A DNA stretch of 64,000 nt from a virus. Lineage: Duplodnaviria; Caudoviricetes. A program made the translations under genes and the position numbers. Below, piece after piece: positions 1 to 64,000 of this stretch. Under the pieces are notes generated by a model. That model was not told where the DNA came from, made no database searches, and saw only the letters and a list, made by a program, of their open reading frames with translations. Position 1 is the stretch's first letter; each line of letters starts with the position of its first letter. Where the stretch lies: positions 1 to 64,000 of the IMG/VR virus record IMGVR_UViG_3300032038_000048; one strand, written 5' to 3'.

Positions 1-686
1 AAACGAATGTGCATCCTTGGCGACGTTTGCGGCTGCGTCACCACCTTTGCAACGAAAGACAATTTAGTGGCAGAGTTTTATGAACCTGAAGATACCGCAA
101 GCAACGAGTAAAGGCTACATCGAAGTGAAACCCTACGGCGCATTCGATTGGTCGTACCCCGACAGCCTCACACGGCGCGGAAGGGTACAGGGCGACCACG
201 GAGACATCGCACCCACCATCATGTGCCAAAACGAAATATATGTGTATGAAGGAATCGAAGAATGACCTATCAGTAATTCAATACCCTCACGGTTTTAACT
301 ATGGCTTTGAGTACACCGACGGCATTTGTCCGGACTCGGACGCAGCCGGAGCAATAAAGGCAAAGGAGAGTGGACAGGCATACATCTGAACGATTACACG
401 ATGTGCATCCACACTCTCGTTGGTGCCGGATTCCCAACAATGCAAGTATTAGTTGTTGAAGTCGAAGATGAGCAAGAATAATGGCGTGATATTAGTCGTT
501 AATCCCGATGGCTCGATATTAGGGCGCAGACCATTCAACGGAGGCACAATAGCATTGCAACGATTACAATTCAGCTGCAATCTCGGCATTGCGTTTTGTA
601 TTAGTGCAGAGCGAGTGCCACAAGTAATTATTTACGAAGAAGATGAACAACAGAGTGATAAATCCATTAAAGGGAATAACCGATAG
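1..686 (+). other. Chain of short overlapping reading frames encoding variable-region (TRD-like) modules of a phage C5 DNA methyltransferase; the catalytic N-terminal part lies upstream of the window
   Basis: Frames 1-111 (..CVTTFATKDNLVAEFYE), 80-265 (IPQATSKGYIEV..SYPDSLTRRGRVQ..IAPTI), 246-389, ~332-481 and 468-686 resemble the repeated inserts of gut-phage Dcm enzymes and lead directly into the motif IX/X ORF. Confidence 0.6.
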
Positions 687-1434
687 GTCGTGGTTCTTTG
701 AGCAACAAGTGTATGACCCAGAAGGCATAGCACGAGCCATCAAATCTACCGACGGAAGCGGAAATGTTCCCAAAATAATTATAAGTATGAATGAATATAA
801 AATAGAACATATAGAAAAGCCTACAGGCATCACGAACAGCCCATACAATATGATACCTCATTTGCCTGACAGCGAATTGTTTTTTGACAGCAGGCACTGG
901 ACGTATGGATTAGCCGACGGCATCCTGCCGTTCTCTCTTACTACTCGAATATCGGCAAATAATCAGCAATTTTTAAAAGTTATAAAAAAAGAAACGTGTA
1001 TGAAGGAATCGAAGAATGAAGTGATGCAAGTTGGAAACATCATGCAAGAAAAGAACTTCGCAAATCCTCAATGCGGTCGTATATATTCAACTAAAGGACT
1101 ATCGCCAACAATCAACACCTGTGGCGGTGGTCAGCGTGAACCCAAAATAATAAATGATATGGCAGACCAGAATACAATCGAACTGCCCTCGGAGTTGAAG
1201 GGCAAGAAATTTAGAATCCGCAAACTGACACCCCGCGAGTGCTTCCGTCTCATGGGAGTGGACGACAAGGACATCGACAAAATACAAGCCGCAAAAGTCA
1301 GTAACTCGGCGCAGTATAAACTCGCAGGCAATAGCATCGTCGTTGATGTGCTCTTCCACATCTTCCGCCGAATGTTCATCGAAACCGAAGAACCCGACTT
1401 CGACGGAACACCCACACAACTCACGCTCTTCTGA
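643..1434 (+). CDS. DNA (cytosine-5) methyltransferase, C-terminal part (modules plus motifs IX-X)
   Basis: IRKLTPRECFRLMG (motif IX) and QYKLAGNSIVVDVL (motif X); internal module GRIYSTKGLSPTINTCGGGQREPKI. Confidence 0.85.
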   Translation: MNNRVINPLKGITDRSWFFEQQVYDPEGIARAIKSTDGSGNVPKIIISMNEYKIEHIEKPTGITNSPYNMIPHLPDSELFFDSRHWTYGLADGILPFSLTTRISANNQQFLKVIKKETCMKESKNEVMQVGNIMQEKNFANPQCGRIYSTKGLSPTINTCGGGQREPKIINDMADQNTIELPSELKGKKFRIRKLTPRECFRLMGVDDKDIDKIQAAKVSNSAQYKLAGNSIVVDVLFHIFRRMFIETEEPDFDGTPTQLTLF

Positions 1435-1486
1435 CATCATCCCTCAGAAACCAAAGTGATATAATAAATTAACAATAACACTAAAA

Positions 1487-2377
1487 ATGACAATGAGTAA
1501 GAACTACACATTAAAACCCCAGCCACAAAAGGTGCGGATAGCGGTTAACGGCTCTCCGTCCACCAGGGCGGAAATGGAAGAGTCGTACAGGCGATACTCA
1601 GAACTATGGAACGCACAGGGAGGGTGTATGCTGTATATGGCTATGCAGCAGTGGAAGGATGCGTATGAGTTACTACAAGAGCACCCGATGTATAAACAGC
1701 GGGTGAAGCAACTGGCAAAGCGCATAGACGCTGCGTGGAACAAGATGTGGGACATCATGCGTCAGTGCTTTGAAAGCAAGTGGAACGTATATTGTGACTC
1801 GCTCAATCAGATGTACATAAATCTGGAGCAGGATATACTGTTCCTGTTTTTGGCCATGAAGCGGGTGTTAGACCACAACAAGATACCTGACAGCAACTTT
1901 GTGGCACGTCAGCAGATGGCACTTCACTGCGCAAAACACGCGTGGATAGTGTATGAGAGGTTCTGGTCTATACGCGACGCGAAGATACTCGGATATTATG
2001 CCGACACGTTCAAAACGTTCTTTTCGTATCAAGACCCGCACCAAATTTACCAACTCACGCAAGACCTCTGCCACCTCACCTGCGCCACCGACAAGGACAT
2101 CAACTTCGGCAGCGACCTCAACTGCGTCAATGCCCTCTCCTGCCTCATCCGTCACGCCCTCAACGAGGAAATGCTGGAGCAGTCTATCATCGAGGGGGTA
2201 AAACTCAACGGCGACCAGTATCAGGATGTGCTGGATAAATATTATAACCTAAAAGAGCAGGAAGAACGGCGTATGAGCGAGGAAAAGGAGCGCGAGCGTA
2301 TAACCGCCCAAGAGAACGAAAAAGACGCAATACGCGCCAAATTAAGCGGAAAATTTAAAGTCAAGAAAGCAAAATGA
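1487..2377 (+). CDS. Hypothetical protein
   Basis: 296-aa ORF in a run of co-oriented coupled genes; no motif recognised. Confidence 0.7.
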   Translation: MTMSKNYTLKPQPQKVRIAVNGSPSTRAEMEESYRRYSELWNAQGGCMLYMAMQQWKDAYELLQEHPMYKQRVKQLAKRIDAAWNKMWDIMRQCFESKWNVYCDSLNQMYINLEQDILFLFLAMKRVLDHNKIPDSNFVARQQMALHCAKHAWIVYERFWSIRDAKILGYYADTFKTFFSYQDPHQIYQLTQDLCHLTCATDKDINFGSDLNCVNALSCLIRHALNEEMLEQSIIEGVKLNGDQYQDVLDKYYNLKEQEERRMSEEKERERITAQENEKDAIRAKLSGKFKVKKAK

Positions 2378-2754
2378 ATAACCCAAAACCAAAGCAACAA
2401 TACGCAGAGGTGTGCAACAAGTATTACCGTACATTCTGCGACATGATGGAGATGCACCCAGAGCCTAATCCGTGGGTGGCAGACGAGCCAGGAACAATAG
2501 CGTGCGCAGCTGACTACTATTTCGACTTCCACGATGTGATAAAATACTGCGTGGATGAGAACATAAGCGACTGGAATGAACTACTCCAGTGGTACGACTA
2601 CACCCTGTGGGCTTATGACTTAGGCTTAGTTGCTCCTAATTTCCGCTCATGGCACCGTGGCTGTCCACGAGTGTCAGCAGAAAAGCAGCGGGAATTGAAT
2701 GAGATGAAACAGAAACTAAACGAAGAGATTAAGGCTATAAAGGAGAAATACTAA
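2374..2754 (+). CDS. Hypothetical protein
   Basis: 126-aa ORF with ATGA overlap to the upstream gene. Confidence 0.7.
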   Translation: MNNPKPKQQYAEVCNKYYRTFCDMMEMHPEPNPWVADEPGTIACAADYYFDFHDVIKYCVDENISDWNELLQWYDYTLWAYDLGLVAPNFRSWHRGCPRVSAEKQRELNEMKQKLNEEIKAIKEKY

Positions 2755-3110
2755 TGGAAAAGATTATCAGAATGGAGTCGGAGGAGCACTGGGGCAGACC
2801 TGTCTACTTCTGCACCGATGACGGACATGGTACTATCAAGTGTATCTACGACAAAAAGTGGCCCAACACGTGCGAACTCTCCGACCTTATGGTGCATCCC
2901 ACCAAAAGAAACCAAGGCTATGCTACGGCTCTCATGCAGGCTGCGGAAAAGGATGCAAGGAGCGAGGGGTGTATGTATCTCCGATTATGGGTTAGCGACA
3001 CCGCCACATGGAAGATACAGTGGTACGAGCGTTTAGGTTTTCGCGAACTGATACCCAACCACAAGTCAAGGTACCCGATAATATGGATGGAAAAGGAACT
3101 GAAATACTAA
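2754..3110 (+). CDS. GNAT-family N-acetyltransferase
   Basis: LMVHPTKRNQGYATALM (motif A, V-x-P-x-x-R-x-x-G-x-A) and WYERLGF (motif B). Confidence 0.8.
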   Translation: MEKIIRMESEEHWGRPVYFCTDDGHGTIKCIYDKKWPNTCELSDLMVHPTKRNQGYATALMQAAEKDARSEGCMYLRLWVSDTATWKIQWYERLGFRELIPNHKSRYPIIWMEKELKY

Positions 3111-3122
3111 ATCAAAAACGAC

Positions 3123-3584
3123 ATGAAAATAAAATTCAAGAAACTTCACCCTCATGCGCATATCCCAACTAAGGCGCATCCCTCTGACGCAGGCTTCGAC
3201 CTCTACGCAGCGGAAGTGGAAATCAATGAACATGACCAAATCATCTGTCACACAGGTATCGCAGTGGAGATACCCGACGGTTATGTGGGACTTGTGTTCC
3301 CTCGCTCGTCTATATGCAACACGTCTATGACGATGCTCAACTGCGTGGGAGTGATAGACAGTGGTTATCGTGGTGAGATAACAGCCCGCTTCCGCAGATA
3401 TGAAGAGGTGCGCTTGCTGCGCAATAAAATAGCCACTATTGAAAATAACAAGTCGCTCTATCATCAAGGCGACCGTGTGGCACAACTCATCATCCTGCCT
3501 TACCCCGAGGTGGAGTTTGAGGAAACGGAAGTGTTAAGTGACACAGACCGAGGTATCGGCGGCTATGGCTCCAGCGGACGTTAA
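3123..3584 (+). CDS. dut: Trimeric dUTPase
   Basis: AGFDL, PRSS, GVIDSGYRGEI, GDRVAQL and RGIGGYGSSG: all five dUTPase motifs. Confidence 0.95.
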   Translation: MKIKFKKLHPHAHIPTKAHPSDAGFDLYAAEVEINEHDQIICHTGIAVEIPDGYVGLVFPRSSICNTSMTMLNCVGVIDSGYRGEITARFRRYEEVRLLRNKIATIENNKSLYHQGDRVAQLIILPYPEVEFEETEVLSDTDRGIGGYGSSGR

Positions 3585-3865
3585 ATACCATACTCTTCAT
3601 CCGCTTGTTCTGCTTCGATAGAGAAGTTCCACAGGCGGATGATTACTTCTTCTTTCTCTTCCTCACTCCATGTCTCTGACGGGTCGAGCCACTGTATGTC
3701 GGCAATGGCATTTCTGAAACCCTCATAGTCGGAGAACTCAAAGCCCTCCATGTCCCTCACAAGGATGAAGCACCTCGGAAAACCTAAGTACAGCAGACCG
3801 AACATATCGGGATGATCGATGTAGTTGTCGCAGTAGTAGCAGCCAGGATATTTCTGTTCTTTCAT
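3581..3865 (-). CDS. Hypothetical acidic protein (likely start MKEQKY at 3865)
   Basis: Open frame convergent on dut; TACATTTG (-7 like) on the minus strand at 3917-3924. Confidence 0.55.
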   Translation of the reverse strand: MKEQKYPGCYYCDNYIDHPDMFGLLYLGFPRCFILVRDMEGFEFSDYEGFRNAIADIQWLDPSETWSEEEKEEVIIRLWNFSIEAEQADEEYGI

Positions 3866-3949
3866 AGTTATAGTAGTCTTTTCGTTGGCGAAGATAGTGC
3901 AAAGCAAGGGAAATACCAAATGTATTTGAGTTTTTCCTATACTATAGCC

Positions 3950-3990
3950 AAAAAACTCCCCCTCCCACCTTCACAGGCGAGAGAAGGGAA
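3950..3990 (-). terminator. Rho-independent terminator ending the late/lysis transcript
   Basis: Minus strand: TCCCTTCTCTCGCCT-GTGA-AGGTGGGAGGGGGA stem with G-U pairs, followed by TTTTTT. Confidence 0.7.
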
Positions 3991-4047
3991 AGACTAATAC
4001 CTAAAATACTATGAAAATGAAAAAACTACTACTATTGTTGTTAACTA

Positions 4048-4488
4048 TCAAACTTTCTTTTTTATAAACCACCACACGGCAGCGGCAAAGACCAGTAGTA
4101 TCAGCAGCCGCCATGCTATGTGAAGTACGAAAGGTGTAGATTTCGACACCTTTTCCTTTTCTGCCACCTGCACCTTATACACCGTGTCGGTCTTGACCTT
4201 TAGCACCGTGTCGCGCTTTATGCTCTCATGCCATCGGTCGCGCCACACCTCCACTCTCATCGTGTCACCGCTCTCTTTCAGCACCACCTTCACGCTGTCT
4301 TTCATCCGCACCGTGTCTGCCACATGACGGGTGATATAGGTCGTGTCGGTCTGCGTCACTCTCAGCGTGTCATGCCTGTAAACGTATTCGGTCACACGCT
4401 TTGTCGCGCATCCTGAGAGCAGCAGCAGGGCCAGCAGCATACTCGCCGCCAGCACTGCCGCCCATCTGCTTGTCCTTCTTTCCTTCAT
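4048..4488 (-). CDS. Unimolecular spanin (u-spanin) candidate
   Basis: Lipoprotein signal peptide (MKERRTSRW..LLLLSG/C), beta-rich middle, C-terminal TM helix ending in KKKV. The start is moved from 4578 to 4488. Confidence 0.75.
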   Translation of the reverse strand: MKERRTSRWAAVLAASMLLALLLLSGCATKRVTEYVYRHDTLRVTQTDTTYITRHVADTVRMKDSVKVVLKESGDTMRVEVWRDRWHESIKRDTVLKVKTDTVYKVQVAEKEKVSKSTPFVLHIAWRLLILLVFAAAVWWFIKKKV

Positions 4489-4614
4489 TGTCCTTTCACT
4501 CCTTCCGTTTATAATACGAGCAGGTCTTAGGCTCTCCAGTTGGCGCGGGCTTTGTGCTCTCCACCCTGCAAAAGCCATACTCCCTGCTATAATAGATACA
4601 CTGCTTACAGTTTG

Positions 4615-4944
4615 TCATGGCTCCAGGGTTTTAAGTTCACTGCACGCATCCTTGCAATACTCTCTCCATGACTGATACGCCGCCATGTCTGCGGCATATT
4701 TATCAGGGTCACTCTGGTAGTTGTAGAGCAGTGCCATCTGTGCATCTAAGGTGTATTTCACACCTATGCACAGACTCACCATCTTGTCGTAGGTTGCATC
4801 CTCGCACATTATTGTTGCTTCTTTGCAACGTATAGTGTCATCTTCTGTCTCTTCGGTGTCAAACCTAAAGAAATACACTGGCTGTGTGCCATATTGCACC
4901 AACGCCTTAAACCCTTCCTTGGGCACTTCATTCGTGATTGTCAT
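4615..4944 (-). CDS. Hypothetical protein, possibly tail-fibre associated chaperone
   Basis: 109-aa ORF (KYTLDAQMALLYNY..YQSWREYCK) resembling small genes that follow fibre genes in Bacteroidota phages; the function is inferred. Confidence 0.45.
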   Translation of the reverse strand: MTITNEVPKEGFKALVQYGTQPVYFFRFDTEETEDDTIRCKEATIMCEDATYDKMVSLCIGVKYTLDAQMALLYNYQSDPDKYAADMAAYQSWREYCKDACSELKTLEP

Positions 4945-4957
4945 AGTCTATTTATAT

Positions 4958-6181
4958 TTATTTGGTTATTACTCTTCCATTCTGCCACCAGACAGCCTTC
5001 TTTCGTGTATTGCACGAATGTCTTGCCTGTGGCCGTAATCTCAATTTTTTCATGCTTACGCAGTAGATGCTTTTCCTTATGCCTTCGGGTATCTCTTTCC
5101 ATATCCGCCATCTTATGCCGTATGTCAACCTATGTATCATAAAGCCAAAGTATGAATTAAGCCGCTGCACATGCTTCTCTATGTCTGCCACGTCACTCAT
5201 CCTTGCTATGTGCATGGCATTGTTCACTGTCCTGTTGCCTGTGTATGTGCCCCACGGCTTTATTACAGAGCCGACAAATTTCACTCCTTTTCTTACTTCT
5301 ACAAGGGATGCTTTATGTGGATGTAAAGTCAGGTGTTCGTTGTTCTTTAACCGTTCTCTGATTACTGGCAATAAGTGCATTTTCACCCGTCTGCCCGCAA
5401 TATAGAAATCATCCACATATCTGCCGTATCTTGCACCTTCGCCTATATATGCTAATATCCATCGGTCGAAGTCGGTGAGATAATAATTGCCGAAAATCTG
5501 ACTTGTCAGGTTGCCGATGGGCAGCCCTTTGCCGTTGCTTCTAAACAGTGTTTTGTTGTCGGGCAGCATATCTAACAGCCGAGGGTCGCCGTGGATGATG
5601 CAGTTATGCTCTGGACGATGGTAAATTATCTTTCTTGTTAGCCATAGCCACCATTTCAAATTTCCGTACTTCCACTCCCTTTTCATGAGTGTGCTGACCT
5701 TGCGCCAAAGTATATCTTTGTCTATTGACATAAAGAAACCCTGTATATCACACTGTATCACGTATGCTTTATACTGATAGCCGTTGCTGACTTCCTTAAT
5801 ATGCCTTTGTAGTGTTTTCACACCATAATCTGTACCCTTGCCTTTTCTACAGTTAAACGACTCGCCTATCATCTCTTCCTCTATTATAGGCTCCAGTCTG
5901 AGCATGAGCAGATGGTGTACCACTCTGTCGCGGAAATCAGCAGCAAAGACTTCGCGTAGTTTTGGACGGGTAACGGCAAAGACTATTGACGTACTTATCG
6001 AGTATGTCATGTCGTTTAGTTCTATCCACAACTTGCGTAGTTCTCTTTCAAGGTGCATCTCAAAAGCAAGGGCAGAGGCTTTACTGCGCTTGTTCTTACG
6101 ACAATCGTAGTATGCCTCGTATATATCTTCGAGGGTGACGTACTCTGCTGTTCCTGTAATATTCGAGGACGGGCAGCACAT
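4958..6181 (-). CDS. DGR reverse transcriptase (start 6181 or 6220, both inside TR)
   Basis: REVFAADFRDRVVHH, FNCRKGKG, QCDIQGFF, GLPIGNLTSQIFGNYYL (DGR-type SQ motif), YGRYVDDF. Confidence 0.95.
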   Translation of the reverse strand: MCCPSSNITGTAEYVTLEDIYEAYYDCRKNKRSKASALAFEMHLERELRKLWIELNDMTYSISTSIVFAVTRPKLREVFAADFRDRVVHHLLMLRLEPIIEEEMIGESFNCRKGKGTDYGVKTLQRHIKEVSNGYQYKAYVIQCDIQGFFMSIDKDILWRKVSTLMKREWKYGNLKWWLWLTRKIIYHRPEHNCIIHGDPRLLDMLPDNKTLFRSNGKGLPIGNLTSQIFGNYYLTDFDRWILAYIGEGARYGRYVDDFYIAGRRVKMHLLPVIRERLKNNEHLTLHPHKASLVEVRKGVKFVGSVIKPWGTYTGNRTVNNAMHIARMSDVADIEKHVQRLNSYFGFMIHRLTYGIRWRIWKEIPEGIRKSIYCVSMKKLRLRPQARHSCNTRKKAVWWQNGRVITK

Positions 6182-6269
6182 TGTAGTTGTTGTTCTTGTT
6201 GTTGTTGTTAAAACTGCCATTGTTCAAATACACTGCGTTCGTTGCATTGTTCTGAGTGGAAGACCACCA
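6157..6269 (-). repeat. DGR template repeat (TR)
   Basis: 113 bp with 13 AAY codons in the target frame; aligns ungapped to 6810-6922. Confidence 0.95.
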
Positions 6270-6343
6270 GACTATCTTGCCATAGTTGTCTTGTTCTTAA
6301 CCAATCCCTTTCGGGTGATGGTATATGGCCCTTATTACAAATT

Positions 6344-6742
6344 TCAGTTGCACGGGCATGCAGCGGTTTCGCCGCCGCATGCTTCTGGCATGACGGTTTT
6401 CTTCTTGACGGACTTTAGCCACTTGTGCGTCTGTCCGTCTATCTTTTCGTAGAACCTGTCTAAGTAGTCACCTTGCCGGATAGATATAACTCCCGCTTCA
6501 CGGAATACCCTTGTTAAACTTATTGTCTTCCTCAGATTGCTTATTACCTTGCGGATATTCGCTTCCCTGCCCTCCTGCATGTCGTATGCGTCGGCACTGG
6601 CAGAGAGCATCGTCAGTATGTAGTCTATCACCACAGGATAGAGTGTAAACCTCCATACCTTTGGCATGTTCTCGCTCCACCCCTTCTTTGTGAAAAACTC
6701 CAGTACCTGAGTGATGTCGCGGTATATCTGAGGATTGTTCAT
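6344..6742 (-). CDS. avd: DGR accessory variability determinant (Avd, four-helix bundle)
   Basis: 132-aa helical basic protein between VR and TR; C-terminal ISIRQGDYLDRFYEKIDGQTHKWLKS fits the Avd pattern. Confidence 0.8.
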   Translation of the reverse strand: MNNPQIYRDITQVLEFFTKKGWSENMPKVWRFTLYPVVIDYILTMLSASADAYDMQEGREANIRKVISNLRKTISLTRVFREAGVISIRQGDYLDRFYEKIDGQTHKWLKSVKKKTVMPEACGGETAACPCN

Positions 6743-6769
6743 TATTCTGTTGTTAGTATATTATTTATA

Positions 6770-6795
6770 GGCAGCGGTGGCGGAGCACCGCCGCC
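6770..6795 (-). promoter_or_regulatory. GC-rich hairpin/cruciform downstream of VR (DGR target-recognition element)
   Basis: GGCGGCGGTG-CTCCGC-CACCGCTGCC, 13 nt after the target stop codon. Confidence 0.75.
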
Positions 6796-6808
6796 AAAGT
6801 TCTAAGAT

Positions 6809-9436
6809 TTAATAAGCGAGGACGGGCAGCACATTGCAGTAGTAGGTCTTGGTGCCGCTGCTAAAACTGCCATTGCTCAAATACACTGCGTCCGTTGCAT
6901 TGCGCTGAGTGGAAGACCACCATTGCGAAGTAGGTGCTAAATAGTTTATCACACTCAGGCCAAACACACTTTGCGTAAAGGCATTTACCTCGTCTCTATT
7001 CAGCCTCCATGCGTAGAGTTGTCCGTAGGCGGGTGAGAAGCATACTCTCACTACTCCGTCAGGCATGATATATCCTGTCATTTCCACAGTCTCGCCCTCT
7101 ACCCACGCGCCTGCTGGATGGGCAGTAATGAACCGCTGCAACTTGTCGTGATATATAACATAGTCACCCACGGCATAGTCCTTTGTAGTATCAAAGCCTG
7201 GAGCACCGCCCACTCTGCCCTCACAGTGCTCTATCATGCGCGAGGTATAGGTGTTGCCAAGGTCTGCCTGCTGCGCTATCCACTGCTTGATTTTTGCACA
7301 GTTGTCCTCACCATCCAAGTCTGCCACTGCCGATGCCTGAGACGAGAAAAACTGCAAGGTGGTTACATTTACATTTGCAGACAACCACCGACTTGTGGTA
7401 ATACTGCCGAAGAGAATGTCTACAGGTATGACAAATGAGCAGCCCTCTGCCATAAGGTCTGAGGTCTGTACTATCAAGCCGAATATCCTGCCCTCTATGT
7501 AGTCATCGTTAGATACATCGTTTATCTCCTTTTCCGCATTGTTGGTCATCAGCCACCTGATACCTGCTATCGCTGCCTGATACCTCACATTGACTGGTCT
7601 TGTGCCGTGATGCTCTGCTGTGTAGGTGCGTGACTGCGGTGTCCTGTAGCCCAGCACATCTTCAAAACTGATGGTGTAGACTGTTCCGAGTCTTATATCC
7701 ACTTCTGCCACATCATTGTTTACTGGCAAAGTGTAGTTCTCGCCTCCGTAGGTCACTCTCACCCATGTTGCCTTGCCTAAGTTCTCGTCACTGTACGAGA
7801 GGTTTATCTGCACATGCTCCACGGTGAGCGAGGTGTCCTCTATATAGGTCACTTCGATGTATCTCACAGGGATGGATGCACGCTTGGTTATTGGATTTAC
7901 GGGGTAGTAGTCAGGCACGTCATTGCAACTGACTGTGTACTCCAGTCCCTTCTGCACACTTGTGGAGCACCTGCCTGCTGAGTCTGTGGTGAGGTTGCGC
8001 GCACTCTGCTCACCTTCCACCTGTACTGCCACAAATACATTCGGCAGTGGTACATTATTCTCAGTCTTCAGGTCTATGATAACTTCCTCATAGTCACTCT
8101 TCACCATGTCATTTACCTCCGTCACAAGGTCTGTCTGCTGCACCTCATTGGCGTTCCATGCCCCTGGTGAGTGACTGACGAGGAATTTATACAACCCATC
8201 CTGATACATCACAAAGTCACCTGCTGCGTAGGTGGCAGAGGTGCTGAACTGAGGTATAGTGTCTGCGCCTAATACTGCATCGGTGTTGGCTATCACCTGC
8301 TGCGCCTCAGAAGAGAGGTCTGATACTGGTATGCCGCCCGCTGGCTTTTGGTATGCCGTTAAACCTGCTATAGCACCTCTTCTTATATTGTTGAGGTCGA
8401 GAATTATATCTTGCTTGTGTGAAAGCAAACGTGTCAGTGCTTCGGTCGTAGTATAGTCAGCCAGTGCCGCAGTGAGTGCTGTACTGATAGCACTGTCAGT
8501 CTCGGCACTGGTGTAATAGCCGCTGAGATCTATTGCAGTACTGCCTATTTGCTCCCAATAATATACATCCCTCTGGCTGTCAGACTGGATAGTGATATAC
8601 TCATCTTTTATATTCTCCGCCTGCGGGTCAGCGGAGGGCACAAGGTATATACAGTGCATGGTTTCGGCTGACGCTTCGGGCAAAGTGGGTACCACCTCAT
8701 ACCTGAACTGCTTAATAGCAGATACTATCTGCTGCACCTCATCCTTGGTATAGATGTCTCTTTTGAGGTAGTAGTTAACAAGGTCGTCAACGGTCTTTGT
8801 GATAAAGCCAGAGTCGTTGAGAAGGTCACTCGTACTGTCTGGAATAGGCGTGCTGTCGGGCAGTGCTTTCACATCTTCGGCAATGAGTGTAACTGCTCCA
8901 GTCTTGCCGTTGACCGATGTCACGCTTTCGTCAGCCCATTCGGTATCGTAGTCCTCGTTGCTCTTCTTCCGCAATACCTGTCCTGTCGCACCTCCTTCGG
9001 GCACTCCTTCGCCTGGGTCGCCCTTGTCGCCTTTAGCAAAGAAAAACACGCTGCCCTCGATTATCGCGCCCTCGGCATAGTCGGGGAAATCATCAAACTC
9101 ATCCATCACTGGCTCGTTGCTGTCATATACAGTCACCACCATGAGCCACTTGCTCCTGCGCTTTGTATCGTCAGGCTCCTTGACGGTTATCACCACGGCA
9201 TACTCGCCCACTGCCAGCGTGCCGTTGTCGGTGAAGATGATGTTGTTTTCCGTCACCGTCGGCACAAACTCATACTTCCTATACTGACCCTGCAAGGTCA
9301 CGCCTATCTCTGTTCCTGTGGGCGGGTAGTAGTTCTCAGTGGTCTTTCCCGCTTGGGTAAAAACCACCTTCTGCATCGGGATGATAAGCGTCACCTTATT
9401 ACCCGCCACCAATCTCAGCCTTTTAATTTCTGCCAT
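6809..9436 (-). CDS. DGR target: tail fibre / receptor-binding protein with C-terminal CLec-type variable domain
   Basis: Collagen-like GDKGDPGEG, VTSVNGKTGAVTL fibre motif, two CBM5/12-like motifs (YAAGDFVMYQDGLYKF; YAVGDYVIYHDKLQRF), and C-terminal WWSSTQ..VLPVLAY encoded by VR. Confidence 0.85.
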   Translation of the reverse strand: MAEIKRLRLVAGNKVTLIIPMQKVVFTQAGKTTENYYPPTGTEIGVTLQGQYRKYEFVPTVTENNIIFTDNGTLAVGEYAVVITVKEPDDTKRRSKWLMVVTVYDSNEPVMDEFDDFPDYAEGAIIEGSVFFFAKGDKGDPGEGVPEGGATGQVLRKKSNEDYDTEWADESVTSVNGKTGAVTLIAEDVKALPDSTPIPDSTSDLLNDSGFITKTVDDLVNYYLKRDIYTKDEVQQIVSAIKQFRYEVVPTLPEASAETMHCIYLVPSADPQAENIKDEYITIQSDSQRDVYYWEQIGSTAIDLSGYYTSAETDSAISTALTAALADYTTTEALTRLLSHKQDIILDLNNIRRGAIAGLTAYQKPAGGIPVSDLSSEAQQVIANTDAVLGADTIPQFSTSATYAAGDFVMYQDGLYKFLVSHSPGAWNANEVQQTDLVTEVNDMVKSDYEEVIIDLKTENNVPLPNVFVAVQVEGEQSARNLTTDSAGRCSTSVQKGLEYTVSCNDVPDYYPVNPITKRASIPVRYIEVTYIEDTSLTVEHVQINLSYSDENLGKATWVRVTYGGENYTLPVNNDVAEVDIRLGTVYTISFEDVLGYRTPQSRTYTAEHHGTRPVNVRYQAAIAGIRWLMTNNAEKEINDVSNDDYIEGRIFGLIVQTSDLMAEGCSFVIPVDILFGSITTSRWLSANVNVTTLQFFSSQASAVADLDGEDNCAKIKQWIAQQADLGNTYTSRMIEHCEGRVGGAPGFDTTKDYAVGDYVIYHDKLQRFITAHPAGAWVEGETVEMTGYIMPDGVVRVCFSPAYGQLYAWRLNRDEVNAFTQSVFGLSVINYLAPTSQWWSSTQRNATDAVYLSNGSFSSGTKTYYCNVLPVLAY
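6810..6922 (-). repeat. DGR variable repeat (VR)
   Basis: 15 mismatches to TR over 113 bp, all at TR adenines (T on the + strand). Confidence 0.95.
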
Positions 9437-9498
9437 ATTCTTAGTTTTTAGTTATTCAAATCAAATCCTCAGTGCCTCAGTACCTCCGTGGTAAGAAA

Positions 9499-10281
9499 TC
9501 ATATCCTCCCCCAGAACTCCCGCCACTTCTGCGAGTTATTCTTAGCTCCAGTGGGCTTGCCATCGATAGACGAATACATTGCGCCATCGTTCCAGCCCTC
9601 CACTCCAGGGCACAACTTACCCGACACATCGTAGTGACGCACGACATTTGTCTTGGGTACGCCATACTTCTTCATAAGATAGCGAATGAGCTTCAAAGCG
9701 TTTTCGAGCGATGCCTCCGTAAAGTACCAGCCTGTGTGGTTTGCGTAAGATGCAGATGCACCACTCTTCAGATTGGAACAAATCTCTATTGAAACCGTGT
9801 TCCTGTTTGTTGCGACACCGTAGAGTTTCCCACCGCCAGAATACACGTTTATTTTGTCATCGACACCCCAGCAATAGTAGTTCTCCACATCGGGAGTTAT
9901 CTGAACAATCTCGGCATCATCCACCACAAAGTCGGCACTGGCCCTGCGAGAGAGGAACACGTTCCTTACACCTCGTGCCGCTCCAGCTCTTGACGTGCTG
10001 CCAGCGGTATAGTGTATGGCAATGTACTTTATCGGCCGGTTTGCCGAATACGATATGTGGGTGTGGATATGGGCACCAGTGATGTTGATGGATGGCACGC
10101 CGATGAGTGCCCATGTCTTTGGACCACAGATACCATCACCGGACAGGCCATGCTTAATCTGCCATGCTTTTAACGCCTCTTCGGTCTTCACGCCGAAGAT
10201 GCCGTCTTCGGCATACAGGTGCAAGGCTCGCTGCAGATACTTCACTTCCTCACCTCTGTCACCCTTCCTTAGTGTTCTCAT
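9499..10281 (-). CDS. Endolysin: PG-binding domain plus N-acetylmuramoyl-L-alanine amidase (Amidase_2-like)
   Basis: LRKGDRGEEVKYLQRAL..DGIFGVKT (PG_binding_1); IAIHYTAG, SIEIC, VVRHYDVSGKLCPG. Confidence 0.9.
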   Translation of the reverse strand: MRTLRKGDRGEEVKYLQRALHLYAEDGIFGVKTEEALKAWQIKHGLSGDGICGPKTWALIGVPSINITGAHIHTHISYSANRPIKYIAIHYTAGSTSRAGAARGVRNVFLSRRASADFVVDDAEIVQITPDVENYYCWGVDDKINVYSGGGKLYGVATNRNTVSIEICSNLKSGASASYANHTGWYFTEASLENALKLIRYLMKKYGVPKTNVVRHYDVSGKLCPGVEGWNDGAMYSSIDGKPTGAKNNSQKWREFWGRI

Positions 10282-10732
10282 GTGCTTCTCCTTTCTTTAT
10301 AGTCTCGGTTATCAACTCGGCGGCCTTGTCCTTGCCTATGGCGCCTATGATTATCTTCAGTGCATGGTCCAGGCGGTTTTTGTCCTTTTCGTCGGCTTTC
10401 TCCTTCACGCTCCATGCCTCCACGCCGCAAATCGCTACAGTGAACAGCAGGCCGACGATGGGCACGCAGTACACTGTCTCGGTAGCGAAGAACCACCACG
10501 CGAAGTGCACGGCCACGTCGATGCACCATGCCACAATCAGTAGTCCTTCTCGTTGCAGAACTTTCGTGAAGGTGCGTGAGAAACCGTAACTCGTCCGCGC
10601 CTCACCGCGGATCTTCGCTTTCCTCCACCCGCTCACCAGGTCTACGATTATAGCGACGAGTACGAGCAGCATACATATCGCCATGATGCTTGATAGCAGT
10701 CCCAGACCGCCGAAAATCTCTTTCTCTATCAT
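10259..10732 (-). CDS. Holin
   Basis: About three hydrophobic segments, IIVDLVSGWRKAK..TSYGFSRT motif, overlaps the endolysin start. Confidence 0.8.
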   Translation of the reverse strand: MIEKEIFGGLGLLSSIMAICMLLVLVAIIVDLVSGWRKAKIRGEARTSYGFSRTFTKVLQREGLLIVAWCIDVAVHFAWWFFATETVYCVPIVGLLFTVAICGVEAWSVKEKADEKDKNRLDHALKIIIGAIGKDKAAELITETIKKGEAHENTKEG

Positions 10733-10928
10733 ATCCTTACGCCCTCCTTTCTTTTTGGATGATTAGTATATCGTTGTTATAGGAAGCACATTCATCGATG
10801 TGCTGTTCTTGCCTATCTGAGCAAATATTTATTTCCGCTAATTCGTAATTTATGGAGTCTTCCTTACCCCCAAACCTTGATTAACTGATAATCTCGATAA
10901 AGGGATAAGGAACTTTAAGAATAAATCG

Positions 10929-11660
10929 TTAATAAAATGCAGAGACAGGGCGAACGCTGATCTCATTCGTCTTGGAGTTGTTGTTGAAACGGCCATTGCT
11001 GAAACCCAGAAACCAAGCATTCGTAGCAGAGTACTCGGTACTGCTCCAATACGTTTGACTACGGTTCAATGCCGTACCTCCGATTTGAGCGAGAATGCGG
11101 TTGACCTCGAGCAAGTGCGACCAAATCATCCACAACTCACCTGCGCTTGGTAGCCACCAACGACCTGCACCGACGAAAGCGTTAGCCGCATCGACGTTAG
11201 ACGGGTAGTATTCATGGCAGAACTTTGCGGCAGGCGCATTGTCGCCAAGGGTGGTGATGATTGTTGATGTGTTAGCGCGACCGTCCATGTCGGCAATTGC
11301 AGCCTCGCGTCCTTTTGCGGTAGTACCGCCAGTGACGTTTGACGTTGCCCACTTGGTAGATGCTTGTTGGTCTTTGGCTACGACGATAAGTTTGCCGCCT
11401 TCTTGTATCCACACGCCAACTGCGATTGATGCTTTAGACAAGGCATCGTCGGGTTGACGGAAACGAAGATAATCCGCTTCATAGACGGCCACACCGACGT
11501 TAGCTGTGAACAATGGCTGCTTCTTGAAAAGGTTATCGGGCGTATCAGAACCGATGGGGCTACCTGATGCGTCAAGGAGTGGAATACGTGACGTTGCGGC
11601 AGCTGCCGTTGTGCCTTGTGTGTAAAACCACTTTTTCAAACTGTCTTTAAATGTTCCCAT
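10929..11660 (-). CDS. Virion-associated protein with CLec-like (DUF1566/DGR-target-like) C-terminal domain
   Basis: DMDGRANT, WWLPSAGEL, YWSSTEYSATNAW..VRPVSAFY. Confidence 0.75.
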   Translation of the reverse strand: MGTFKDSLKKWFYTQGTTAAAATSRIPLLDASGSPIGSDTPDNLFKKQPLFTANVGVAVYEADYLRFRQPDDALSKASIAVGVWIQEGGKLIVVAKDQQASTKWATSNVTGGTTAKGREAAIADMDGRANTSTIITTLGDNAPAAKFCHEYYPSNVDAANAFVGAGRWWLPSAGELWMIWSHLLEVNRILAQIGGTALNRSQTYWSSTEYSATNAWFLGFSNGRFNNNSKTNEISVRPVSAFY

Positions 11661-11703
11661 TATTCTCTATTTTTTTTGTTTGTTTTGTTTATTAAAGTAA
11701 AAT

Positions 11704-13200
11704 TTAAGCCTGATGCTCTGATACATATCCCGATACGATATACCAATTATTGCTCATTGCTTTTATTGTCACAAATTGATTTGGACTTAATTCGATGTCT
11801 GTTACTGACATTAAAAGACCACTTGCGTCAATCATTATTCCGTCGTTTGAATGTATTACTGGCGAAACATTGTTTCTGGTAATCATCGGAAAATAAAAAC
11901 GCAGTTCTAAGCCATCAAAAGTACTCGCGCTCGGCAGATTTATCTTTGTATAATAACCTATTACTGCGCTCACATTAAAACAATAGTATGGGTCGTTTAT
12001 CGGGTCTACTGTATATGTTGTACCTGGTAATATATACTTTGTTTTAGCATACATTAAATCAGCGTGTATCTTTCCAGTTATTTCTACATTGCCATTGGCA
12101 TTGAACAGCACCTTGCCACTGCTGAAATGTGCTGCACCGGTCAGCAAGTCCACGGCATACACTGGGATGAAGTTGTGCTGACCACCAGTCACATGGTCGG
12201 TATTAGGATAGGCAGGGTCAAACTTCGTGTAGTCTTGACTTGCAGCACCGTTCACTGTGCCGTTAGTGCTTATCATCCAGTCACCGCTAATGACCGCAGA
12301 GCCGAACTTGGCGAAACTTCCGAAGACAGCCTCGGTTATGAGGTACTTGAAGTCGTTATACATCAACGTGCAATAGGGGTTGTCATTACCTGGGCTGCCC
12401 AACTGTGCCATAGTATATGTTCCGTTTGGTGCCTTGTCGTACACATAGTAGTTGTCTGTGCTCTGCAGATAGAAGAACGGGCACTGCGCATCGCTCACAA
12501 GGAACGTGTCGGCAGAGGTGGCATCGTACTCGCCTCCGTAGTAGTACATCCTGCCTGTCTTACCCTGTTCTCCTTGCTCTCCTACAAGGTCGTCTTCATG
12601 CGCCATGTATGCAGTGGCAGTGTCGCCCACCTCCAACTTCGGCATGCACAGATACACCGCATCCGTCATGGCACGGAAATAGACGATACAGTCTACGGGC
12701 AGCGTGCCGAGAGTCTTGAACGTGAAGGTGTGCCGCCTGCCCGACATGTCCGCAGTCCATTCCACTTTACCATCGCTGGGTACAGACTGAAATATACCGT
12801 CCACGTAGCACCCTGCGCTCACGTCCACACATGCCGCCGTGCCGGTGACGAACGTGCGCCACGACTGAGTGGCAAAATAGCAGAACGAGAGTGTGTACCA
12901 TGTAGACACCTTTACCCGCGAGCGCACATCCTGTCTCATCTCCGTGGTGGAGCCATTGTATGTAAAGCGCAGGCTCATCCTTCCCTCCACGGTATACTGG
13001 CTGTCGATGCTCACCGCACCCCACTTGTCCGATGTCCATTCCTCTTTTACAAAGTCCAATCCACGGTCAAACACCGTGCGCAGCAAAAGATTGGGTTGCA
13101 CCTCATGGGCATCCTTACCGTCCTGTCCAGGCTGTCCGTCCTGTCCATCTTTCACGGTGCTCACCGAGAATGTGCTGCTTATGGTTTTCATTACTGGCAT
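11704..13200 (-). CDS. Tail/baseplate protein with CBM-like beta-sandwich and short collagen-like repeats
   Basis: GQDGQPGQDGKD, PNLL..YTLSF..MPKLEVGDTATAY pattern, GEQGEQGKTG; position in the tail block. Confidence 0.6.
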   Translation of the reverse strand: MPVMKTISSTFSVSTVKDGQDGQPGQDGKDAHEVQPNLLLRTVFDRGLDFVKEEWTSDKWGAVSIDSQYTVEGRMSLRFTYNGSTTEMRQDVRSRVKVSTWYTLSFCYFATQSWRTFVTGTAACVDVSAGCYVDGIFQSVPSDGKVEWTADMSGRRHTFTFKTLGTLPVDCIVYFRAMTDAVYLCMPKLEVGDTATAYMAHEDDLVGEQGEQGKTGRMYYYGGEYDATSADTFLVSDAQCPFFYLQSTDNYYVYDKAPNGTYTMAQLGSPGNDNPYCTLMYNDFKYLITEAVFGSFAKFGSAVISGDWMISTNGTVNGAASQDYTKFDPAYPNTDHVTGGQHNFIPVYAVDLLTGAAHFSSGKVLFNANGNVEITGKIHADLMYAKTKYILPGTTYTVDPINDPYYCFNVSAVIGYYTKINLPSASTFDGLELRFYFPMITRNNVSPVIHSNDGIMIDASGLLMSVTDIELSPNQFVTIKAMSNNWYIVSGYVSEHQA

Positions 13201-13221
13201 ATTGTCTTTTTGTTTATGTAA

Positions 13222-14361
13222 TTATTTCACTGCAAGCACTATGGCTGTGAGGTAGTTCCCGAAGTTCTCCTTTACCTGCGCATAGGTCAGTGTGATGCTG
13301 GCTTTATGAGTGGTGGGGTCTACATCAAGCGGTCGCCATCCGCTCAGTGTACCAGAGGATGCCCTGTTCGGAATACCTGTAATGTCGGCTGTCACCTCAT
13401 TTCCTTCTGCGTTTAGCAGTTTCACACCGAAGTTCGCCCATGTGCTATCCACGGTGGGGTCGGTCTGCGTGCCTATCCATATATACCACGTTATGCTTCC
13501 GTTCGGCTTTAGCGTGGCAGAGTTGTCGTTGCTGCCGTTGTACTGTATGTACATCTGCTCGGGGTCGGTCTGGTCGTCTATATTCTCAAAGGCAGCGTAT
13601 GTCTGCGAGGTCTGCTGACCGCCGCTATCCACGATGTAGGTGAAGTCGCACTCTATTATAGTGTTGTCGGTGATGGCTGACTCGTTTACCTGCTTGGCGT
13701 TGTTATAGGTCGTTCCGTCTATGGTCACGGCTGCACCTGCGCCTATCGAAGTGCCGTCCTTCTTCCATTGCGTTGTGAAACCCGAGGTCAATTCCGTGCC
13801 GCTGGCATCAAACAGCCTGCCGTACATCGTTATGACCTGGTTCTTCTCCGTCACCACGTTGCTGCCCACAAACTCTATCAGTCCGAACACACCACTTGTT
13901 GACACGCCTGTTATCCTTATCTGTGCTGTGGCGGCAAAGGCTATCGCAGTGCCACCTTTGGTGTACGCTCCCCTGTATGTGATGGTGTCTACATCTACAT
14001 CGGTACTGGATGCGAGGTTGTCTATTATCTTGATTGCAGTCTTGTTTGTCAGTGTCCTGTTGCCGATAACCACAGTTGTCACTTCCTGAAACTTACCCGT
14101 GGTGTCTTGGTGTGTCGTTGGGTCGAACTCCAGTGCCACGCCGTTGTAATACCATGTGCCGCCTGAGTCTGGCTCTACTGATGTGTTTCCGTCAAGCAAG
14201 TCCACATAGACTGTAGGCTGGTTGGCTGCCGTAGTCCAGTTGGGCACTGCGGTAGTTCCCGTCCACGCCTGGGTTAGCGATTTGTTTGACAGCAACTGGC
14301 CGTGCAGGGTTGCTCCGTCGTCTATGCACTCTACATAAAATCTGTTCGATACTGTACTCAT
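13222..14361 (-). CDS. Putative tail structural protein (Ig-like, Thr-rich)
   Basis: 379-aa beta-rich ORF in the tail operon. Confidence 0.55.
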   Translation of the reverse strand: MSTVSNRFYVECIDDGATLHGQLLSNKSLTQAWTGTTAVPNWTTAANQPTVYVDLLDGNTSVEPDSGGTWYYNGVALEFDPTTHQDTTGKFQEVTTVVIGNRTLTNKTAIKIIDNLASSTDVDVDTITYRGAYTKGGTAIAFAATAQIRITGVSTSGVFGLIEFVGSNVVTEKNQVITMYGRLFDASGTELTSGFTTQWKKDGTSIGAGAAVTIDGTTYNNAKQVNESAITDNTIIECDFTYIVDSGGQQTSQTYAAFENIDDQTDPEQMYIQYNGSNDNSATLKPNGSITWYIWIGTQTDPTVDSTWANFGVKLLNAEGNEVTADITGIPNRASSGTLSGWRPLDVDPTTHKASITLTYAQVKENFGNYLTAIVLAVK

Positions 14362-14693
14362 GCTTCTTCCTCCGTATTATTTGTTTCTTCGCCCTCTGCT
14401 GGCGTTTCTCCTTCTTCTTGGCTAGTTATACCACCCTCGTCATTCGCTGGCTCTATGGGCGCGTTTTCACCCATCTGGTAATTGTTCTGCCGTATCAGCG
14501 TCTTTGCTACTTCTGTGGTAATCATTTCCACGCCTGCAAGTCCGCTGACATATTCCTCGGGGGTGAGGCGCACACGGGCAAGGTCGCGCTCGTTCAGGAT
14601 GAAACGACCGTCCTCGGTGCGGTAGCGAGAGGCAATCATCCCGCTTCTCTGCGCTATGTCCTTTGTCACAATATAATTCGCTGTCGTCATCAT
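14358..14693 (-). CDS. Hypothetical protein, acidic C-terminus
   Basis: 111-aa ORF coupled to its neighbours. Confidence 0.6.
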   Translation of the reverse strand: MMTTANYIVTKDIAQRSGMIASRYRTEDGRFILNERDLARVRLTPEEYVSGLAGVEMITTEVAKTLIRQNNYQMGENAPIEPANDEGGITSQEEGETPAEGEETNNTEEEA

Positions 14694-14707
14694 AATATCG
14701 TATGTTT

Positions 14708-16003
14708 TTATAGTCTGTCAAAAACTGTTTCGTACACAGTGTCATCATCCAAATCGTCGGTTACTGCCACCCCGTCCTCGGTCACTGTGTCCCACGGGCC
14801 TAACATATAGCACTCGGCATGTACGGGGGTGCTGTAAGTGGTGTGCTGGCGCAGTTCCTCGCTGCTTACTTCTATGCTCTGACCCCATCCCATATCCTTG
14901 TCGGCGAAACTCACAATATTTCCCTGCACCTCGGGCACTCTCGCCTTATAGTTGAACAGGAAATGCTCTCTCTTCTGTGCATCGGTCAGCACGCCGCTGT
15001 GGTGGTTTATGATATTCGAGAACTTCATTGGCCTCTCGTTGTCGTTCACGGCCCTGCCGTTGTCGCATATCGTTGTGGCATCTATCCTTGGGAAGTCCCA
15101 CAGCAAAGAGCACCTCGCCTTGAAGGGCAGCACGTCCGACGATGCTGATGTGGTGGCACGGATATACACTATCAGGTCTATATGCTCCACATACATGGCA
15201 TCTATGGTGATGGTGTCTTTGCCCTGTCCTTTTCCCGTCTGCTGTGTGGCCTGCTTGTAGCACTCTAAGAGGTTCACGGGTACTTCAATGTTGCTTATTC
15301 TTCCCACACCGTACACAAGGGCGTTCCACACGATGTAGTGTTCGTCGGTCACGTCTTCGTTGTTCTCGTCAAGCACCTGCACTTGAAATGTGTAAGTACT
15401 GTTGTCGGTCAGCGGGTTGAACAGGGTCTTTGTGGGGGCAAGGAGGTTCACCGTGTATCTCTCGGTGGTGGAGTCCTGGTTGGTGACAAGTGTCACTGTG
15501 CCTTTCACGGTCACGGTCACTGCGCTGTCCCTCGGGTCTATGTACTTCGCCACGCAGCATATTGGCTGACCTGTCTCGCTGGCTCCAGTGGATGCAGGGG
15601 GCACGTTCTTCTTCACGGTCAGGCTCCTTGTAGGGTTGTTCTGTGAAGGGTATTCGTACACTGCGCCCGTTATCTGTACGGGGCTATAGGGAATGGGAGT
15701 CCAGTGTAGACCAGGCCACAACGTATCTGACGAAGAATAGTCGGTGTTGTCCTGCGTGTTCCAGAAGTACCAGTTCACAACAAGCCACGATGGGGTATAT
15801 GATGTTCCCGTGTTGGTGTCTATGGCTGTGATTTTAGGTGTCAGTAGCAGTGGGTAGGTGCTGCGGTCGGGCTTGTATGTGCTGTCGTTGGCGTAGTACC
15901 ACTGCTCTATGGTGTCGCTCGCCTCAATAGAGAAATTGTCACTGAGGGGCGGCAGCATGGTCTGTATCACCGTCGGGGTTGATATGTTAAGTCTTCTTCC
16001 CAT
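14708..16003 (-). CDS. Putative tail structural protein
   Basis: 431-aa beta-rich ORF in the tail operon. Confidence 0.55.
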   Translation of the reverse strand: MGRRLNISTPTVIQTMLPPLSDNFSIEASDTIEQWYYANDSTYKPDRSTYPLLLTPKITAIDTNTGTSYTPSWLVVNWYFWNTQDNTDYSSSDTLWPGLHWTPIPYSPVQITGAVYEYPSQNNPTRSLTVKKNVPPASTGASETGQPICCVAKYIDPRDSAVTVTVKGTVTLVTNQDSTTERYTVNLLAPTKTLFNPLTDNSTYTFQVQVLDENNEDVTDEHYIVWNALVYGVGRISNIEVPVNLLECYKQATQQTGKGQGKDTITIDAMYVEHIDLIVYIRATTSASSDVLPFKARCSLLWDFPRIDATTICDNGRAVNDNERPMKFSNIINHHSGVLTDAQKREHFLFNYKARVPEVQGNIVSFADKDMGWGQSIEVSSEELRQHTTYSTPVHAECYMLGPWDTVTEDGVAVTDDLDDDTVYETVFDRL

Positions 16004-16006
16004 GTC

Positions 16007-19000
16007 TTATACTGTTGCTTGGTTCTGTACTATCACTGTGTTCTCTCCGTCATTCACGCTCACGGTGCAGGTGAAGATGGCTCTGTTGGCTGACGACCAC
16101 CCCTCGGGCATGTCGCTGTTGGTCAGTGCCAGTGTCTTTACTCTTGTCACCGAACCTCTGTGGCTGGCATCCCACGCTGTGTCGGCTGCGGTCTTTCCGC
16201 TGTCGCTCTCGCGCGTCCATGCCCACGATGCTGCGGATATGTCGGCGGTTATATCCATGTTGCCATAGAACAGATGCGGGGTGAGCACGGTGTTCACTAT
16301 GTCGCGGCGGAACTTGTCGCCGTTGGTGCTCACTATCTCCATGCTGAGGTTCTGGTTGCCCTCGGAGAGTTGCCATGAACTGCTGTTCCACGCGGGCTCC
16401 ACATACACCCCGTTCCGCGGCTGGTTGTACTTGCACATCCACCTGCATCCCCTGTGGGTGACGAAGTGACGCTCATACTGCTGTGTCACGGCATTGTAGC
16501 CTCCTGCGAGATAGTCGGTGTTGTCCTGCCACTCACCTTTGTCTACATCTATGCACACATAGTCGCCCGCTGCATCTATCTTCACAAAGTCGCTCACCAC
16601 TATTCCCTGCGCATACAGGTAGTCGCGTCCTGCGTTCACCCTGTCGCGCACGTTGGCATAGTCAAGCACGAAGTCGGGCAGTTTTCCTAATGATGTTCCT
16701 ATGTTGTCGTTACGCAGTTTGGGTTGGTCTACACCCACCAACTTTACTATCCTTCCATCCTTTGCGGAGAGGTAGAACAGTTGCTGCCTGCGCTTTATGC
16801 TTGTAAGCACGGCGGCATAGTCGGCTGATGTTGGGTCGGAGTAGTCATGGCATCCCCACCGTGCTATCGTCATTAGTTTACATGGAGGAAAGTTCTTCCC
16901 TGCTGGTGTGTCGCTGTCGCCGTAGAGCGATACCATGATTTGGTTGTCGCCGAGTGACTGGTCTGTATCTCTGTCGGCCTCCACCCTCATCCACGAGGTG
17001 TAGAACTTATTTGCTCCGTCTATTTCAACAGATGTGCTCTGATAGTCGCTGATGCCCGCTTCCTTTGCGGCAAGAGTATTGATAATGCCCTTTATTACAT
17101 TACCGTACTGCTGTGCGGTAAAGTAGCCCTCCCACTTCTCTTTCAGAGTGAGGATATATAGTGTCTCACCGCCTACCTCCACCTCTTCCACATCTTCGAT
17201 TTGGTCGTTGTCGGTAAACAGGGTGTCGCCCTCCTGCGCCTGCAAGCGATTGATGAGCAGTTCCGTCACCTCAAGCACCGACCTCACTCTCATGCTCTCC
17301 ACCTCGCCGTTACCCAGTGCATCCATCTGCCATCCCTGCAAACCGCTCACGAAGTTCCCGCTCTTCATTATGCTGTTCAGCAGTGCCGCCCCGTTAGCAG
17401 TCCACCCGTCCGCAAAGGTTATCCTGCCTTGTGCGGTGTCATCGTGGCGCTTGGAGAGAAAATAGTTTCCTCCTACCCTGGCAATCGAGTTGTATAAGGA
17501 TGTGCTGACCGTCGTTGTAGATGTTTGATTGAAAATACTTCCGTAGATCCTATCCACAGAAACTGTCAGTTTTTGAATTGTTGACTGTTCTAGGTCGTCA
17601 TTTAGAGCCAACTCAACCTGCGGAGTGTCTTTCTCTCCCTCTTTAATAGAAACACTTTGAATTGTCACGCTTTGCACTATAGGCAAAGGGGTTTGTGTAT
17701 CAGTTGTTTCTGGTATTCCCCTAAAGGAGAACTTATAGCCTGCGTATAAATTCCAGTAAACACTCTTAGTCGGTGTGTTCGCCTTTGCGTTGAAATCAAT
17801 ATTCCTTTGAAGGTAAATGTCATCTATAAACGGCTCGTATGTATATTTTGTTTCGCAATTATCGGCAAGATAATCGGTGGCCGCTCGCAATAGTCTTATC
17901 TCCGCTGCTTTAATATATGCTTCGGGGAAATCTATATTGAGAATAACAAACTCATCATCCTTGTTAATCTGCTGATTTTCGTTTGGGTAATACGCATGGA
18001 TAGAACTATCTTCCACCCTTGTTAGTTCTAATTTCCATCCTTTTTTGTTGGTGTTTGGCTCAATGTAATACTCAACGGCATCGGAGATTTTGAACTCTCT
18101 GCCTACACAACCGCCACTGTTCATGTGGATAACAGGGTCGGTGCCAGTATTGTTTATATTTTTGAAGTCAATACCCATATCCTTTATCATGATATGGAAT
18201 GGCGTGTTCATAAACACATCAGCATCGTTGACAGGCCCCCAGACATATTCGCATTTCAAATCCTCCTGCTCTTGTATATCGGGATTGAGTGTAATTTTAT
18301 ATAAAAACTCTCCCGATGATGGTACGGTGTCCGTAAAGCGTACAAACGGAGCGAAATACACGTTTACATCGCACTTTTCTTCGACATATATCTCAGTTAA
18401 ATACTGTGTGCCGTCAGCAAGGTTAATCGGCAGCGAGGGCATATCTTCGTTAAAGATGCTATTCCCTGAACCAAAAGTCTTTAGTGTAGGATATTCTGCA
18501 TTTGCAGTATATATAGTTCCGTTTGATAATACTATGCGCACTTTCCACCCTAAGAAGTAGTCGTGAGTTGCGTCCTGTATCTGGTTAATTAGCGCACCAA
18601 ACAACTTTACTGTGCCTGTGATAACGGGCGACATTTGGTACTTGCCAACATCAACTCCCTTTACCTGAAAAAGCAGAACTTCGGGAGCAGAGAATGTGTT
18701 CCCTGTTCTTGTCATTTGTGACAACTGTATGTCTACCGTATCTTTTTCAACGTTCCTTGAAACAGTGTTGGCATTTCCAATAGAACTTTCGGCCATGATA
18801 CCATCACCGACATTTACATCGCTATCTATGTTTAGTATGGTATCTATGCGCTCATTTTCTCCGTAGTTGGGAAATGCGTTTTGTCCTGATGTTCCATCCT
18901 GATCGGGAATGAGAGCCGCCCGCAACTCACCGTAAGTGCTTTCTTTTATTGTTGGATAGATCTCTTCTAATTCGGCATCACTCCCATCCCAGAAGGCCAC

Positions 19001-20080
19001 CGCCTCGCGTATTCCTTCGGGGCAGTTTGCAGCATCGTCATTCTTATCAATATACGCATCGTTGCTTTCTCCGAGCACAAGGCGCACGTCAGGGTAAATA
19101 GCCCTTATTGCTGCATTACCAGCCACCTTTGTACCTTGTCCTTCATCTATACTGTAAGGTAAGAAGGTATTCGGTAACTGGAGGTTGGTTACGAACATTG
19201 ACTGCGGCAGTGGGTAGTTTTTGTTATAATACCTATAAGGCATATTTTTTGTAGAACCCACTGCGCGTAGTCTTGTTACGATTTTCTGCGAAGAGTTGGC
19301 TGTGCGTTTTATCTTAAAGAGGCCCTTGCCATCGCTATCTACCGTCGGATAACCTTCACCATAGCCAAATAAAAACTCTTCGTCTATGGCTCCAGTTATG
19401 TCGCCAAGATCAAAGCCTATAAGGATAGTGCGACCTTGAACCACATAATCCAACTTAAATGTATTATGAACCTCCTGTAATGCCTGCGCAACAGTCCAGT
19501 TGTTGATATTAAGAGTAAAGTCGTCTGTATGAGTGGTTTCATAGTTAACCCGCACCACCCATCCATCATTAGGTCCGTAAAGTCTGTTTAAGTTTGCTTG
19601 AATAATGCCAGCTAGATATGTTACCGCTGTCAGACGTTTCTCTTCTATCATCCCCGTTGTGGGGTTCTCTATCGATGCAACTGTTTCTCCGCAGAAAAGA
19701 CTGAATACCGAAGAACCAGTATAGTTTGTACCTTCATAAGCGACGTAATCACCTGTAGTCGGCGTAATGTCTAATAGAGCGCATCTTTGAAGTTCATCCT
19801 GAGCCGAATCTAATTTTATCTGTTCGTATGCAAATCCGTTGCCTGTTTCTCCTATTCTCGCAGTTTGAACACAGGTTGGTATATAGTTTAGATAGTATGT
19901 TTGTCCGCGATATACTACATAATCGCCAATAGCCCACTCTATGGGTTTTTCTGAAAGAAGATTGAAGCTGATATACTGCTCGCCCATGATGGTGTCATGA
20001 AACTCCCATCTTTCAACACTACACCGTATTCTTGTGGTGTTGTTTTCTGTGTATAATACATCAAGTTTCTTTACAGCCAT
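16007..20080 (-). CDS. Large tail tip / Tal-hub-like protein
   Basis: 1357 aa directly after the Dit-like gene; N-terminal GEQYISFN..GDYVVYRGQTY and KIVTRLRAVGSTKNMPYRYY resemble Bacteroidota phage tail hub proteins. Confidence 0.65.
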   Translation of the reverse strand: MAVKKLDVLYTENNTTRIRCSVERWEFHDTIMGEQYISFNLLSEKPIEWAIGDYVVYRGQTYYLNYIPTCVQTARIGETGNGFAYEQIKLDSAQDELQRCALLDITPTTGDYVAYEGTNYTGSSVFSLFCGETVASIENPTTGMIEEKRLTAVTYLAGIIQANLNRLYGPNDGWVVRVNYETTHTDDFTLNINNWTVAQALQEVHNTFKLDYVVQGRTILIGFDLGDITGAIDEEFLFGYGEGYPTVDSDGKGLFKIKRTANSSQKIVTRLRAVGSTKNMPYRYYNKNYPLPQSMFVTNLQLPNTFLPYSIDEGQGTKVAGNAAIRAIYPDVRLVLGESNDAYIDKNDDAANCPEGIREAVAFWDGSDAELEEIYPTIKESTYGELRAALIPDQDGTSGQNAFPNYGENERIDTILNIDSDVNVGDGIMAESSIGNANTVSRNVEKDTVDIQLSQMTRTGNTFSAPEVLLFQVKGVDVGKYQMSPVITGTVKLFGALINQIQDATHDYFLGWKVRIVLSNGTIYTANAEYPTLKTFGSGNSIFNEDMPSLPINLADGTQYLTEIYVEEKCDVNVYFAPFVRFTDTVPSSGEFLYKITLNPDIQEQEDLKCEYVWGPVNDADVFMNTPFHIMIKDMGIDFKNINNTGTDPVIHMNSGGCVGREFKISDAVEYYIEPNTNKKGWKLELTRVEDSSIHAYYPNENQQINKDDEFVILNIDFPEAYIKAAEIRLLRAATDYLADNCETKYTYEPFIDDIYLQRNIDFNAKANTPTKSVYWNLYAGYKFSFRGIPETTDTQTPLPIVQSVTIQSVSIKEGEKDTPQVELALNDDLEQSTIQKLTVSVDRIYGSIFNQTSTTTVSTSLYNSIARVGGNYFLSKRHDDTAQGRITFADGWTANGAALLNSIMKSGNFVSGLQGWQMDALGNGEVESMRVRSVLEVTELLINRLQAQEGDTLFTDNDQIEDVEEVEVGGETLYILTLKEKWEGYFTAQQYGNVIKGIINTLAAKEAGISDYQSTSVEIDGANKFYTSWMRVEADRDTDQSLGDNQIMVSLYGDSDTPAGKNFPPCKLMTIARWGCHDYSDPTSADYAAVLTSIKRRQQLFYLSAKDGRIVKLVGVDQPKLRNDNIGTSLGKLPDFVLDYANVRDRVNAGRDYLYAQGIVVSDFVKIDAAGDYVCIDVDKGEWQDNTDYLAGGYNAVTQQYERHFVTHRGCRWMCKYNQPRNGVYVEPAWNSSSWQLSEGNQNLSMEIVSTNGDKFRRDIVNTVLTPHLFYGNMDITADISAASWAWTRESDSGKTAADTAWDASHRGSVTRVKTLALTNSDMPEGWSSANRAIFTCTVSVNDGENTVIVQNQATV

Positions 20081-20081
20081 A

Positions 20082-20612
20082 CTAACCTCCTATCGTAAAA
20101 CTTGTTACTGTTCCGCCCGAATAATTGGGTGTCACTTCTGTTATGGGGTCATATACCGTAAACTTCACTTTGAAACGCGCGATCGCATCACTATCGTTGT
20201 CTGTAACGTGATAAATATCGTTGCCAACCTCCGATACAACAACATCCTTTCTTCCTATTTTAACGTGCTCATCATAGATGGCAAGCCTCCCGCCTACCGC
20301 GTTGGCGTTCCTGCCATAAAGGAAACAAATAAAGTTTTTAATATCTTGATGTATTGAACTTTGCGTGCCAACATAGAGGAATGTTACATCTATGTCATAT
20401 TTCTGAAAAGTTATTGTATTAGGAACATAGACATCCTGCCCATCAGAGCCTATCCAGTTGCGCGTAGCAAGCTCCTTTGGTTTTGGGTATAGCACAAAAG
20501 GCATCTCTTCGCAGACTATTTTATATGTCGTCAGCAAATCCACAACACTGCCTTGCGTGTATTCAACACCATCAAAACTTAATTGCTGGATATATGTTTT
20601 CAGTATTCCCAT
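20082..20612 (-). CDS. Distal tail protein (Dit)-like
   Basis: PKPKEL..NWIGSDGQDV..KVKFTVYDP; lies between tape measure and hub. The start is moved to MGILKTY. Confidence 0.55.
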   Translation of the reverse strand: MGILKTYIQQLSFDGVEYTQGSVVDLLTTYKIVCEEMPFVLYPKPKELATRNWIGSDGQDVYVPNTITFQKYDIDVTFLYVGTQSSIHQDIKNFICFLYGRNANAVGGRLAIYDEHVKIGRKDVVVSEVGNDIYHVTDNDSDAIARFKVKFTVYDPITEVTPNYSGGTVTSFTIGG

Positions 20613-20630
20613 TACACTTCTCTTTTTTTG

Positions 20631-20638
20631 CAAAAATA
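20631..20638 (-). promoter_or_regulatory. Bacteroidota -7 promoter element (TATTTTTG) for tail-tip genes
   Basis: Matches TAnnTTTG 18 nt upstream of the ATG; no clear -33 element. Confidence 0.45.
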
Positions 20639-20733
20639 TTTACAAAATTACAATTTAGCAATTAAAATCTTGTAAAATACATACAAAAGGTGAAATTTTC
20701 CGCAAATATTCTTTTTCATTCTCTCCGATTTTA

Positions 20734-20741
20734 TATTTTTG
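20734..20741 (+). promoter_or_regulatory. Bacteroidota -7 promoter element (TATTTTTG), divergent
   Basis: Matches TAnnTTTG 4 nt before the ATG at 20746. Confidence 0.45.
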
Positions 20742-20745
20742 CATT

Positions 20746-21270
20746 ATGAACAAACTTAATAAAGAACTAAAAGGGCAAGCGGTGGCTCTAGGGCTGTGTG
20801 AACTATGGACTCAAATGTGGTCTTCCGACTGGTCGCAACAAAAGTTAATAAACAAGATGTATGACGGCATTGACTTTTGTCTTAAATATCACTGGCCTTC
20901 CAACGACTATATATCAAAACACTTCTCTTTAGATGTACTGAGAGAAAATAATGTGTTTGTAAACGACAATAGAAGCACGCTTAATCCGCAGAATAGTCTT
21001 GTTTTAGGTTCGTCTAATATCACATATAGATACAATGGCAGCGGTCATGGAATAATACACATACGCGACAACTCCACAATTAAGGTTATTGCGAAAAACA
21101 GGTCGTTTGTCGTTGTTCATCTATTTGAGAAAGCCTACATTACGGCAGAACAATACGATATGGCAAAGATAGTGATTATAAAACACTCGTCAGATGTTAC
21201 TATTATAGCCGATAAAAATATAAAGGTAAAAGAGGAATATAATTATCTGAAAAAGAACACGCTTTCATAA
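20746..21270 (+). CDS. Hypothetical protein (opposite strand within tail block)
   Basis: 174 aa; C-terminal half has repetitive beta-solenoid-like spacing. Confidence 0.7.
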   Translation: MNKLNKELKGQAVALGLCELWTQMWSSDWSQQKLINKMYDGIDFCLKYHWPSNDYISKHFSLDVLRENNVFVNDNRSTLNPQNSLVLGSSNITYRYNGSGHGIIHIRDNSTIKVIAKNRSFVVVHLFEKAYITAEQYDMAKIVIIKHSSDVTIIADKNIKVKEEYNYLKKNTLS

Positions 21271-21804
21271 TTATAGTTTTAGGGTTAACAATTTTCAAGA
21301 ATTTATAGGAGTTCGGATCTCCGAGTCCGATAATGTGCAAGCGCAAGCCTCAGGAGCGCACGCATCTTGCGTGCATCGGATAAGGTCGTCGGAACCTATT
21401 TTTTTGGAAAGCGGTTGGGACATTTTTTTGACGCATCACAGATGCTTATAGTAGGTGCGGTGGGATTGCAAATCCCACCGAGCAGACATAGCGCTTGGTA
21501 TTGAGGCACTGGAAAATTGCATCAGAAATTATTACGTTTTGTTTAATATTTCAATCAAAACAAGAAAATAACAAAAAAAATAGAGAAAATCTGCTAAAAT
21601 ACTGAAATATACATATATTTGCAATACAAAAAACATGAAAATCGGGAGTATACTCCTGAGATTTATATAAAAATTAGAAATAGACTCCACAGATTGAGAA
21701 ATATATGTATAAGAGAATATTTGACATTATAATAAGAAGTTGGATGAAGGCATGTTTTTGTTTGGCGCCCCCCAGACTGGCAAATCCACACTATTGAAGG
21801 AAGC

Positions 21805-21842
21805 AAAAGAAAGGGCCATCCGTGAAGGACAGCCCTTTTCTT
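21805..21842 (-). terminator. Terminator after tape measure gene (probably bidirectional)
   Basis: AAGGGC..GCCCTT stem immediately after the TMP stop, with T-rich runs on both strands. Confidence 0.65.
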
Positions 21843-24800
21843 ATTTTACATGGAACGCTCCGTTTGCAGACACGGTAGCGTTATTTAGCAGAGTCTCTAT
21901 TCTTGCCACTCTGTCGTACAATGCGCCGTTACCATCACGCATCATCTGCATCATGGTCTGCGTATCACTCCGTATGCCGCCAAGTTGAGTCGCTATCATG
22001 ACTACCTGCGTAATATAGTCTGCCCAATATGTTTTAACAAACTCATCATACTGCATTTGTTTCATTATGCGGATTACCGACAAGTCTTGTCGCATGGCTG
22101 CAATATAACCAGAAAGCACACCTGCGGTTTCTTCGGTCATAGAAGATTGTATTCCGTCGCCAAGTGTAGATGTGCTACTGCCCTTTAGGCCGTTGGGATA
22201 ACCTAGGTTTTTCATCATCTGGTCTATTCCGCTAAGGAACTCGTTGGCTGCAATAGACATTTGCGACCCCTCACCCCCAGGTTTAAAATAATCAGCAATT
22301 GTGGTAAGTGTGGCTCCCATGCTTGATTGTGGGTTGTTGTGGTCAAACGTTCCGACTATCTTATTGCCGTTTTCGTCAGTGTAACCAAAGATTTTCTTTC
22401 GCAGGTTTTCTATCATTGGTTCGATAAATCCAATTTTCAGGATTTCGCTTACCACACTCTGCATGATGGACTTTGCGGTATCTCCGAAAGCCTTTGCCAT
22501 ATCCTCACCGTTTTCAAACGCGCTGACGAGAGCATCATTTATCTGGTCTGCCCACCCTTTAATGTCTATTGCCCACAACTCCTTTGCAAGATCTTCGGAG
22601 AAGAAACGTATCTGGTCGTCAAGTTCGGCTATCTTACTCTTAGTTTCCTCTATGTCTTCGTTGGACTTGTTCTTCATAGACTCCTGTTTATAGAGAATAT
22701 CCAAATAATCCTGCCTCTCGTTTATCAAATTCTGATATTGTTGAGAGTAGCCGTTTCCCGATGAGTTACGCAAGTAGTAATTCATCATATCTCGCATATC
22801 TTTGCTCTGAACCTGTTCGCCAGTCCAAAGGTTTGTTGCGTTCAGTCCTGTATAACCTAGAGCATACGCCCTTCTAAGGTCGCCGCTATCATATCCTAAT
22901 GTTCTCTCGCGGGATTTCAGGATAAGGGTTGTGTTGGCTTCGATCTTCTGCACATCCTTGCGTAGTTTCTCTATCTCCCTTGCAAGTTGTTTGTCGTGAA
23001 GTTGGAATAACCCTGTAGTTAAACCTACTGCCGCTCCTGCCGCCATACCCCAAGGACCAAGGGCGCTTAACGAAGATGCGCCTTGTAATGTGCCACCAAG
23101 CAGACCGGCAGCATCGCTCATTGTATTTGCAGCTCCCTCCATACCCATTGATGCAAACATTTCCGACAACATGCTAAGTCCGCTCTGTAATGTGCTAAAA
23201 GCGGTCATAAGGTCTTTTGCTTCATCGGTTAGTTCTACAAGTTGCTTGTTCAACTTTTCGTAATGTTCCGCCTCTTTCTTTGCGTTAGCCTCATCTTCGC
23301 TACCCTCTTTGGCGTTCTTTTGTCTTTGTCTTGCTGCTTCCCCACGCGCCTTATAGTAATTCATAAGTCCATCATTACCGCCAGCAAGGAACTGACCGAA
23401 AGCGCCCCTCTCTCCAAGGAAGCCCGTTGTACTCCACTCCTGACGAGCCTTATTGAGTTTTTGTTGTTCCTGCACAAATTCATCGGGGCTTATTATGCCT
23501 AACTCACGGAGTCTTTTTATTAGTTTTTCAACTGCTTCGGCAGAATTTTCAAATTCTTTGCGAGACAATGCTATTGCGTTATTATACAAGTTAGCGTAGT
23601 CTGCACTCATCTTCATTTTCTGCCAGTCAGCCTGCGTCTGTAGTATATTGTTAGCGTTGTCAGCCTGCTCTTGTGTAAAGCCGTTTTTACCAACAAGGGC
23701 ATTATTAGCCTCTTTGTCTTGTCGTAATTTATCGTCTATCTTCTTTATCTCTGCGCTATACGACTTCAACCCTCCGACAACCTTTGCGTAATTTGAAATG
23801 TCTGTCTTTAATACGTTTCTTTGTAGGTCGCGCCACTTTTTTAGTGCATCTATAAGACCTTGCACTTTATCGTGACTTACACCCAATCCGCTTACATACT
23901 TCTCTAGTGCTTCATCATCCATATCCATAACCGAAGCAAAGTCTATGTTTGCATCCGAGAAGGCTTTCGTTAAACTATCGCGTATAGCGTTTGCTGAATT
24001 GCGCAAGTCAGGTTCGTTGCCATTCATACCTGCGAGTTGTCCTGCCATAACTTTGTCACCAGTACTCTCCCTAACGATGTTATATATCTCCCATCTGCGT
24101 ATCAGGTCGTCGAGTTGTTTCTTTGTAAACGAGGCAAAGTCCTTCAAGTTCTTCTTTGCATCATCGAAGCCAACCTGCGTTATTGCATCTTTCAACTCCT
24201 TGATAACATCTAGCATATAACTGTTCTTGTGCCCTTTGGTATTATATAACCCTTCGGCTTCCGTAAGGAGTCTGCGGAGGCTGGCAGAATACTCTGTTAT
24301 TCCTTTTTCTGCATCCCATGTAATACCTACCTTTTTTAATATGTCGGCATACTTCTTTTCAATCTCGGCAAAGGCATCTGCGGGTGAATATTTAAGTTCG
24401 TCTTGATATTTCTTGTACCACGAATAAGCATCTTTAACCAGTTTGATTTCTTCACGCAGTCGCTTTGCTTCCTTGTCTTCGTGAGAGCCCTTACTTCCAC
24501 TCTTCTTTTTCTTGTCTTTATTGGGGTCTGTTTCGGGATAATTTTCGGCCTTTAGATACTTCTCATCCTCCCTCTTAGCATTAAGGCTTTCGTAGAAGGG
24601 CATTATTTCGCGTTCAAGAATATTTTGCAGGGTGTTTGCAAAAGAATCGTTTCCTTGCACACGCAAGGCAGCAATTCTGTCTTTTATTGTCTTTATTGCA
24701 CCCTCCATTTGTTTGGCATCCATAATGAACGATGCACTTGCCTTTATGTTAAACTTCACCCTAAGCGTCTGCTCTATATGCGATGCTTCAAACTTTAGAT

Positions 24801-27800
24801 ACTCTTTCTTTTTCTTTAGATCATCCTGCACAAGTTTTACAAAATCGTGCATGGAGTCTGTCATTTTTATTTTGGTCTTAACGCTGACATTTGTCTCAAA
24901 GATGTCCTTTGCTCGTTTCTGCCAGTCGCTTTTAAGGTCAACCAGGGTCTTACTTGTATCAAGACCTTCCTTGAACATTTTCCTCCACGACTCCTTGACA
25001 ATATCGGGCAGTTTACCACCGAACAGATTTTCTGCCCACGCGATTATGATAGCCGAGTTTTCTTCAAGTATCTTATTTAATTCATCTCCTGTGGTAGACT
25101 CTGTAACCATGCCAGCGGTAAGTGACTGGAATTTCTCTAACGCCATCTTCTTAAACATATTCGCTGCTATGTCTGCACCTCCTGAACTCTGCGCTACAAC
25201 AGAAACGAAATCAAACATTATCTGGTCTATCGTAGCAGGGTCGGAGATTTTTGCCTCTGAGAAAAACTTCATCATAGCCTCTTGCAGGTAATGTGCCTGC
25301 CCGTCGGGGTCATCATTGAAGTAATTAGTAAGCACGCCAATCATTGTCGGGGCAAACTCTTCAAAATCTTTGATAAGTTGCTCACGCTGGTCTTTTAGCG
25401 ATTTTCTAAGAAACTTATTGCTTCTTGTTGCATCGTCGGCGAACTGAACGAACTCTTTGTTCATATTCTTGCCGAACATCCACCCATCAAGACCATCGAT
25501 TTTTTTATTTCCACCATCGTCCTTAAAGTACTGCGCGTAAACCCACTCTCTGAACGCATCTGCCCTTGAACCGAGATTCAAGCGTTTCTGAATTTCGTCT
25601 AGTTCACCACCCAGCTTGCCATTAACATTATCCAGCGTGGAGTCGGTTACTTCCATAATGTCAGTACCAAACTGACGGTAACGCTGTGCAAAGTCAGCCA
25701 TATCTTCTGTAAGATCGTCACTAAACGTACTGCCTATATCTTTTGCTGCATCTGCTATAATATTACCTGTTGCAGCCGAAACATCATTGGCATGACGGAT
25801 GCTCTCAAATTTTTTGATAATAGCCTTGAACTGCTCCACTTGATCCTCCATCTTATAAATATCCACCAAGTCACCCTGATAGAATGGAGACATTGCCTGT
25901 AGTTTCTCTTGTAACTCCTGGAAAGTATCTAAACTTAGTTCATTGCGTATAGCATCATCGTCAAAGTCCGTCCTATAGGTTTTGACAAGTCCAGAGCCGG
26001 CATACTGTCTTTTATATAACCGCCTATCAAACAGACTGCCTTTTACGCTTTCAATCAGATCGTTGGCTTCCTTTTCGTCGTTGTCACCTTCGGTACGCAT
26101 TTGGTCTGCGATGCGTTCTGCCCTTGAAGCCATTTCTGAATTACGTTGTATAAGATGTGTGATACCTGCTATAGCGCCCATAAGAAGGGTTACAGGATTG
26201 GCGATTGCAGACATCATACCGCCAAACACGCTGCCTATTTTTGCGCCTAAATTACTGACGGTATATCCAATACTTCTCAGGCTCCTACCCATGCCTGTCA
26301 ACTGTGCGTTATATTGTGCCTGTAATTTACTAAGTCCAGCCAGTCTGCCCGCTGCTTCGCGATATGTCTTCGGTAGGTCTTTATCTACAGACATACTGCG
26401 CAAAGCCCGCTTACTTATGTTGCCTTCGCCAAGTGCCTTGTTTGCGGCAGTCATAAACTGCCTTGTCTCGCGCCAAGATGGAGCAAGCATTGGGTTGCCA
26501 TATCTGCCAGCAAACCCTTGATCGAAACTACCAAAGAAACCTCCTTTTGCAATCGGCTGGCGAATGGCATTTTGCGCACGCGCCATATCCTTTAGATTGT
26601 TTACAACCACAGCACCCTGCTTTCCTGCCGTAGCGTTCACTGCCAGCATAGCCAGTTTAAGCATACCAAGGGGAACAAGTATATCTTTGATGATGGTAGC
26701 ATACTTCTCCCAATTCGCTGTCAGTTCATTCAGAAGTTCCACACCACCCATCAATACACCCTTATTATCCTGTCCCATTTCGGACATCATAATGTTGTAG
26801 TTATTGCGGAGGTTGCGAAGTTTACCACCAAGAGTATCAAACTGACGCTCCTGCATATTATAGAAACGGCCACCAGGCTTATCCAAATCCATGATAACCT
26901 TCTCTACATCTTCAAAGGATATATCCTTGTTGCGCATACGCTTAAAGACTTCGCGTCTTGTTACGGAGGGATCTTGCTGACGATAGTATTTTGCCAGACC
27001 GCCAATAAGGTCTACACCTGCTGTCTCAAATTGCCTGTTTTGAATACCAGATAGATAACCAAACGAACGAACGTGACCGTATGCAAGAATAAGACGCGAC
27101 ACATCAACCGAAAGGCCGGCACCAATATCCGACAACGCTTTCATTGTACTATACAAATCTTTCGTCTGTACACCAAACGCAGCCAATTGTCGTGTTGATT
27201 TCAGTAAGTCCTGAAATGTGTACGGCGATTGCTGTGAGAGGTCGCGGATAGCACCATAAAGTTCACCTGCTTTACCTGCGTTGGCGATAATAACCTCCAG
27301 TGATTTACGTTGCAGTTCCAGTTCGCCCGTTATCTGCGCCATATTCTTTATGAAAGACTGCGCCCCCCATACACTAAGGTATTGTGTAGCCATTGTTCGC
27401 AAGTCGGAGAGCACCTGAGATTGCTTTTGTGCTTGCGAGTTGGTATTGGCAAAAGCATGAGCCAACTTCTGCTCTTCTGCTGTCTGCTGTCCTGTGGCAG
27501 ATGCAGCCCTCATTTTTTCTTCCGCAACCTTTTTCGTCGTTTCGGCTTGTACCCTTGCCTGTTCTGCTATAGGCTCCGTTCTTGCTTTCTGATAATCTAC
27601 ACCTGACTTAAATGAGGTAATACCATATCCTCCGCTATTTACAATAGCTTCAAGTACTTTTAGGTATCTTTCCAAGGCTGCAATCTGACTATAAATCTTC
27701 GTTGTGTCAACCATTACAGCATCGGCCTTAATAGCGGTTTTTGTAAGACTGGCTATTTGACGCAACACAGAAGAATACTCCTTATACGACTCAGCAAGAG

Positions 27801-29829
27801 AGTTGTCGGGCTTCATTGCTGCCATCATTTCTTTCTTGATTGCAGATGCTGCATCGCTGACATTTCTCTTTGCTTGCAGGAAAGCCTCAGATAAAGTGAG
27901 GGCTTTTGTGCTCGAAGAGTTGGTTGAGGCTATTTCAGATAGAGCTTGCTGATATTGCCTTAATTCATTGATAACCGCGCGTAATTGAGTGGTGTCAACA
28001 CCCACCAAGGCACTCGCCTTGCTTGCAAGGGCTTCTAAGTTTGATATTGTTACAGTCAGTCTTTCTGCTTCCCTTTCGGCTTGTTTCATGTTTGAAGCCG
28101 CGAGAGAAAACTCTTGCGACATATCTTTCAGATTGAATTGTCTGGCTTGTGCGTTAATGAGAGCAAGCTGCTGTGCAAACTCTTTTACTGCATGAGCATC
28201 ACCAAAATTACTAAAACCAGACATTAAGCTCTTTAGTCGTTCAAGACTGTCTATGGCTCCCTTGTGGGCAGACACATCAAGTCCTGCTTTACTTCGTTCG
28301 TTAGCAAGGATTTTGATGCGCTCCAACAAAAGCTGTGTCTTTACAAGTGTCAGGTTGTATTGGTGTTCTGCATCCGTTCTAGCATTTATGGCTTTTGTTC
28401 GATTTACATCGTCCTTTGCGTCGGGGAAGATTATACGATAATCAGCATCCCTGCGCATTTCTGCGGGCGACCTATGAGTACCAAGTTCTCCGTTTTTGCT
28501 TATAATCTCCTGCAAAATACTCAGATACCTTCGCGCTGATTCAATCGCCTTGTTTAGCTTTTCATCTTGTTTTACCCCTGCTAATGCGTTTTCGTAGCGA
28601 TGTAAAGCTTCTTCAAGTTTATGATACATTACGATTGCCTCACGCAGGTTTACTTCGTTGACCGCCTTTCGTTGCGCTTCTGTCAGTTCTTTAGGGGCAG
28701 AACCAATATCGTTTACCTTCTTTGAGAGTTCATCAAATAGTTTTTTTAATCTCTCTACCTCTTGCTCGTACTGCTTAATCTTTGCAGGGTCGCCAATCTG
28801 ACTAAGAGCAAGGGAAAGTCGCACCGCAGCCTCCTGTATCTTGTCTGCCGCCACTTTAAGGTCATTAAAAACACCCGCTTCTTTAGTCAGACTTTGCAGG
28901 GCTTTGCTGGTGGCTTCTGCAAGTTGATTTTGCCCACTTGTATTAAGCGTAAGTCCACTTCCAATAGAGTTAAGTGCTGTGCTTAATTGCTCGCAAGCGG
29001 TTTTAAGACCGTTGGTGACGGTTAGCAGATCCTGTACAGCCTTAGCATCTGCCTCTGTTGCCGCTCTTTTCTGCTCTTGTGCCTGAGCCGACTTCTGAGC
29101 CATCTGTGCCGTTTGCCCTTCAATACCAAGGAACTTTTCTATCTGTGCAATTTCTCCCGAGCGATCAAACGGCGCACCCTTCATTGCTCTTATTTCCTGT
29201 AGGCGCTTCCATGCAGATTCCTCTTGTCGTATTTGTTCGATAATCTGCTGTCTTGCGTGGGAGTTACGAGCCTCTGCTTCCGCTTCTGCACTCATGGCTG
29301 TTGCAGCCTTTTGTGTTTCCTGGGTTACGCGCTGTTTGGATGCTGATACTTCATCGGTGCTCTGCTTTAATGTGTTCATACCAGAGATAGCGGCGCGTAT
29401 AGTATGCTCATCCATCCCTAATACACGCTCCTGTATGCGCTTTACATCAACGGCACCATTAAGTTCTTTTGTAAGACTTTCGTATCTTTTCGGTGCTACA
29501 TTTTTTGCTGCATCTATCTGCTTTTGGAGTTCAGCAATACGCTCTACTGCGCCTTGCCATATTTGTAGTCTGCGCTCAAAAGAAGAACCACCAACCTGAG
29601 AGAGTTTTTCGTTCAATTCATCAAACTTACGCATGAGAGGTTCCATTACCTTTCCGTCGCCAATGGATTTTAGATGCTGGATAAGGTCGTTCACCCCCTC
29701 CATTTCTACCTTTATCTTTAGGATGTTACCCATCCTTTTAGACGCATCCTTAAACTCGCGCTCTATCTCTTTGAGTCTTTTTTCGGCACTCTCAATACCG
29801 ACCTCAAACATTAAAGTGTCGTTTGCCAT
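21841..29829 (-). CDS. Tape measure protein
   Basis: 2662 aa, helical; tape_meas-type segment ELELQRKSLEVII..SPYTFQDLLKSTRQLAAFG..QFDTLGGKLRNL. Confidence 0.92.
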   Translation of the reverse strand: MANDTLMFEVGIESAEKRLKEIEREFKDASKRMGNILKIKVEMEGVNDLIQHLKSIGDGKVMEPLMRKFDELNEKLSQVGGSSFERRLQIWQGAVERIAELQKQIDAAKNVAPKRYESLTKELNGAVDVKRIQERVLGMDEHTIRAAISGMNTLKQSTDEVSASKQRVTQETQKAATAMSAEAEAEARNSHARQQIIEQIRQEESAWKRLQEIRAMKGAPFDRSGEIAQIEKFLGIEGQTAQMAQKSAQAQEQKRAATEADAKAVQDLLTVTNGLKTACEQLSTALNSIGSGLTLNTSGQNQLAEATSKALQSLTKEAGVFNDLKVAADKIQEAAVRLSLALSQIGDPAKIKQYEQEVERLKKLFDELSKKVNDIGSAPKELTEAQRKAVNEVNLREAIVMYHKLEEALHRYENALAGVKQDEKLNKAIESARRYLSILQEIISKNGELGTHRSPAEMRRDADYRIIFPDAKDDVNRTKAINARTDAEHQYNLTLVKTQLLLERIKILANERSKAGLDVSAHKGAIDSLERLKSLMSGFSNFGDAHAVKEFAQQLALINAQARQFNLKDMSQEFSLAASNMKQAEREAERLTVTISNLEALASKASALVGVDTTQLRAVINELRQYQQALSEIASTNSSSTKALTLSEAFLQAKRNVSDAASAIKKEMMAAMKPDNSLAESYKEYSSVLRQIASLTKTAIKADAVMVDTTKIYSQIAALERYLKVLEAIVNSGGYGITSFKSGVDYQKARTEPIAEQARVQAETTKKVAEEKMRAASATGQQTAEEQKLAHAFANTNSQAQKQSQVLSDLRTMATQYLSVWGAQSFIKNMAQITGELELQRKSLEVIIANAGKAGELYGAIRDLSQQSPYTFQDLLKSTRQLAAFGVQTKDLYSTMKALSDIGAGLSVDVSRLILAYGHVRSFGYLSGIQNRQFETAGVDLIGGLAKYYRQQDPSVTRREVFKRMRNKDISFEDVEKVIMDLDKPGGRFYNMQERQFDTLGGKLRNLRNNYNIMMSEMGQDNKGVLMGGVELLNELTANWEKYATIIKDILVPLGMLKLAMLAVNATAGKQGAVVVNNLKDMARAQNAIRQPIAKGGFFGSFDQGFAGRYGNPMLAPSWRETRQFMTAANKALGEGNISKRALRSMSVDKDLPKTYREAAGRLAGLSKLQAQYNAQLTGMGRSLRSIGYTVSNLGAKIGSVFGGMMSAIANPVTLLMGAIAGITHLIQRNSEMASRAERIADQMRTEGDNDEKEANDLIESVKGSLFDRRLYKRQYAGSGLVKTYRTDFDDDAIRNELSLDTFQELQEKLQAMSPFYQGDLVDIYKMEDQVEQFKAIIKKFESIRHANDVSAATGNIIADAAKDIGSTFSDDLTEDMADFAQRYRQFGTDIMEVTDSTLDNVNGKLGGELDEIQKRLNLGSRADAFREWVYAQYFKDDGGNKKIDGLDGWMFGKNMNKEFVQFADDATRSNKFLRKSLKDQREQLIKDFEEFAPTMIGVLTNYFNDDPDGQAHYLQEAMMKFFSEAKISDPATIDQIMFDFVSVVAQSSGGADIAANMFKKMALEKFQSLTAGMVTESTTGDELNKILEENSAIIIAWAENLFGGKLPDIVKESWRKMFKEGLDTSKTLVDLKSDWQKRAKDIFETNVSVKTKIKMTDSMHDFVKLVQDDLKKKKEYLKFEASHIEQTLRVKFNIKASASFIMDAKQMEGAIKTIKDRIAALRVQGNDSFANTLQNILEREIMPFYESLNAKREDEKYLKAENYPETDPNKDKKKKSGSKGSHEDKEAKRLREEIKLVKDAYSWYKKYQDELKYSPADAFAEIEKKYADILKKVGITWDAEKGITEYSASLRRLLTEAEGLYNTKGHKNSYMLDVIKELKDAITQVGFDDAKKNLKDFASFTKKQLDDLIRRWEIYNIVRESTGDKVMAGQLAGMNGNEPDLRNSANAIRDSLTKAFSDANIDFASVMDMDDEALEKYVSGLGVSHDKVQGLIDALKKWRDLQRNVLKTDISNYAKVVGGLKSYSAEIKKIDDKLRQDKEANNALVGKNGFTQEQADNANNILQTQADWQKMKMSADYANLYNNAIALSRKEFENSAEAVEKLIKRLRELGIISPDEFVQEQQKLNKARQEWSTTGFLGERGAFGQFLAGGNDGLMNYYKARGEAARQRQKNAKEGSEDEANAKKEAEHYEKLNKQLVELTDEAKDLMTAFSTLQSGLSMLSEMFASMGMEGAANTMSDAAGLLGGTLQGASSLSALGPWGMAAGAAVGLTTGLFQLHDKQLAREIEKLRKDVQKIEANTTLILKSRERTLGYDSGDLRRAYALGYTGLNATNLWTGEQVQSKDMRDMMNYYLRNSSGNGYSQQYQNLINERQDYLDILYKQESMKNKSNEDIEETKSKIAELDDQIRFFSEDLAKELWAIDIKGWADQINDALVSAFENGEDMAKAFGDTAKSIMQSVVSEILKIGFIEPMIENLRKKIFGYTDENGNKIVGTFDHNNPQSSMGATLTTIADYFKPGGEGSQMSIAANEFLSGIDQMMKNLGYPNGLKGSSTSTLGDGIQSSMTEETAGVLSGYIAAMRQDLSVIRIMKQMQYDEFVKTYWADYITQVVMIATQLGGIRSDTQTMMQMMRDGNGALYDRVARIETLLNNATVSANGAFHVK

Positions 29830-29844
29830 AGTCTGTTATCTGTG

Positions 29845-30414
29845 TTAGTTCTTTCTTTTAAGCTTCACTAATGATACCGCAGTGTCCTCGGTGTGCTTTA
29901 GCATAGCAAAATAGCCCGTTGTGTGTCGCTGAAACTCCACCCACGCCGCATATTCGGATGTATATGCCACAACGATAGCGTATTCTGCCTTGACCTTCGG
30001 TCTATATCTGGATGCAAAATGCGCAGCGTCAATCTCTCCCCAACTGCCATCGGTGGGCACTTCGGGCAGATAAGAAGAGCGGTGGCCCTCCCAGTCGGGT
30101 TTAAGGTGTATGCGATACCGTCTCTTTCTACCCTTTGAGTTTAGTGCGCTCATCTCCTTGCGTATGGCAGGTTTTCGCACAACTGAGTTTGAGAAAAACT
30201 CCGCACGCTTATTCCCTTCATAGAGAACAACGACAATGCTGTTTATAAGGTTTCCCGTGAAGTTGTGTGCATCCTTGGCGCCTCTCCTGTATCGCACCGC
30301 TGCATCTATCAGATTTTCACACCAACTGCATAGCCGCTGGTATGTCCTTGGTTTTACGGTATCTTCGTAGAACCGCTTAAACGCTTCGGATATTACGGTG
30401 TTGTTGCCAGTCAT
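29845..30414 (-). CDS. Putative neck/tail-completion protein (HK97 gp10-like position)
   Basis: HNFTGNLINSI..IVVAYTSEYAAWVE motif; the start is moved to MTGNNT. Confidence 0.55.
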   Translation of the reverse strand: MTGNNTVISEAFKRFYEDTVKPRTYQRLCSWCENLIDAAVRYRRGAKDAHNFTGNLINSIVVVLYEGNKRAEFFSNSVVRKPAIRKEMSALNSKGRKRRYRIHLKPDWEGHRSSYLPEVPTDGSWGEIDAAHFASRYRPKVKAEYAIVVAYTSEYAAWVEFQRHTTGYFAMLKHTEDTAVSLVKLKRKN

Positions 30415-30440
30415 TCGTTTTTGTTGTTGTATTGGACGCA

Positions 30441-30471
30441 CAAATATAAAAAATATTTACATTTATACAAA
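30441..30471 (-). promoter_or_regulatory. Bacteroidota sigma-A type promoter driving the 29845 gene and TMP
   Basis: Minus strand TTTG-N19-TATATTTG. Confidence 0.7.
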
Positions 30472-30541
30472 TCATAATGTCAGGAAACAGCACTAAAAGA
30501 AAAATGTTTTCTTTCAATGCTGGCAAAGTGTGCATTTTAGG

Positions 30542-30573
30542 TTTGCATTTTTACAGTTATTTTTCTATCTTTG
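30542..30573 (+). promoter_or_regulatory. Bacteroidota sigma-A type promoter of the 30589 moron
   Basis: TTTG-N20-TATCTTTG. Confidence 0.75.
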
Positions 30574-30588
30574 CGACAATAAACTTAT

Positions 30589-30936
30589 GTGATTATGAAA
30601 AACATTCTATTAGCATTATTCCTATGTATTCCACTGTTATGTGGAGCTCAGACAAAAGTAAAGCAGTATATCCGCGTCTTTATCCCCGATAATGCCACGG
30701 GTTCATCTATCTCTGGTGCCGATGCTTACAGTAAGCAGCAATTGGAGCCTATCATGCAAGGCGAGACAAAACTAAAATTCAAGTCAGATACCGAAGGGAT
30801 AAATTATCTGGCACTGCACGGATGGGAACTGGTTCCGCTTAATCTCTCCAGTGGCTACCATTATTTTGTCAGAGAGGTTGAGTTAACTGATAAAATCATA
30901 GTAGAACCGAAAAATTTTGACAAAAAAGAGAAGTAG
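30589..30936 (+). CDS. Exported hypothetical protein (moron-like)
   Basis: Signal peptide MKNILLALFLCIPLLCGA-Q; own promoter; antisense to the tail operon. Confidence 0.7.
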   Translation: MIMKNILLALFLCIPLLCGAQTKVKQYIRVFIPDNATGSSISGADAYSKQQLEPIMQGETKLKFKSDTEGINYLALHGWELVPLNLSSGYHYFVREVELTDKIIVEPKNFDKKEK

Positions 30937-31108
30937 TTAACAAAATTCCAAAATGGGCTACATTCGCTTTACTATCATCTTGTCACTCACCGACACAAAC
31001 GCAGAACGCCTCACTACGACGATGTAGGGTATATCCCCCGACCGTCGCTGTGAGGTGTCGTTTATAATAAGTTGGTGATGCTTCTTGTTATATTGTCGGG
31101 GGACTTTT

Positions 31109-31402
31109 TTATCCTTTGTCAACTCCCTTAAATTCTCCTGTAGACAAAAAGGTGTTCATGTCGCACCGCTTCTCTTTCTTTGGTATTATTTTACGCCGTT
31201 TGAAGTTCTTCACGAGATTCTTTGCTTCCGATGCACTCATGCCTTTGTAACCTTTCTCTCCTGGTTTCGTGTGGTTATCATCTTTCTTGTACACGAGTAA
31301 CGGTTGATCTATTGTTCTTAACTCTACTTGCGCGGCAGTTCTTCCCCATAACCATTCCCAATCATACACAGTTAAAAGGCCGAAGAAGAAGGATTTGCTC
31401 AT
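31109..31402 (-). CDS. Tail assembly chaperone T-segment (probably reached by -1 frameshift)
   Basis: In the -1 frame of 31405-31941 and open back to the A9 run at 31555-31563. Confidence 0.65.
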   Translation of the reverse strand: MSKSFFFGLLTVYDWEWLWGRTAAQVELRTIDQPLLVYKKDDNHTKPGEKGYKGMSASEAKNLVKNFKRRKIIPKKEKRCDMNTFLSTGEFKGVDKG

Positions 31403-31404
31403 CG

Positions 31405-31941
31405 TCAGGTATTGTCTTGCTTTTCCGTCCCCTCCTGCCGAGCCGTAGCGAGTTCTTGAAGGATATGTTCTGCTTCTTCCATCCTCATGTTCATCAGAGT
31501 AGCCCTTGCCCCTGTCAACGATGTGATAGTCATTAAGAATCCCATGAGCGGAACTTTTTTTTTACCCTCATCAAGTATTCCCTGCAACTGAATGTTGTCG
31601 TATTGACGTATGTAATAAAACCACCTCCAGAGATACCAGTAGCGCAGTTTTAACTTCCAGTAGCCATCAAGGATGTAGATTGCAGCCGCCTTGCACGCTA
31701 TTTTCCCGTCAGTTTTAATTGCATCGAGCGGGTTGTCATGCTTACCGTCTTCGTTGTCGGTCTTACCTTTGCGTATCAACAAGCGCGACAAGCGTTCTAT
31801 CTGACCGTTTTTCAGCCAGCGTATCTTATACTTCTTCCTTGTCCGTAATATTCGGACGACAGTAGGAGTGTTATCCACGATGGATGCGTACTCCCTCTGC
31901 GAGCCTACTGAGGGCTGCTCTATTTTCGGTTCTTTTTCCAT
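31405..31941 (-). CDS. Tail assembly chaperone (G-like)
   Basis: Lies between tail tube and tape measure and carries the slippery GGT AAA AAA AAA G. Confidence 0.65.
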   Translation of the reverse strand: MEKEPKIEQPSVGSQREYASIVDNTPTVVRILRTRKKYKIRWLKNGQIERLSRLLIRKGKTDNEDGKHDNPLDAIKTDGKIACKAAAIYILDGYWKLKLRYWYLWRWFYYIRQYDNIQLQGILDEGKKKVPLMGFLMTITSLTGARATLMNMRMEEAEHILQELATARQEGTEKQDNT

Positions 31942-31953
31942 ATCTTTAACGTG

Positions 31954-32664
31954 TTAGGTATATAGTTCTTTGTTCTTTTTCAACCATTCTTCTGCACTTC
32001 CATCTATCCATGAGCCATGACCGAGATGTATCATATATGGTGTAATATTAACATTAAGGTATGGGAGGTTGTGTTGACAGCAGTCTTTGAAAAACCATGC
32101 GCCTGTGTCATAGCGGTTGTTCGGTGTCTTGTGGCTTAGTGCCCACATATAATTTGAATTAAAGTAGGTTACGCCGTTGACTTTTATCTTAGGTGTATTG
32201 ATGTAGCAGAGAAAAGGCTCTACACGATATATTTCTAATCCAAATCGCTGACGGGTGTTGCAGACGATGTGCCCGACAAATGCGTAACGTGGGTTACAAA
32301 GTTCAGAAATATCCCGACGGACAAGTATATCCGAATCCATTAAAACAAACGGCTCTTCAAGATGTTCGATAAGCCACTGCACAGACATACAATGTTTGGC
32401 TGAACCGTAATTGGATTTGTTTATTGCTCCCGTTTCTTTGTCAGGGAACTGTGATAAATACACATCAAAGCCTATTATCTGACCTTTGGTATTATCAATT
32501 ACCTCCACAAACCTATTAAAACCATCTGGTATAATGAATGGTTTTGTGTCACTATTATCAAACACGACTATCCTGCAATCCTGCGTATGCTTATTAAGCG
32601 AGCGTACTGTAGCAGCAGTTAGTTCGGGTGTATTATAATGGACTATACAGACGGTCTTTTTCAT
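31954..32664 (-). CDS. Glycosyltransferase, GT-A fold (GT2-like)
   Basis: VCIVHYNTPEL..IVVFDNS N-terminal nucleotide-binding strand pattern; DxD motif LMDSDILV. Confidence 0.8.
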   Translation of the reverse strand: MKKTVCIVHYNTPELTAATVRSLNKHTQDCRIVVFDNSDTKPFIIPDGFNRFVEVIDNTKGQIIGFDVYLSQFPDKETGAINKSNYGSAKHCMSVQWLIEHLEEPFVLMDSDILVRRDISELCNPRYAFVGHIVCNTRQRFGLEIYRVEPFLCYINTPKIKVNGVTYFNSNYMWALSHKTPNNRYDTGAWFFKDCCQHNLPYLNVNITPYMIHLGHGSWIDGSAEEWLKKNKELYT

Positions 32665-33410
32665 ACTTGCAGCGTTTTGCGTTGTCTCGCGTTCTCCGTT
32701 ATTACTCTTTTATAGATCTTAGGATTAGGATATTTTGCCATAATATAAGCACTGATTATGCGCTCTCCCAAATGCCCGCCAAGCCTGTATTGATTTTCCA
32801 ACACAGAACAGTTTCTTTTTGGTCTAAAGTAGACGTTTTGATGGATGATTATGCGTTCGCGTACATCCCATCCGATTATTTCAAGGTAGTTATCAAGACA
32901 ATCCCACACAAGATGCATCATTTCCAAAAAGTCCTGCTTTTTCATAATGAACATACTGCATGGATATATCCAGTCTTCTCGAAGCATCTTCTCAAAACGC
33001 GGCCAAAGCCAATGATGACGATTATAAATAATAGCCATCATTACATCCATATCAACAAATGAGAAGCATTTTGCGTACTGATTATAGACGGTGGGTTCTA
33101 CATGACGAGGTTCTGTCGTGATACACCCATGCTTGTCTACCAATGACTTTATGTCGGGGATGTTATCCATAAATTCATAGTATTTCCTATAATGGCAAAA
33201 ACCCACATATTCAGGCAGCTCATCTGGCCTGTCTGCGAGGTATTTATAGGTCAGTAACTCTGAATAAAACAACCCGTCAACCCCACTCGGCGACTTATCA
33301 TCGGGGATTAGTTTCCTAACATCGGCGACCCTATAAACGCTGTTCTTGACGGAGCTCGAAAAGTCAGCGTGTGTACATATATAGATTACTGCTTTTTCGT
33401 TCATTCGCAC
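32661..33410 (-). CDS. DUF4422-family putative glycosyltransferase
   Basis: IYICTH, YSELLTY, YVGFCHYRKY, CSMFIMKK, RLGGHLGERII. Confidence 0.8.
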   Translation of the reverse strand: MRMNEKAVIYICTHADFSSSVKNSVYRVADVRKLIPDDKSPSGVDGLFYSELLTYKYLADRPDELPEYVGFCHYRKYYEFMDNIPDIKSLVDKHGCITTEPRHVEPTVYNQYAKCFSFVDMDVMMAIIYNRHHWLWPRFEKMLREDWIYPCSMFIMKKQDFLEMMHLVWDCLDNYLEIIGWDVRERIIIHQNVYFRPKRNCSVLENQYRLGGHLGERIISAYIMAKYPNPKIYKRVITENARQRKTLQV

Positions 33411-34285
33411 ATCTTTAGTTTTTCTCCAATCGCCCCTCTTGTCAGACTGGCAAATTCTGATATATCCTCCATCGTTTCGTGGTCGTTAACGCAGACGATT
33501 CCGCAGTCGGGCTTCTTTATGGTTTCAATCGTTCTTTGTGCTCCAATCTTTACACCTGCGTAATAATGTTCAGGTGTATGATCTACATACTCGCTTGTAA
33601 AATACTGCCACAAGGTATAGATATACTGATTGTAACTTGTCTCGGTGCGATCTGGTGTTATTCCGCTTAATATCTCAGCACCAAACCGCCTGTGAACCTC
33701 CATACATACACCTTTAAGCAGCGGAGCAAGGCTGTGCCCGTTGCGAAGTAAGGTCTTACTGTATTTTTTGCCAAAGTGCGAACCAACCATATTCTGCTGT
33801 CTCATGCACTTCTTTTGAAAAATGTTCGGAATTGGTGGAAATTGCGTTTCGTATATATGTATGCAGGGCTTCCCCTCAATAAAGAAGTCGTTTTCTTTAA
33901 GTGGTGACAATGGAAACATATCATCGTTACCGTAAATAAAAGCCTCTGACACATCGCCTATGTATGGCAGAAACATTTCGATAGTGCAGCTATTGAATGT
34001 TGGCAGATATTTTTCTGGAATAAACTGCTTATGAAAAACAACATTCACCCCCTCTTCCTTCATCCACGGCTGCACCTGGCTTTCACGCGCAAGCAAGATG
34101 TGTATATCTCCCACCCACGGCATGAATTTCTTTATACATTTGATTAGTAGATGCTCGGCACCCCATGACCTAAACCTCACGTTGCGCCCAATATTAGAAG
34201 GACGTGTTTTTTGAGATGCAAAGTAGTCGTTGCGCCACTTTACATCGCTTTCAAAAACCATCGGGACAACGTAGTCTATTTTCAT
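33401..34285 (-). CDS. Stealth-family (CpsY-like) hexose-1-phosphate transferase
   Basis: CR1 KIDYVVPMV; CR2 RFRSW..FMPWV..LPTFNSCTIEMFL..FIYGNDDMF; CR4 IVCVND. Confidence 0.88.
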   Translation of the reverse strand: MKIDYVVPMVFESDVKWRNDYFASQKTRPSNIGRNVRFRSWGAEHLLIKCIKKFMPWVGDIHILLARESQVQPWMKEEGVNVVFHKQFIPEKYLPTFNSCTIEMFLPYIGDVSEAFIYGNDDMFPLSPLKENDFFIEGKPCIHIYETQFPPIPNIFQKKCMRQQNMVGSHFGKKYSKTLLRNGHSLAPLLKGVCMEVHRRFGAEILSGITPDRTETSYNQYIYTLWQYFTSEYVDHTPEHYYAGVKIGAQRTIETIKKPDCGIVCVNDHETMEDISEFASLTRGAIGEKLKMCE

Positions 34286-34296
34286 GGGATATTATA

Positions 34297-34333
34297 GAAA
34301 AGCGGTGTGACGCTTATGCTGCGCCACGCCGCC
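34297..34333 (-). terminator. Terminator-like hairpin after tail tube gene
   Basis: GCGGCGTG..CACACCGC stem followed by TTTT on the minus strand. Confidence 0.5.
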
Positions 34334-34352
34334 GAATGAAAGAAAGCAGATT

Positions 34353-34955
34353 CTAAGAACTTGCGGAAGTTTCTTCGAGGAAGCCGATTGCATCGTCTGC
34401 ACCACCAGCAAGACTTGCACCAGTCATTATCACGCTGACGGGTTTTGCGCTGTCTGCTTCATCGAAGTTGATGCTAGCCTGAACCTTAACCTTCTTCAGG
34501 AACATAACACGATTATCTTCATCGTTGAAGCCGATAAGACCAAGGGTGAGGGCTTTGGGAGACTCAGAATAAGCCTTTCCAGTGAACGTGCGACCATTGA
34601 TGGTGCGAGTTACATCGGTAGCCTTAAAACCGCAAAAACTGAGAATTTCGGTCTGATAGGTAGGAATCTCAATGTTTACCTCAGAATCTCCAGGGGTAAT
34701 GCGTGCGGTATAGGCACCCATCATTCCATGAATGTTAAAACGCTCAACAGAGGGAGTTCCACCAGTGTAGGAGAAGCCACCGTCACGACGAACAGGAACC
34801 TGTATGCAGTTGCCTGTCACCCAGCCACCTGCGGGCATAGATTCGGTTTCGCTAATAGCACCGCTGTCGGGTATTCCACCCAGAACAGCATAAACACCGC
34901 TCAGACCGACAAAGGTTTTTTCCTGAGCAGAAGCTTTTGTTATTGTTGCTGCCAT
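34353..34955 (-). CDS. Major tail (tube) protein
   Basis: 200 aa after the tail-terminator-like gene and before the chaperones; ends ..FLEETSASS. Confidence 0.7.
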   Translation of the reverse strand: MAATITKASAQEKTFVGLSGVYAVLGGIPDSGAISETESMPAGGWVTGNCIQVPVRRDGGFSYTGGTPSVERFNIHGMMGAYTARITPGDSEVNIEIPTYQTEILSFCGFKATDVTRTINGRTFTGKAYSESPKALTLGLIGFNDEDNRVMFLKKVKVQASINFDEADSAKPVSVIMTGASLAGGADDAIGFLEETSASS

Positions 34956-34957
34956 AG

Positions 34958-35464
34958 TTATGTGTGATTAGTTAGTTGATTACTGAAAATATTCCACCTG
35001 CAACGCAGGTTAAAAGTTATCATTGTCACCTGAAACCCAGTTCCGTCACTCCCCAATAGCCTCGGTTCGGGATTTGTGCATACGCAATACTCTCCTTTAA
35101 TTGGGAAAAGGTTTACAACATCATCCACCATTGTACCCATAGGTGTAACATCAAGCGTGTCGTCTTTCTTACTTTGCACAAAAACGTATATAACACCTTC
35201 TGTTTCCAATAATGTTTTATTGTTACCTGCGACATAATCGCGTATGGCTAACGGTAGATCTATCACAGCCATCTTCTGTGTCATGGCATCTCCGTTTATC
35301 AACTTCGGTCTGTCTTTCAGCCGAATATCCTTAGCGGGCACGACGTTTTTCATCGCGTTAACCAAGTCACTGTAGATGTTGTATAAAACAGGTTTGTTTG
35401 CCATGTTAGTTCCTTCCGTATTTCCAAACAAGATGTGTTCCTGCGAATTGGGCGGTTGCAACAT
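34958..35464 (-). CDS. Putative tail terminator/completion protein
   Basis: Position upstream of the tube gene; alpha/beta pattern. Confidence 0.5.
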   Translation of the reverse strand: MLQPPNSQEHILFGNTEGTNMANKPVLYNIYSDLVNAMKNVVPAKDIRLKDRPKLINGDAMTQKMAVIDLPLAIRDYVAGNNKTLLETEGVIYVFVQSKKDDTLDVTPMGTMVDDVVNLFPIKGEYCVCTNPEPRLLGSDGTGFQVTMITFNLRCRWNIFSNQLTNHT

Positions 35465-35900
35465 TTTTGTCTATTACCCTTCCATATTCCGTAAAAACAT
35501 CATGCTTTACAATAATCTCATCACCTTCTTCTGGTGCCACTCCTAGCTCTTTCCACCCATCCTGATTTAGAGGCAAGGCGAGACCTCTATACGAGGTTAT
35601 CACTTCTCCCTTGTCCGATGTGGTATTCTTTTCGTAGCTGCGGCACTTACCTTCATAGATAACGGTAATGGTTGTACCGTTGTCGGTGACGACATTTGCA
35701 TCCTCAGTCAAAGGGTCGTAACCTTCACTTGATACCGATGCGCTACCATCACCGGAAAGAGGGCTGAAATCCTCTTCCTCCTTCATAGGGTCGTCCGTTT
35801 GCTTACGGATTATCCTACACCAGTGTGGGTAACGGGGATTTATATCGTCCATTATCGGCATTTTTGAGGGTTGCGAATACCTCGGCCAACCATTCCCCAA
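35406..35900 (-). CDS. Putative head-closure (stopper) protein
   Basis: NPRYPHWCRIIR..IYEGKCRSY; position in the head-tail block. Confidence 0.5.
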   Translation of the reverse strand: MGNGWPRYSQPSKMPIMDDINPRYPHWCRIIRKQTDDPMKEEEDFSPLSGDGSASVSSEGYDPLTEDANVVTDNGTTITVIYEGKCRSYEKNTTSDKGEVITSYRGLALPLNQDGWKELGVAPEEGDEIIVKHDVFTEYGRVIDKNVATAQFAGTHLVWKYGRN

Positions 35901-36241
35901 CGCTCTACACCCACCGTTGGCAGGTCGTATTTAGCGAAGATTTTGTTAGCCATAGCAAGGTACTGTTTCAGAACATTAGCGGACATTCTCTCTCCACCTG
36001 TCGTATGTTCCCAGTCGGCATCCGACTCGCGGATAGTACCAGTCTGAGTAGGACCGCCTGCCACCCACACATATAGCCATGCGAGAACTAAATCCCGCTG
36101 TTTCTGTGTGGCATCCATATATACTGTTTCGGGCGATACCTCTACATCTGCGCATATTGACAATATGGCATTGTCAGGAACAGTTATATTCCTGACTTTG
36201 CCATTTAAGTAGTCTTTTATAGTGAAGGTTGAATTATCCAT
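35852..36241 (-). CDS. Putative head-tail adaptor
   Basis: Small helical protein directly after the capsid gene. Confidence 0.5.
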   Translation of the reverse strand: MDNSTFTIKDYLNGKVRNITVPDNAILSICADVEVSPETVYMDATQKQRDLVLAWLYVWVAGGPTQTGTIRESDADWEHTTGGERMSANVLKQYLAMANKIFAKYDLPTVGVERWGMVGRGIRNPQKCR

Positions 36242-36263
36242 TTCAGGCTATATATGAAGTTTG

Positions 36264-37439
36264 TTAGCTGCTGGCGCTGCTGCTAGTACCCGAACTTGAA
36301 CTTGCGGTCTCATCCCATACGGTAACAATACCATACTCATCCAGGTTATTGAACACAGGACCCGCGTACAGTTCGCAGTCAACGATATTCATAATAGGAC
36401 GCTCCTGCCAACTGTTAAGTACGGCGATGCGACCTTCAACGAATGAATAGAGGTCAGAGGGGTTAAGACCACCCAGCTTCACCCTGTCAGCATAGATTGA
36501 GTTCATGCACTTCATCTCAAACGGACGATAAGCTCTGCTTACTGCGGCGATGTTGTGCTTGTCGAAAGCAGGAGCATCGGCAACAGGCTTGCCATCTTCC
36601 TCGTGACGAGACTTGAAGTCAATAACATCAAACGGCCAGATACCCATATCCTGATGCAGCCATGTGAGAACATCGGTGCGAGCCACCTTTATGTCTGCAT
36701 TTGTCGGAGCGTAGTAATTCTTCGATTCTTTGTATGCGGCAATCACCTTCGGGTGCTTCAAAACCTTGTCGAACAGCTCTCTTGACATCTTCCAGTGGTC
36801 CACACCAAGCGAAAGGGTGTTAGTGTAGTAGTCCTGGAAGTCGAGCAGATCCTGAACCACATCAGCACTTGCATTGGGAGCACCAGTAGCATCAAACCAG
36901 TTAGCGGTCGGTCTCAAGAAGTTCTCGTTAGGTATCTGGAAGTCAAAGTCGTAGGTGTAGCCATCCACTGCTACATCATAGATACGGCCAGTAGACATTG
37001 CCTGCAAGGTCATGTATGACAGTTCGTTGTGGATGCCACCGAGCATATTGCTGGAGTTCTGAATGAAGCTGTCAAGAAGAACCTCGCCAAATGCCTGGTC
37101 GTTGATTTTTGACAAGCGACGAAGTTCGAGCAGGTCATCCTGGGTGATATTGAAGCCGTGACCTATCTTAGGCAGCGTGCCAGCATACAGTTTCCATCCT
37201 TCTGTACTGCGCTGCGGCTTCTCAGAGTGTGTACCGAGAACGCTTGCACGAACAAGGATAGGAGTTTTCTTAACACCCTGCTTCCAATCGCGATCGTTGG
37301 TAGGCTGCCCCCATGTAGCGTATTTGCGCCAGATAGCATTGTTGTACTTGCTATTTACACTATCAAGGATAAGCTTAAAGTCTTCTGTACCAAGATAGTT
37401 ATACAGTCCACCTATGCCATATAAATTCATGTCTCTCAT
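36264..37439 (-). CDS. Major capsid protein (HK97 fold, lambda gpE-like)
   Basis: 391 aa after scaffold/decoration; GTLPKIGHG, HNELSYMTLQAMSTGRI..YDFDFQIP, W..ADVVQDL; ends WDETASSSSGTSSSASS. Confidence 0.85.
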   Translation of the reverse strand: MRDMNLYGIGGLYNYLGTEDFKLILDSVNSKYNNAIWRKYATWGQPTNDRDWKQGVKKTPILVRASVLGTHSEKPQRSTEGWKLYAGTLPKIGHGFNITQDDLLELRRLSKINDQAFGEVLLDSFIQNSSNMLGGIHNELSYMTLQAMSTGRIYDVAVDGYTYDFDFQIPNENFLRPTANWFDATGAPNASADVVQDLLDFQDYYTNTLSLGVDHWKMSRELFDKVLKHPKVIAAYKESKNYYAPTNADIKVARTDVLTWLHQDMGIWPFDVIDFKSRHEEDGKPVADAPAFDKHNIAAVSRAYRPFEMKCMNSIYADRVKLGGLNPSDLYSFVEGRIAVLNSWQERPIMNIVDCELYAGPVFNNLDEYGIVTVWDETASSSSGTSSSASS

Positions 37440-37455
37440 AATCTAAACTCCTTTC

Positions 37456-38097
37456 TTATTTACGGTTAGAGAAACGGAAATAGCACTCGTTGTCACGGAG
37501 AGCCTTTTTCAAACTGTCAGTCAGAGGGAGCATACGACGTTCGAGGACAGGCTTGTCAATGCAGTTCCAAACGTAGTCTATATCCATAGCGTATGCTTTC
37601 TCGTCACGCACATTATCACAGTAGGTCAGACCGTTAGGTATGGCGATGATTTTCTTATCGTCACCACTAACAGCCAGCACATCGTTGACGGAGATGCCAG
37701 TAGTAGCATCTACAGTCAATACATCCACATCATCAGCAGAAGAATCCACACTGGCAACGGTAGCCTGATTTGCGCTGGCCTGCGAAAGGTCTGCGCCAAC
37801 AGGGATAAGCTTCATTCCTGCGGAAGCGAGTGTTCCAGTTTCAAACTTCTCAACAGTGATGGTTTTTGCACCAGAATCAACGGCAGTCACCTTAAAGGTG
37901 TAGATGGGGGTAATTGTACGCGCCTGCTCGTCGGCATACACCAAGGTACCTGCGGGAACTGCTGCGTTCAGGGGCAGAAGGTCAATGTCAACCTTAAAGC
38001 CACCAACAGCCACAGTAGGCTTTCCTTCGTAGCATTTGCGGACACCACCACATTTTGTACTCCAGTCGAAGTAATTGTTGGTTGTTCCTTTTCTCAT
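37456..38097 (-). CDS. Head decoration / capsid cement protein
   Basis: VPAGTLV motif; lies between scaffold and capsid. Confidence 0.65.
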   Translation of the reverse strand: MRKGTTNNYFDWSTKCGGVRKCYEGKPTVAVGGFKVDIDLLPLNAAVPAGTLVYADEQARTITPIYTFKVTAVDSGAKTITVEKFETGTLASAGMKLIPVGADLSQASANQATVASVDSSADDVDVLTVDATTGISVNDVLAVSGDDKKIIAIPNGLTYCDNVRDEKAYAMDIDYVWNCIDKPVLERRMLPLTDSLKKALRDNECYFRFSNRK

Positions 38098-38142
38098 TTT
38101 AGTCTTTGTTTTGGTTGAAAACTCTCTTTTACGTTCGTGTGG

Positions 38143-38958
38143 TTACACAAACGATTTTGCCAAGTCAGATGAATAGTTCATGTTTTCCGTAGCCTCGGTG
38201 CTCAACTTGTCAAGTTTCTCTTTGACAAAAGAAACGCCACCTCCTGTACCACCCGAACTGTTTCCTCCAAATGGCTGTCCTCCGTCGCCATAAAACCTCT
38301 TGTAGTTGCTTTCGTAGTTCTTCTCAGCAAGAACTTTCAGTTCGGCGATATTTGGGGTTTCTCCGATTTTAATCTGTCCTACAGTAAGGTCAATGACCGC
38401 CTCTTTGTCAGCCTTACGGCTTTTCAGATAACTTGTCAGTTCCTTTCGGACATTATTTTCCACGGAAGCCTTTTCTCTCGCTTTGAAATCTTTTGTAAAA
38501 TCGGATATTTCCTTCATGCTCTTGCCAATAATACCGTCTTCTTTGGTTAACTGCAAAATAGCAGCCTCTACAGCGGCATTTATCTTGCTTTCAATATCAT
38601 CGGCATTGCGCTCAACGGCCTTATCATCGGGCTTGATGCTCTTTTTGTATTCCTCAATCGCATCTTCCTTTGCTTTACGAATACGCTCCTCTACATCTTT
38701 CTCATGCTCAGAAGTGTAATCTTTCTTGTATTTCTCTGCGAACACCTTGTCATCGTGACGCTTCTGGCCTGCATATTCCCTAAGAACAGCAAGAGGTTGC
38801 GACCACGTTTCATCGGTAATTGCTTCATCGTTGGCAAACTGGCTCAGATATATGCCAGCGATACCGTCAAACGTCTTGTTACTAATAACCGATGCTGTGT
38901 CTTCTCCCAGCTTCGATTTTAGATTTTCAACGAGAATGTCTTTCTCCATTTGTTTCAA
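38143..38958 (-). CDS. Capsid scaffolding protein
   Basis: Highly charged coiled-coil protein with a Gly-rich C-terminal linker; first gene of the head operon. Confidence 0.6.
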   Translation of the reverse strand: MKQMEKDILVENLKSKLGEDTASVISNKTFDGIAGIYLSQFANDEAITDETWSQPLAVLREYAGQKRHDDKVFAEKYKKDYTSEHEKDVEERIRKAKEDAIEEYKKSIKPDDKAVERNADDIESKINAAVEAAILQLTKEDGIIGKSMKEISDFTKDFKAREKASVENNVRKELTSYLKSRKADKEAVIDLTVGQIKIGETPNIAELKVLAEKNYESNYKRFYGDGGQPFGGNSSGGTGGGVSFVKEKLDKLSTEATENMNYSSDLAKSFV

Positions 38959-39011
38959 AGTTTAAGTTAAGACTAATCAGATGTTTTTCATCTGAGTGTA
39001 AAGATTTTTCG

Positions 39012-39019
39012 CAAAAATA
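39012..39019 (-). promoter_or_regulatory. -7 element (TATTTTTG) for the head/tail operon
   Basis: TAnnTTTG match in the divergent intergenic region. Confidence 0.45.
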
Positions 39020-39104
39020 AGGAAATAGAAATTATTTTTACATAGTTTTATCGGGAAAATACGTATTTTCCCTAATTTTTTCCATTTTTACGTTCATAAA
39101 TATT

Positions 39105-39112
39105 TACTTTTG
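39105..39112 (+). promoter_or_regulatory. -7 element (TACTTTTG) for the packaging operon
   Basis: TAnnTTTG match 22 nt before the terL ATG. Confidence 0.45.
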
Positions 39113-39134
39113 TCAAAAATCAATGTAAAATATT

Positions 39135-41873
39135 ATGAAAGAAGGCGATTTTGATAGTTTACTGAGAACAGCTGGAGGGAAACCGATTTTCCCTTATGAG
39201 TATGTTGATGAGCTCCGAAAGCGCGAAGAGAAGAAAAACAACTCTAATTTCTTTATCGCGCAAGAAGGAGCACAGGAGAATGATTTGCATAGTACGGTAG
39301 ATATTCTTGTAACTGGTGGAAACAGAGGCGGTGGCAAGGCTAATACCTACCAAACACCCGTAATCACACCATCTGGTGTAAAAAAGATGGGAGAACTGCA
39401 AGTTGGTGATTTGATATGTACCCCTTACGAAGGAATACAAAAGGTAAAGGAGATTTTTGAGCAGGGAGTGCAGACGGCGTACACCTTTCATTTTGACGAT
39501 GGAACCGTAGTCAGATGCATGGATAATCACCAGTTCTGGGCAAGGGCACACCACGACGAGCCTTTCATGGTTTGGGATGCAAGAGAGATAATGAACCTAT
39601 ATAAAATAGGCGCACGTTATCCTGGCTCTCTGCGTACAGGTGTAACTGAATATGTTGAATTTCCTCTCTGTGGCGAGGTGAAGATGGTGGAAAGCAGGGG
39701 CGCGATAGAGTTACCAATAGACCCAGGTATTCTTGGGATGATAAGCCGCACTGGAGTATGGGAGTTTGGCGGCAGAGGTATTCGTGCGTGCAAATCAAGT
39801 TACCTTGTCAGAATGATGTATATGAAGGGTTATATAGCAAAAAAATGCAAAACCGACAATTATTACTACATAAAATCCTTGACAACAGAACAAAGAAGGG
39901 CTGTAGGGATGAATTTTGGCACAAGCGCCGCTAAAGTGCCAACTATATATATGACTGCATCCGTTGAAGCTCGATGGCAATACCTCAAAGGACTTATGGG
40001 CGAAAAACCTCACATGACTAAAAATGTGCCCTATATTATAGTTCACGGAAAGAAGTTTGCGGAAGACGTAGCGCAACTTGCCCGCTCATTGGGAATATGG
40101 GCATATTGCGGGGAAGTAACGGACAGTATAGAGCAAGCGGGATTATGGAGAGTTAACTTCTTTGCCCCCAACAACAAAAATTTCTTTTATTCAGAACAAT
40201 ACAAGAAAGCAGCAAAAGAAAATGGTGTGGTGGCGAAAAGACCAGATAACCCCGACAACCTGACAAAGAAACTTCTATATGTAGCAAGAATGGATGAGAA
40301 GGTACCATGCAGATGTATTACTGTAACAGGAAAGGATCACCTTTATCTTACAGACGGGTTTACAGTCAACCATAATACCGCCCTAATGCTTATGGAAGGT
40401 TTGTATGATATAAACAATAAACATTTCCATAGCGTGCTCTTTAGAAAAAACAAGGATGACTTTGCCAACATAGAGAACGAGAGCAGACGATGGTTTCGCA
40501 ACCTCGGCAGATATAACAAGTCAAAGGATGATATGACTTGGAACTTTAAGTCTGGAGCAAAGATGTCCTTCGACCATTTCGATATGACTCTAAAAGATTT
40601 TGAAGATAAATACCGAGGTCAACAGTACGCGTACATTGGCATTGACGAGTTTCCGCAGATGCCTTTTGAGTTTATGAAAATTCTCATGGGCTCTAATCGA
40701 AATACTATTGGTGTGCGCTCACGCATCCTTGGCACATGTAATCCCGACCCGCTGTCATGGTTACGCAGATTTATTGACTGGTGGATAGGCAAAGAAGATA
40801 CTGTCTACTCTGATGGCAAAAAACACCCTGAGAGAAAAGGGCTTCCTATCCCCGAGCGTGACGGAGTGATACGGTATTGTTTTATGGGTGGAAACTCTGT
40901 GGATGATATTGTCTGGGGTGATACTCCACAAGAAGTATATGAACAATGCCGAGAAGAAATAGACAGCGCATGGGATGATGATTTTGCTCAGTATGGATGG
41001 GATAAAATGACATTTGCTGTCAAGTCCGTCACATTCATAAAGGCATCCATTAAGGAAAACAAGGCACTACTTAGGAATGACCCCGGGTATGTCGCATCTA
41101 TACTAAACAAATCACCAGAGGAAAGGGCGAGAGAGTGGGATGGCAATTGGGATGTAATAAACATGGGTAACGACACCATACAGCCGTATCACATGGAGCG
41201 TATATTCACCAACCCTCAAATGAGGGGAGATAATATTCGCAGGGCATCGTGCGATGTTGCGGGTACGGGCGGAGATAATTGTGTTACATGGCTGTGGATA
41301 GGCTGGCATGTAGCCGATGTGTATGTGTGCAGGCGCGACCCTTACTCTACTGTTTCACTATTACAATCCAAACTCAGGGAGTGGGGTGTGCTGGAGCAGA
41401 ACTTCACATACGACCTCAATGGTATGGGACAGGTCTTAAAAGGAGCGTTCCCGAAAGCAGTACCGTTTAATAATATGGAGGCTGTTAACCATCGCGATAA
41501 AGGGCTTTACGACAACATTAAATCGCAATGTGCCTACCGTTTTGCAGAGAAAACGCAACAAGGAGAATGGAGTATAGAACCTACGCTTCTTGACAGAAAA
41601 TACAAAGTGGGTAGCAATACAAATACATTACGCGACATACTACAACGTGAACGTAAGTGTATAAAACAGGATATGAGCAGGATGGATAAGGGGTGGTGCT
41701 TGATACACAAAGAGCAGATGAAACACAAATCCCTTGTCGGTCACTCTCCTGACTTCTTTGAAGCCCTGTTCATGCGCGAGGTGTTTGAATTAAAGCACCC
41801 TCCCGTGACTATCCCCACGTTCCTAAAAGGACACGTCAGAAGTATGCGTTCTTTTTCTTTTGTAAAAACATAA
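39135..41873 (+). CDS. terL: Terminase large subunit containing an intein
   Basis: Walker A GGNRGGGK/T split by the intein; Walker B YIGIDEFPQ; GTCNPD; nuclease SCDVAGTGGD..HSPDFFEAL. Confidence 0.92.
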   Translation: MKEGDFDSLLRTAGGKPIFPYEYVDELRKREEKKNNSNFFIAQEGAQENDLHSTVDILVTGGNRGGGKANTYQTPVITPSGVKKMGELQVGDLICTPYEGIQKVKEIFEQGVQTAYTFHFDDGTVVRCMDNHQFWARAHHDEPFMVWDAREIMNLYKIGARYPGSLRTGVTEYVEFPLCGEVKMVESRGAIELPIDPGILGMISRTGVWEFGGRGIRACKSSYLVRMMYMKGYIAKKCKTDNYYYIKSLTTEQRRAVGMNFGTSAAKVPTIYMTASVEARWQYLKGLMGEKPHMTKNVPYIIVHGKKFAEDVAQLARSLGIWAYCGEVTDSIEQAGLWRVNFFAPNNKNFFYSEQYKKAAKENGVVAKRPDNPDNLTKKLLYVARMDEKVPCRCITVTGKDHLYLTDGFTVNHNTALMLMEGLYDINNKHFHSVLFRKNKDDFANIENESRRWFRNLGRYNKSKDDMTWNFKSGAKMSFDHFDMTLKDFEDKYRGQQYAYIGIDEFPQMPFEFMKILMGSNRNTIGVRSRILGTCNPDPLSWLRRFIDWWIGKEDTVYSDGKKHPERKGLPIPERDGVIRYCFMGGNSVDDIVWGDTPQEVYEQCREEIDSAWDDDFAQYGWDKMTFAVKSVTFIKASIKENKALLRNDPGYVASILNKSPEERAREWDGNWDVINMGNDTIQPYHMERIFTNPQMRGDNIRRASCDVAGTGGDNCVTWLWIGWHVADVYVCRRDPYSTVSLLQSKLREWGVLEQNFTYDLNGMGQVLKGAFPKAVPFNNMEAVNHRDKGLYDNIKSQCAYRFAEKTQQGEWSIEPTLLDRKYKVGSNTNTLRDILQRERKCIKQDMSRMDKGWCLIHKEQMKHKSLVGHSPDFFEALFMREVFELKHPPVTIPTFLKGHVRSMRSFSFVKT
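39339..40376 (+). mobile_element. Intein (346 aa) with degenerate LAGLIDADG-type endonuclease
   Basis: Starts ANTYQTPVITPSG..GELQVGD (Hint N); ends PCRCITV..HLYLTDGFTVNHN/T. Confidence 0.9.
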
Positions 41874-41894
41874 CTAAACTAAACTATTATATCA

Positions 41895-43646
41895 ATGGCA
41901 ACACAAAACACTTTTCTGCGAGGGCTGCTGACAAAAAGACCGTTCTATCGCATCAGTCCTGAAAACGCAAAAACTGTCAGATGGACTTTTACTGACAGAA
42001 TGGAGAGAACGGTGACAAGAGACAAGGTTTTAATGAGAGAAGTCACTCAGGCAGACTTTATCAGGGAACTTGATACCGACTCGCACGCTATCAATAGTCA
42101 GGAAATCTACAAGACTTACTGGCAGAAAGATGAAGACGGAAAATTCTACGAAGCGGATTTTCCACGCTACGCATTTCCTTTTCAACAGGAAATACTCGAC
42201 GACAGACTTGCGCGACTTACGGGCAACGACATTCAGTTTGAATTAGCTGACATAGACAACGAACATCGCGGATGGGAAACCTTCAACAGGCATAAGGCGG
42301 GATGGGCAGACAAGGGCATGGAGAGGGCATGGCACTACCTTGCAAAGTCCGTGCTCTCCACTGGTGACGGTGCTTTTGTCGGCATCCTTGACAACGGCGT
42401 ATTCAGATGGAAGGTTCTTTCTTTTGCTGCGGGCGATGTCCTATACCCTCACTATGATATACGGACAGGACGAATGGATGTATTTGCGCGTACATATACA
42501 AATTATGACAACGAAGGTAATACCAGACACTACATTGATGTATGGGATGATGCTTACTATTACCGTTTTATAGACAGCATAGAAAACGACAATAAAGACA
42601 GCAAAGATAAACTTGATGGTTTTGATACATCGGGCTATACACTTGAAACAAAGGAGAAACACGGCTTTAATGAGATACCCGTGTCATATAAACGCTGCGA
42701 AACAGGCCCTTGCTGGTCGCCAGTACAAGAACTGATAGAACATTACGAAGCTGCCTTTTCCAGACTTGCACAGTCAAACCACGAATTTGGCCTGCCTATA
42801 CTCGGCCTCTATGGTGATGGTCAGGATATGCAGGAACTTGCCACCTCTGATATGTCCTATGCATCCAAGATTTTCCTTATACCGTCGGAGGGTAAAGCAG
42901 AATTTCTGAACAGACAGGATGCATCGTCGGCCTACAAGACAGAACTCGATGAACTACGCAAGAAAATCTACGAGGGTGCAATGGTTGTAAAAGCACCAGA
43001 ACTAAAATCGGGTGACACGCCTGCCGCTGCAATAAAACTACTTTACTCAGACTCTTATAACAAGGCACTACTTGAAGCAGAGGAATACGATGAGTGTGTG
43101 CAGGAGATGGTACGTATCTTCCGATGGGGTTACGGCATAGAATGTGAACATAGACTGGACTTCGCAAACACACGGATAGTATTCTATATCAGACCATTTA
43201 TCCCTATCAACGACCAGGAAGTAACAAACAACCTTGCTATGGCGGTGCAGAACGGTTTCTGTTCCAAGCAGACAGCATCAGAGAAATTCTATCACGCAAC
43301 ACCTAACGAATGGCACAGACTATTACAGGAAAAGCATGATGAGCAGATGCATCAGTTACTTATCGAAGAACAGCGACTGGAGATACAACAGGAAAACACC
43401 ATCGAAACACAAGAGCAACTCTCTGAGATACAGACCGAAGCACAGATAGATGTCATTAACGCGCAGAATAACGAAGAGGACAAAGAGAGCGGTGATGACG
43501 ATAATACAAAGAAGGCTCGTTCCCGTAAAGGTTCGGTTGCTACAGGCAGAGGTAGCGGAAGACCAAACAAATCTGGTCGTACATACGATGATAGCCGAAA
43601 CTGGGCAGGACGTAATAATTGGGATGAATGGAATCAATCTCACTAA
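41895..43646 (+). CDS. Portal protein (SPP1 gp6-like)
   Basis: 583 aa after TerL; HGFNEIPVSY, ELKSGDTPAAAIKLLY, RPFIPINDQE..SKQTASE. Confidence 0.85.
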   Translation: MATQNTFLRGLLTKRPFYRISPENAKTVRWTFTDRMERTVTRDKVLMREVTQADFIRELDTDSHAINSQEIYKTYWQKDEDGKFYEADFPRYAFPFQQEILDDRLARLTGNDIQFELADIDNEHRGWETFNRHKAGWADKGMERAWHYLAKSVLSTGDGAFVGILDNGVFRWKVLSFAAGDVLYPHYDIRTGRMDVFARTYTNYDNEGNTRHYIDVWDDAYYYRFIDSIENDNKDSKDKLDGFDTSGYTLETKEKHGFNEIPVSYKRCETGPCWSPVQELIEHYEAAFSRLAQSNHEFGLPILGLYGDGQDMQELATSDMSYASKIFLIPSEGKAEFLNRQDASSAYKTELDELRKKIYEGAMVVKAPELKSGDTPAAAIKLLYSDSYNKALLEAEEYDECVQEMVRIFRWGYGIECEHRLDFANTRIVFYIRPFIPINDQEVTNNLAMAVQNGFCSKQTASEKFYHATPNEWHRLLQEKHDEQMHQLLIEEQRLEIQQENTIETQEQLSEIQTEAQIDVINAQNNEEDKESGDDDNTKKARSRKGSVATGRGSGRPNKSGRTYDDSRNWAGRNNWDEWNQSH

Positions 43647-43655
43647 TAAGCAGAC

Positions 43656-44543
43656 ATGGCAGAACCTATAAGAATAAAATTAGACACAACCAAATATAAA
43701 ACGCCAACCGAAGAGGATGTACGCGCCGCAAAGCAGTACATCCTCCAAAGGGAAGCACACGCGGAACTTCTGGCAGGGGAGGTAGATGAATTTCTTGAAG
43801 ATGCAGCGAGAAGTATAGTTACTATATGCTATAGATACGGCATTGAACCTAGGCAGTTCGTGATTTCGTCTACCTATAACCGCGACATGATGGATGAGAT
43901 AGCGTCAGTTATGGATGAGTTGGAAGAAAACATACTCTCTATATTAGAACGTCACGCCACCGCGTGTACGGACGATGTAAAAAGGAAGAGGGTGCTATGG
44001 GCGTGGGTTCTTCTTCTCGGGAAAAAAGGTAAAGACCTGCGAAACACACTTGAAGGTTATTTAAGTAAATTCCTTAAAGACCTTGAAGCCGCACTTGCAG
44101 CCATGAGTTATAATGGCAGAAGCCAGACCGAAGCAATCTGGCTTGTAAGAAAGTATCTTCACGACATTTACGGTATGCCCGATGTTGTTGCTTCTTTTCA
44201 GCATAAGGAAGATTTTGCTGCCACATACATCCTTTCGGGCGGCGTACAGAAAGGAGCGGTAGGTTTATCCAACAATGGCTCCACCAACGTAGTGAATATG
44301 AGCAGGATAACCACGCAAATGGCATGGATGAAGGAACAGGGGGAGGATTTTAAGAATCAGGGAGCTATTGGTTATTATCAGTTACGCGGAAGTGATTTTG
44401 ACTGTCCTATGTGCGACGACGAGGTGGGATTTTACCCCGACCTTAAAGGTATTTCTGAACACCCGTATGTACACCCCCACTGCAAATGTTATAGAATACC
44501 GATTTTTAGTAAAGAACAGATAGATGGACTTATCAACAAGTAA
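43656..44543 (+). CDS. Minor head protein (Mu gpF / SPP1 gp7-like)
   Basis: C-terminal CPMCDD..HPHCKC after portal. Confidence 0.7.
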   Translation: MAEPIRIKLDTTKYKTPTEEDVRAAKQYILQREAHAELLAGEVDEFLEDAARSIVTICYRYGIEPRQFVISSTYNRDMMDEIASVMDELEENILSILERHATACTDDVKRKRVLWAWVLLLGKKGKDLRNTLEGYLSKFLKDLEAALAAMSYNGRSQTEAIWLVRKYLHDIYGMPDVVASFQHKEDFAATYILSGGVQKGAVGLSNNGSTNVVNMSRITTQMAWMKEQGEDFKNQGAIGYYQLRGSDFDCPMCDDEVGFYPDLKGISEHPYVHPHCKCYRIPIFSKEQIDGLINK

Positions 44544-45111
44544 AACAGCAGAAGCAAAGAAACTAAAGACGAGTGTAGAGAACCTTGTCTTTGCCGACCT
44601 TCTCTCTATTGGCTATAGTGAGGCGGATGCGTATATTATCTCACACCCAGGCGACTCACAAATGAGCACACAGTATAGGGATAGCAATATGCGTAGAATA
44701 ACAAGGAGCTCCGCTTTTAGAGAACTTTGCGAAGAGAGAAAGCGCAGTAATACCACTCGGCTGGCATTTTCGGGCAATCTTGAAGATGTTGAACTTATTG
44801 ATGCAGAGGAAACGGCAAAGGAAATTCTAAAAATAGCAAGAATGATGCCTGAGCACTCCAAAGAGAGGGGTGAGATGTTTATGAAGTATGCCGATCTGAC
44901 GCGCAAAAATGACGCAGCAACGGAGGAATCCACAGATGCCATCAACTTCTATTTTCCCATCAAATGCGACCAATGCCCGTTACTGACAGCATACAATGAT
45001 TTCCTTAAGCGAAACAAAACAAAAGAAGTGCGCCCCGTAGAAATGGAGCGTATAATAAGGCTTTCTCATAGTATCATAAAGAAAGCCATAAAAGAAGAGA
45101 GTGAGGATTAA
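44524..45111 (+). CDS. Hypothetical protein, possibly small terminase
   Basis: Helical 195-aa protein closing the packaging operon; the TerS call rests on position only. Confidence 0.4.
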   Translation: MDLSTSKTAEAKKLKTSVENLVFADLLSIGYSEADAYIISHPGDSQMSTQYRDSNMRRITRSSAFRELCEERKRSNTTRLAFSGNLEDVELIDAEETAKEILKIARMMPEHSKERGEMFMKYADLTRKNDAATEESTDAINFYFPIKCDQCPLLTAYNDFLKRNKTKEVRPVEMERIIRLSHSIIKKAIKEESED

Positions 45112-45653
45112 ACCTCACTCTCCTTGCTTTTGTCAATCTCGTCTGAAACCCGTTCGGCAAGTTCTTCTTTTTCGTCTTGTTCCTCGTCGTAAGAGTCCTC
45201 CACATACTCATCATACCCGTTACGCCACTTTATAAATTTCTTTATCAGCGTTTTTGCATCTGAGACAAGTCCCTTGCGGTGTTTTTTCTCTAGAAGAGAA
45301 GGATGCGCGTATGCAGTGACTATAAGTTCCAGTGCCCGTTGGAAAAAACCATTTCCGATGGCTGTGGCGTAATTCATATTACTAAGCAGTGTGCGCAGGA
45401 CTATCTCTCCCCTTGACTTCACAACCTCGTCATCGGAGGTATAGTCATTATATGTCATAGTGAGGATGCTAAACATCTCCCATGTGGCAGGTATGCGAAC
45501 CATCCAACTTCCGTCAAGATTCGAGACATAGATACATTCGATGTTCTCTTTCCTTTTCCCTTTGCCTGCATCAAGACCGAACCTGCTTCGCCAGATTTTG
45601 AAATTACCCACCCTTGCAGGTCTTACAAACGGTATCTTCTGAGTATCATCCAT
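45108..45653 (-). CDS. Hypothetical protein
   Basis: 181-aa ORF, end of the minus-strand replication block. Confidence 0.65.
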   Translation of the reverse strand: MDDTQKIPFVRPARVGNFKIWRSRFGLDAGKGKRKENIECIYVSNLDGSWMVRIPATWEMFSILTMTYNDYTSDDEVVKSRGEIVLRTLLSNMNYATAIGNGFFQRALELIVTAYAHPSLLEKKHRKGLVSDAKTLIKKFIKWRNGYDEYVEDSYDEEQDEKEELAERVSDEIDKSKESEV

Positions 45654-46153
45654 TACTGTATTCCTTTTTTAAGTTTCTCCAATAGATCTTCGACAGAACT
45701 ATACATATCGCACTCCCTTAGAATGTCGCCGCACTCGGTCTTATACTGATACCCATCTGTTAAGGTAAGTTCCACGCCGCTTACCTTTGAATACTTTATT
45801 GTATTAAAGTACATATAGTAAACCGTATCGTGTATATGGTATTTGTGTTGTTTATTACGCTGTTTTCTTACATACTGCACGAGAGTGTCGGTATAGTTAC
45901 CATCAAGCGACATAGTGTAGGCACACTCACCACGCAACTGTTCTTCGAGCAGGGCAATTTCCTCTGCTTTCTTTTTGCACGTATAGAACAACTCCATGTC
46001 GGTGCTCTCACCATTATCCATCATTTCGACAGGCTCTGTATCTTTGCCACTTAAAACTTCCTTACATCGCTCCATCTGAGTATATGCACGAAGCAGTTCG
46101 CGACGCACATCCTTCTCGCTCAGTGAGAATACAAAATCCCTTATACTACTCAT
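45653..46153 (-). CDS. Hypothetical protein
   Basis: 166-aa ORF coupled to its neighbours. Confidence 0.6.
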   Translation of the reverse strand: MSSIRDFVFSLSEKDVRRELLRAYTQMERCKEVLSGKDTEPVEMMDNGESTDMELFYTCKKKAEEIALLEEQLRGECAYTMSLDGNYTDTLVQYVRKQRNKQHKYHIHDTVYYMYFNTIKYSKVSGVELTLTDGYQYKTECGDILRECDMYSSVEDLLEKLKKGIQ

Positions 46154-46338
46154 GGCATTTTCTCGTTTTTAGGTTCATTTTTCTTTGTTTTTGATTTCTT
46201 TGCTGTGGGTTTCCGCTTCTTTGGCTTCTCTTCCTTTACCTCGGCAATCTCTGCCACCACAACTTCCTTTACTGGTTCTGGTGCAGGTTTATTTTTCTCC
46301 TGCACCACAGGCACATTTCTTCCAATTATAATACCCAT
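46150..46338 (-). CDS. Small Lys-rich hypothetical protein
   Basis: 62 aa, KKRKPTAKKSKTKK; 4-nt overlap with the downstream gene. Confidence 0.55.
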   Translation of the reverse strand: MGIIIGRNVPVVQEKNKPAPEPVKEVVVAEIAEVKEEKPKKRKPTAKKSKTKKNEPKNEKMP

Positions 46339-46353
46339 ATCTTGCTTCTTTTT

Positions 46354-46698
46354 TTATTTGTTCATTATCCTCTGCCAGAGAGAGCGCGAACGCAGCATTT
46401 CTATCTCTTTAAGGGCGGCGCGATGCATATCCTTATACTCGTCTAGTTCACGCTCCTGCATATTACACTTGTGAGTAAGTTCATCGTTGCGCTCTTTTAA
46501 TAAACGCAAGTCATTCTCTGTAGCCCCCGCGCTATTCATTAGTTCGTGGTACTTATCCCTCCACGCATCACAGTCACCAACGAGCATCGACGTACCCTCA
46601 ATCTGACTGCGCAGCTTCTCCTTCAACTTGGCGACCTCACCCTCCAGTGACTTCACCATCGCCCATGTCGGGCGCACTCTCTTCTTTTCTTGTTCCAT
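46354..46698 (-). CDS. Coiled-coil hypothetical protein
   Basis: 114-aa ORF with heptad-like pattern. Confidence 0.6.
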   Translation of the reverse strand: MEQEKKRVRPTWAMVKSLEGEVAKLKEKLRSQIEGTSMLVGDCDAWRDKYHELMNSAGATENDLRLLKERNDELTHKCNMQERELDEYKDMHRAALKEIEMLRSRSLWQRIMNK

Positions 46699-46731
46699 TC
46701 TCTGATTATTTATTAAGGTTCGTACATAATT

Positions 46732-46938
46732 CTATCCCAACAACTCCGCCTGCCTGATTAGGTCGAGTATATCTTCATAGCCCTCGATAACATCTACATT
46801 CCTGCCATTAACCCATACGGTGCGGCACTCTGGCTTATGGTGGTCCTCTGCGTTATCCGATACACACTCGATGCAGTCCACCCTTATCACCATCTTTCTT
46901 TCGTCATAGAGCGACGTTAGTTCTATAAATCCAGTCAT
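46732..46938 (-). CDS. Small hypothetical protein (FlbD-like beta fold possible)
   Basis: FIELTSL..MVIRVDCIECV..VIEGYEDIL pattern. Confidence 0.5.
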   Translation of the reverse strand: MTGFIELTSLYDERKMVIRVDCIECVSDNAEDHHKPECRTVWVNGRNVDVIEGYEDILDLIRQAELLG

Positions 46939-46972
46939 GTCTTCTGTTTGAAATTACTACAACTCTAAATAG

Positions 46973-47278
46973 TTACTTATTCAACAGTCTATGTAAAAAC
47001 GGACGGTGTTTTAAGCGAAAAACCTCATCTTCCAACTCTTTGATTTTATCTTCACGCTCTTTTACGTCACAGTCTCGTGGAAATGCTCTTTTTATGCCGT
47101 TATATACCATCTCAACGAGATTATTGGCATCTATGGAGCCTTGCTGCAACAATGCAGGGTTGTATTTCTCGTCACGAAGCATGACAGAAAAGTTTATCAT
47201 CGCCTGCTCATACACAACTAAATCGCGCTCCTTCTCTGCAAGCAACGCCAACATTATCTTTATTTCTTTCCGCGTCAT
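46973..47278 (-). CDS. Hypothetical protein
   Basis: 101-aa ORF. Confidence 0.55.
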   Translation of the reverse strand: MTRKEIKIMLALLAEKERDLVVYEQAMINFSVMLRDEKYNPALLQQGSIDANNLVEMVYNGIKRAFPRDCDVKEREDKIKELEDEVFRLKHRPFLHRLLNK

Positions 47279-47514
47279 ATCTTTGCTAATTTTGATTTGA
47301 AATTACTACAACTCTTTTCTGAAAGTATCACCTTCCTCCTTGTCTGGTAAGGACAGGTGCCAAGTGTGGGCTTCCCATCCAAGGACAGGAGATTAAACGG
47401 CTCCCGCACCTCAGTACAGAAAGCACACTCACGGCAGGAGTGCGCCGCCTGTTTTCTATCCTCTTTCTTTTTCTTTGCCATAAAGCGCGATAAGAAGGGC
47501 ATCGGCAGTGGCAA
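47275..47514 (-). CDS. Small Cys-rich (zinc-binding?) protein; true start probably ~47482 (MAKKKKED)
   Basis: CRECAFC..GTCPY..SC. Confidence 0.5.
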   Translation of the reverse strand: MPLPMPFLSRFMAKKKKEDRKQAAHSCRECAFCTEVREPFNLLSLDGKPTLGTCPYQTRRKVILSEKSCSNFKSKLAKI

Positions 47515-47938
47515 GCGTTATCTTCTTCGCTCTCCACAGTGCGGGAAAACGCTGCTGTGCCAGTGACTTCAACTTGTTCTTCCACTCTGTTTTCGACGCG
47601 TACTTCTTCGCCGTACCTACAGCAAAGTATTTCATCCACTTCTGCGGTGTCACCTCCACCGTGGGTATGGAAAGGGCAAGCAGAGCCACTTCTATATGTC
47701 CGCAGTGGCGGGCAAAGGTCGCCGTAGCCTTCGACGACTGGCCAGGCATACCTGTACCCACCTTCTCCATATAGCAGACGATGCTATCACAGGGCATCGC
47801 AGCAATATCACGCAGATAATCGTATAAATCCATTATCGTAGGCGGCATCTTCGTGATGCACACCGTATTGCCATCATTGTCTATCACGGCTATGCCACCG
47901 CTAAGACCAGGGTCAATTCCTATTATCAACTTCTTCAT
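47456..47938 (-). CDS. RuvC-like Holliday junction resolvase
   Basis: IIGIDPGLSGGIAVI, YMEKV, VTPQKW, ADALLIA. Confidence 0.85.
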   Translation of the reverse strand: MKKLIIGIDPGLSGGIAVIDNDGNTVCITKMPPTIMDLYDYLRDIAAMPCDSIVCYMEKVGTGMPGQSSKATATFARHCGHIEVALLALSIPTVEVTPQKWMKYFAVGTAKKYASKTEWKNKLKSLAQQRFPALWRAKKITLATADALLIALYGKEKERG

Positions 47939-47944
47939 AACACA

Positions 47945-49366
47945 TTAGATTTTTAATCCAAATGACAATTTCACTTCACTGAACACCTCGTACACATAGC
48001 CAGATGATGTGCGCTTACGAGAGAAACCAAGTCTTACCAGTTCCGAGCCGAATATGCGCTGGGTAATGGGTTCTATCGCCCATTTATGGCAATATGACAC
48101 ATAATCCTGATACAAGACAGTAGACAAAGCCCATTGGGGTTTCTCTTCCTTGTGCCCCACATATCTGTTCGGACGTATGGCAGAACTATTAAGGTAGACC
48201 TGCACGCTCTGACCGTTCTCAAGCATATAGTCAGTCATTTCCTCATCGCTGGCATCCACCACACCGAAGCGGTAGTTATCCCTCACGAGCATCCTATAGC
48301 CCTCCATCATCCAGTTCCTGATACCAGAGAGTTCCGAAAGTAAATCGGCAGCAAGGCCACGGTTCATATCCGAGAGTTTTACTGTAGCCTTAAAGTGAAC
48401 AAACAGTAATCTGCGCAGTAGCGCATGGTCCATAAACCTGTCCTTCGGGCGACGGTTCATGTTGAAGATAAGATATGGTATGGCCGTGGCAGTCTCAGGG
48501 TTCTGTCCTAATCTGCGCACTGTCTGCGGCTCACCACTGCACAAAGACTTGAATACGTCACTATGACGGCTTATATCCTCTGCCTGCACCTCCGAACAGT
48601 AATTGAATATCTTACCCACCATGCCACCGATAAAACGCGCACGCACCTCCGTAGAAGGACTGAGCAGGGTATCTAAGCCCATGTAGGAGATATTGTTCGC
48701 ACCATACACCGAACGGACAACATCGAAAACCACGCTCTTGCCATTCGCACCATTGCCAATTAACCACAGCGTTTCCTCTATCTTATGTGACATGGATCGT
48801 CTATCCACACACCCAAGACCAAGGTACTTCTGCAACGTATGTATTTCTGTCTTACCTAACACGCTCTCAAGAAAAGCACACCACGCGGGACAACCTGCGG
48901 TAACATCATAGTCATACGGCAACAACTCCAATACTGGCATCCTGTCCGTAAACGGATGGTATATCGGATTATCCAAGTCGGAGAAATCCCACACGCCATT
49001 ACGAAAACCTATCACCGACGGAGAAACCAATAGCGGACTCGTCTTCGCCCCATCCTTTAACGAGCGAACCAGAGCATAACTGCACTTCACCAAATCCGAC
49101 TTCGGCACACCACTAGAAGAAAGACTATTCTTCACCGCATACTCCAGAATATAATCTTCAAGCCTGCACCATACCTTGCCATTATGGTAATACACACCCG
49201 CCTCATACCAACGGAATAAACACATACCGGCATGAAACACCACCTCCTGATACCCATACAGACGCTCACCATACGCAGCACACTGATACGCCTGCCTCAC
49301 CTTCCTCCGGTCATACACACCACACAATCCCGAAGCCACAAATCCTATCAACTCATTATCCACCAC
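47945..49366 (-). CDS. SF3 (D5/P4-type) replicative helicase; no primase domain evident
   Basis: IGFRNGVWD (D5_N), Walker A GNGANGKS, CSEV, FKSLCSGEP, LRRLLFVHF. Confidence 0.85.
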   Translation of the reverse strand: MVDNELIGFVASGLCGVYDRRKVRQAYQCAAYGERLYGYQEVVFHAGMCLFRWYEAGVYYHNGKVWCRLEDYILEYAVKNSLSSSGVPKSDLVKCSYALVRSLKDGAKTSPLLVSPSVIGFRNGVWDFSDLDNPIYHPFTDRMPVLELLPYDYDVTAGCPAWCAFLESVLGKTEIHTLQKYLGLGCVDRRSMSHKIEETLWLIGNGANGKSVVFDVVRSVYGANNISYMGLDTLLSPSTEVRARFIGGMVGKIFNYCSEVQAEDISRHSDVFKSLCSGEPQTVRRLGQNPETATAIPYLIFNMNRRPKDRFMDHALLRRLLFVHFKATVKLSDMNRGLAADLLSELSGIRNWMMEGYRMLVRDNYRFGVVDASDEEMTDYMLENGQSVQVYLNSSAIRPNRYVGHKEEKPQWALSTVLYQDYVSYCHKWAIEPITQRIFGSELVRLGFSRKRTSSGYVYEVFSEVKLSFGLKI

Positions 49367-50206
49367 TTCTTTTCTTTCTTTATATATTTCTTTCTTTTCT
49401 TAAATATATAACTATACTTATATATACTAACTATAATTATACTATTAAACTATACTTATACTATTAACTATAATTATATATCTAAGTATAATTATATATT
49501 ATATATATATCGTAAGATATATTTTATATTCATCCCCACAATATAATATTTTTGATTCTGCTAACCCTCATTTTTGGTACATTTCGTTCATTTGGTACAC
49601 TCGTTCTAATTCAAGTGCTTATAAACTAACACTTTACAAAAATATATAAAATTCTGCTTATCGTACACTAAATTAACAAAAATAACACAAAAATATTAAA
49701 TTTTCCCTTTTTTACACCTTAACTGAAACCCTAAATTCACAAAATAACTCAAAAATCATACATTTGGTACACTATACTTCACATAAACTTAACACTCGTA
49801 CCTTAAACCAACTACTCAACTTGTGAAAATTATTAACACTATACCTACATTCTGAAAAATTAAAAATAAAAAAAATAAAATTAAAAATTTTATGTGAAAG
49901 GTTATATTCGCTTGCGTAATCTTCCTTTTGGGGGCTTACCTCCCCTGTTTAAGTGGAAAATATATGTTATATTATACCTATAATATAACATATTGTGTTT
50001 CAGTTCGTTATTTCATTTATCTTTATTTAATTATACCTCTCTATCTCCCTAATAATCACTTATATATCCTTATAATTATACTTGTGTTTTCTCTCTTTTT
50101 TATGTTACTCTCTTTTTTTGGGTGTTGCTGATGCACCACATTATATATGTGTATATCTTTGCAGTACATTTAATCAATTAGTTTAACTCTAATACACATT
50201 ACAATT
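49367..50206. other. AT-rich non-coding region, putative replication origin
   Basis: Very AT-rich, G-depleted on +, short direct repeats, at the switch from minus- to plus-strand genes, next to the helicase. Confidence 0.5.
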
Positions 50207-51040
50207 ATGAAGGACAAAGTAAAGAACGATAGTGCTAGTCAGATGGGCAGTGCTATAGTAATGGATGGTGACACCTCTATTACCGAGTTTAGAAGTAAAG
50301 TTTTAGCGCACTTCGCTGTGCCTGCGTGGGATGGTGAGAGCCAGTTTATAGAGGTAATGAAGAGTCTGAACATGAACGAAGAGCAAATAAATGCTGCTGT
50401 TGCTGCTGCTCGCAGAAAGAGTGGTTTAGTCGCACCTGACTGCTCATTTGCTATCATGGCGCAATACATCAGTGAGCACTACGGAGCCGAATTTAATAAC
50501 CTCGTAGGCACACCAGTAAACGAAGTACCCACACAGCAATTGTGGTCGGTTTCGTTTGATAGGGAGTACATTACCAGAGTGGCGGACGACGCTACACCCT
50601 CACAGATACTTTCGGCACTCCTTTCGTATAGGTATCACCTTGAGTTGGTGAGAAAACTAAAGAGAGATGAGATGAAAAGGTATGGCGCATTCTACCAGTC
50701 AATTACCACTCTTTGCAATAATGCTCGTTTGCTGGGTGTGGAGTTGGAAAACGTACTTAGTCGCGTGAAGTCTGCTTATGCCGATGCACTAACAAAGGAG
50801 CAACACGACACTGATAACCTGCGTGATAACTTCATGAAGTACCGCACGCGCATGGATGCCGCCTTATCTGACCTCTCGCGCACTTATCCAGATGCAGTGT
50901 GCTGGTGGTCTGGTAGACCTCACCTTGTGACAGATAGATTACCGAAGTCAGCAAGTGCGAAGGCGCACAAGACGTTTGCAGTTGTTAGGCGCTGCCAGTC
51001 TGCTATCACTGACCTTAACAGAGCCTTATTTGGCGTATAA
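50207..51040 (+). CDS. Hypothetical protein
   Basis: 277-aa ORF followed by hairpin GGCGGG-TTCTTG-CCCGCC at ~51051-51068. Confidence 0.7.
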   Translation: MKDKVKNDSASQMGSAIVMDGDTSITEFRSKVLAHFAVPAWDGESQFIEVMKSLNMNEEQINAAVAAARRKSGLVAPDCSFAIMAQYISEHYGAEFNNLVGTPVNEVPTQQLWSVSFDREYITRVADDATPSQILSALLSYRYHLELVRKLKRDEMKRYGAFYQSITTLCNNARLLGVELENVLSRVKSAYADALTKEQHDTDNLRDNFMKYRTRMDAALSDLSRTYPDAVCWWSGRPHLVTDRLPKSASAKAHKTFAVVRRCQSAITDLNRALFGV

Positions 51041-52120
51041 TTAGCCTCTGGGCGGGTTCTTGCCCGCCTCATCCCTACACATATTGTCTACCTTGTCGCG
51101 GTTGTGGGGCTTTTCACTAAAGGACAATAACATATATATACGCGTCACTTGTAGCCGCCTTACACACCTATTCAGGTATGATTAGCCGTTGCAAGTGGGT
51201 CCAGAAAAAGGTTACTTCATTCACCTTTATAGACTGCTTTAGGCGTGTCCGGCTGGCTCCTAGTCGGCTCTTGTTTGCTCAAATAATGGCCTTTTGAGTG
51301 GGCACACAGAGAGTAAGTATATTGCGCTGTATGGGGTGTTTATTGACCTCTTTCGCCCTCCTTTATGGTGGGTGTGGGGGTTATATAAACTGCCTTGCTG
51401 GATAATGTGTATAACACGCAAATAGGTGCATTTTGTCACCTCTGCCAGTAGATAGTTATCTGGATAGATGGCTTTTTTATTGGTATCAGAGGACAAAGTA
51501 ACACATCTGTGCAGTGTATCAGGCGGCAATTGCAAGGTTGTTGCTGGTAGTGGTGTAGGATGGTGATTTGTTACATCATCTCTCATGAGTTAGTAATAAC
51601 GAGTGTGCATTATTAACCTTCGACTAGTTTGCTTTTGTCGGTGCTGGTCAATACGCTGCATAGATAGGTTATGGCATGGCAAAATGTAGACCACTTGCGG
51701 CCTTCGTTTTTCCTTTTGTCGTTCTGGCAAAGGTAATAAAGCGAAGGTAAATTTTCATAATTGATTTTTTGAGTGATATAAAATGTTTCTCACTGCGAAG
51801 TGCGAAATGTTTATATTTCTTTTCTCGCTGCGAAGCGCGAAAGAAATATTTTTTCTAAATGTTTCATAGGTTATTTTTCCGAAAGATTTTTCGCAATAGA
51901 ATTTTTAAAGCAATGTGAGCGAAAGATAAATCTTTTTTGGAAAATCAAAAATCCCTCGCGTAATATAGTCGGCAGAGCATTTTTGAAAATAACCTGTGAA
52001 ACATTTTTTCTTTTTATCACGCTTTTAATTTTGGAAATGATTTTTTGAAGATTTGGAAAATTTTCCGTTCGATTCGGAGTTAAGCGGCAATTATTTATTT
52101 ACTCTAAAAAAATCAAAGTT

Positions 52121-52228
52121 ATGAAAGAAAAAATTGCTGAGATCTACCTCCAAAGCTTTGGAGTAGAAGAGATGATCGAATTTGTGTGTTCACTAACAGA
52201 CGAAGAAATATTAAGTCTTAGTTTATGA
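52121..52228 (+). CDS. Small hypothetical protein (35 aa, not in ORF track)
   Basis: AT-rich leader AAAATCAAAGTT-ATG; ATGA overlap with the next gene. Confidence 0.45.
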   Translation: MKEKIAEIYLQSFGVEEMIEFVCSLTDEEILSLSL

Positions 52229-52536
52229 ACACGCAAAATTCAGATCGCTTGGCGCTGGATAAAAAAAGGCGCCAGGCACAAAAGTATTTTACAGAGAATT
52301 TCTCTCGCGAACAAAGATATTTAATTGTCTTCGAGAGAGATTTTAATGAGTACCTAAGCGCAGCCGCTTGGCTGCAAACAGAAGAAGCAAAGAACTATCA
52401 GAGATATTACGATTTTCTTTGTGACTTCTCTTCTCTAAAAAATAAGATGAAGGAGTTTTCATGGAGCAAGAAATTTCTGCTAGAAAACGGAATTGACTTT
52501 GCTGCTATCAGAAAACTCTATTTTGCAATTGCTTGA
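52225..52536 (+). CDS. Hypothetical protein
   Basis: 103-aa ORF. Confidence 0.55.
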   Translation: MNTQNSDRLALDKKRRQAQKYFTENFSREQRYLIVFERDFNEYLSAAAWLQTEEAKNYQRYYDFLCDFSSLKNKMKEFSWSKKFLLENGIDFAAIRKLYFAIA

Positions 52537-52949
52537 GAGGTGGTTGCAAAAACGTGCACAGCGTGACATTTATATTTTCTTTAGAATTTCTCTTGAGGTT
52601 CACACGCACACCAAAAATAAAAGAGCTCTGAAAAGAAAGACAGCAGAGAAAACTGCGGAGTCCATAGGAACCATAAATCAGAAAGGAAAATCTTACACCT
52701 TGACTTTTTAGAAATTGTTTTCATAGAGAAAAACAACAAGGTTTTTTAGAAATTGTTTTCGTAAAAACAACAGACGGAAATCTATAATTCCCGCTGGTGA
52801 CTGGTCAGGAGCGTAAAAGATGCCAGAGTGCAAGCAACGGCCAACTGAGTAACATCGAGTAAACGAAGGGAAAAAATCATGAAAGGAGAAACGGAGTGCG
52901 GTGCTGAATTAAGTGTCGCACTTCACTTGCTTATTCACTTCAAAAATTT

Positions 52950-53180
52950 ATGATTATGAAAAAGAATTTTATTATCGGTGTGCTTTTTGTTTTGTTTACG
53001 ATCGCTTCTGTTCTGTGTATGTGTTACATTCGTCACACAAACAGTTTGCAATATCAGAAAAAAGTTTTGTGTAAAAACATTTCTGGCTTGCAGAATGAAA
53101 ACGATTCACTGCGTGCAATTATGAGAAACGCGCAGTGTCCGCACAAGTTAGAACTTGCAAAACTAAGTACGAAAAACTAA
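52950..53180 (+). CDS. Small membrane-anchored hypothetical protein
   Basis: N-terminal TM helix plus coiled coil. Confidence 0.55.
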   Translation: MIMKKNFIIGVLFVLFTIASVLCMCYIRHTNSLQYQKKVLCKNISGLQNENDSLRAIMRNAQCPHKLELAKLSTKN

Positions 53181-53257
53181 GCACGAGAGAACAACTCCCG
53201 AAGTACGAAAATTATTTCGGGAGTACGAAAATTATTCACTCATAAAAAGATATAATT

Positions 53258-53530
53258 ATGAATATCATTTATCATTACGCATTAAACTCTAGAGATGTTT
53301 ATTGCAAGGTTGAAGTGTTAATAAATCAGGTTGCAAAACGAATCAGAAAAAATCTGCCAGTTCTTGAAGATTATTTGGCAAAATGCAGCAGCATGACAAA
53401 AATCACGCACGATTGCATAAAGCTTCGCGAGCAATTAGATTTTGAGAGTACGAAAAAGTTTGAGCGCGATGAAGCCAGACAGATGCTTGCAAGGTATATC
53501 ATTGATGGCGCAAGGTTTCTTGCTTCGTGA
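53258..53530 (+). CDS. Hypothetical protein
   Basis: 90 aa after a hairpin element. Confidence 0.6.
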   Translation: MNIIYHYALNSRDVYCKVEVLINQVAKRIRKNLPVLEDYLAKCSSMTKITHDCIKLREQLDFESTKKFERDEARQMLARYIIDGARFLAS

Positions 53531-53600
53531 TTTTCTTTCTCTGCAAAAAATATCATCTGTTAAGTCAGGTGATATTTACTTTCACCAAACATTTACAGTT

Positions 53601-53813
53601 ATGAAAAATATTTTATTCTATCTATTTGCTTGTTTTCTTTGCGCTCCTTGTCTTATTTTAGTCTTGTCGGGTGATTTATCATCTGGCCTGCTCGGAACGG
53701 CATACGGGGCAATTCTGCGGTTTTTCTTGCCGAAAAGATTTTGGCAAAGATTTATCCGCTTGTCGGTACGATACACAGACAAGATTTTCGGAACAGAGAA
53801 AGCAGCGGGTTAA
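53601..53813 (+). CDS. Small membrane protein
   Basis: MKNILFYLFACFLCAPCLILVL.. two hydrophobic stretches; start moved to 53601. Confidence 0.5.
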   Translation: MKNILFYLFACFLCAPCLILVLSGDLSSGLLGTAYGAILRFFLPKRFWQRFIRLSVRYTDKIFGTEKAAG

Positions 53814-53860
53814 TTCTCGCTGCTTTTACTTTTTATCATTAACTCAAAAAACTTTTTATT

Positions 53861-54196
53861 ATGGAAATCAAGACAATAAAAAATCGTGGCTGCGAAGTGA
53901 CTGCAATCTTCACAGGTGGAAAATATTTTTTCCATAACTCTTATTACGGGGTCGTTTGTATTGCTGAACGCACCAGCGAAATAGGTGAAATATCCAACGT
54001 CAAATTCAATTTGTATGTGGGAAATAACAACTGTGTAGGCTCTTCGTATTTCGACAACGGCAGCATTATCAAGTGCGCAAAAAGACACATCAGTAAAGAA
54101 GAAAACAAGTATGTAAAATGCGATGTTAAATTCAACGTCTGCAAAAAGGATTTAAGTAAAGGTTATATCGCGGTAAACTTCCATGAGTATGCTTAA
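53861..54196 (+). CDS. Hypothetical protein
   Basis: 111-aa ORF with AT-rich leader. Confidence 0.6.
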   Translation: MEIKTIKNRGCEVTAIFTGGKYFFHNSYYGVVCIAERTSEIGEISNVKFNLYVGNNNCVGSSYFDNGSIIKCAKRHISKEENKYVKCDVKFNVCKKDLSKGYIAVNFHEYA

Positions 54197-54258
54197 TTGC
54201 GAAATTCCGCAGGGTAGAAATATTCTGCGGAGTACGATAACCAAAAAAATATACAATT

Positions 54259-54465
54259 ATGAAAACAAAAATCTCAATTTCAGATTTTACTTTTTTATCT
54301 TCTGGGTACGGAGCGTATGCGGTTATGTATCGCAGTCCTGTGACGCTCAAATCTTGGATGGCCCGAATAACGGATATGCAGTTGATTGACGACACAAAAA
54401 ACTGCGAAGAACCAAAGAAAAAAGACTTAGAAACACTTCGCAGAATTGTAAAGCGTGGTGGGTAA
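54259..54465 (+). CDS. Hypothetical protein
   Basis: 68 aa after a hairpin element. Confidence 0.6.
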   Translation: MKTKISISDFTFLSSGYGAYAVMYRSPVTLKSWMARITDMQLIDDTKNCEEPKKKDLETLRRIVKRGG

Positions 54466-54530
54466 TTTTAGTTCTCCGCTAACGAAAGTTGGTGGAGGAT
54501 GCGAATTATTTAACTCAAAATCAAATCATT

Positions 54531-56270
54531 ATGGAAAGAAAAATTTATGCTAAGTTAGCAGAGAAAGCGAAAGAAGTTTTTGACTGCTTGGAGATTCCTT
54601 CTGGAGTGTATTCCGCAAAAGACGTGAATAACCTCATTCCGTTTACAACAAAAGGAGTAGACTCCGAAAAAATATCTACTCCAATTTATGATGGAAGATG
54701 GAAGATGGATCCGATGGAAACAATTTCAATTTCCGAAGGGAGTTTCGGCTGCGAATTTAAGGCGTGGCGTGTGTTCGCTTACATGGCTAAATTTGAGAAA
54801 CTTGTCCCTGCAAAAGACAGGGTGAAGTTTGAGAAAGTTGCCGAAGAAGGAACGCCAGTTCTTAATCTGACAGTACCAAAGAACATCGGAAAATTGCCGA
54901 AATGCGTTGGCAAAGATGAATTGCGCCCCGTAATGAATTACGTTTGCTATGACGTTGAACGTCATGCACTCGTTGCGACTGATGGGCACGTTTTATCTGT
55001 CGTTCACTGCGACTGCGAATTGTTGAGCGAAGAACACAAAACTTCGATGATATTGATTGACGCGTCTTTAATTAAAAAAGATGCTGAATTATCAATCTCA
55101 AAAACGGAGTTTGGGTATTGCACAAACAATATCGTTGTCAGTGAAATTAAATATCCAAAGTGGTACGCTGTTATTCCGCAATTCCATGAAGACGAAGGAA
55201 TAAAATTCAGTAAAGAAGCATGGAGAGTGTTGCAAAAGACAGTGAAAGAAATATCAAAAGCCTGCAAGATGGAATATATTCATTTGTTCGCAGACGAAGG
55301 AAATAATTCTATCACTGTCAAAGGAGATAACATTGACTATAATATCACTCAGGAGAAGAATATTGAAGTTCCCTGCGTGATAAGGAAATCATTCCATGTC
55401 GCGGTAAATGCGAAAAACTTCGCTAAAATAGACGAAGCAGATTCGATGTGGATTCAGGGCGGTGATTACGCTCTTGGGTTCTCGTCAAACGAAAACACTT
55501 CTATTCTTATGCCTTCACTTGCTTCTGGTATTATCGCTGCAGATAAGAGAGAGAGAACGATTGATTTGCTAGAACTCTCTGGTATTATCCGCAAGGAAGA
55601 AGATGCGATTATTCCCGCTCCGAAAGCGGAAGTAAAAGAAGCGGAAGTGAAGCATCTCCCTGTGCCAGTTGTAAAATCTTTGCCCATACCAGTGGTGAAG
55701 GTAGAAACAATGCCGGTTGCAATTCCTTGCGAGATTACACCTATTGTCGAAAAACAAATCGAGGATGCAGAAATCGTGGAGGAAATCAAAAACGAACCGG
55801 AGGAAGTTGCAGTTACAGAAAAGAAATCTGTGAACGGAATTTCAGAAGGCGACTTTGTGTCGCTGAAAATCTTCTCTGGAGAGGAAATAATTGCAAAGGT
55901 GCTGACATTTACAGATAATGGGCGCGTGCGCTTATTCGTAAAGTCTTGTACGTTCAATTTCTCTCTGGACGAGATTAAACCAACTGACGCGAAGAAGAAA
56001 ACATCTCCTACATGGCTGAAAGCCGGTAAAGCCCTGACAGACGGAAAATTTGTGAGCGAAATCACGAAAATAAATCGTTCGTCTGTAGAGTTTGCCGATG
56101 GCGAAACAAGGAAGTTACTCTATCTGCTAACAAACTGCCGCCCTGCAACTGAGGAAGAAAAATCTTCTGTTCAGGTCGTGACCGCGAAAGAAGTAGAGAT
56201 GCAACCGAAGAAAGAACGCTTCTCGTGGATAAAGAAAATCATCCGCAAGGCTGCAATCTTCTCATTCTAA
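54531..56270 (+). CDS. Protein with DNA polymerase III beta-clamp-like domain and C-terminal extension
   Basis: CVGKDELRPVMNYV..LVATDGHVL matches the clamp middle-domain motif; followed by a P/V/E-rich linker and small beta domains. Confidence 0.6.
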   Translation: MERKIYAKLAEKAKEVFDCLEIPSGVYSAKDVNNLIPFTTKGVDSEKISTPIYDGRWKMDPMETISISEGSFGCEFKAWRVFAYMAKFEKLVPAKDRVKFEKVAEEGTPVLNLTVPKNIGKLPKCVGKDELRPVMNYVCYDVERHALVATDGHVLSVVHCDCELLSEEHKTSMILIDASLIKKDAELSISKTEFGYCTNNIVVSEIKYPKWYAVIPQFHEDEGIKFSKEAWRVLQKTVKEISKACKMEYIHLFADEGNNSITVKGDNIDYNITQEKNIEVPCVIRKSFHVAVNAKNFAKIDEADSMWIQGGDYALGFSSNENTSILMPSLASGIIAADKRERTIDLLELSGIIRKEEDAIIPAPKAEVKEAEVKHLPVPVVKSLPIPVVKVETMPVAIPCEITPIVEKQIEDAEIVEEIKNEPEEVAVTEKKSVNGISEGDFVSLKIFSGEEIIAKVLTFTDNGRVRLFVKSCTFNFSLDEIKPTDAKKKTSPTWLKAGKALTDGKFVSEITKINRSSVEFADGETRKLLYLLTNCRPATEEEKSSVQVVTAKEVEMQPKKERFSWIKKIIRKAAIFSF

Positions 56271-56346
56271 AAAAAAGTGCTGTGCTGGATAAAACTGGCA
56301 CGGCATACAAACTCAAGAAATGTTTAACCTCAAAAAAATTACAATT

Positions 56347-57294
56347 ATGTTTGAAATCATTAAGAAGAGCGCGGCAATAATGCCGACAGTGAGAGAAACA
56401 ACAGTAGTGGATGACAACCGATTCTTCGACTGGGAGAAAAACAAAACGCAGGCGATAACGCTTGCGCAGTTAGAGCGCACACATCGCGAAACTGACGTGT
56501 ACGGAAAACCTCTCCGCGAGATTCAGCACTACGAGTTAATAAACAGCGTTGTGAATATGTGCAACGAAGTGGGTTATAATGTAGAAATCTACGACCTCTT
56601 CGCAGCGCAGAACAAAGACCGCACGCAGCCAGGTGTCGTGAAACTTCCGCAGGTTGAAGCGCAATTCGGAGAAAACGCAATCGAAGCGCATATCTTACGC
56701 AGAGTGTACGCGAATATCCGAATTAAAGACTTTGACGATGAAGAAACGACCACAAACCTCGCAGTGGCCTATCACCAGCGCGGCATCCAGATTGGTTTCG
56801 GTCCAAACGTGAAAATATGCCATAACCAATGTATGCTCTCTCCGCAATATTCCGTTTCGTCATACGGTGAGAAAGGGATGAAGCGCGGTGATGGTATGCC
56901 GATTCAAAAAATGCTTATCGCTGTTCGTGAATGGCTTGTGAACGCGAAAAGTATTATTACGGCTGACCGCGAGAAGATTGAACGGATGAAAAATACAGAA
57001 ATCTCCGCTGAACAGATAATCATGATGATTGGTATGCTGACCGCAATGAGAGTGAAAGTAGATTCATCTAACAAATCTATTCACGAAAACGCTGTCTATC
57101 CGATGAGCAACACGCAAATCAATCAGTTTACGGAAGATATGCTTGTCGCATACGCAGAACGAAGCCGCATCACAGCATGGGATGTTTATAACGCAGCAAC
57201 GGAGTTGTACAAGGCCCCGAAGATGGATATTCCGAATATCCTGCCGCAAAATCGTGCTATGGTTACGTTTATGAATGACTGGCTCAATCTCTAA
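56347..57294 (+). CDS. Hypothetical protein, DUF932-like
   Basis: IGFGPNVKICHNQC..ITAWDVYNAATE pattern; the family call is tentative. Confidence 0.5.
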   Translation: MFEIIKKSAAIMPTVRETTVVDDNRFFDWEKNKTQAITLAQLERTHRETDVYGKPLREIQHYELINSVVNMCNEVGYNVEIYDLFAAQNKDRTQPGVVKLPQVEAQFGENAIEAHILRRVYANIRIKDFDDEETTTNLAVAYHQRGIQIGFGPNVKICHNQCMLSPQYSVSSYGEKGMKRGDGMPIQKMLIAVREWLVNAKSIITADREKIERMKNTEISAEQIIMMIGMLTAMRVKVDSSNKSIHENAVYPMSNTQINQFTEDMLVAYAERSRITAWDVYNAATELYKAPKMDIPNILPQNRAMVTFMNDWLNL

Positions 57295-57446
57295 ACTCTC
57301 TCGCTAAAGAAATGACTGGTGCTGAAAAGTGTCAGTCATTACAATTAGTTTTTCATGGTTTGTAATGTGTTTGTTTTTTTTGGTGTGGTCTGTGAGAACA
57401 GGCTGCACCTTCAAGAATTATTACTCATCAAAAAATCAAAAACATT

Positions 57447-57923
57447 ATGCACAGTAAAATTTTTCAAATCACAAAAGAAAAACTTTCTAAAGAAGAGTAT
57501 ATTACCGAAAACACGTTTTACGACCACCTTCCAGAAGGTGCGGACTATGTTCAAAACCTCAGTAAAGAGGAAGCGGAAGCGTGTCTTTCATGGGTAGATG
57601 AGATGTTGAAAGGAATTTTCACTCGCAAGGGTCGTGAACTAACCTTTATTGGAGTTGAAACATTTATTGGGGAGTGGGTAGAAAAAATCAAAGAAAGCGC
57701 AAATGCGCTGACTGTTGAAAATATGAAAGATTCGCTTACTCTCTTTCGTCATAAAATGCTTTGCGAGAGGACACATAAAGATGTTTGGTTCCTCGTTTAT
57801 CAAGGCGCAGATGGCGAAGAATACGCCGACTTCTTTGCAGACTTTATCTGGTATCTTCATGCAACGGAAGTTAAGAAGGGTACGAAGTTTTATATCGGTG
57901 GCATCGTTGATTATCACTTCTAA
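57447..57923 (+). CDS. Hypothetical protein
   Basis: 158 aa ending FYIGGIVDYHF. Confidence 0.65.
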   Translation: MHSKIFQITKEKLSKEEYITENTFYDHLPEGADYVQNLSKEEAEACLSWVDEMLKGIFTRKGRELTFIGVETFIGEWVEKIKESANALTVENMKDSLTLFRHKMLCERTHKDVWFLVYQGADGEEYADFFADFIWYLHATEVKKGTKFYIGGIVDYHF

Positions 57924-57988
57924 AAAAGAACTTCTTGCGGATTGATATTCGCGAGAAGTACGATTATTAACCTCAAAATTCAAAAGTT

Positions 57989-58336
57989 ATGGAAATAAAA
58001 ATCACGAAAAGAAAGTTGTTGTGGCATCAGTCAAACGACATGTGCTGCAACTGGTATTGGGAAGTTCGCGGTCACATCATCAACGATGCAGGAACACGTT
58101 ACAAAAAGTTTGGTTTCGTTGTTCACTACGACTACGATGATATTGCAGAATGGTTTGAGCCAGAGAACGACATTTGTCCGGCTATCACGAAGAAGATGCA
58201 CCGCGAATATCTTGACGAAATGATTTTCTGCTCTTTCACCGACTACATCAAGTCTTACGATGATTGCAAAGTCTTCTATGAGCTTTGCCGTGAAAGTGTC
58301 GAGCATTACAGCAATATTTTGGGGCGTTGCGCCTGA
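57989..58336 (+). CDS. Hypothetical protein
   Basis: 115 aa after a hairpin element. Confidence 0.6.
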   Translation: MEIKITKRKLLWHQSNDMCCNWYWEVRGHIINDAGTRYKKFGFVVHYDYDDIAEWFEPENDICPAITKKMHREYLDEMIFCSFTDYIKSYDDCKVFYELCRESVEHYSNILGRCA

Positions 58337-58403
58337 AACTTTCTCACCGTCTGGAAGTACGACAACCTCCAGACTGGCTATTATTCACCAAAATTCAATT
58401 ATT

Positions 58404-58886
58404 ATGAAGACTTTAGAATTGACAAAAGTAGGCGAACATTACATGGATGGTGGTCTCTACAAAGACAAAGACGGAAAGTATTACGTTGATTGCCACCGCG
58501 AACCAAAAGATGATGGAGTGTCCGATGTTTACACCCTGTCACCATCCAACGAGCCAGACGGAGAGCCTGAGCGTTTAATTCATTGCCACATCAAGATTCT
58601 CAACCCAATGACGGAGAGCGAGAAAAAGCAGAAACTTTTTCAGTTTGAGTACATGATGCTTTCCAGACTAAATGACGATGCTGCCGCATACTTTGGTCGT
58701 CACGGAAACGAGGAAGAGGACAAATGGGATTGCAGGTATCACAATGAGCATAACATTTGGGGAAAAGACATTGAGAGTCATATTGCCGAAATGAAAAAAC
58801 TTTGGCAAAAGATTCCGTCAGACATCAAGCCCGAATGGTGTACCTGGGAGCAGATTTTAGAGTACGAAAGAAAAATCTCTGCCTAA
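58404..58886 (+). CDS. Hypothetical protein
   Basis: Start moved to MKTLELTK; C-terminal HIAEMKKLWQKIP..KPEWCTWEQI. Confidence 0.6.
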   Translation: MKTLELTKVGEHYMDGGLYKDKDGKYYVDCHREPKDDGVSDVYTLSPSNEPDGEPERLIHCHIKILNPMTESEKKQKLFQFEYMMLSRLNDDAAAYFGRHGNEEEDKWDCRYHNEHNIWGKDIESHIAEMKKLWQKIPSDIKPEWCTWEQILEYERKISA

Positions 58887-58942
58887 AACGATGGGGAGCG
58901 CAACAACTCCCCATCGTACCAATGAACCAATAAAATCAATTT

Positions 58943-59431
58943 ATGGAAGAAATCAGACTAACAGCAGAACTGAAAAAGAACTGCGAAACGAACCGAGAGA
59001 AACTTTCTAAACTAATGAAAGTGTATGACCTTTGCATACTTGGCTACGACATTCAAGAGCAAAGATGCAAAGATGTTTACAATAAAGTTTTGTCAGAAAA
59101 CGAGTTCTACGCAAAACGTGACTGCGGACGTTGTGAAGTCAAAATTGGCGAGAGGATAACAGACGAAAAGTTTGACTTCCTCCTTTCTGATGAAGACTTT
59201 GACCGTCTGAACGCTCTGGCTATCCCAATCTTTGTAGCCGAAGGCGTAACCGATGAAAACGGCTACTTCGTTGAAAACTGGGTGACTAAAAAAGTTCATG
59301 CTCGCAAAGAATTGGTAGAGTTTATTATCCAGAACATCGTACCAAACGAAATGCGCGAAAAGTTCTGGGAAGTAAGACGCAACATTGTGCAAACAGATAA
59401 ACTTATCTCAATCATGCGCTCAGTCGCTTAA
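58943..59431 (+). CDS. Hypothetical protein
   Basis: 162 aa after a hairpin. Confidence 0.65.
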   Translation: MEEIRLTAELKKNCETNREKLSKLMKVYDLCILGYDIQEQRCKDVYNKVLSENEFYAKRDCGRCEVKIGERITDEKFDFLLSDEDFDRLNALAIPIFVAEGVTDENGYFVENWVTKKVHARKELVEFIIQNIVPNEMREKFWEVRRNIVQTDKLISIMRSVA

Positions 59432-59545
59432 CTGCAAAACTTCTGTGGCCCTTGCCGACTACGGAAGTGCGATTATCCATCCCATCTGAAACCGAAACTT
59501 TCAGATGGGAACAATGATATTATTCACTCTAAAAATTATGAGACT

Positions 59546-60241
59546 ATGAAAGAAGTAAAAGTTAAACTCTACAAGTTCGAGGAACTTTCTGATGAAGTCA
59601 GGAAGTCAATCATTGACAAAGAGCGTTGGAATGTCGGCTACGGTACTATGGATGGTTACGCAAGCGATTACAAAGGTACGCTTAAAAAGTTTTCAGAACT
59701 GATGGGTGTCAAAGTCCACTATGAAGTTGACTATTGCGGCTATCATTTCTCTTTCGACTTTCAAAACGACTACGCCTTCGGAAACTATTGGCTCGACTAT
59801 TGTATCTCTCACGAAGAATGTACTGGAAAACTTCTCAGGCGTTGGCTGAACAACAACTTTATGCCGTATGCACTTAACGCAAAGAAGTATTACAAGTACG
59901 ATGCAGGCTACAACCGCGAGAAACACCGTTGGAACAAACAACGTTTCTCAAAGATTCAGCGTGAAAGTTGGGACAACTGCCCGCTAACTGGCATGTGTTA
60001 CGACTATGAAGTAATGCAGCCGATAGTCGAAACTCTGGCGAAACCTATCAGCAAAAGTTTCTCTCTTAATGATTTGGTTGAAAAATGTCTTAACCAATTC
60101 TTCAGTGCATGGCACAAGGAGTATGAATATTGGTGCGACACGGATTCAGCCATCGAGGAACAACTCACGGACAAGAACGAGGGAAGCCTTTTTTTCGAGG
60201 ACGGAACGAAGTTTGACGGTATCTACGAAGATGCAGCCTAA
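59546..60241 (+). CDS. Hypothetical protein
   Basis: 231 aa; KLYKFEELSDE..CPLTGMCYD..FFEDG. Confidence 0.65.
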   Translation: MKEVKVKLYKFEELSDEVRKSIIDKERWNVGYGTMDGYASDYKGTLKKFSELMGVKVHYEVDYCGYHFSFDFQNDYAFGNYWLDYCISHEECTGKLLRRWLNNNFMPYALNAKKYYKYDAGYNREKHRWNKQRFSKIQRESWDNCPLTGMCYDYEVMQPIVETLAKPISKSFSLNDLVEKCLNQFFSAWHKEYEYWCDTDSAIEEQLTDKNEGSLFFEDGTKFDGIYEDAA

Positions 60242-60317
60242 CTAACTTTTGTGGAGGTGACGCTCCACGAAAGTACGACTAATCAATAAATAATCATTTA
60301 ATCAACAAAAAATCATT

Positions 60318-60884
60318 ATGGCTAAAAAGATTGCAGGTAAGGAAAGACCTTACGATTACTATGAGTTTAAGTGCATCGTCGAGAAACTTGCTCGCGAGGC
60401 TTGTGTTCCAGCTATTGATGAACTTGATTACTTTGACTCTTGCAGGAATTACAATGCAACGGAGTATGGAGTTATCGATCGTGACGATTACGAAATCTTT
60501 TCTCAGACACGTTACGGTAACTGTGAGGGCATCTACTCAGACTTTTACCTCAGATACGGCGACACTGAAAAGAGAGTAATGGTTGCAAAGAACCTTTCTC
60601 GTGACGATTTTACATTTGTCAAAATGCACATCTTTGCCGCTCAGATAGTTCTGATTGCAAACAAGTACATTGAAAAGAATCAGGATGAATTTAACTGGAG
60701 AGGTTTTGACATATCTTATCTCAAAGAAAGCGGGAAAATCATACCTTATATGTGGTGCGGAAAGATTGAGAACACAAATAAGTATGTTCAAGAACTTCTG
60801 GCAAAGGACGATGTAGAGAAAGTGTTTATCCGTGACAACGCAACTCGCAAAGTCACGGAATGTCCAAAGAATAAGCAATCATAG
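60318..60884 (+). CDS. Hypothetical protein
   Basis: 188 aa after a hairpin element. Confidence 0.65.
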   Translation: MAKKIAGKERPYDYYEFKCIVEKLAREACVPAIDELDYFDSCRNYNATEYGVIDRDDYEIFSQTRYGNCEGIYSDFYLRYGDTEKRVMVAKNLSRDDFTFVKMHIFAAQIVLIANKYIEKNQDEFNWRGFDISYLKESGKIIPYMWCGKIENTNKYVQELLAKDDVEKVFIRDNATRKVTECPKNKQS

Positions 60885-60963
60885 TTTGCTAATTTTAGCG
60901 TGTGTTCGGGTGTAGTCATTGAAAGATGACTGCACCTTCTATCTTAACCAAAACTTTTCAATT

Positions 60964-61299
60964 ATGATTATCACAAGAGAAACAAAAGAGAGATTCGTTA
61001 AGATGCTCTCAAAGAAACAGATTGTAGTTGTCTGGCATAGACTTTCATCAAAGTCAAGCACCAGGAACTATAAGTTTATCGGTATGCAGAATGGCATGAA
61101 GTGGGATTTTACCTACACTATCATTGAAGCTACGGGATGCAAAACAAACGGAGAAAGCGGTTTTTGTGTCGCTGCAAGAGACTGGAGTTCAGACTATCTC
61201 GTTGAGAAGACTTTGAAATCTTTCAAGGAAGAAGGCATCAAGGTTCCTAAAAATGTTTTCGAGAATGTTGACGATTATCTTGCACACTTCGGAATGTAA
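60964..61299 (+). CDS. Hypothetical protein
   Basis: Start moved to MIITRETK. Confidence 0.6.
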   Translation: MIITRETKERFVKMLSKKQIVVVWHRLSSKSSTRNYKFIGMQNGMKWDFTYTIIEATGCKTNGESGFCVAARDWSSDYLVEKTLKSFKEEGIKVPKNVFENVDDYLAHFGM

Positions 61300-61361
61300 C
61301 TCTTTCGGTGGTTGTGAACCGAACTTCACAACCACTACGATAACTTTTAATACTTACAATT

Positions 61362-61604
61362 ATGGCTATAATAAACAAAGAAATCATCACTAATCAGGTG
61401 AAGCGCATCAACGAGAAAGCGAAGACTGATTTGCGGCTCGGAAGAAAGAACGGAACTTGGTATCTTTACACATCAAGCAACGGAACAGAATTTCCTCCTT
61501 ATCCTTTTAGTCGAGTGAACACGCACAGAACTTCCGCACAGATGATTGAGTATCTTGCAGGTTTGGAAGATGCCATCAACTACTTTCATAGGCAGAAGGT
61601 GTAA
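61362..61604 (+). CDS. Hypothetical protein
   Basis: 80 aa after a hairpin element. Confidence 0.6.
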   Translation: MAIINKEIITNQVKRINEKAKTDLRLGRKNGTWYLYTSSNGTEFPPYPFSRVNTHRTSAQMIEYLAGLEDAINYFHRQKV

Positions 61605-61757
61605 CAACCTCCTGTCTTTCCAAAACTTTTAATTCAAACAATTATGGAAATTAGGAATTGATAAGCCAAGAGAATACACATTTGACAAAGAATCTTTCGA
61701 TGCAGCAAACTCAATTAGCGAGTATGTTGAACTGATAAAGCAAAAAGGTCTATTATT

Positions 61758-62054
61758 ATGAGTTGGAAACCATGCAGAGGAAGCGGAATCATGTTTGACG
61801 ATGCTTTCAATCGGGAAATAAAGTATCGTAGTCTTTTGATTGACTACCAATACAAACCTGTCGGATTTATGCAACATTCCAAGACATATTATCATTGGCT
61901 GGTTGCAGAAAGAGATTTGCAAAAGTTCAACTTCCCAAGTTCAGCAAAGTCTCTTGAACAACTCTACGGGCAGATGATACCACCATCTACCCTCAAGAGT
62001 CTTGAGCAGCACAAGCATCTTTGCTACAAACCACTGCAAAGACTTATGCCTTAG
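61758..62054 (+). CDS. Hypothetical protein
   Basis: 98-aa ORF. Confidence 0.45.
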   Translation: MSWKPCRGSGIMFDDAFNREIKYRSLLIDYQYKPVGFMQHSKTYYHWLVAERDLQKFNFPSSAKSLEQLYGQMIPPSTLKSLEQHKHLCYKPLQRLMP

Positions 62055-62112
62055 TTCTAAAGAGTTGGGCTTAACACCCCAATTCTTTCCTATTCACCAA
62101 AATTCAATCATT

Positions 62113-62643
62113 ATGGAAAAGTATTTAAAAAGGCTATGCAAAGCAATTCTCGAAGACAGATTCAACGACGAGAATTACAGAAGAAGAAATTCGTGGTACG
62201 GTCGTGAAATCGAGACACAGCCATTGTTCTGTTCCTATGGAACAACCGGATTCACTGTTTCGGTCTATGACTTGAACGGAAGTCATTTCTGTGATGTAGA
62301 ATGGGATGGAGATTTAGGTAAACTCACGATTGATGAAGAACCGTGGAAAGACTACATCAATGAACTCTATCTTGAAGACTTTGACATCACATCAAACGGC
62401 AACGGAGAACTTGAGTGCTATACTGATGCGGGCGAAGACATGATAATAACGCTTGACAAAGTACGGAAAAAGAATCTGCAAGAGTACATTGACAACTTCG
62501 ACATCAACGAAAATGTTCTTATGTGGTGGCAGAACGGACAGCGTGGTAAAGGCGTGCCGTTCAACAATGTGAAAGAACATTACGAAGACTACGAAGCCTA
62601 TCTGGAAAAGTTGCAAAAAGCATGTGAAAAAATGCCCTACTAA
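62113..62643 (+). CDS. Acidic hypothetical protein
   Basis: Start moved to MEKYLKRL after the shared leader. Confidence 0.6.
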   Translation: MEKYLKRLCKAILEDRFNDENYRRRNSWYGREIETQPLFCSYGTTGFTVSVYDLNGSHFCDVEWDGDLGKLTIDEEPWKDYINELYLEDFDITSNGNGELECYTDAGEDMIITLDKVRKKNLQEYIDNFDINENVLMWWQNGQRGKGVPFNNVKEHYEDYEAYLEKLQKACEKMPY

Positions 62644-62704
62644 TCCACCAACTCCTTACGCTATGAAAAACGTATGGAGTTCGATTAACTTAACATTTAA
62701 ATAT

Positions 62705-62956
62705 ATGGGTACAATTCAAGAAACAGCAATGGACTTTATGCACAGAAATGAACATAATTTCTATGCGATTGGTCTGAAAGTAAGACTACGCATTTTCGGC
62801 AACGAAATTGACATTGAAAGCATTTGGTATTCAGACAAGGAAGACAAGATTTACATTCACGTCTGCTGCTTTGAATTTGAAGGAGATTTGGATATAGATT
62901 CTCTTTCTTGCGAAAACAAATCTATCCTCCAAAAAGCAATGGAGTCAAAGATTTAA
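62705..62956 (+). CDS. Hypothetical protein
   Basis: Start moved to MGTIQET. Confidence 0.55.
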   Translation: MGTIQETAMDFMHRNEHNFYAIGLKVRLRIFGNEIDIESIWYSDKEDKIYIHVCCFEFEGDLDIDSLSCENKSILQKAMESKI

Positions 62957-63023
62957 CCCAACCCATCAACTCCCTACGTCCTGACCAACGTAGAGAGTAC
63001 GATAAATTCTAAATCTTACAATT

Positions 63024-63203
63024 ATGAACAACTATCAGAAAAGGAAAGAAACTGCCCGTCAGAAAGCCATCGACTGGCAGTCAGAAGCAAGCGAACAGAA
63101 TTTGTCCTACGGAGAACTTGCAGAAATCGGAAACTTCTTCTACAAGCTCGGAAAGCGTTTCGGACTTCTCAGAGAGTTCCGAGAGAACGCTATTCCCTGC
63201 TGA
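63024..63203 (+). CDS. Small hypothetical protein (59 aa, not in ORF track)
   Basis: MNNYQKRKETARQKAIDWQ..RENAIPC after a hairpin element. Confidence 0.6.
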   Translation: MNNYQKRKETARQKAIDWQSEASEQNLSYGELAEIGNFFYKLGKRFGLLREFRENAIPC

Positions 63204-63272
63204 CACTCTCTTGGTAAGTACGATTTATCCCGTACTTGCCTCCATAATGTCTAACTCTAAAATTCAGTTATT

Positions 63273-64000
63273 ATGGAAAGAAAAGATTATGCAGACAAGT
63301 TTCGTGACATCAAGAACGAAATTCTAAACGAAATCCGTGAGCTCGTTCCAAGAGACAGCGCACACCATTTCAGTGAAAATTTCTACGTCCACTACATTGA
63401 GGGCGAAGTTGCGACAACAGAGATTTGTTCAGCCGTTGAAGTATGGAGTGATGGTATGGTGGCGTTCATCGTACATCGTGACACAACCGCGAAAGATGAA
63501 GTCATTGAGGGTGAAACGGTGTTCGGTTACGACTCCGATTCATTCCTTGACATTCTCGACCACTTGAAGAAAGACATTCGGGAAAAGAAACTTTCGCACC
63601 TGCGAGAAATCGTTAAGAAACATGAAGGGAGTGTCGATTTTGACGGAACTTTCGACTTCATCATTCATAATAGTGGTGACGATTATATCTGCCAACTGAC
63701 TGCGCTCCGAATTGCAAAAGACGGAAAGCTCGAAGTTGACGACATCTGCGATGGCGACAAGTTCACGAATCCAGAGGAGGAACTTTCTGACAAAGACCTC
63801 GACAAACTCATTGCCTATGTTGAAAGTAAGACCAAACGAAAGTTTGTGGTTCGCGTGTCCGGCTCGTTCTCTCGCACATTCGACATCGAAGCATCCACCT
63901 ATGAGGAAGCATTGGAGTTTGCAAAAACAGAATGGAAAGAAGATGCACCTCTTTGTCCTGATGATTCCAACGGTGAAGATTGGGAAGATTACACCTCGGT
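63273..64000 (+). CDS. Acidic hypothetical protein, truncated by window end
   Basis: Open from MERKDYADK to the end of the window with no stop. Confidence 0.65.
   Translation, partial: MERKDYADKFRDIKNEILNEIRELVPRDSAHHFSENFYVHYIEGEVATTEICSAVEVWSDGMVAFIVHRDTTAKDEVIEGETVFGYDSDSFLDILDHLKKDIREKKLSHLREIVKKHEGSVDFDGTFDFIIHNSGDDYICQLTALRIAKDGKLEVDDICDGDKFTNPEEELSDKDLDKLIAYVESKTKRKFVVRVSGSFSRTFDIEASTYEEALEFAKTEWKEDAPLCPDDSNGEDWEDYTS

Follow-up and report, generated by a model that had tools for sequence, protein, structure and literature searches.

We analysed a 64,000-nucleotide window from the 86-kb record of an uncultured Bacteroidales phage of the cattle gut, in which genes for three sugar-transfer enzymes lie within the tail operon, on the minus strand. 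Two virion proteins of this phage, the major capsid protein and that of the tail tube, end in a Ser-rich extension, called a tag here, and among relatives the tags are coupled to the enzymes. Our reading, to which we attach a probability of about 0.7, is that the phage glycosylates its own virion, with soluble late enzymes modifying the exposed C-terminal tags of virion proteins during their assembly. This interpretation had been put forward in a preliminary description of the sequence and is supported by the analyses reported below, in which the coupling survives phylogenetic correction and appears again in another lineage of capsids. That the tags are acceptors and surface-exposed is inferred; there are no biochemical data, and the phage is uncultured.

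The cassette formed by the three enzyme genes is flanked by the tail tube gene and the presumed tail assembly chaperones. The gene for the major capsid protein (391 aa) occupies positions 36264-37439 and that for the tail tube protein (200 aa) positions 34353-34955. The enzymes are encoded at 33401-34285 (a compact Stealth-family enzyme, 294 aa), 32661-33410 (a DUF4422/GT111-type glycosyltransferase, 249 aa) and 31954-32664 (a GT8-like glycosyltransferase of the GT-A fold, 236 aa). All of these ORFs are on the minus strand, at the coordinates claimed in the preliminary description, which was also right that the enzyme genes are overlapped, co-oriented and placed between tube and chaperones. 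The overlaps are 10 and 4 nt, the cassette begins 67 nt downstream of the tube gene, and the next gene follows 12 nt further on. The presumed chaperones, two small ORFs of 178 and 97 aa (31109-31941, minus strand), gave no informative match in an HMM search and are assigned by position and synteny only; the 178-aa ORF is retained in every relative, immediately downstream of the tube gene or the cassette. A 2662-aa ORF (21841-29829, minus strand) is presumed from its length and position to encode the tape measure protein.

Between the stop codon of the tube gene and the start codon of the Stealth gene, RNA folding predicts a 12-bp hairpin followed by UUUUCU (34301-34333, minus strand). Its folding energy is -22.5 kcal/mol (z -3.6), and an equally good fold was obtained in 0 of 200 shuffled sequences. 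As modelled, this hairpin looks like an attenuator or terminator. The GC content of the cassette (0.40-0.43) is below that of the neighbouring genes. The cassette and both tags are kept, the tags without indels, in a ~99% identical contig from another study. The proposed Bacteroidota host is supported only indirectly, because relatives were found in Prevotella, Bacteroidales and Bacteroidaceae genome bins of ruminant origin.

The capsid protein was identified by its matches to Pfam Phage_cap_E (E 3.7e-12) and phrog_29 (E 1e-21). Its C-terminus reads ..DETASSSSGTSSSASS, and the last 13 residues, TASSSSGTSSSASS (36267-36305), form a poly-Ser extension that is absent from 53 cassette-free relatives. 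The tube protein gave no HMM match and was identified by its fold, since the AF2 model (pLDDT 83) matched the siphophage tube proteins of Bxb1, JBD30 and YSD1 and gpV of lambda with a Foldseek probability of 1.0. It ends in ..GFLEETSASS, of which the last 6-7 residues (34356-34376) constitute the tag, and this C-terminal extension is visible in the alignment with relatives. With 3 Ser among the last 8 residues, the tube tag of the window is weaker than the capsid tag. The identity of the tube protein and the exact sequences of both tags agree with what had been claimed. Across the entire 86-kb record, no ORF other than the capsid convincingly has an S/T-rich C-terminal end; the one further ORF over the threshold encodes 90 aa (85317-85589, minus strand) and is taken to be spurious. 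The four or five genes that separate capsid and tube are never tagged in clades A and B. The poly-Ser tags are runs of 6-20 residues, and their sequence and codon use vary between lineages.

The Stealth ORF matches Pfam Stealth_CR2 (PF11380) over residues 37-137 with 84 bits (cut-off 39.4). An HMM check of all four conserved regions, CR1-4, had been suggested, and it succeeded for CR2 alone; the Pfam models for CR1, CR3 and CR4 gave no match at E <= 0.01. In a phmmer search of the PDB, residues 6-228 aligned with the catalytic domain of CpsY (8j2n, E 1.2e-15), and the catalytic domain of GNPTAB was matched at E ~1e-9. The CpsY alignment takes in an N-terminal D..W stretch and the FxYxNDDMF motif, of which NDDMF is kept. 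These matches place the enzyme in the family; the activity of a hexose-1-phosphate transferase is putative and inferred from similarity. A 2005 paper by Sperisen et al. is said to deal with the Stealth family. Its hexose-1-phosphate transferases include the capsule polymerases CsaB and CsxA of N. meningitidis, CpsY of M. tuberculosis and animal GNPTAB, and all characterised members use a sugar hydroxyl as the acceptor (PMC5974469). The phage enzyme shares CR2 and the NDD motif with them, and the alignment with the CpsY catalytic domain spans most of it, but it is far shorter and has no additional domains, and its gene belongs to a virion operon. It probably acts on a protein tag or on a sugar already bound to protein, whereas known Stealth enzymes modify a capsule chain or an N-glycan. 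That the latter act on sugar acceptors, and not on protein serine, speaks against a Ser acceptor.

The DUF4422 assignment of the second enzyme was confirmed by PF14393, which was matched with 58.6 bits (cut-off 25). The HYR[RK] motif is present and reads GFCHYRKY in the window, and the look-alikes of this enzyme in the ESM Atlas fall into DUF4422 clusters, the majority of them viral. The DUF4422 proteins have since been defined as a family of glycosyltransferases, the galactofuranosyltransferases of GT111; that the phage enzyme transfers from UDP-galactofuranose is inferred. No gene for UDP-galactopyranose mutase (Glf) was found in the phage record, and any Galf donor must therefore be host-derived. 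The third enzyme gave no Pfam, PHROG or NCBIfam match, so that its proposed assignment to Glycos_transf_2 (GT2) could not be upheld; the claim of a GT-A fold with a DxD motif proved correct. The AF2 model (pLDDT 94) has the GT-A fold and matched LARGE1, TarP, GlyE, LgtC, glycogenin and WbbM with a Foldseek probability of 1.0. The protein contains the motifs D110-S-D112 and, at the C-terminal end, H213/H216/S218/W219, of which D110, D112, H213 and W219 are invariant among its homologues. The GT8 profile PF01501 was found on 4 of the 120 homologues listed of 309, and the window protein itself was not matched. We call this enzyme GT8-like, and not GT8, because the fold, the DxD and the C-terminal His motif fit and the profile does not.

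The same pair of domains makes up WbbM of Klebsiella pneumoniae O2a (PDB 6u4b), which is described as a bifunctional galactan-I polymerase composed of a GT111 Galf transferase and a GT8 enzyme (Clarke et al., via PMC12269835). The fold matches of the phage GT-A enzyme include 6u4b, and relatives of the phage fuse DUF4422 and then the GT8-like domain, which is the WbbM order; one such DUF4422+GT fusion matches the N-terminal domain of WbbM (..GFMHYRR..) at E 2e-8. In the window, the two activities are instead encoded by separate overlapping genes whose products reach half the size of WbbM, and the GT8-like domain escapes Pfam GT8. Moreover, the acceptor would be a protein in the phage, whereas WbbM uses an undecaprenyl-linked primer.

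We analysed the co-occurrence of tags and enzymes in ~260 related loci with 81 distinct tube variants. A capsid poly-Ser tag was present in 15 of the 21 variants whose tube gene adjoins a Stealth gene, leaving 6 untagged, and in 0 of the 53 without one (counted by tube; Fisher p 3e-11). The outcome that would have refuted the preliminary description, Ser tails on cassette-free relatives or the reverse, did not materialise, as none of these 53 capsids is tagged. Among phages with the full cassette, 13 of 14 carry the capsid tag and the remaining one (L057) tags only the tube, compared with 2 tagged and 58 untagged capsids where the cassette is not complete. At least one glycosyltransferase besides Stealth accompanies 13 of the 15 tagged capsids. 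The tube was tagged in 17 and untagged in 6 variants with Stealth, versus 2 and 56 without. A phylogenetic control with 7 independent contrasts on well-supported branches gave ~6.2 concordant and 0 opposite contrasts (sign test, median p 0.031). These results demonstrate that tags and enzymes are evolutionarily coupled. In the capsid tree, the tagged capsid of the window is nested among untagged ones, its nearest neighbour being L001 (75% identity), and the tagged L053 is sister to the untagged L039-L044; tags have therefore been gained or lost on otherwise similar capsids. The same pattern was observed in a second lineage of capsid and tube, in which every cassette carrier is tagged on both proteins, and tags are missing from L180, L181 and L178, the last a 98%-complete genome that lacks Stealth. 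In this lineage the tube ends in ..LFLKKQGSSSSE with the cassette and in ..LFLKKSA without it.

Clade-B relatives encode Stealth, DUF4422 and GT as a single protein of ~740 aa, and the second lineage joins DUF4422 and GT (~447 aa). These fusions tie the three activities to one pathway. No homologues of the Stealth or GT8-like enzymes were found in 50,697 GenBank phage records. Stealth is the sole enzyme common to all tagged phages. Six Stealth-only phages (L003, L004, L006, L063, L260 and kin) lack C-terminal tags, and therefore Stealth does not always imply tags. Conversely, L169 and L170 have Stealth alone, and yet both their capsid and their tube bear long tags; no GT8-like gene was found in their 51-kb record (59% complete), and this state may reflect a recent loss rather than sufficiency of Stealth. 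In L014 and L199, a GT8-like gene is present elsewhere, without Stealth and without tags, and some tagged phages of the second lineage lack DUF4422. One cassette-free tube (L012, ..SLASGS) passes the threshold that the tube tag of the window passes. Cassette, capsid and tube genes lie within ~3 kb, so co-inheritance as a module could explain part of the association.

In the mechanism that we propose, the three soluble enzymes would be expressed late, as part of the structural operon, and their amount would probably be reduced by the hairpin that precedes their genes. They would act in the host cytoplasm on the short flexible Ser-rich tags of capsid and tube, using host nucleotide sugars, and since both are high-copy proteins the particle would leave the cell with hundreds of glycan chains. 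No transmembrane, signal or hydrophobic segment was found in the Stealth, DUF4422 and GT8-like enzymes, which together with the late structural operon makes host envelope glycans an unlikely target. More speculatively, Stealth would most likely be the enzyme acting on the tag, because it alone occurs in every tagged phage; transfer of hexose-1-phosphate onto Ser would give a Ser-O-phosphate-sugar link, and the GT111 and GT8-like enzymes, the domain pair of WbbM, would extend the chain. Such a link is plausible, its chemistry being inferred, and sugar attachment itself is likewise an inference, as are a phosphodiester link and a capsule-like glycan. The complete scheme, in which Stealth puts sugar-1-phosphate directly on the Ser of the tag, the GT111/GT8 pair polymerises a galactan-like chain and phages widespread among rumen and gut Bacteroidales wear a phosphodiester-anchored, capsule-like coat, specified by a portable peptide tag and a portable module of one to three genes, is tentative and, on balance, doubtful. 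An immune-shielding or mucus role is also only inferred: the glycans could shield against antibodies or host defence, favour adherence to mucus or polysaccharide, or confer colloidal stability, and no result bears on their role.

The same acceptors might be modified in another order, with the GT8-like or GT111 enzyme putting the first sugar on Ser, an ordinary O-glycosylation of the kind seen in serine-rich-repeat adhesins or glycogenin, and Stealth adding a sugar-phosphate branch or cap. GNPTAB adds its sugar-phosphate on mannose. The need of characterised Stealth enzymes for a sugar hydroxyl (PMC5974469) and the matches to GNPTAB and CpsY would fit this order, as would the fold matches to glycogenin and GlyE, which are both active on protein-bound glycans, and the additional glycosyltransferase accompanying most tagged capsids. 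It is difficult to reconcile with the Stealth-only phages L169 and L170, with the untagged L014 and L199 and with the tagged phages that lack DUF4422, and we consider it an unlikely alternative that nevertheless deserves attention.

A more distant explanation is that the target of the cassette during infection is a host glycan (capsule, LPS or some other surface polymer), remodelled for example in superinfection exclusion or release, and that the tags are unrelated low-complexity tails that stay unmodified. The best-known settings of Stealth, GT111 and GT8 enzymes are indeed the pathways for capsule and O-antigen (PMC5974469, PMC12269835), the low GC content fits an acquired accessory module, and the six Stealth-only phages are untagged. 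However, the phage lacks a membrane anchor, flippase, polymerase or initiating transferase, its enzymes are soluble and encoded in the late structural operon, the coupling holds in two capsid lineages after phylogenetic correction, and two different high-copy virion proteins are tagged at once, which makes this explanation very improbable. We give even less credence to hitch-hiking, by which capsid, tube and cassette would be one recombining module and the tags would serve solubility or host-kinase phosphorylation. The proximity of the genes, the swapping of phage structural modules as blocks and the transfer of Stealth between lineages (that of L169 nests within the second lineage in the Stealth tree) are compatible with it. 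However, the capsid backbone of the window is closest to an untagged one, and its Stealth enzyme branches as the sister of the tri-domain fusions of clade B, whose capsids are only ~41% identical; as these affinities differ, tag and capsid backbone have separate histories. Furthermore, the genes between capsid and tube remain untagged, and the differences in tag sequence and codon use between lineages imply that the tags were not copied as one block.

We know of no experimental demonstration of phage-encoded virion glycosylation outside the mycobacteriophages, in which it alters antibody recognition, and no paper was found on a Stealth/GT111/GT8-like virion-tag system such as that described here. 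If virion glycosylation by the cassette is true, abundant phages of gut and rumen Bacteroidales use unrelated enzymes and a simple poly-Ser tag to the same end as the mycobacteriophages. The dealings of gut phages with mucus, immunity and bacterial capsules may then differ from present assumptions, surface chemistry could account for some phage persistence, and glycans would have to be allowed for in virion metaproteomics and in the interpretation of cryo-EM data. It would also provide a minimal tag-plus-enzyme system for displaying glycans on protein assemblies. A Ser-phosphate-sugar link, if true, would widen the substrate range of Stealth from sugars to proteins, and direct phosphoglycosylation of Ser would be the first described in any virus or bacterial system.

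Among known systems, Ser phosphoglycosylation occurs in the proteophosphoglycans of Leishmania. GlcNAc-1-P-Ser is reported on proteinase I of Dictyostelium (Haynes 1998; Gustafson & Milner 1980, via bioRxiv 10.1101/2025.09.30.679562), and an environmental glycofibril has been modelled as Ala-Ser repeats with Ser-phosphate-linked glycans (bioRxiv 10.1101/2025.09.30.679562). In the Dictyostelium and Leishmania systems Ser-rich stretches accept sugar-1-phosphate, as proposed here, but both are eukaryotic, and in the phage phosphoglycosylation is only inferred. Serine-rich-repeat adhesins of Gram-positive bacteria are glycosylated in the cytoplasm by GtfA/B and GT8 enzymes such as GlyE (PMC6973325, PMC7948813). 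They resemble the window system in their Ser-rich low-complexity acceptors, in modification before export or assembly and in GT8-type enzymes, GlyE being a fold match; the phage cassette differs in showing no GtfA/B-type initiating enzyme, in its very short C-terminal tags and in having a virus particle as its target. Chlorovirus PBCV-1 glycosylates its major capsid protein in the cytoplasm with virus-encoded multidomain glycosyltransferases (PMC7826918). It likewise has its own enzymes, including a three-domain fusion, but it is a giant virus of eukaryotes whose atypical glycans are N-linked at internal positions, and its enzymes are unrelated. In the mycobacteriophages, glycans are located at the C-termini of capsid and tube subunits (Freeman et al. 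2023, via PMC12619734, PMC11256854), and Che8 and other cluster F1 phages show virion O-glycosylation (Freeman et al. 2023, Cell Host Microbe 31:1216, via PMC11256854, PMC12619734). Phage-encoded glycosyltransferases and a common C-terminal motif on capsid and tube are also found in the window. Glycosylation in the mycobacteriophages is experimental, whereas the window system is without experimental demonstration, and its host is inferred to be a Gram-negative member of the Bacteroidales rather than an actinobacterium. The Che8 enzymes gp108-110 (GT2+methyltransferase, GT2 and GT25) belong to other Pfam families, without Stealth, GT111 or GT8-like, and their genes are located at the far right genome end instead of in the tail operon. 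The capsid and tube of Che8 end in ..NKTGS and ..SDGS, respectively. Terminal G-S in Che8 contrasts with poly-Ser runs in the window system, for which a phosphodiester link is a further possible difference.

The 86-kb linear viral record, of which the window is the first 64 kb, contains a siphophage morphogenesis operon that runs on the minus strand from position 38958 down to 21841. At its start, a scaffold-like gene and a gene encoding 213 amino acids (aa) precede the major capsid gene (36264-37439; Phage_cap_E / phrog_29). Three small head-tail genes come next, and these are followed by a gene for a 200-aa protein (34353-34955), the genes of a Stealth enzyme (33401-34285), a DUF4422 enzyme (32661-33410) and a GT8-like GT-A enzyme (31954-32664), and, directly after these, two small genes in the position of the tail chaperones. 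A 198-aa gene (29845-30441; phrog_5377, of unknown function) and a 2662-aa gene of tape-measure size complete the operon, and all of these genes are on the minus strand. In all of about 60 relatives, the phrog_5377 homologue follows the second head-tail gene and precedes the third; in the window it has been relocated to between the chaperone and tape measure genes, and the two head-tail genes now overlap. Between the two small genes and the 198-aa gene, a 115-aa ORF is present on the opposite strand (30589-30936, plus), which starts with a signal or lipoprotein-like sequence (..LFLCIPLLCGAQ..). HMM searches gave no informative match for this ORF, which looks like a moron, for example one encoding a superinfection-exclusion lipoprotein.

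No HMM match, PHROGs included, was obtained for the 200-aa protein. Its AlphaFold model, based on 36 homologues (pLDDT 83), matches the tail tube proteins of Bxb1, JBD30, YSD1, lambda (gpV) and Chi with a Foldseek probability of 1.0; these matches to siphophage tube folds mean that the preliminary description was right in calling it the tail tube. The capsid protein ends in ..VTVWDETASSSSGTSSSASS and the tube protein in ..GFLEETSASS, and we refer to these Ser-rich ends as tags. In the whole 86-kb record, no convincing ORF apart from the capsid gene has an S/T-rich C-terminus; one more ORF at the S/T threshold, of 90 aa on the minus strand, was taken as spurious. The Ser codons of the tag are mixed (AGT, TCA, TCG and AGC), and the tag is therefore not one simple repeat. 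Tag length was constant in the four runs compared. In one metagenome strain (run X1), the Stealth gene has a 9-nt in-frame insertion at window position 33458.

The three enzymes had been named as Stealth, DUF4422 and GT-A/DxD proteins, and these assignments held. The compact Stealth protein scores 84 bits on the CR2 profile, its residues 6-228 align with the catalytic domain of Mycobacterium tuberculosis CpsY (E 1.2e-15) with the NDDMF motif retained, and it also aligns with GNPTAB. The second enzyme matches DUF4422, the profile of a domain that in Klebsiella WbbM is now assigned to the GT111 galactofuranosyltransferases (PMC12269835), and the DUF4422-GT fusion of one relative matches WbbM directly (E 2e-8). 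The third enzyme gave no profile match, and a sequence profile of its GT-A family produced only chance-level matches against the PDB. Its model (pLDDT 94) has a GT-A fold matching LARGE1, TarP, GlyE, LgtC, glycogenin and WbbM, its DxD is invariant, and a few of its homologues carry a GT8 profile; it is GT8-like, an identity that rests on the predicted fold. None of the three enzymes has a match in PHROGs or NCBIfam, none contains a hydrophobic segment, and no UDP-galactopyranose mutase was found in the phage record. The enzyme genes have a GC content of 0.40-0.43, below the 0.47-0.49 of the tube, capsid and chaperone genes on either side. The tube and Stealth genes are separated by a 12-bp hairpin with a U-tract, located between the stop codon of the former and the start codon of the latter; such a position fits weaker production of the enzymes than of the structural proteins.

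The proposal that Ser tails accompany the cassette across relatives was examined in about 260 loci gathered from uncultured viral contigs and genome bins, using as seeds the capsid, Stealth, the GT-A family, two other capsid types and the chaperone. With the window's capsid as the seed, 50 loci (60-74% identity) were obtained, whose capsids all end in ..TVW[KS][DE] plus 0-3 residues; none (0/50) has a Ser tail. Where the three activities are encoded between the tube and chaperone genes, the capsids end in runs like GEASSSSSSSE, IGVASSSSSSASSSSE and KEDDGSSSSSASSSSASSSSE, and the tubes in ELSASS, ISGSSSE or LDSGSSN; in cassette-free close relatives of those tagged capsids, the capsid ends in ..KIYTPQ and the tube in ..FEIAAGE. 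In a second lineage (lineage 2), the capsid is a different phrog_29 protein, and the tube gene is followed by a DUF4422-GT fusion and then by Stealth. All of its cassette carriers are tagged on both capsid and tube, the tube ending, for example, in ..LFLKKQGSSSSE as opposed to ..LFLKKSA without the cassette; untagged members are L178 (a 98%-complete genome lacking Stealth), L180 and L181. Two more proteins with poly-Ser ends are encoded in lineage 2 (L069:5723-6163; L104:11566-12099; L059:10881-11411), one of 146 aa directly after the capsid gene (..ASSSSSSEGGSSSE) and one of 176-177 aa directly after Stealth (..TLSTSSSSD), neither of which has an HMM match.

Counted over 81 distinct tube variants, 15 phages with Stealth have a tagged capsid and 6 do not, and the capsid tag is absent from all 53 without Stealth (Fisher p 3e-11). 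For the full cassette, the numbers are 13 tagged and 1 untagged with it, and 2 tagged and 58 untagged without it (Fisher p 1.4e-11). Because relatives share traits, we also counted phylogenetically independent contrasts, using a tube tree computed with the tag columns left out. In 7 pairs on well-supported branches, Stealth and the capsid tag change together about 6.2 times and in opposed directions 0 times (sign test, median p 0.031). Smaller sets (41 capsids; 53 tubes) also changed in one direction only, with p values of 0.25 and 0.06 and too few pairs for significance; a p of 0.03 was reached only with the enlarged set. Simple hitch-hiking, in which tag and cassette would be linked merely by co-inheritance, is argued against by the trees. 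The window's capsid falls among untagged capsids and the tagged capsid of L053 is sister to the untagged L039-L044, while the window's Stealth is sister to the fusion enzymes of a group of relatives (clade B) whose capsids share only about 41% identity with that of the window. The discordance between capsid and Stealth relationships implies that the tag and the capsid backbone have different histories.

The relatives were found in Prevotella, Bacteroidales, Bacteroidaceae, Porphyromonadaceae and Prevotellaceae genome bins from ruminants. Near-identical DNA is present in runs from at least 12 studies, bovine gut predominating, and in one contig of about 99% identity, which covers the entire region, the cassette and the two tags are intact. 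In one metatranscriptome run, identical contigs cover 34447-34945 and 35046-38200, from capsid to tube; the enzyme genes have no such contig. Since a contig assembled from an RNA library is not proof of transcription, and missing coverage is no evidence either, no conclusion on enzyme-gene expression is drawn.

Which enzyme acts on the tag is less clear. In the counted lineages Stealth is found in all tagged phages, some tagged lineage-2 phages lack DUF4422, L169 and L170 have long tags with Stealth as the only cassette enzyme, and no tag occurs in phages that lack Stealth but have a GT-A homologue at another place in the genome; Stealth is thereby indicated as the tag-linked enzyme. This points to Stealth acting on the tag and hence to a putative Ser-phosphate-sugar link, which would resemble the Ser phosphoglycosylation described in Dictyostelium, as cited in bioRxiv 10.1101/2025.09.30.679562. 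The case is weak, however, because the L169 Stealth gene was imported from lineage 2 and this phage may have lost the other enzymes recently, because the acceptors of all characterised Stealth enzymes are sugars (PMC5974469), and because six Stealth-only phages have no tags. The exposed tube loop reaches its greatest length and S/T/G content in four of the Stealth-only untagged phages (L003, L004, L063 and L006), with 21-27 residues compared with 11-21 elsewhere (for example VDFTTASSGQSAGIAVATPSASD; long-loop tubes at L003:3559-4164, L004:11891-12499, L006:12967-13581 and L062:1283-1900). The loop could be an internal acceptor in these phages, which is a lead only; a fifth, L260, lacks such a loop. 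We consider a Stealth-made phosphodiester to serine a possible form of the tag link, though less likely than not.

In a third lineage, of 100-140 kb phages (L100:14149-15441 and relatives L184-L195), an acidic Ser-rich C-terminal tail (..FESESASSDSGSSN) is present on a protein of 426-430 aa that contains a divergent InlB B-repeat domain and is encoded about 4-6 kb away from Stealth-GT fusions. In members that lack Stealth, this protein ends differently. The lineage was omitted from the counts, since the protein could not be recognised as a capsid and no Stealth was seen in one of the tagged members, the 32%-complete record L193.

In clade B the three activities reside in one ORF of 740-746 aa (L090:8450-10672, L091:8432-10672, L094:8447-10669 and L096:8441-10672), the window having the unfused form; DUF4422 and a GT-A domain are fused in lineage 2, and in larger phages the fusion partners of Stealth are GT2_4/GT92-like and GT-A domains. 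Such fusion supports the view that the activities form a single pathway. A 786-aa protein (L092:5170-7530) combines GT92/GT2_4-like, GT11 (fucosyltransferase) and DUF4422 parts and adjoins a GT8-like gene. One lineage-2 cassette has an extra gene between the DUF4422-GT fusion and Stealth (L059:9139-9999), whose 286-aa product combines a phosphoribosyltransferase domain with a polynucleotide-kinase/phosphatase-like part and may supply or modify a donor. The highly variable glycosyltransferase content of the cassettes suggests that the glycans vary on a common anchor. In some cassette-free or Stealth-only relatives without tags, a GT8-like homologue is located outside the tail operon, upstream of the capsid gene by about 9 kb (L004:125-304, L014:854-1540, L199:639-2201).

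The initial observation of three enzymes in the tail operon together with Ser tags is thus confirmed for the genes, the capsid, the tube and the tag sequences. Its reading as glycosylation of the virion is supported by the coupling of tag and Stealth; we infer, with a probability of roughly 0.7, that the cassette modifies the tagged virion proteins, an inference from comparative genomics only, there being no data on the chemistry or the biological role. In DNA and protein searches of 50,697 GenBank phage records, neither the region nor Stealth nor the GT-A enzyme had any relative; the capsid has distant relatives only (20-29% identity), including those of Parabacteroides and Bacteroides phages. 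No paper on such a system was found in the literature searched. An experimental study exists for mycobacteriophage Che8 (Freeman et al. 2023, as reported in PMC11256854 and PMC12619734). Its capsid ends in ..NKTGS and its tube in ..SDGS, and its enzymes, a GT2+methyltransferase, a GT2 and a GT25, are encoded at the far genome end. The two systems therefore share their logic but differ in enzymes, tags, gene location and host phylum.
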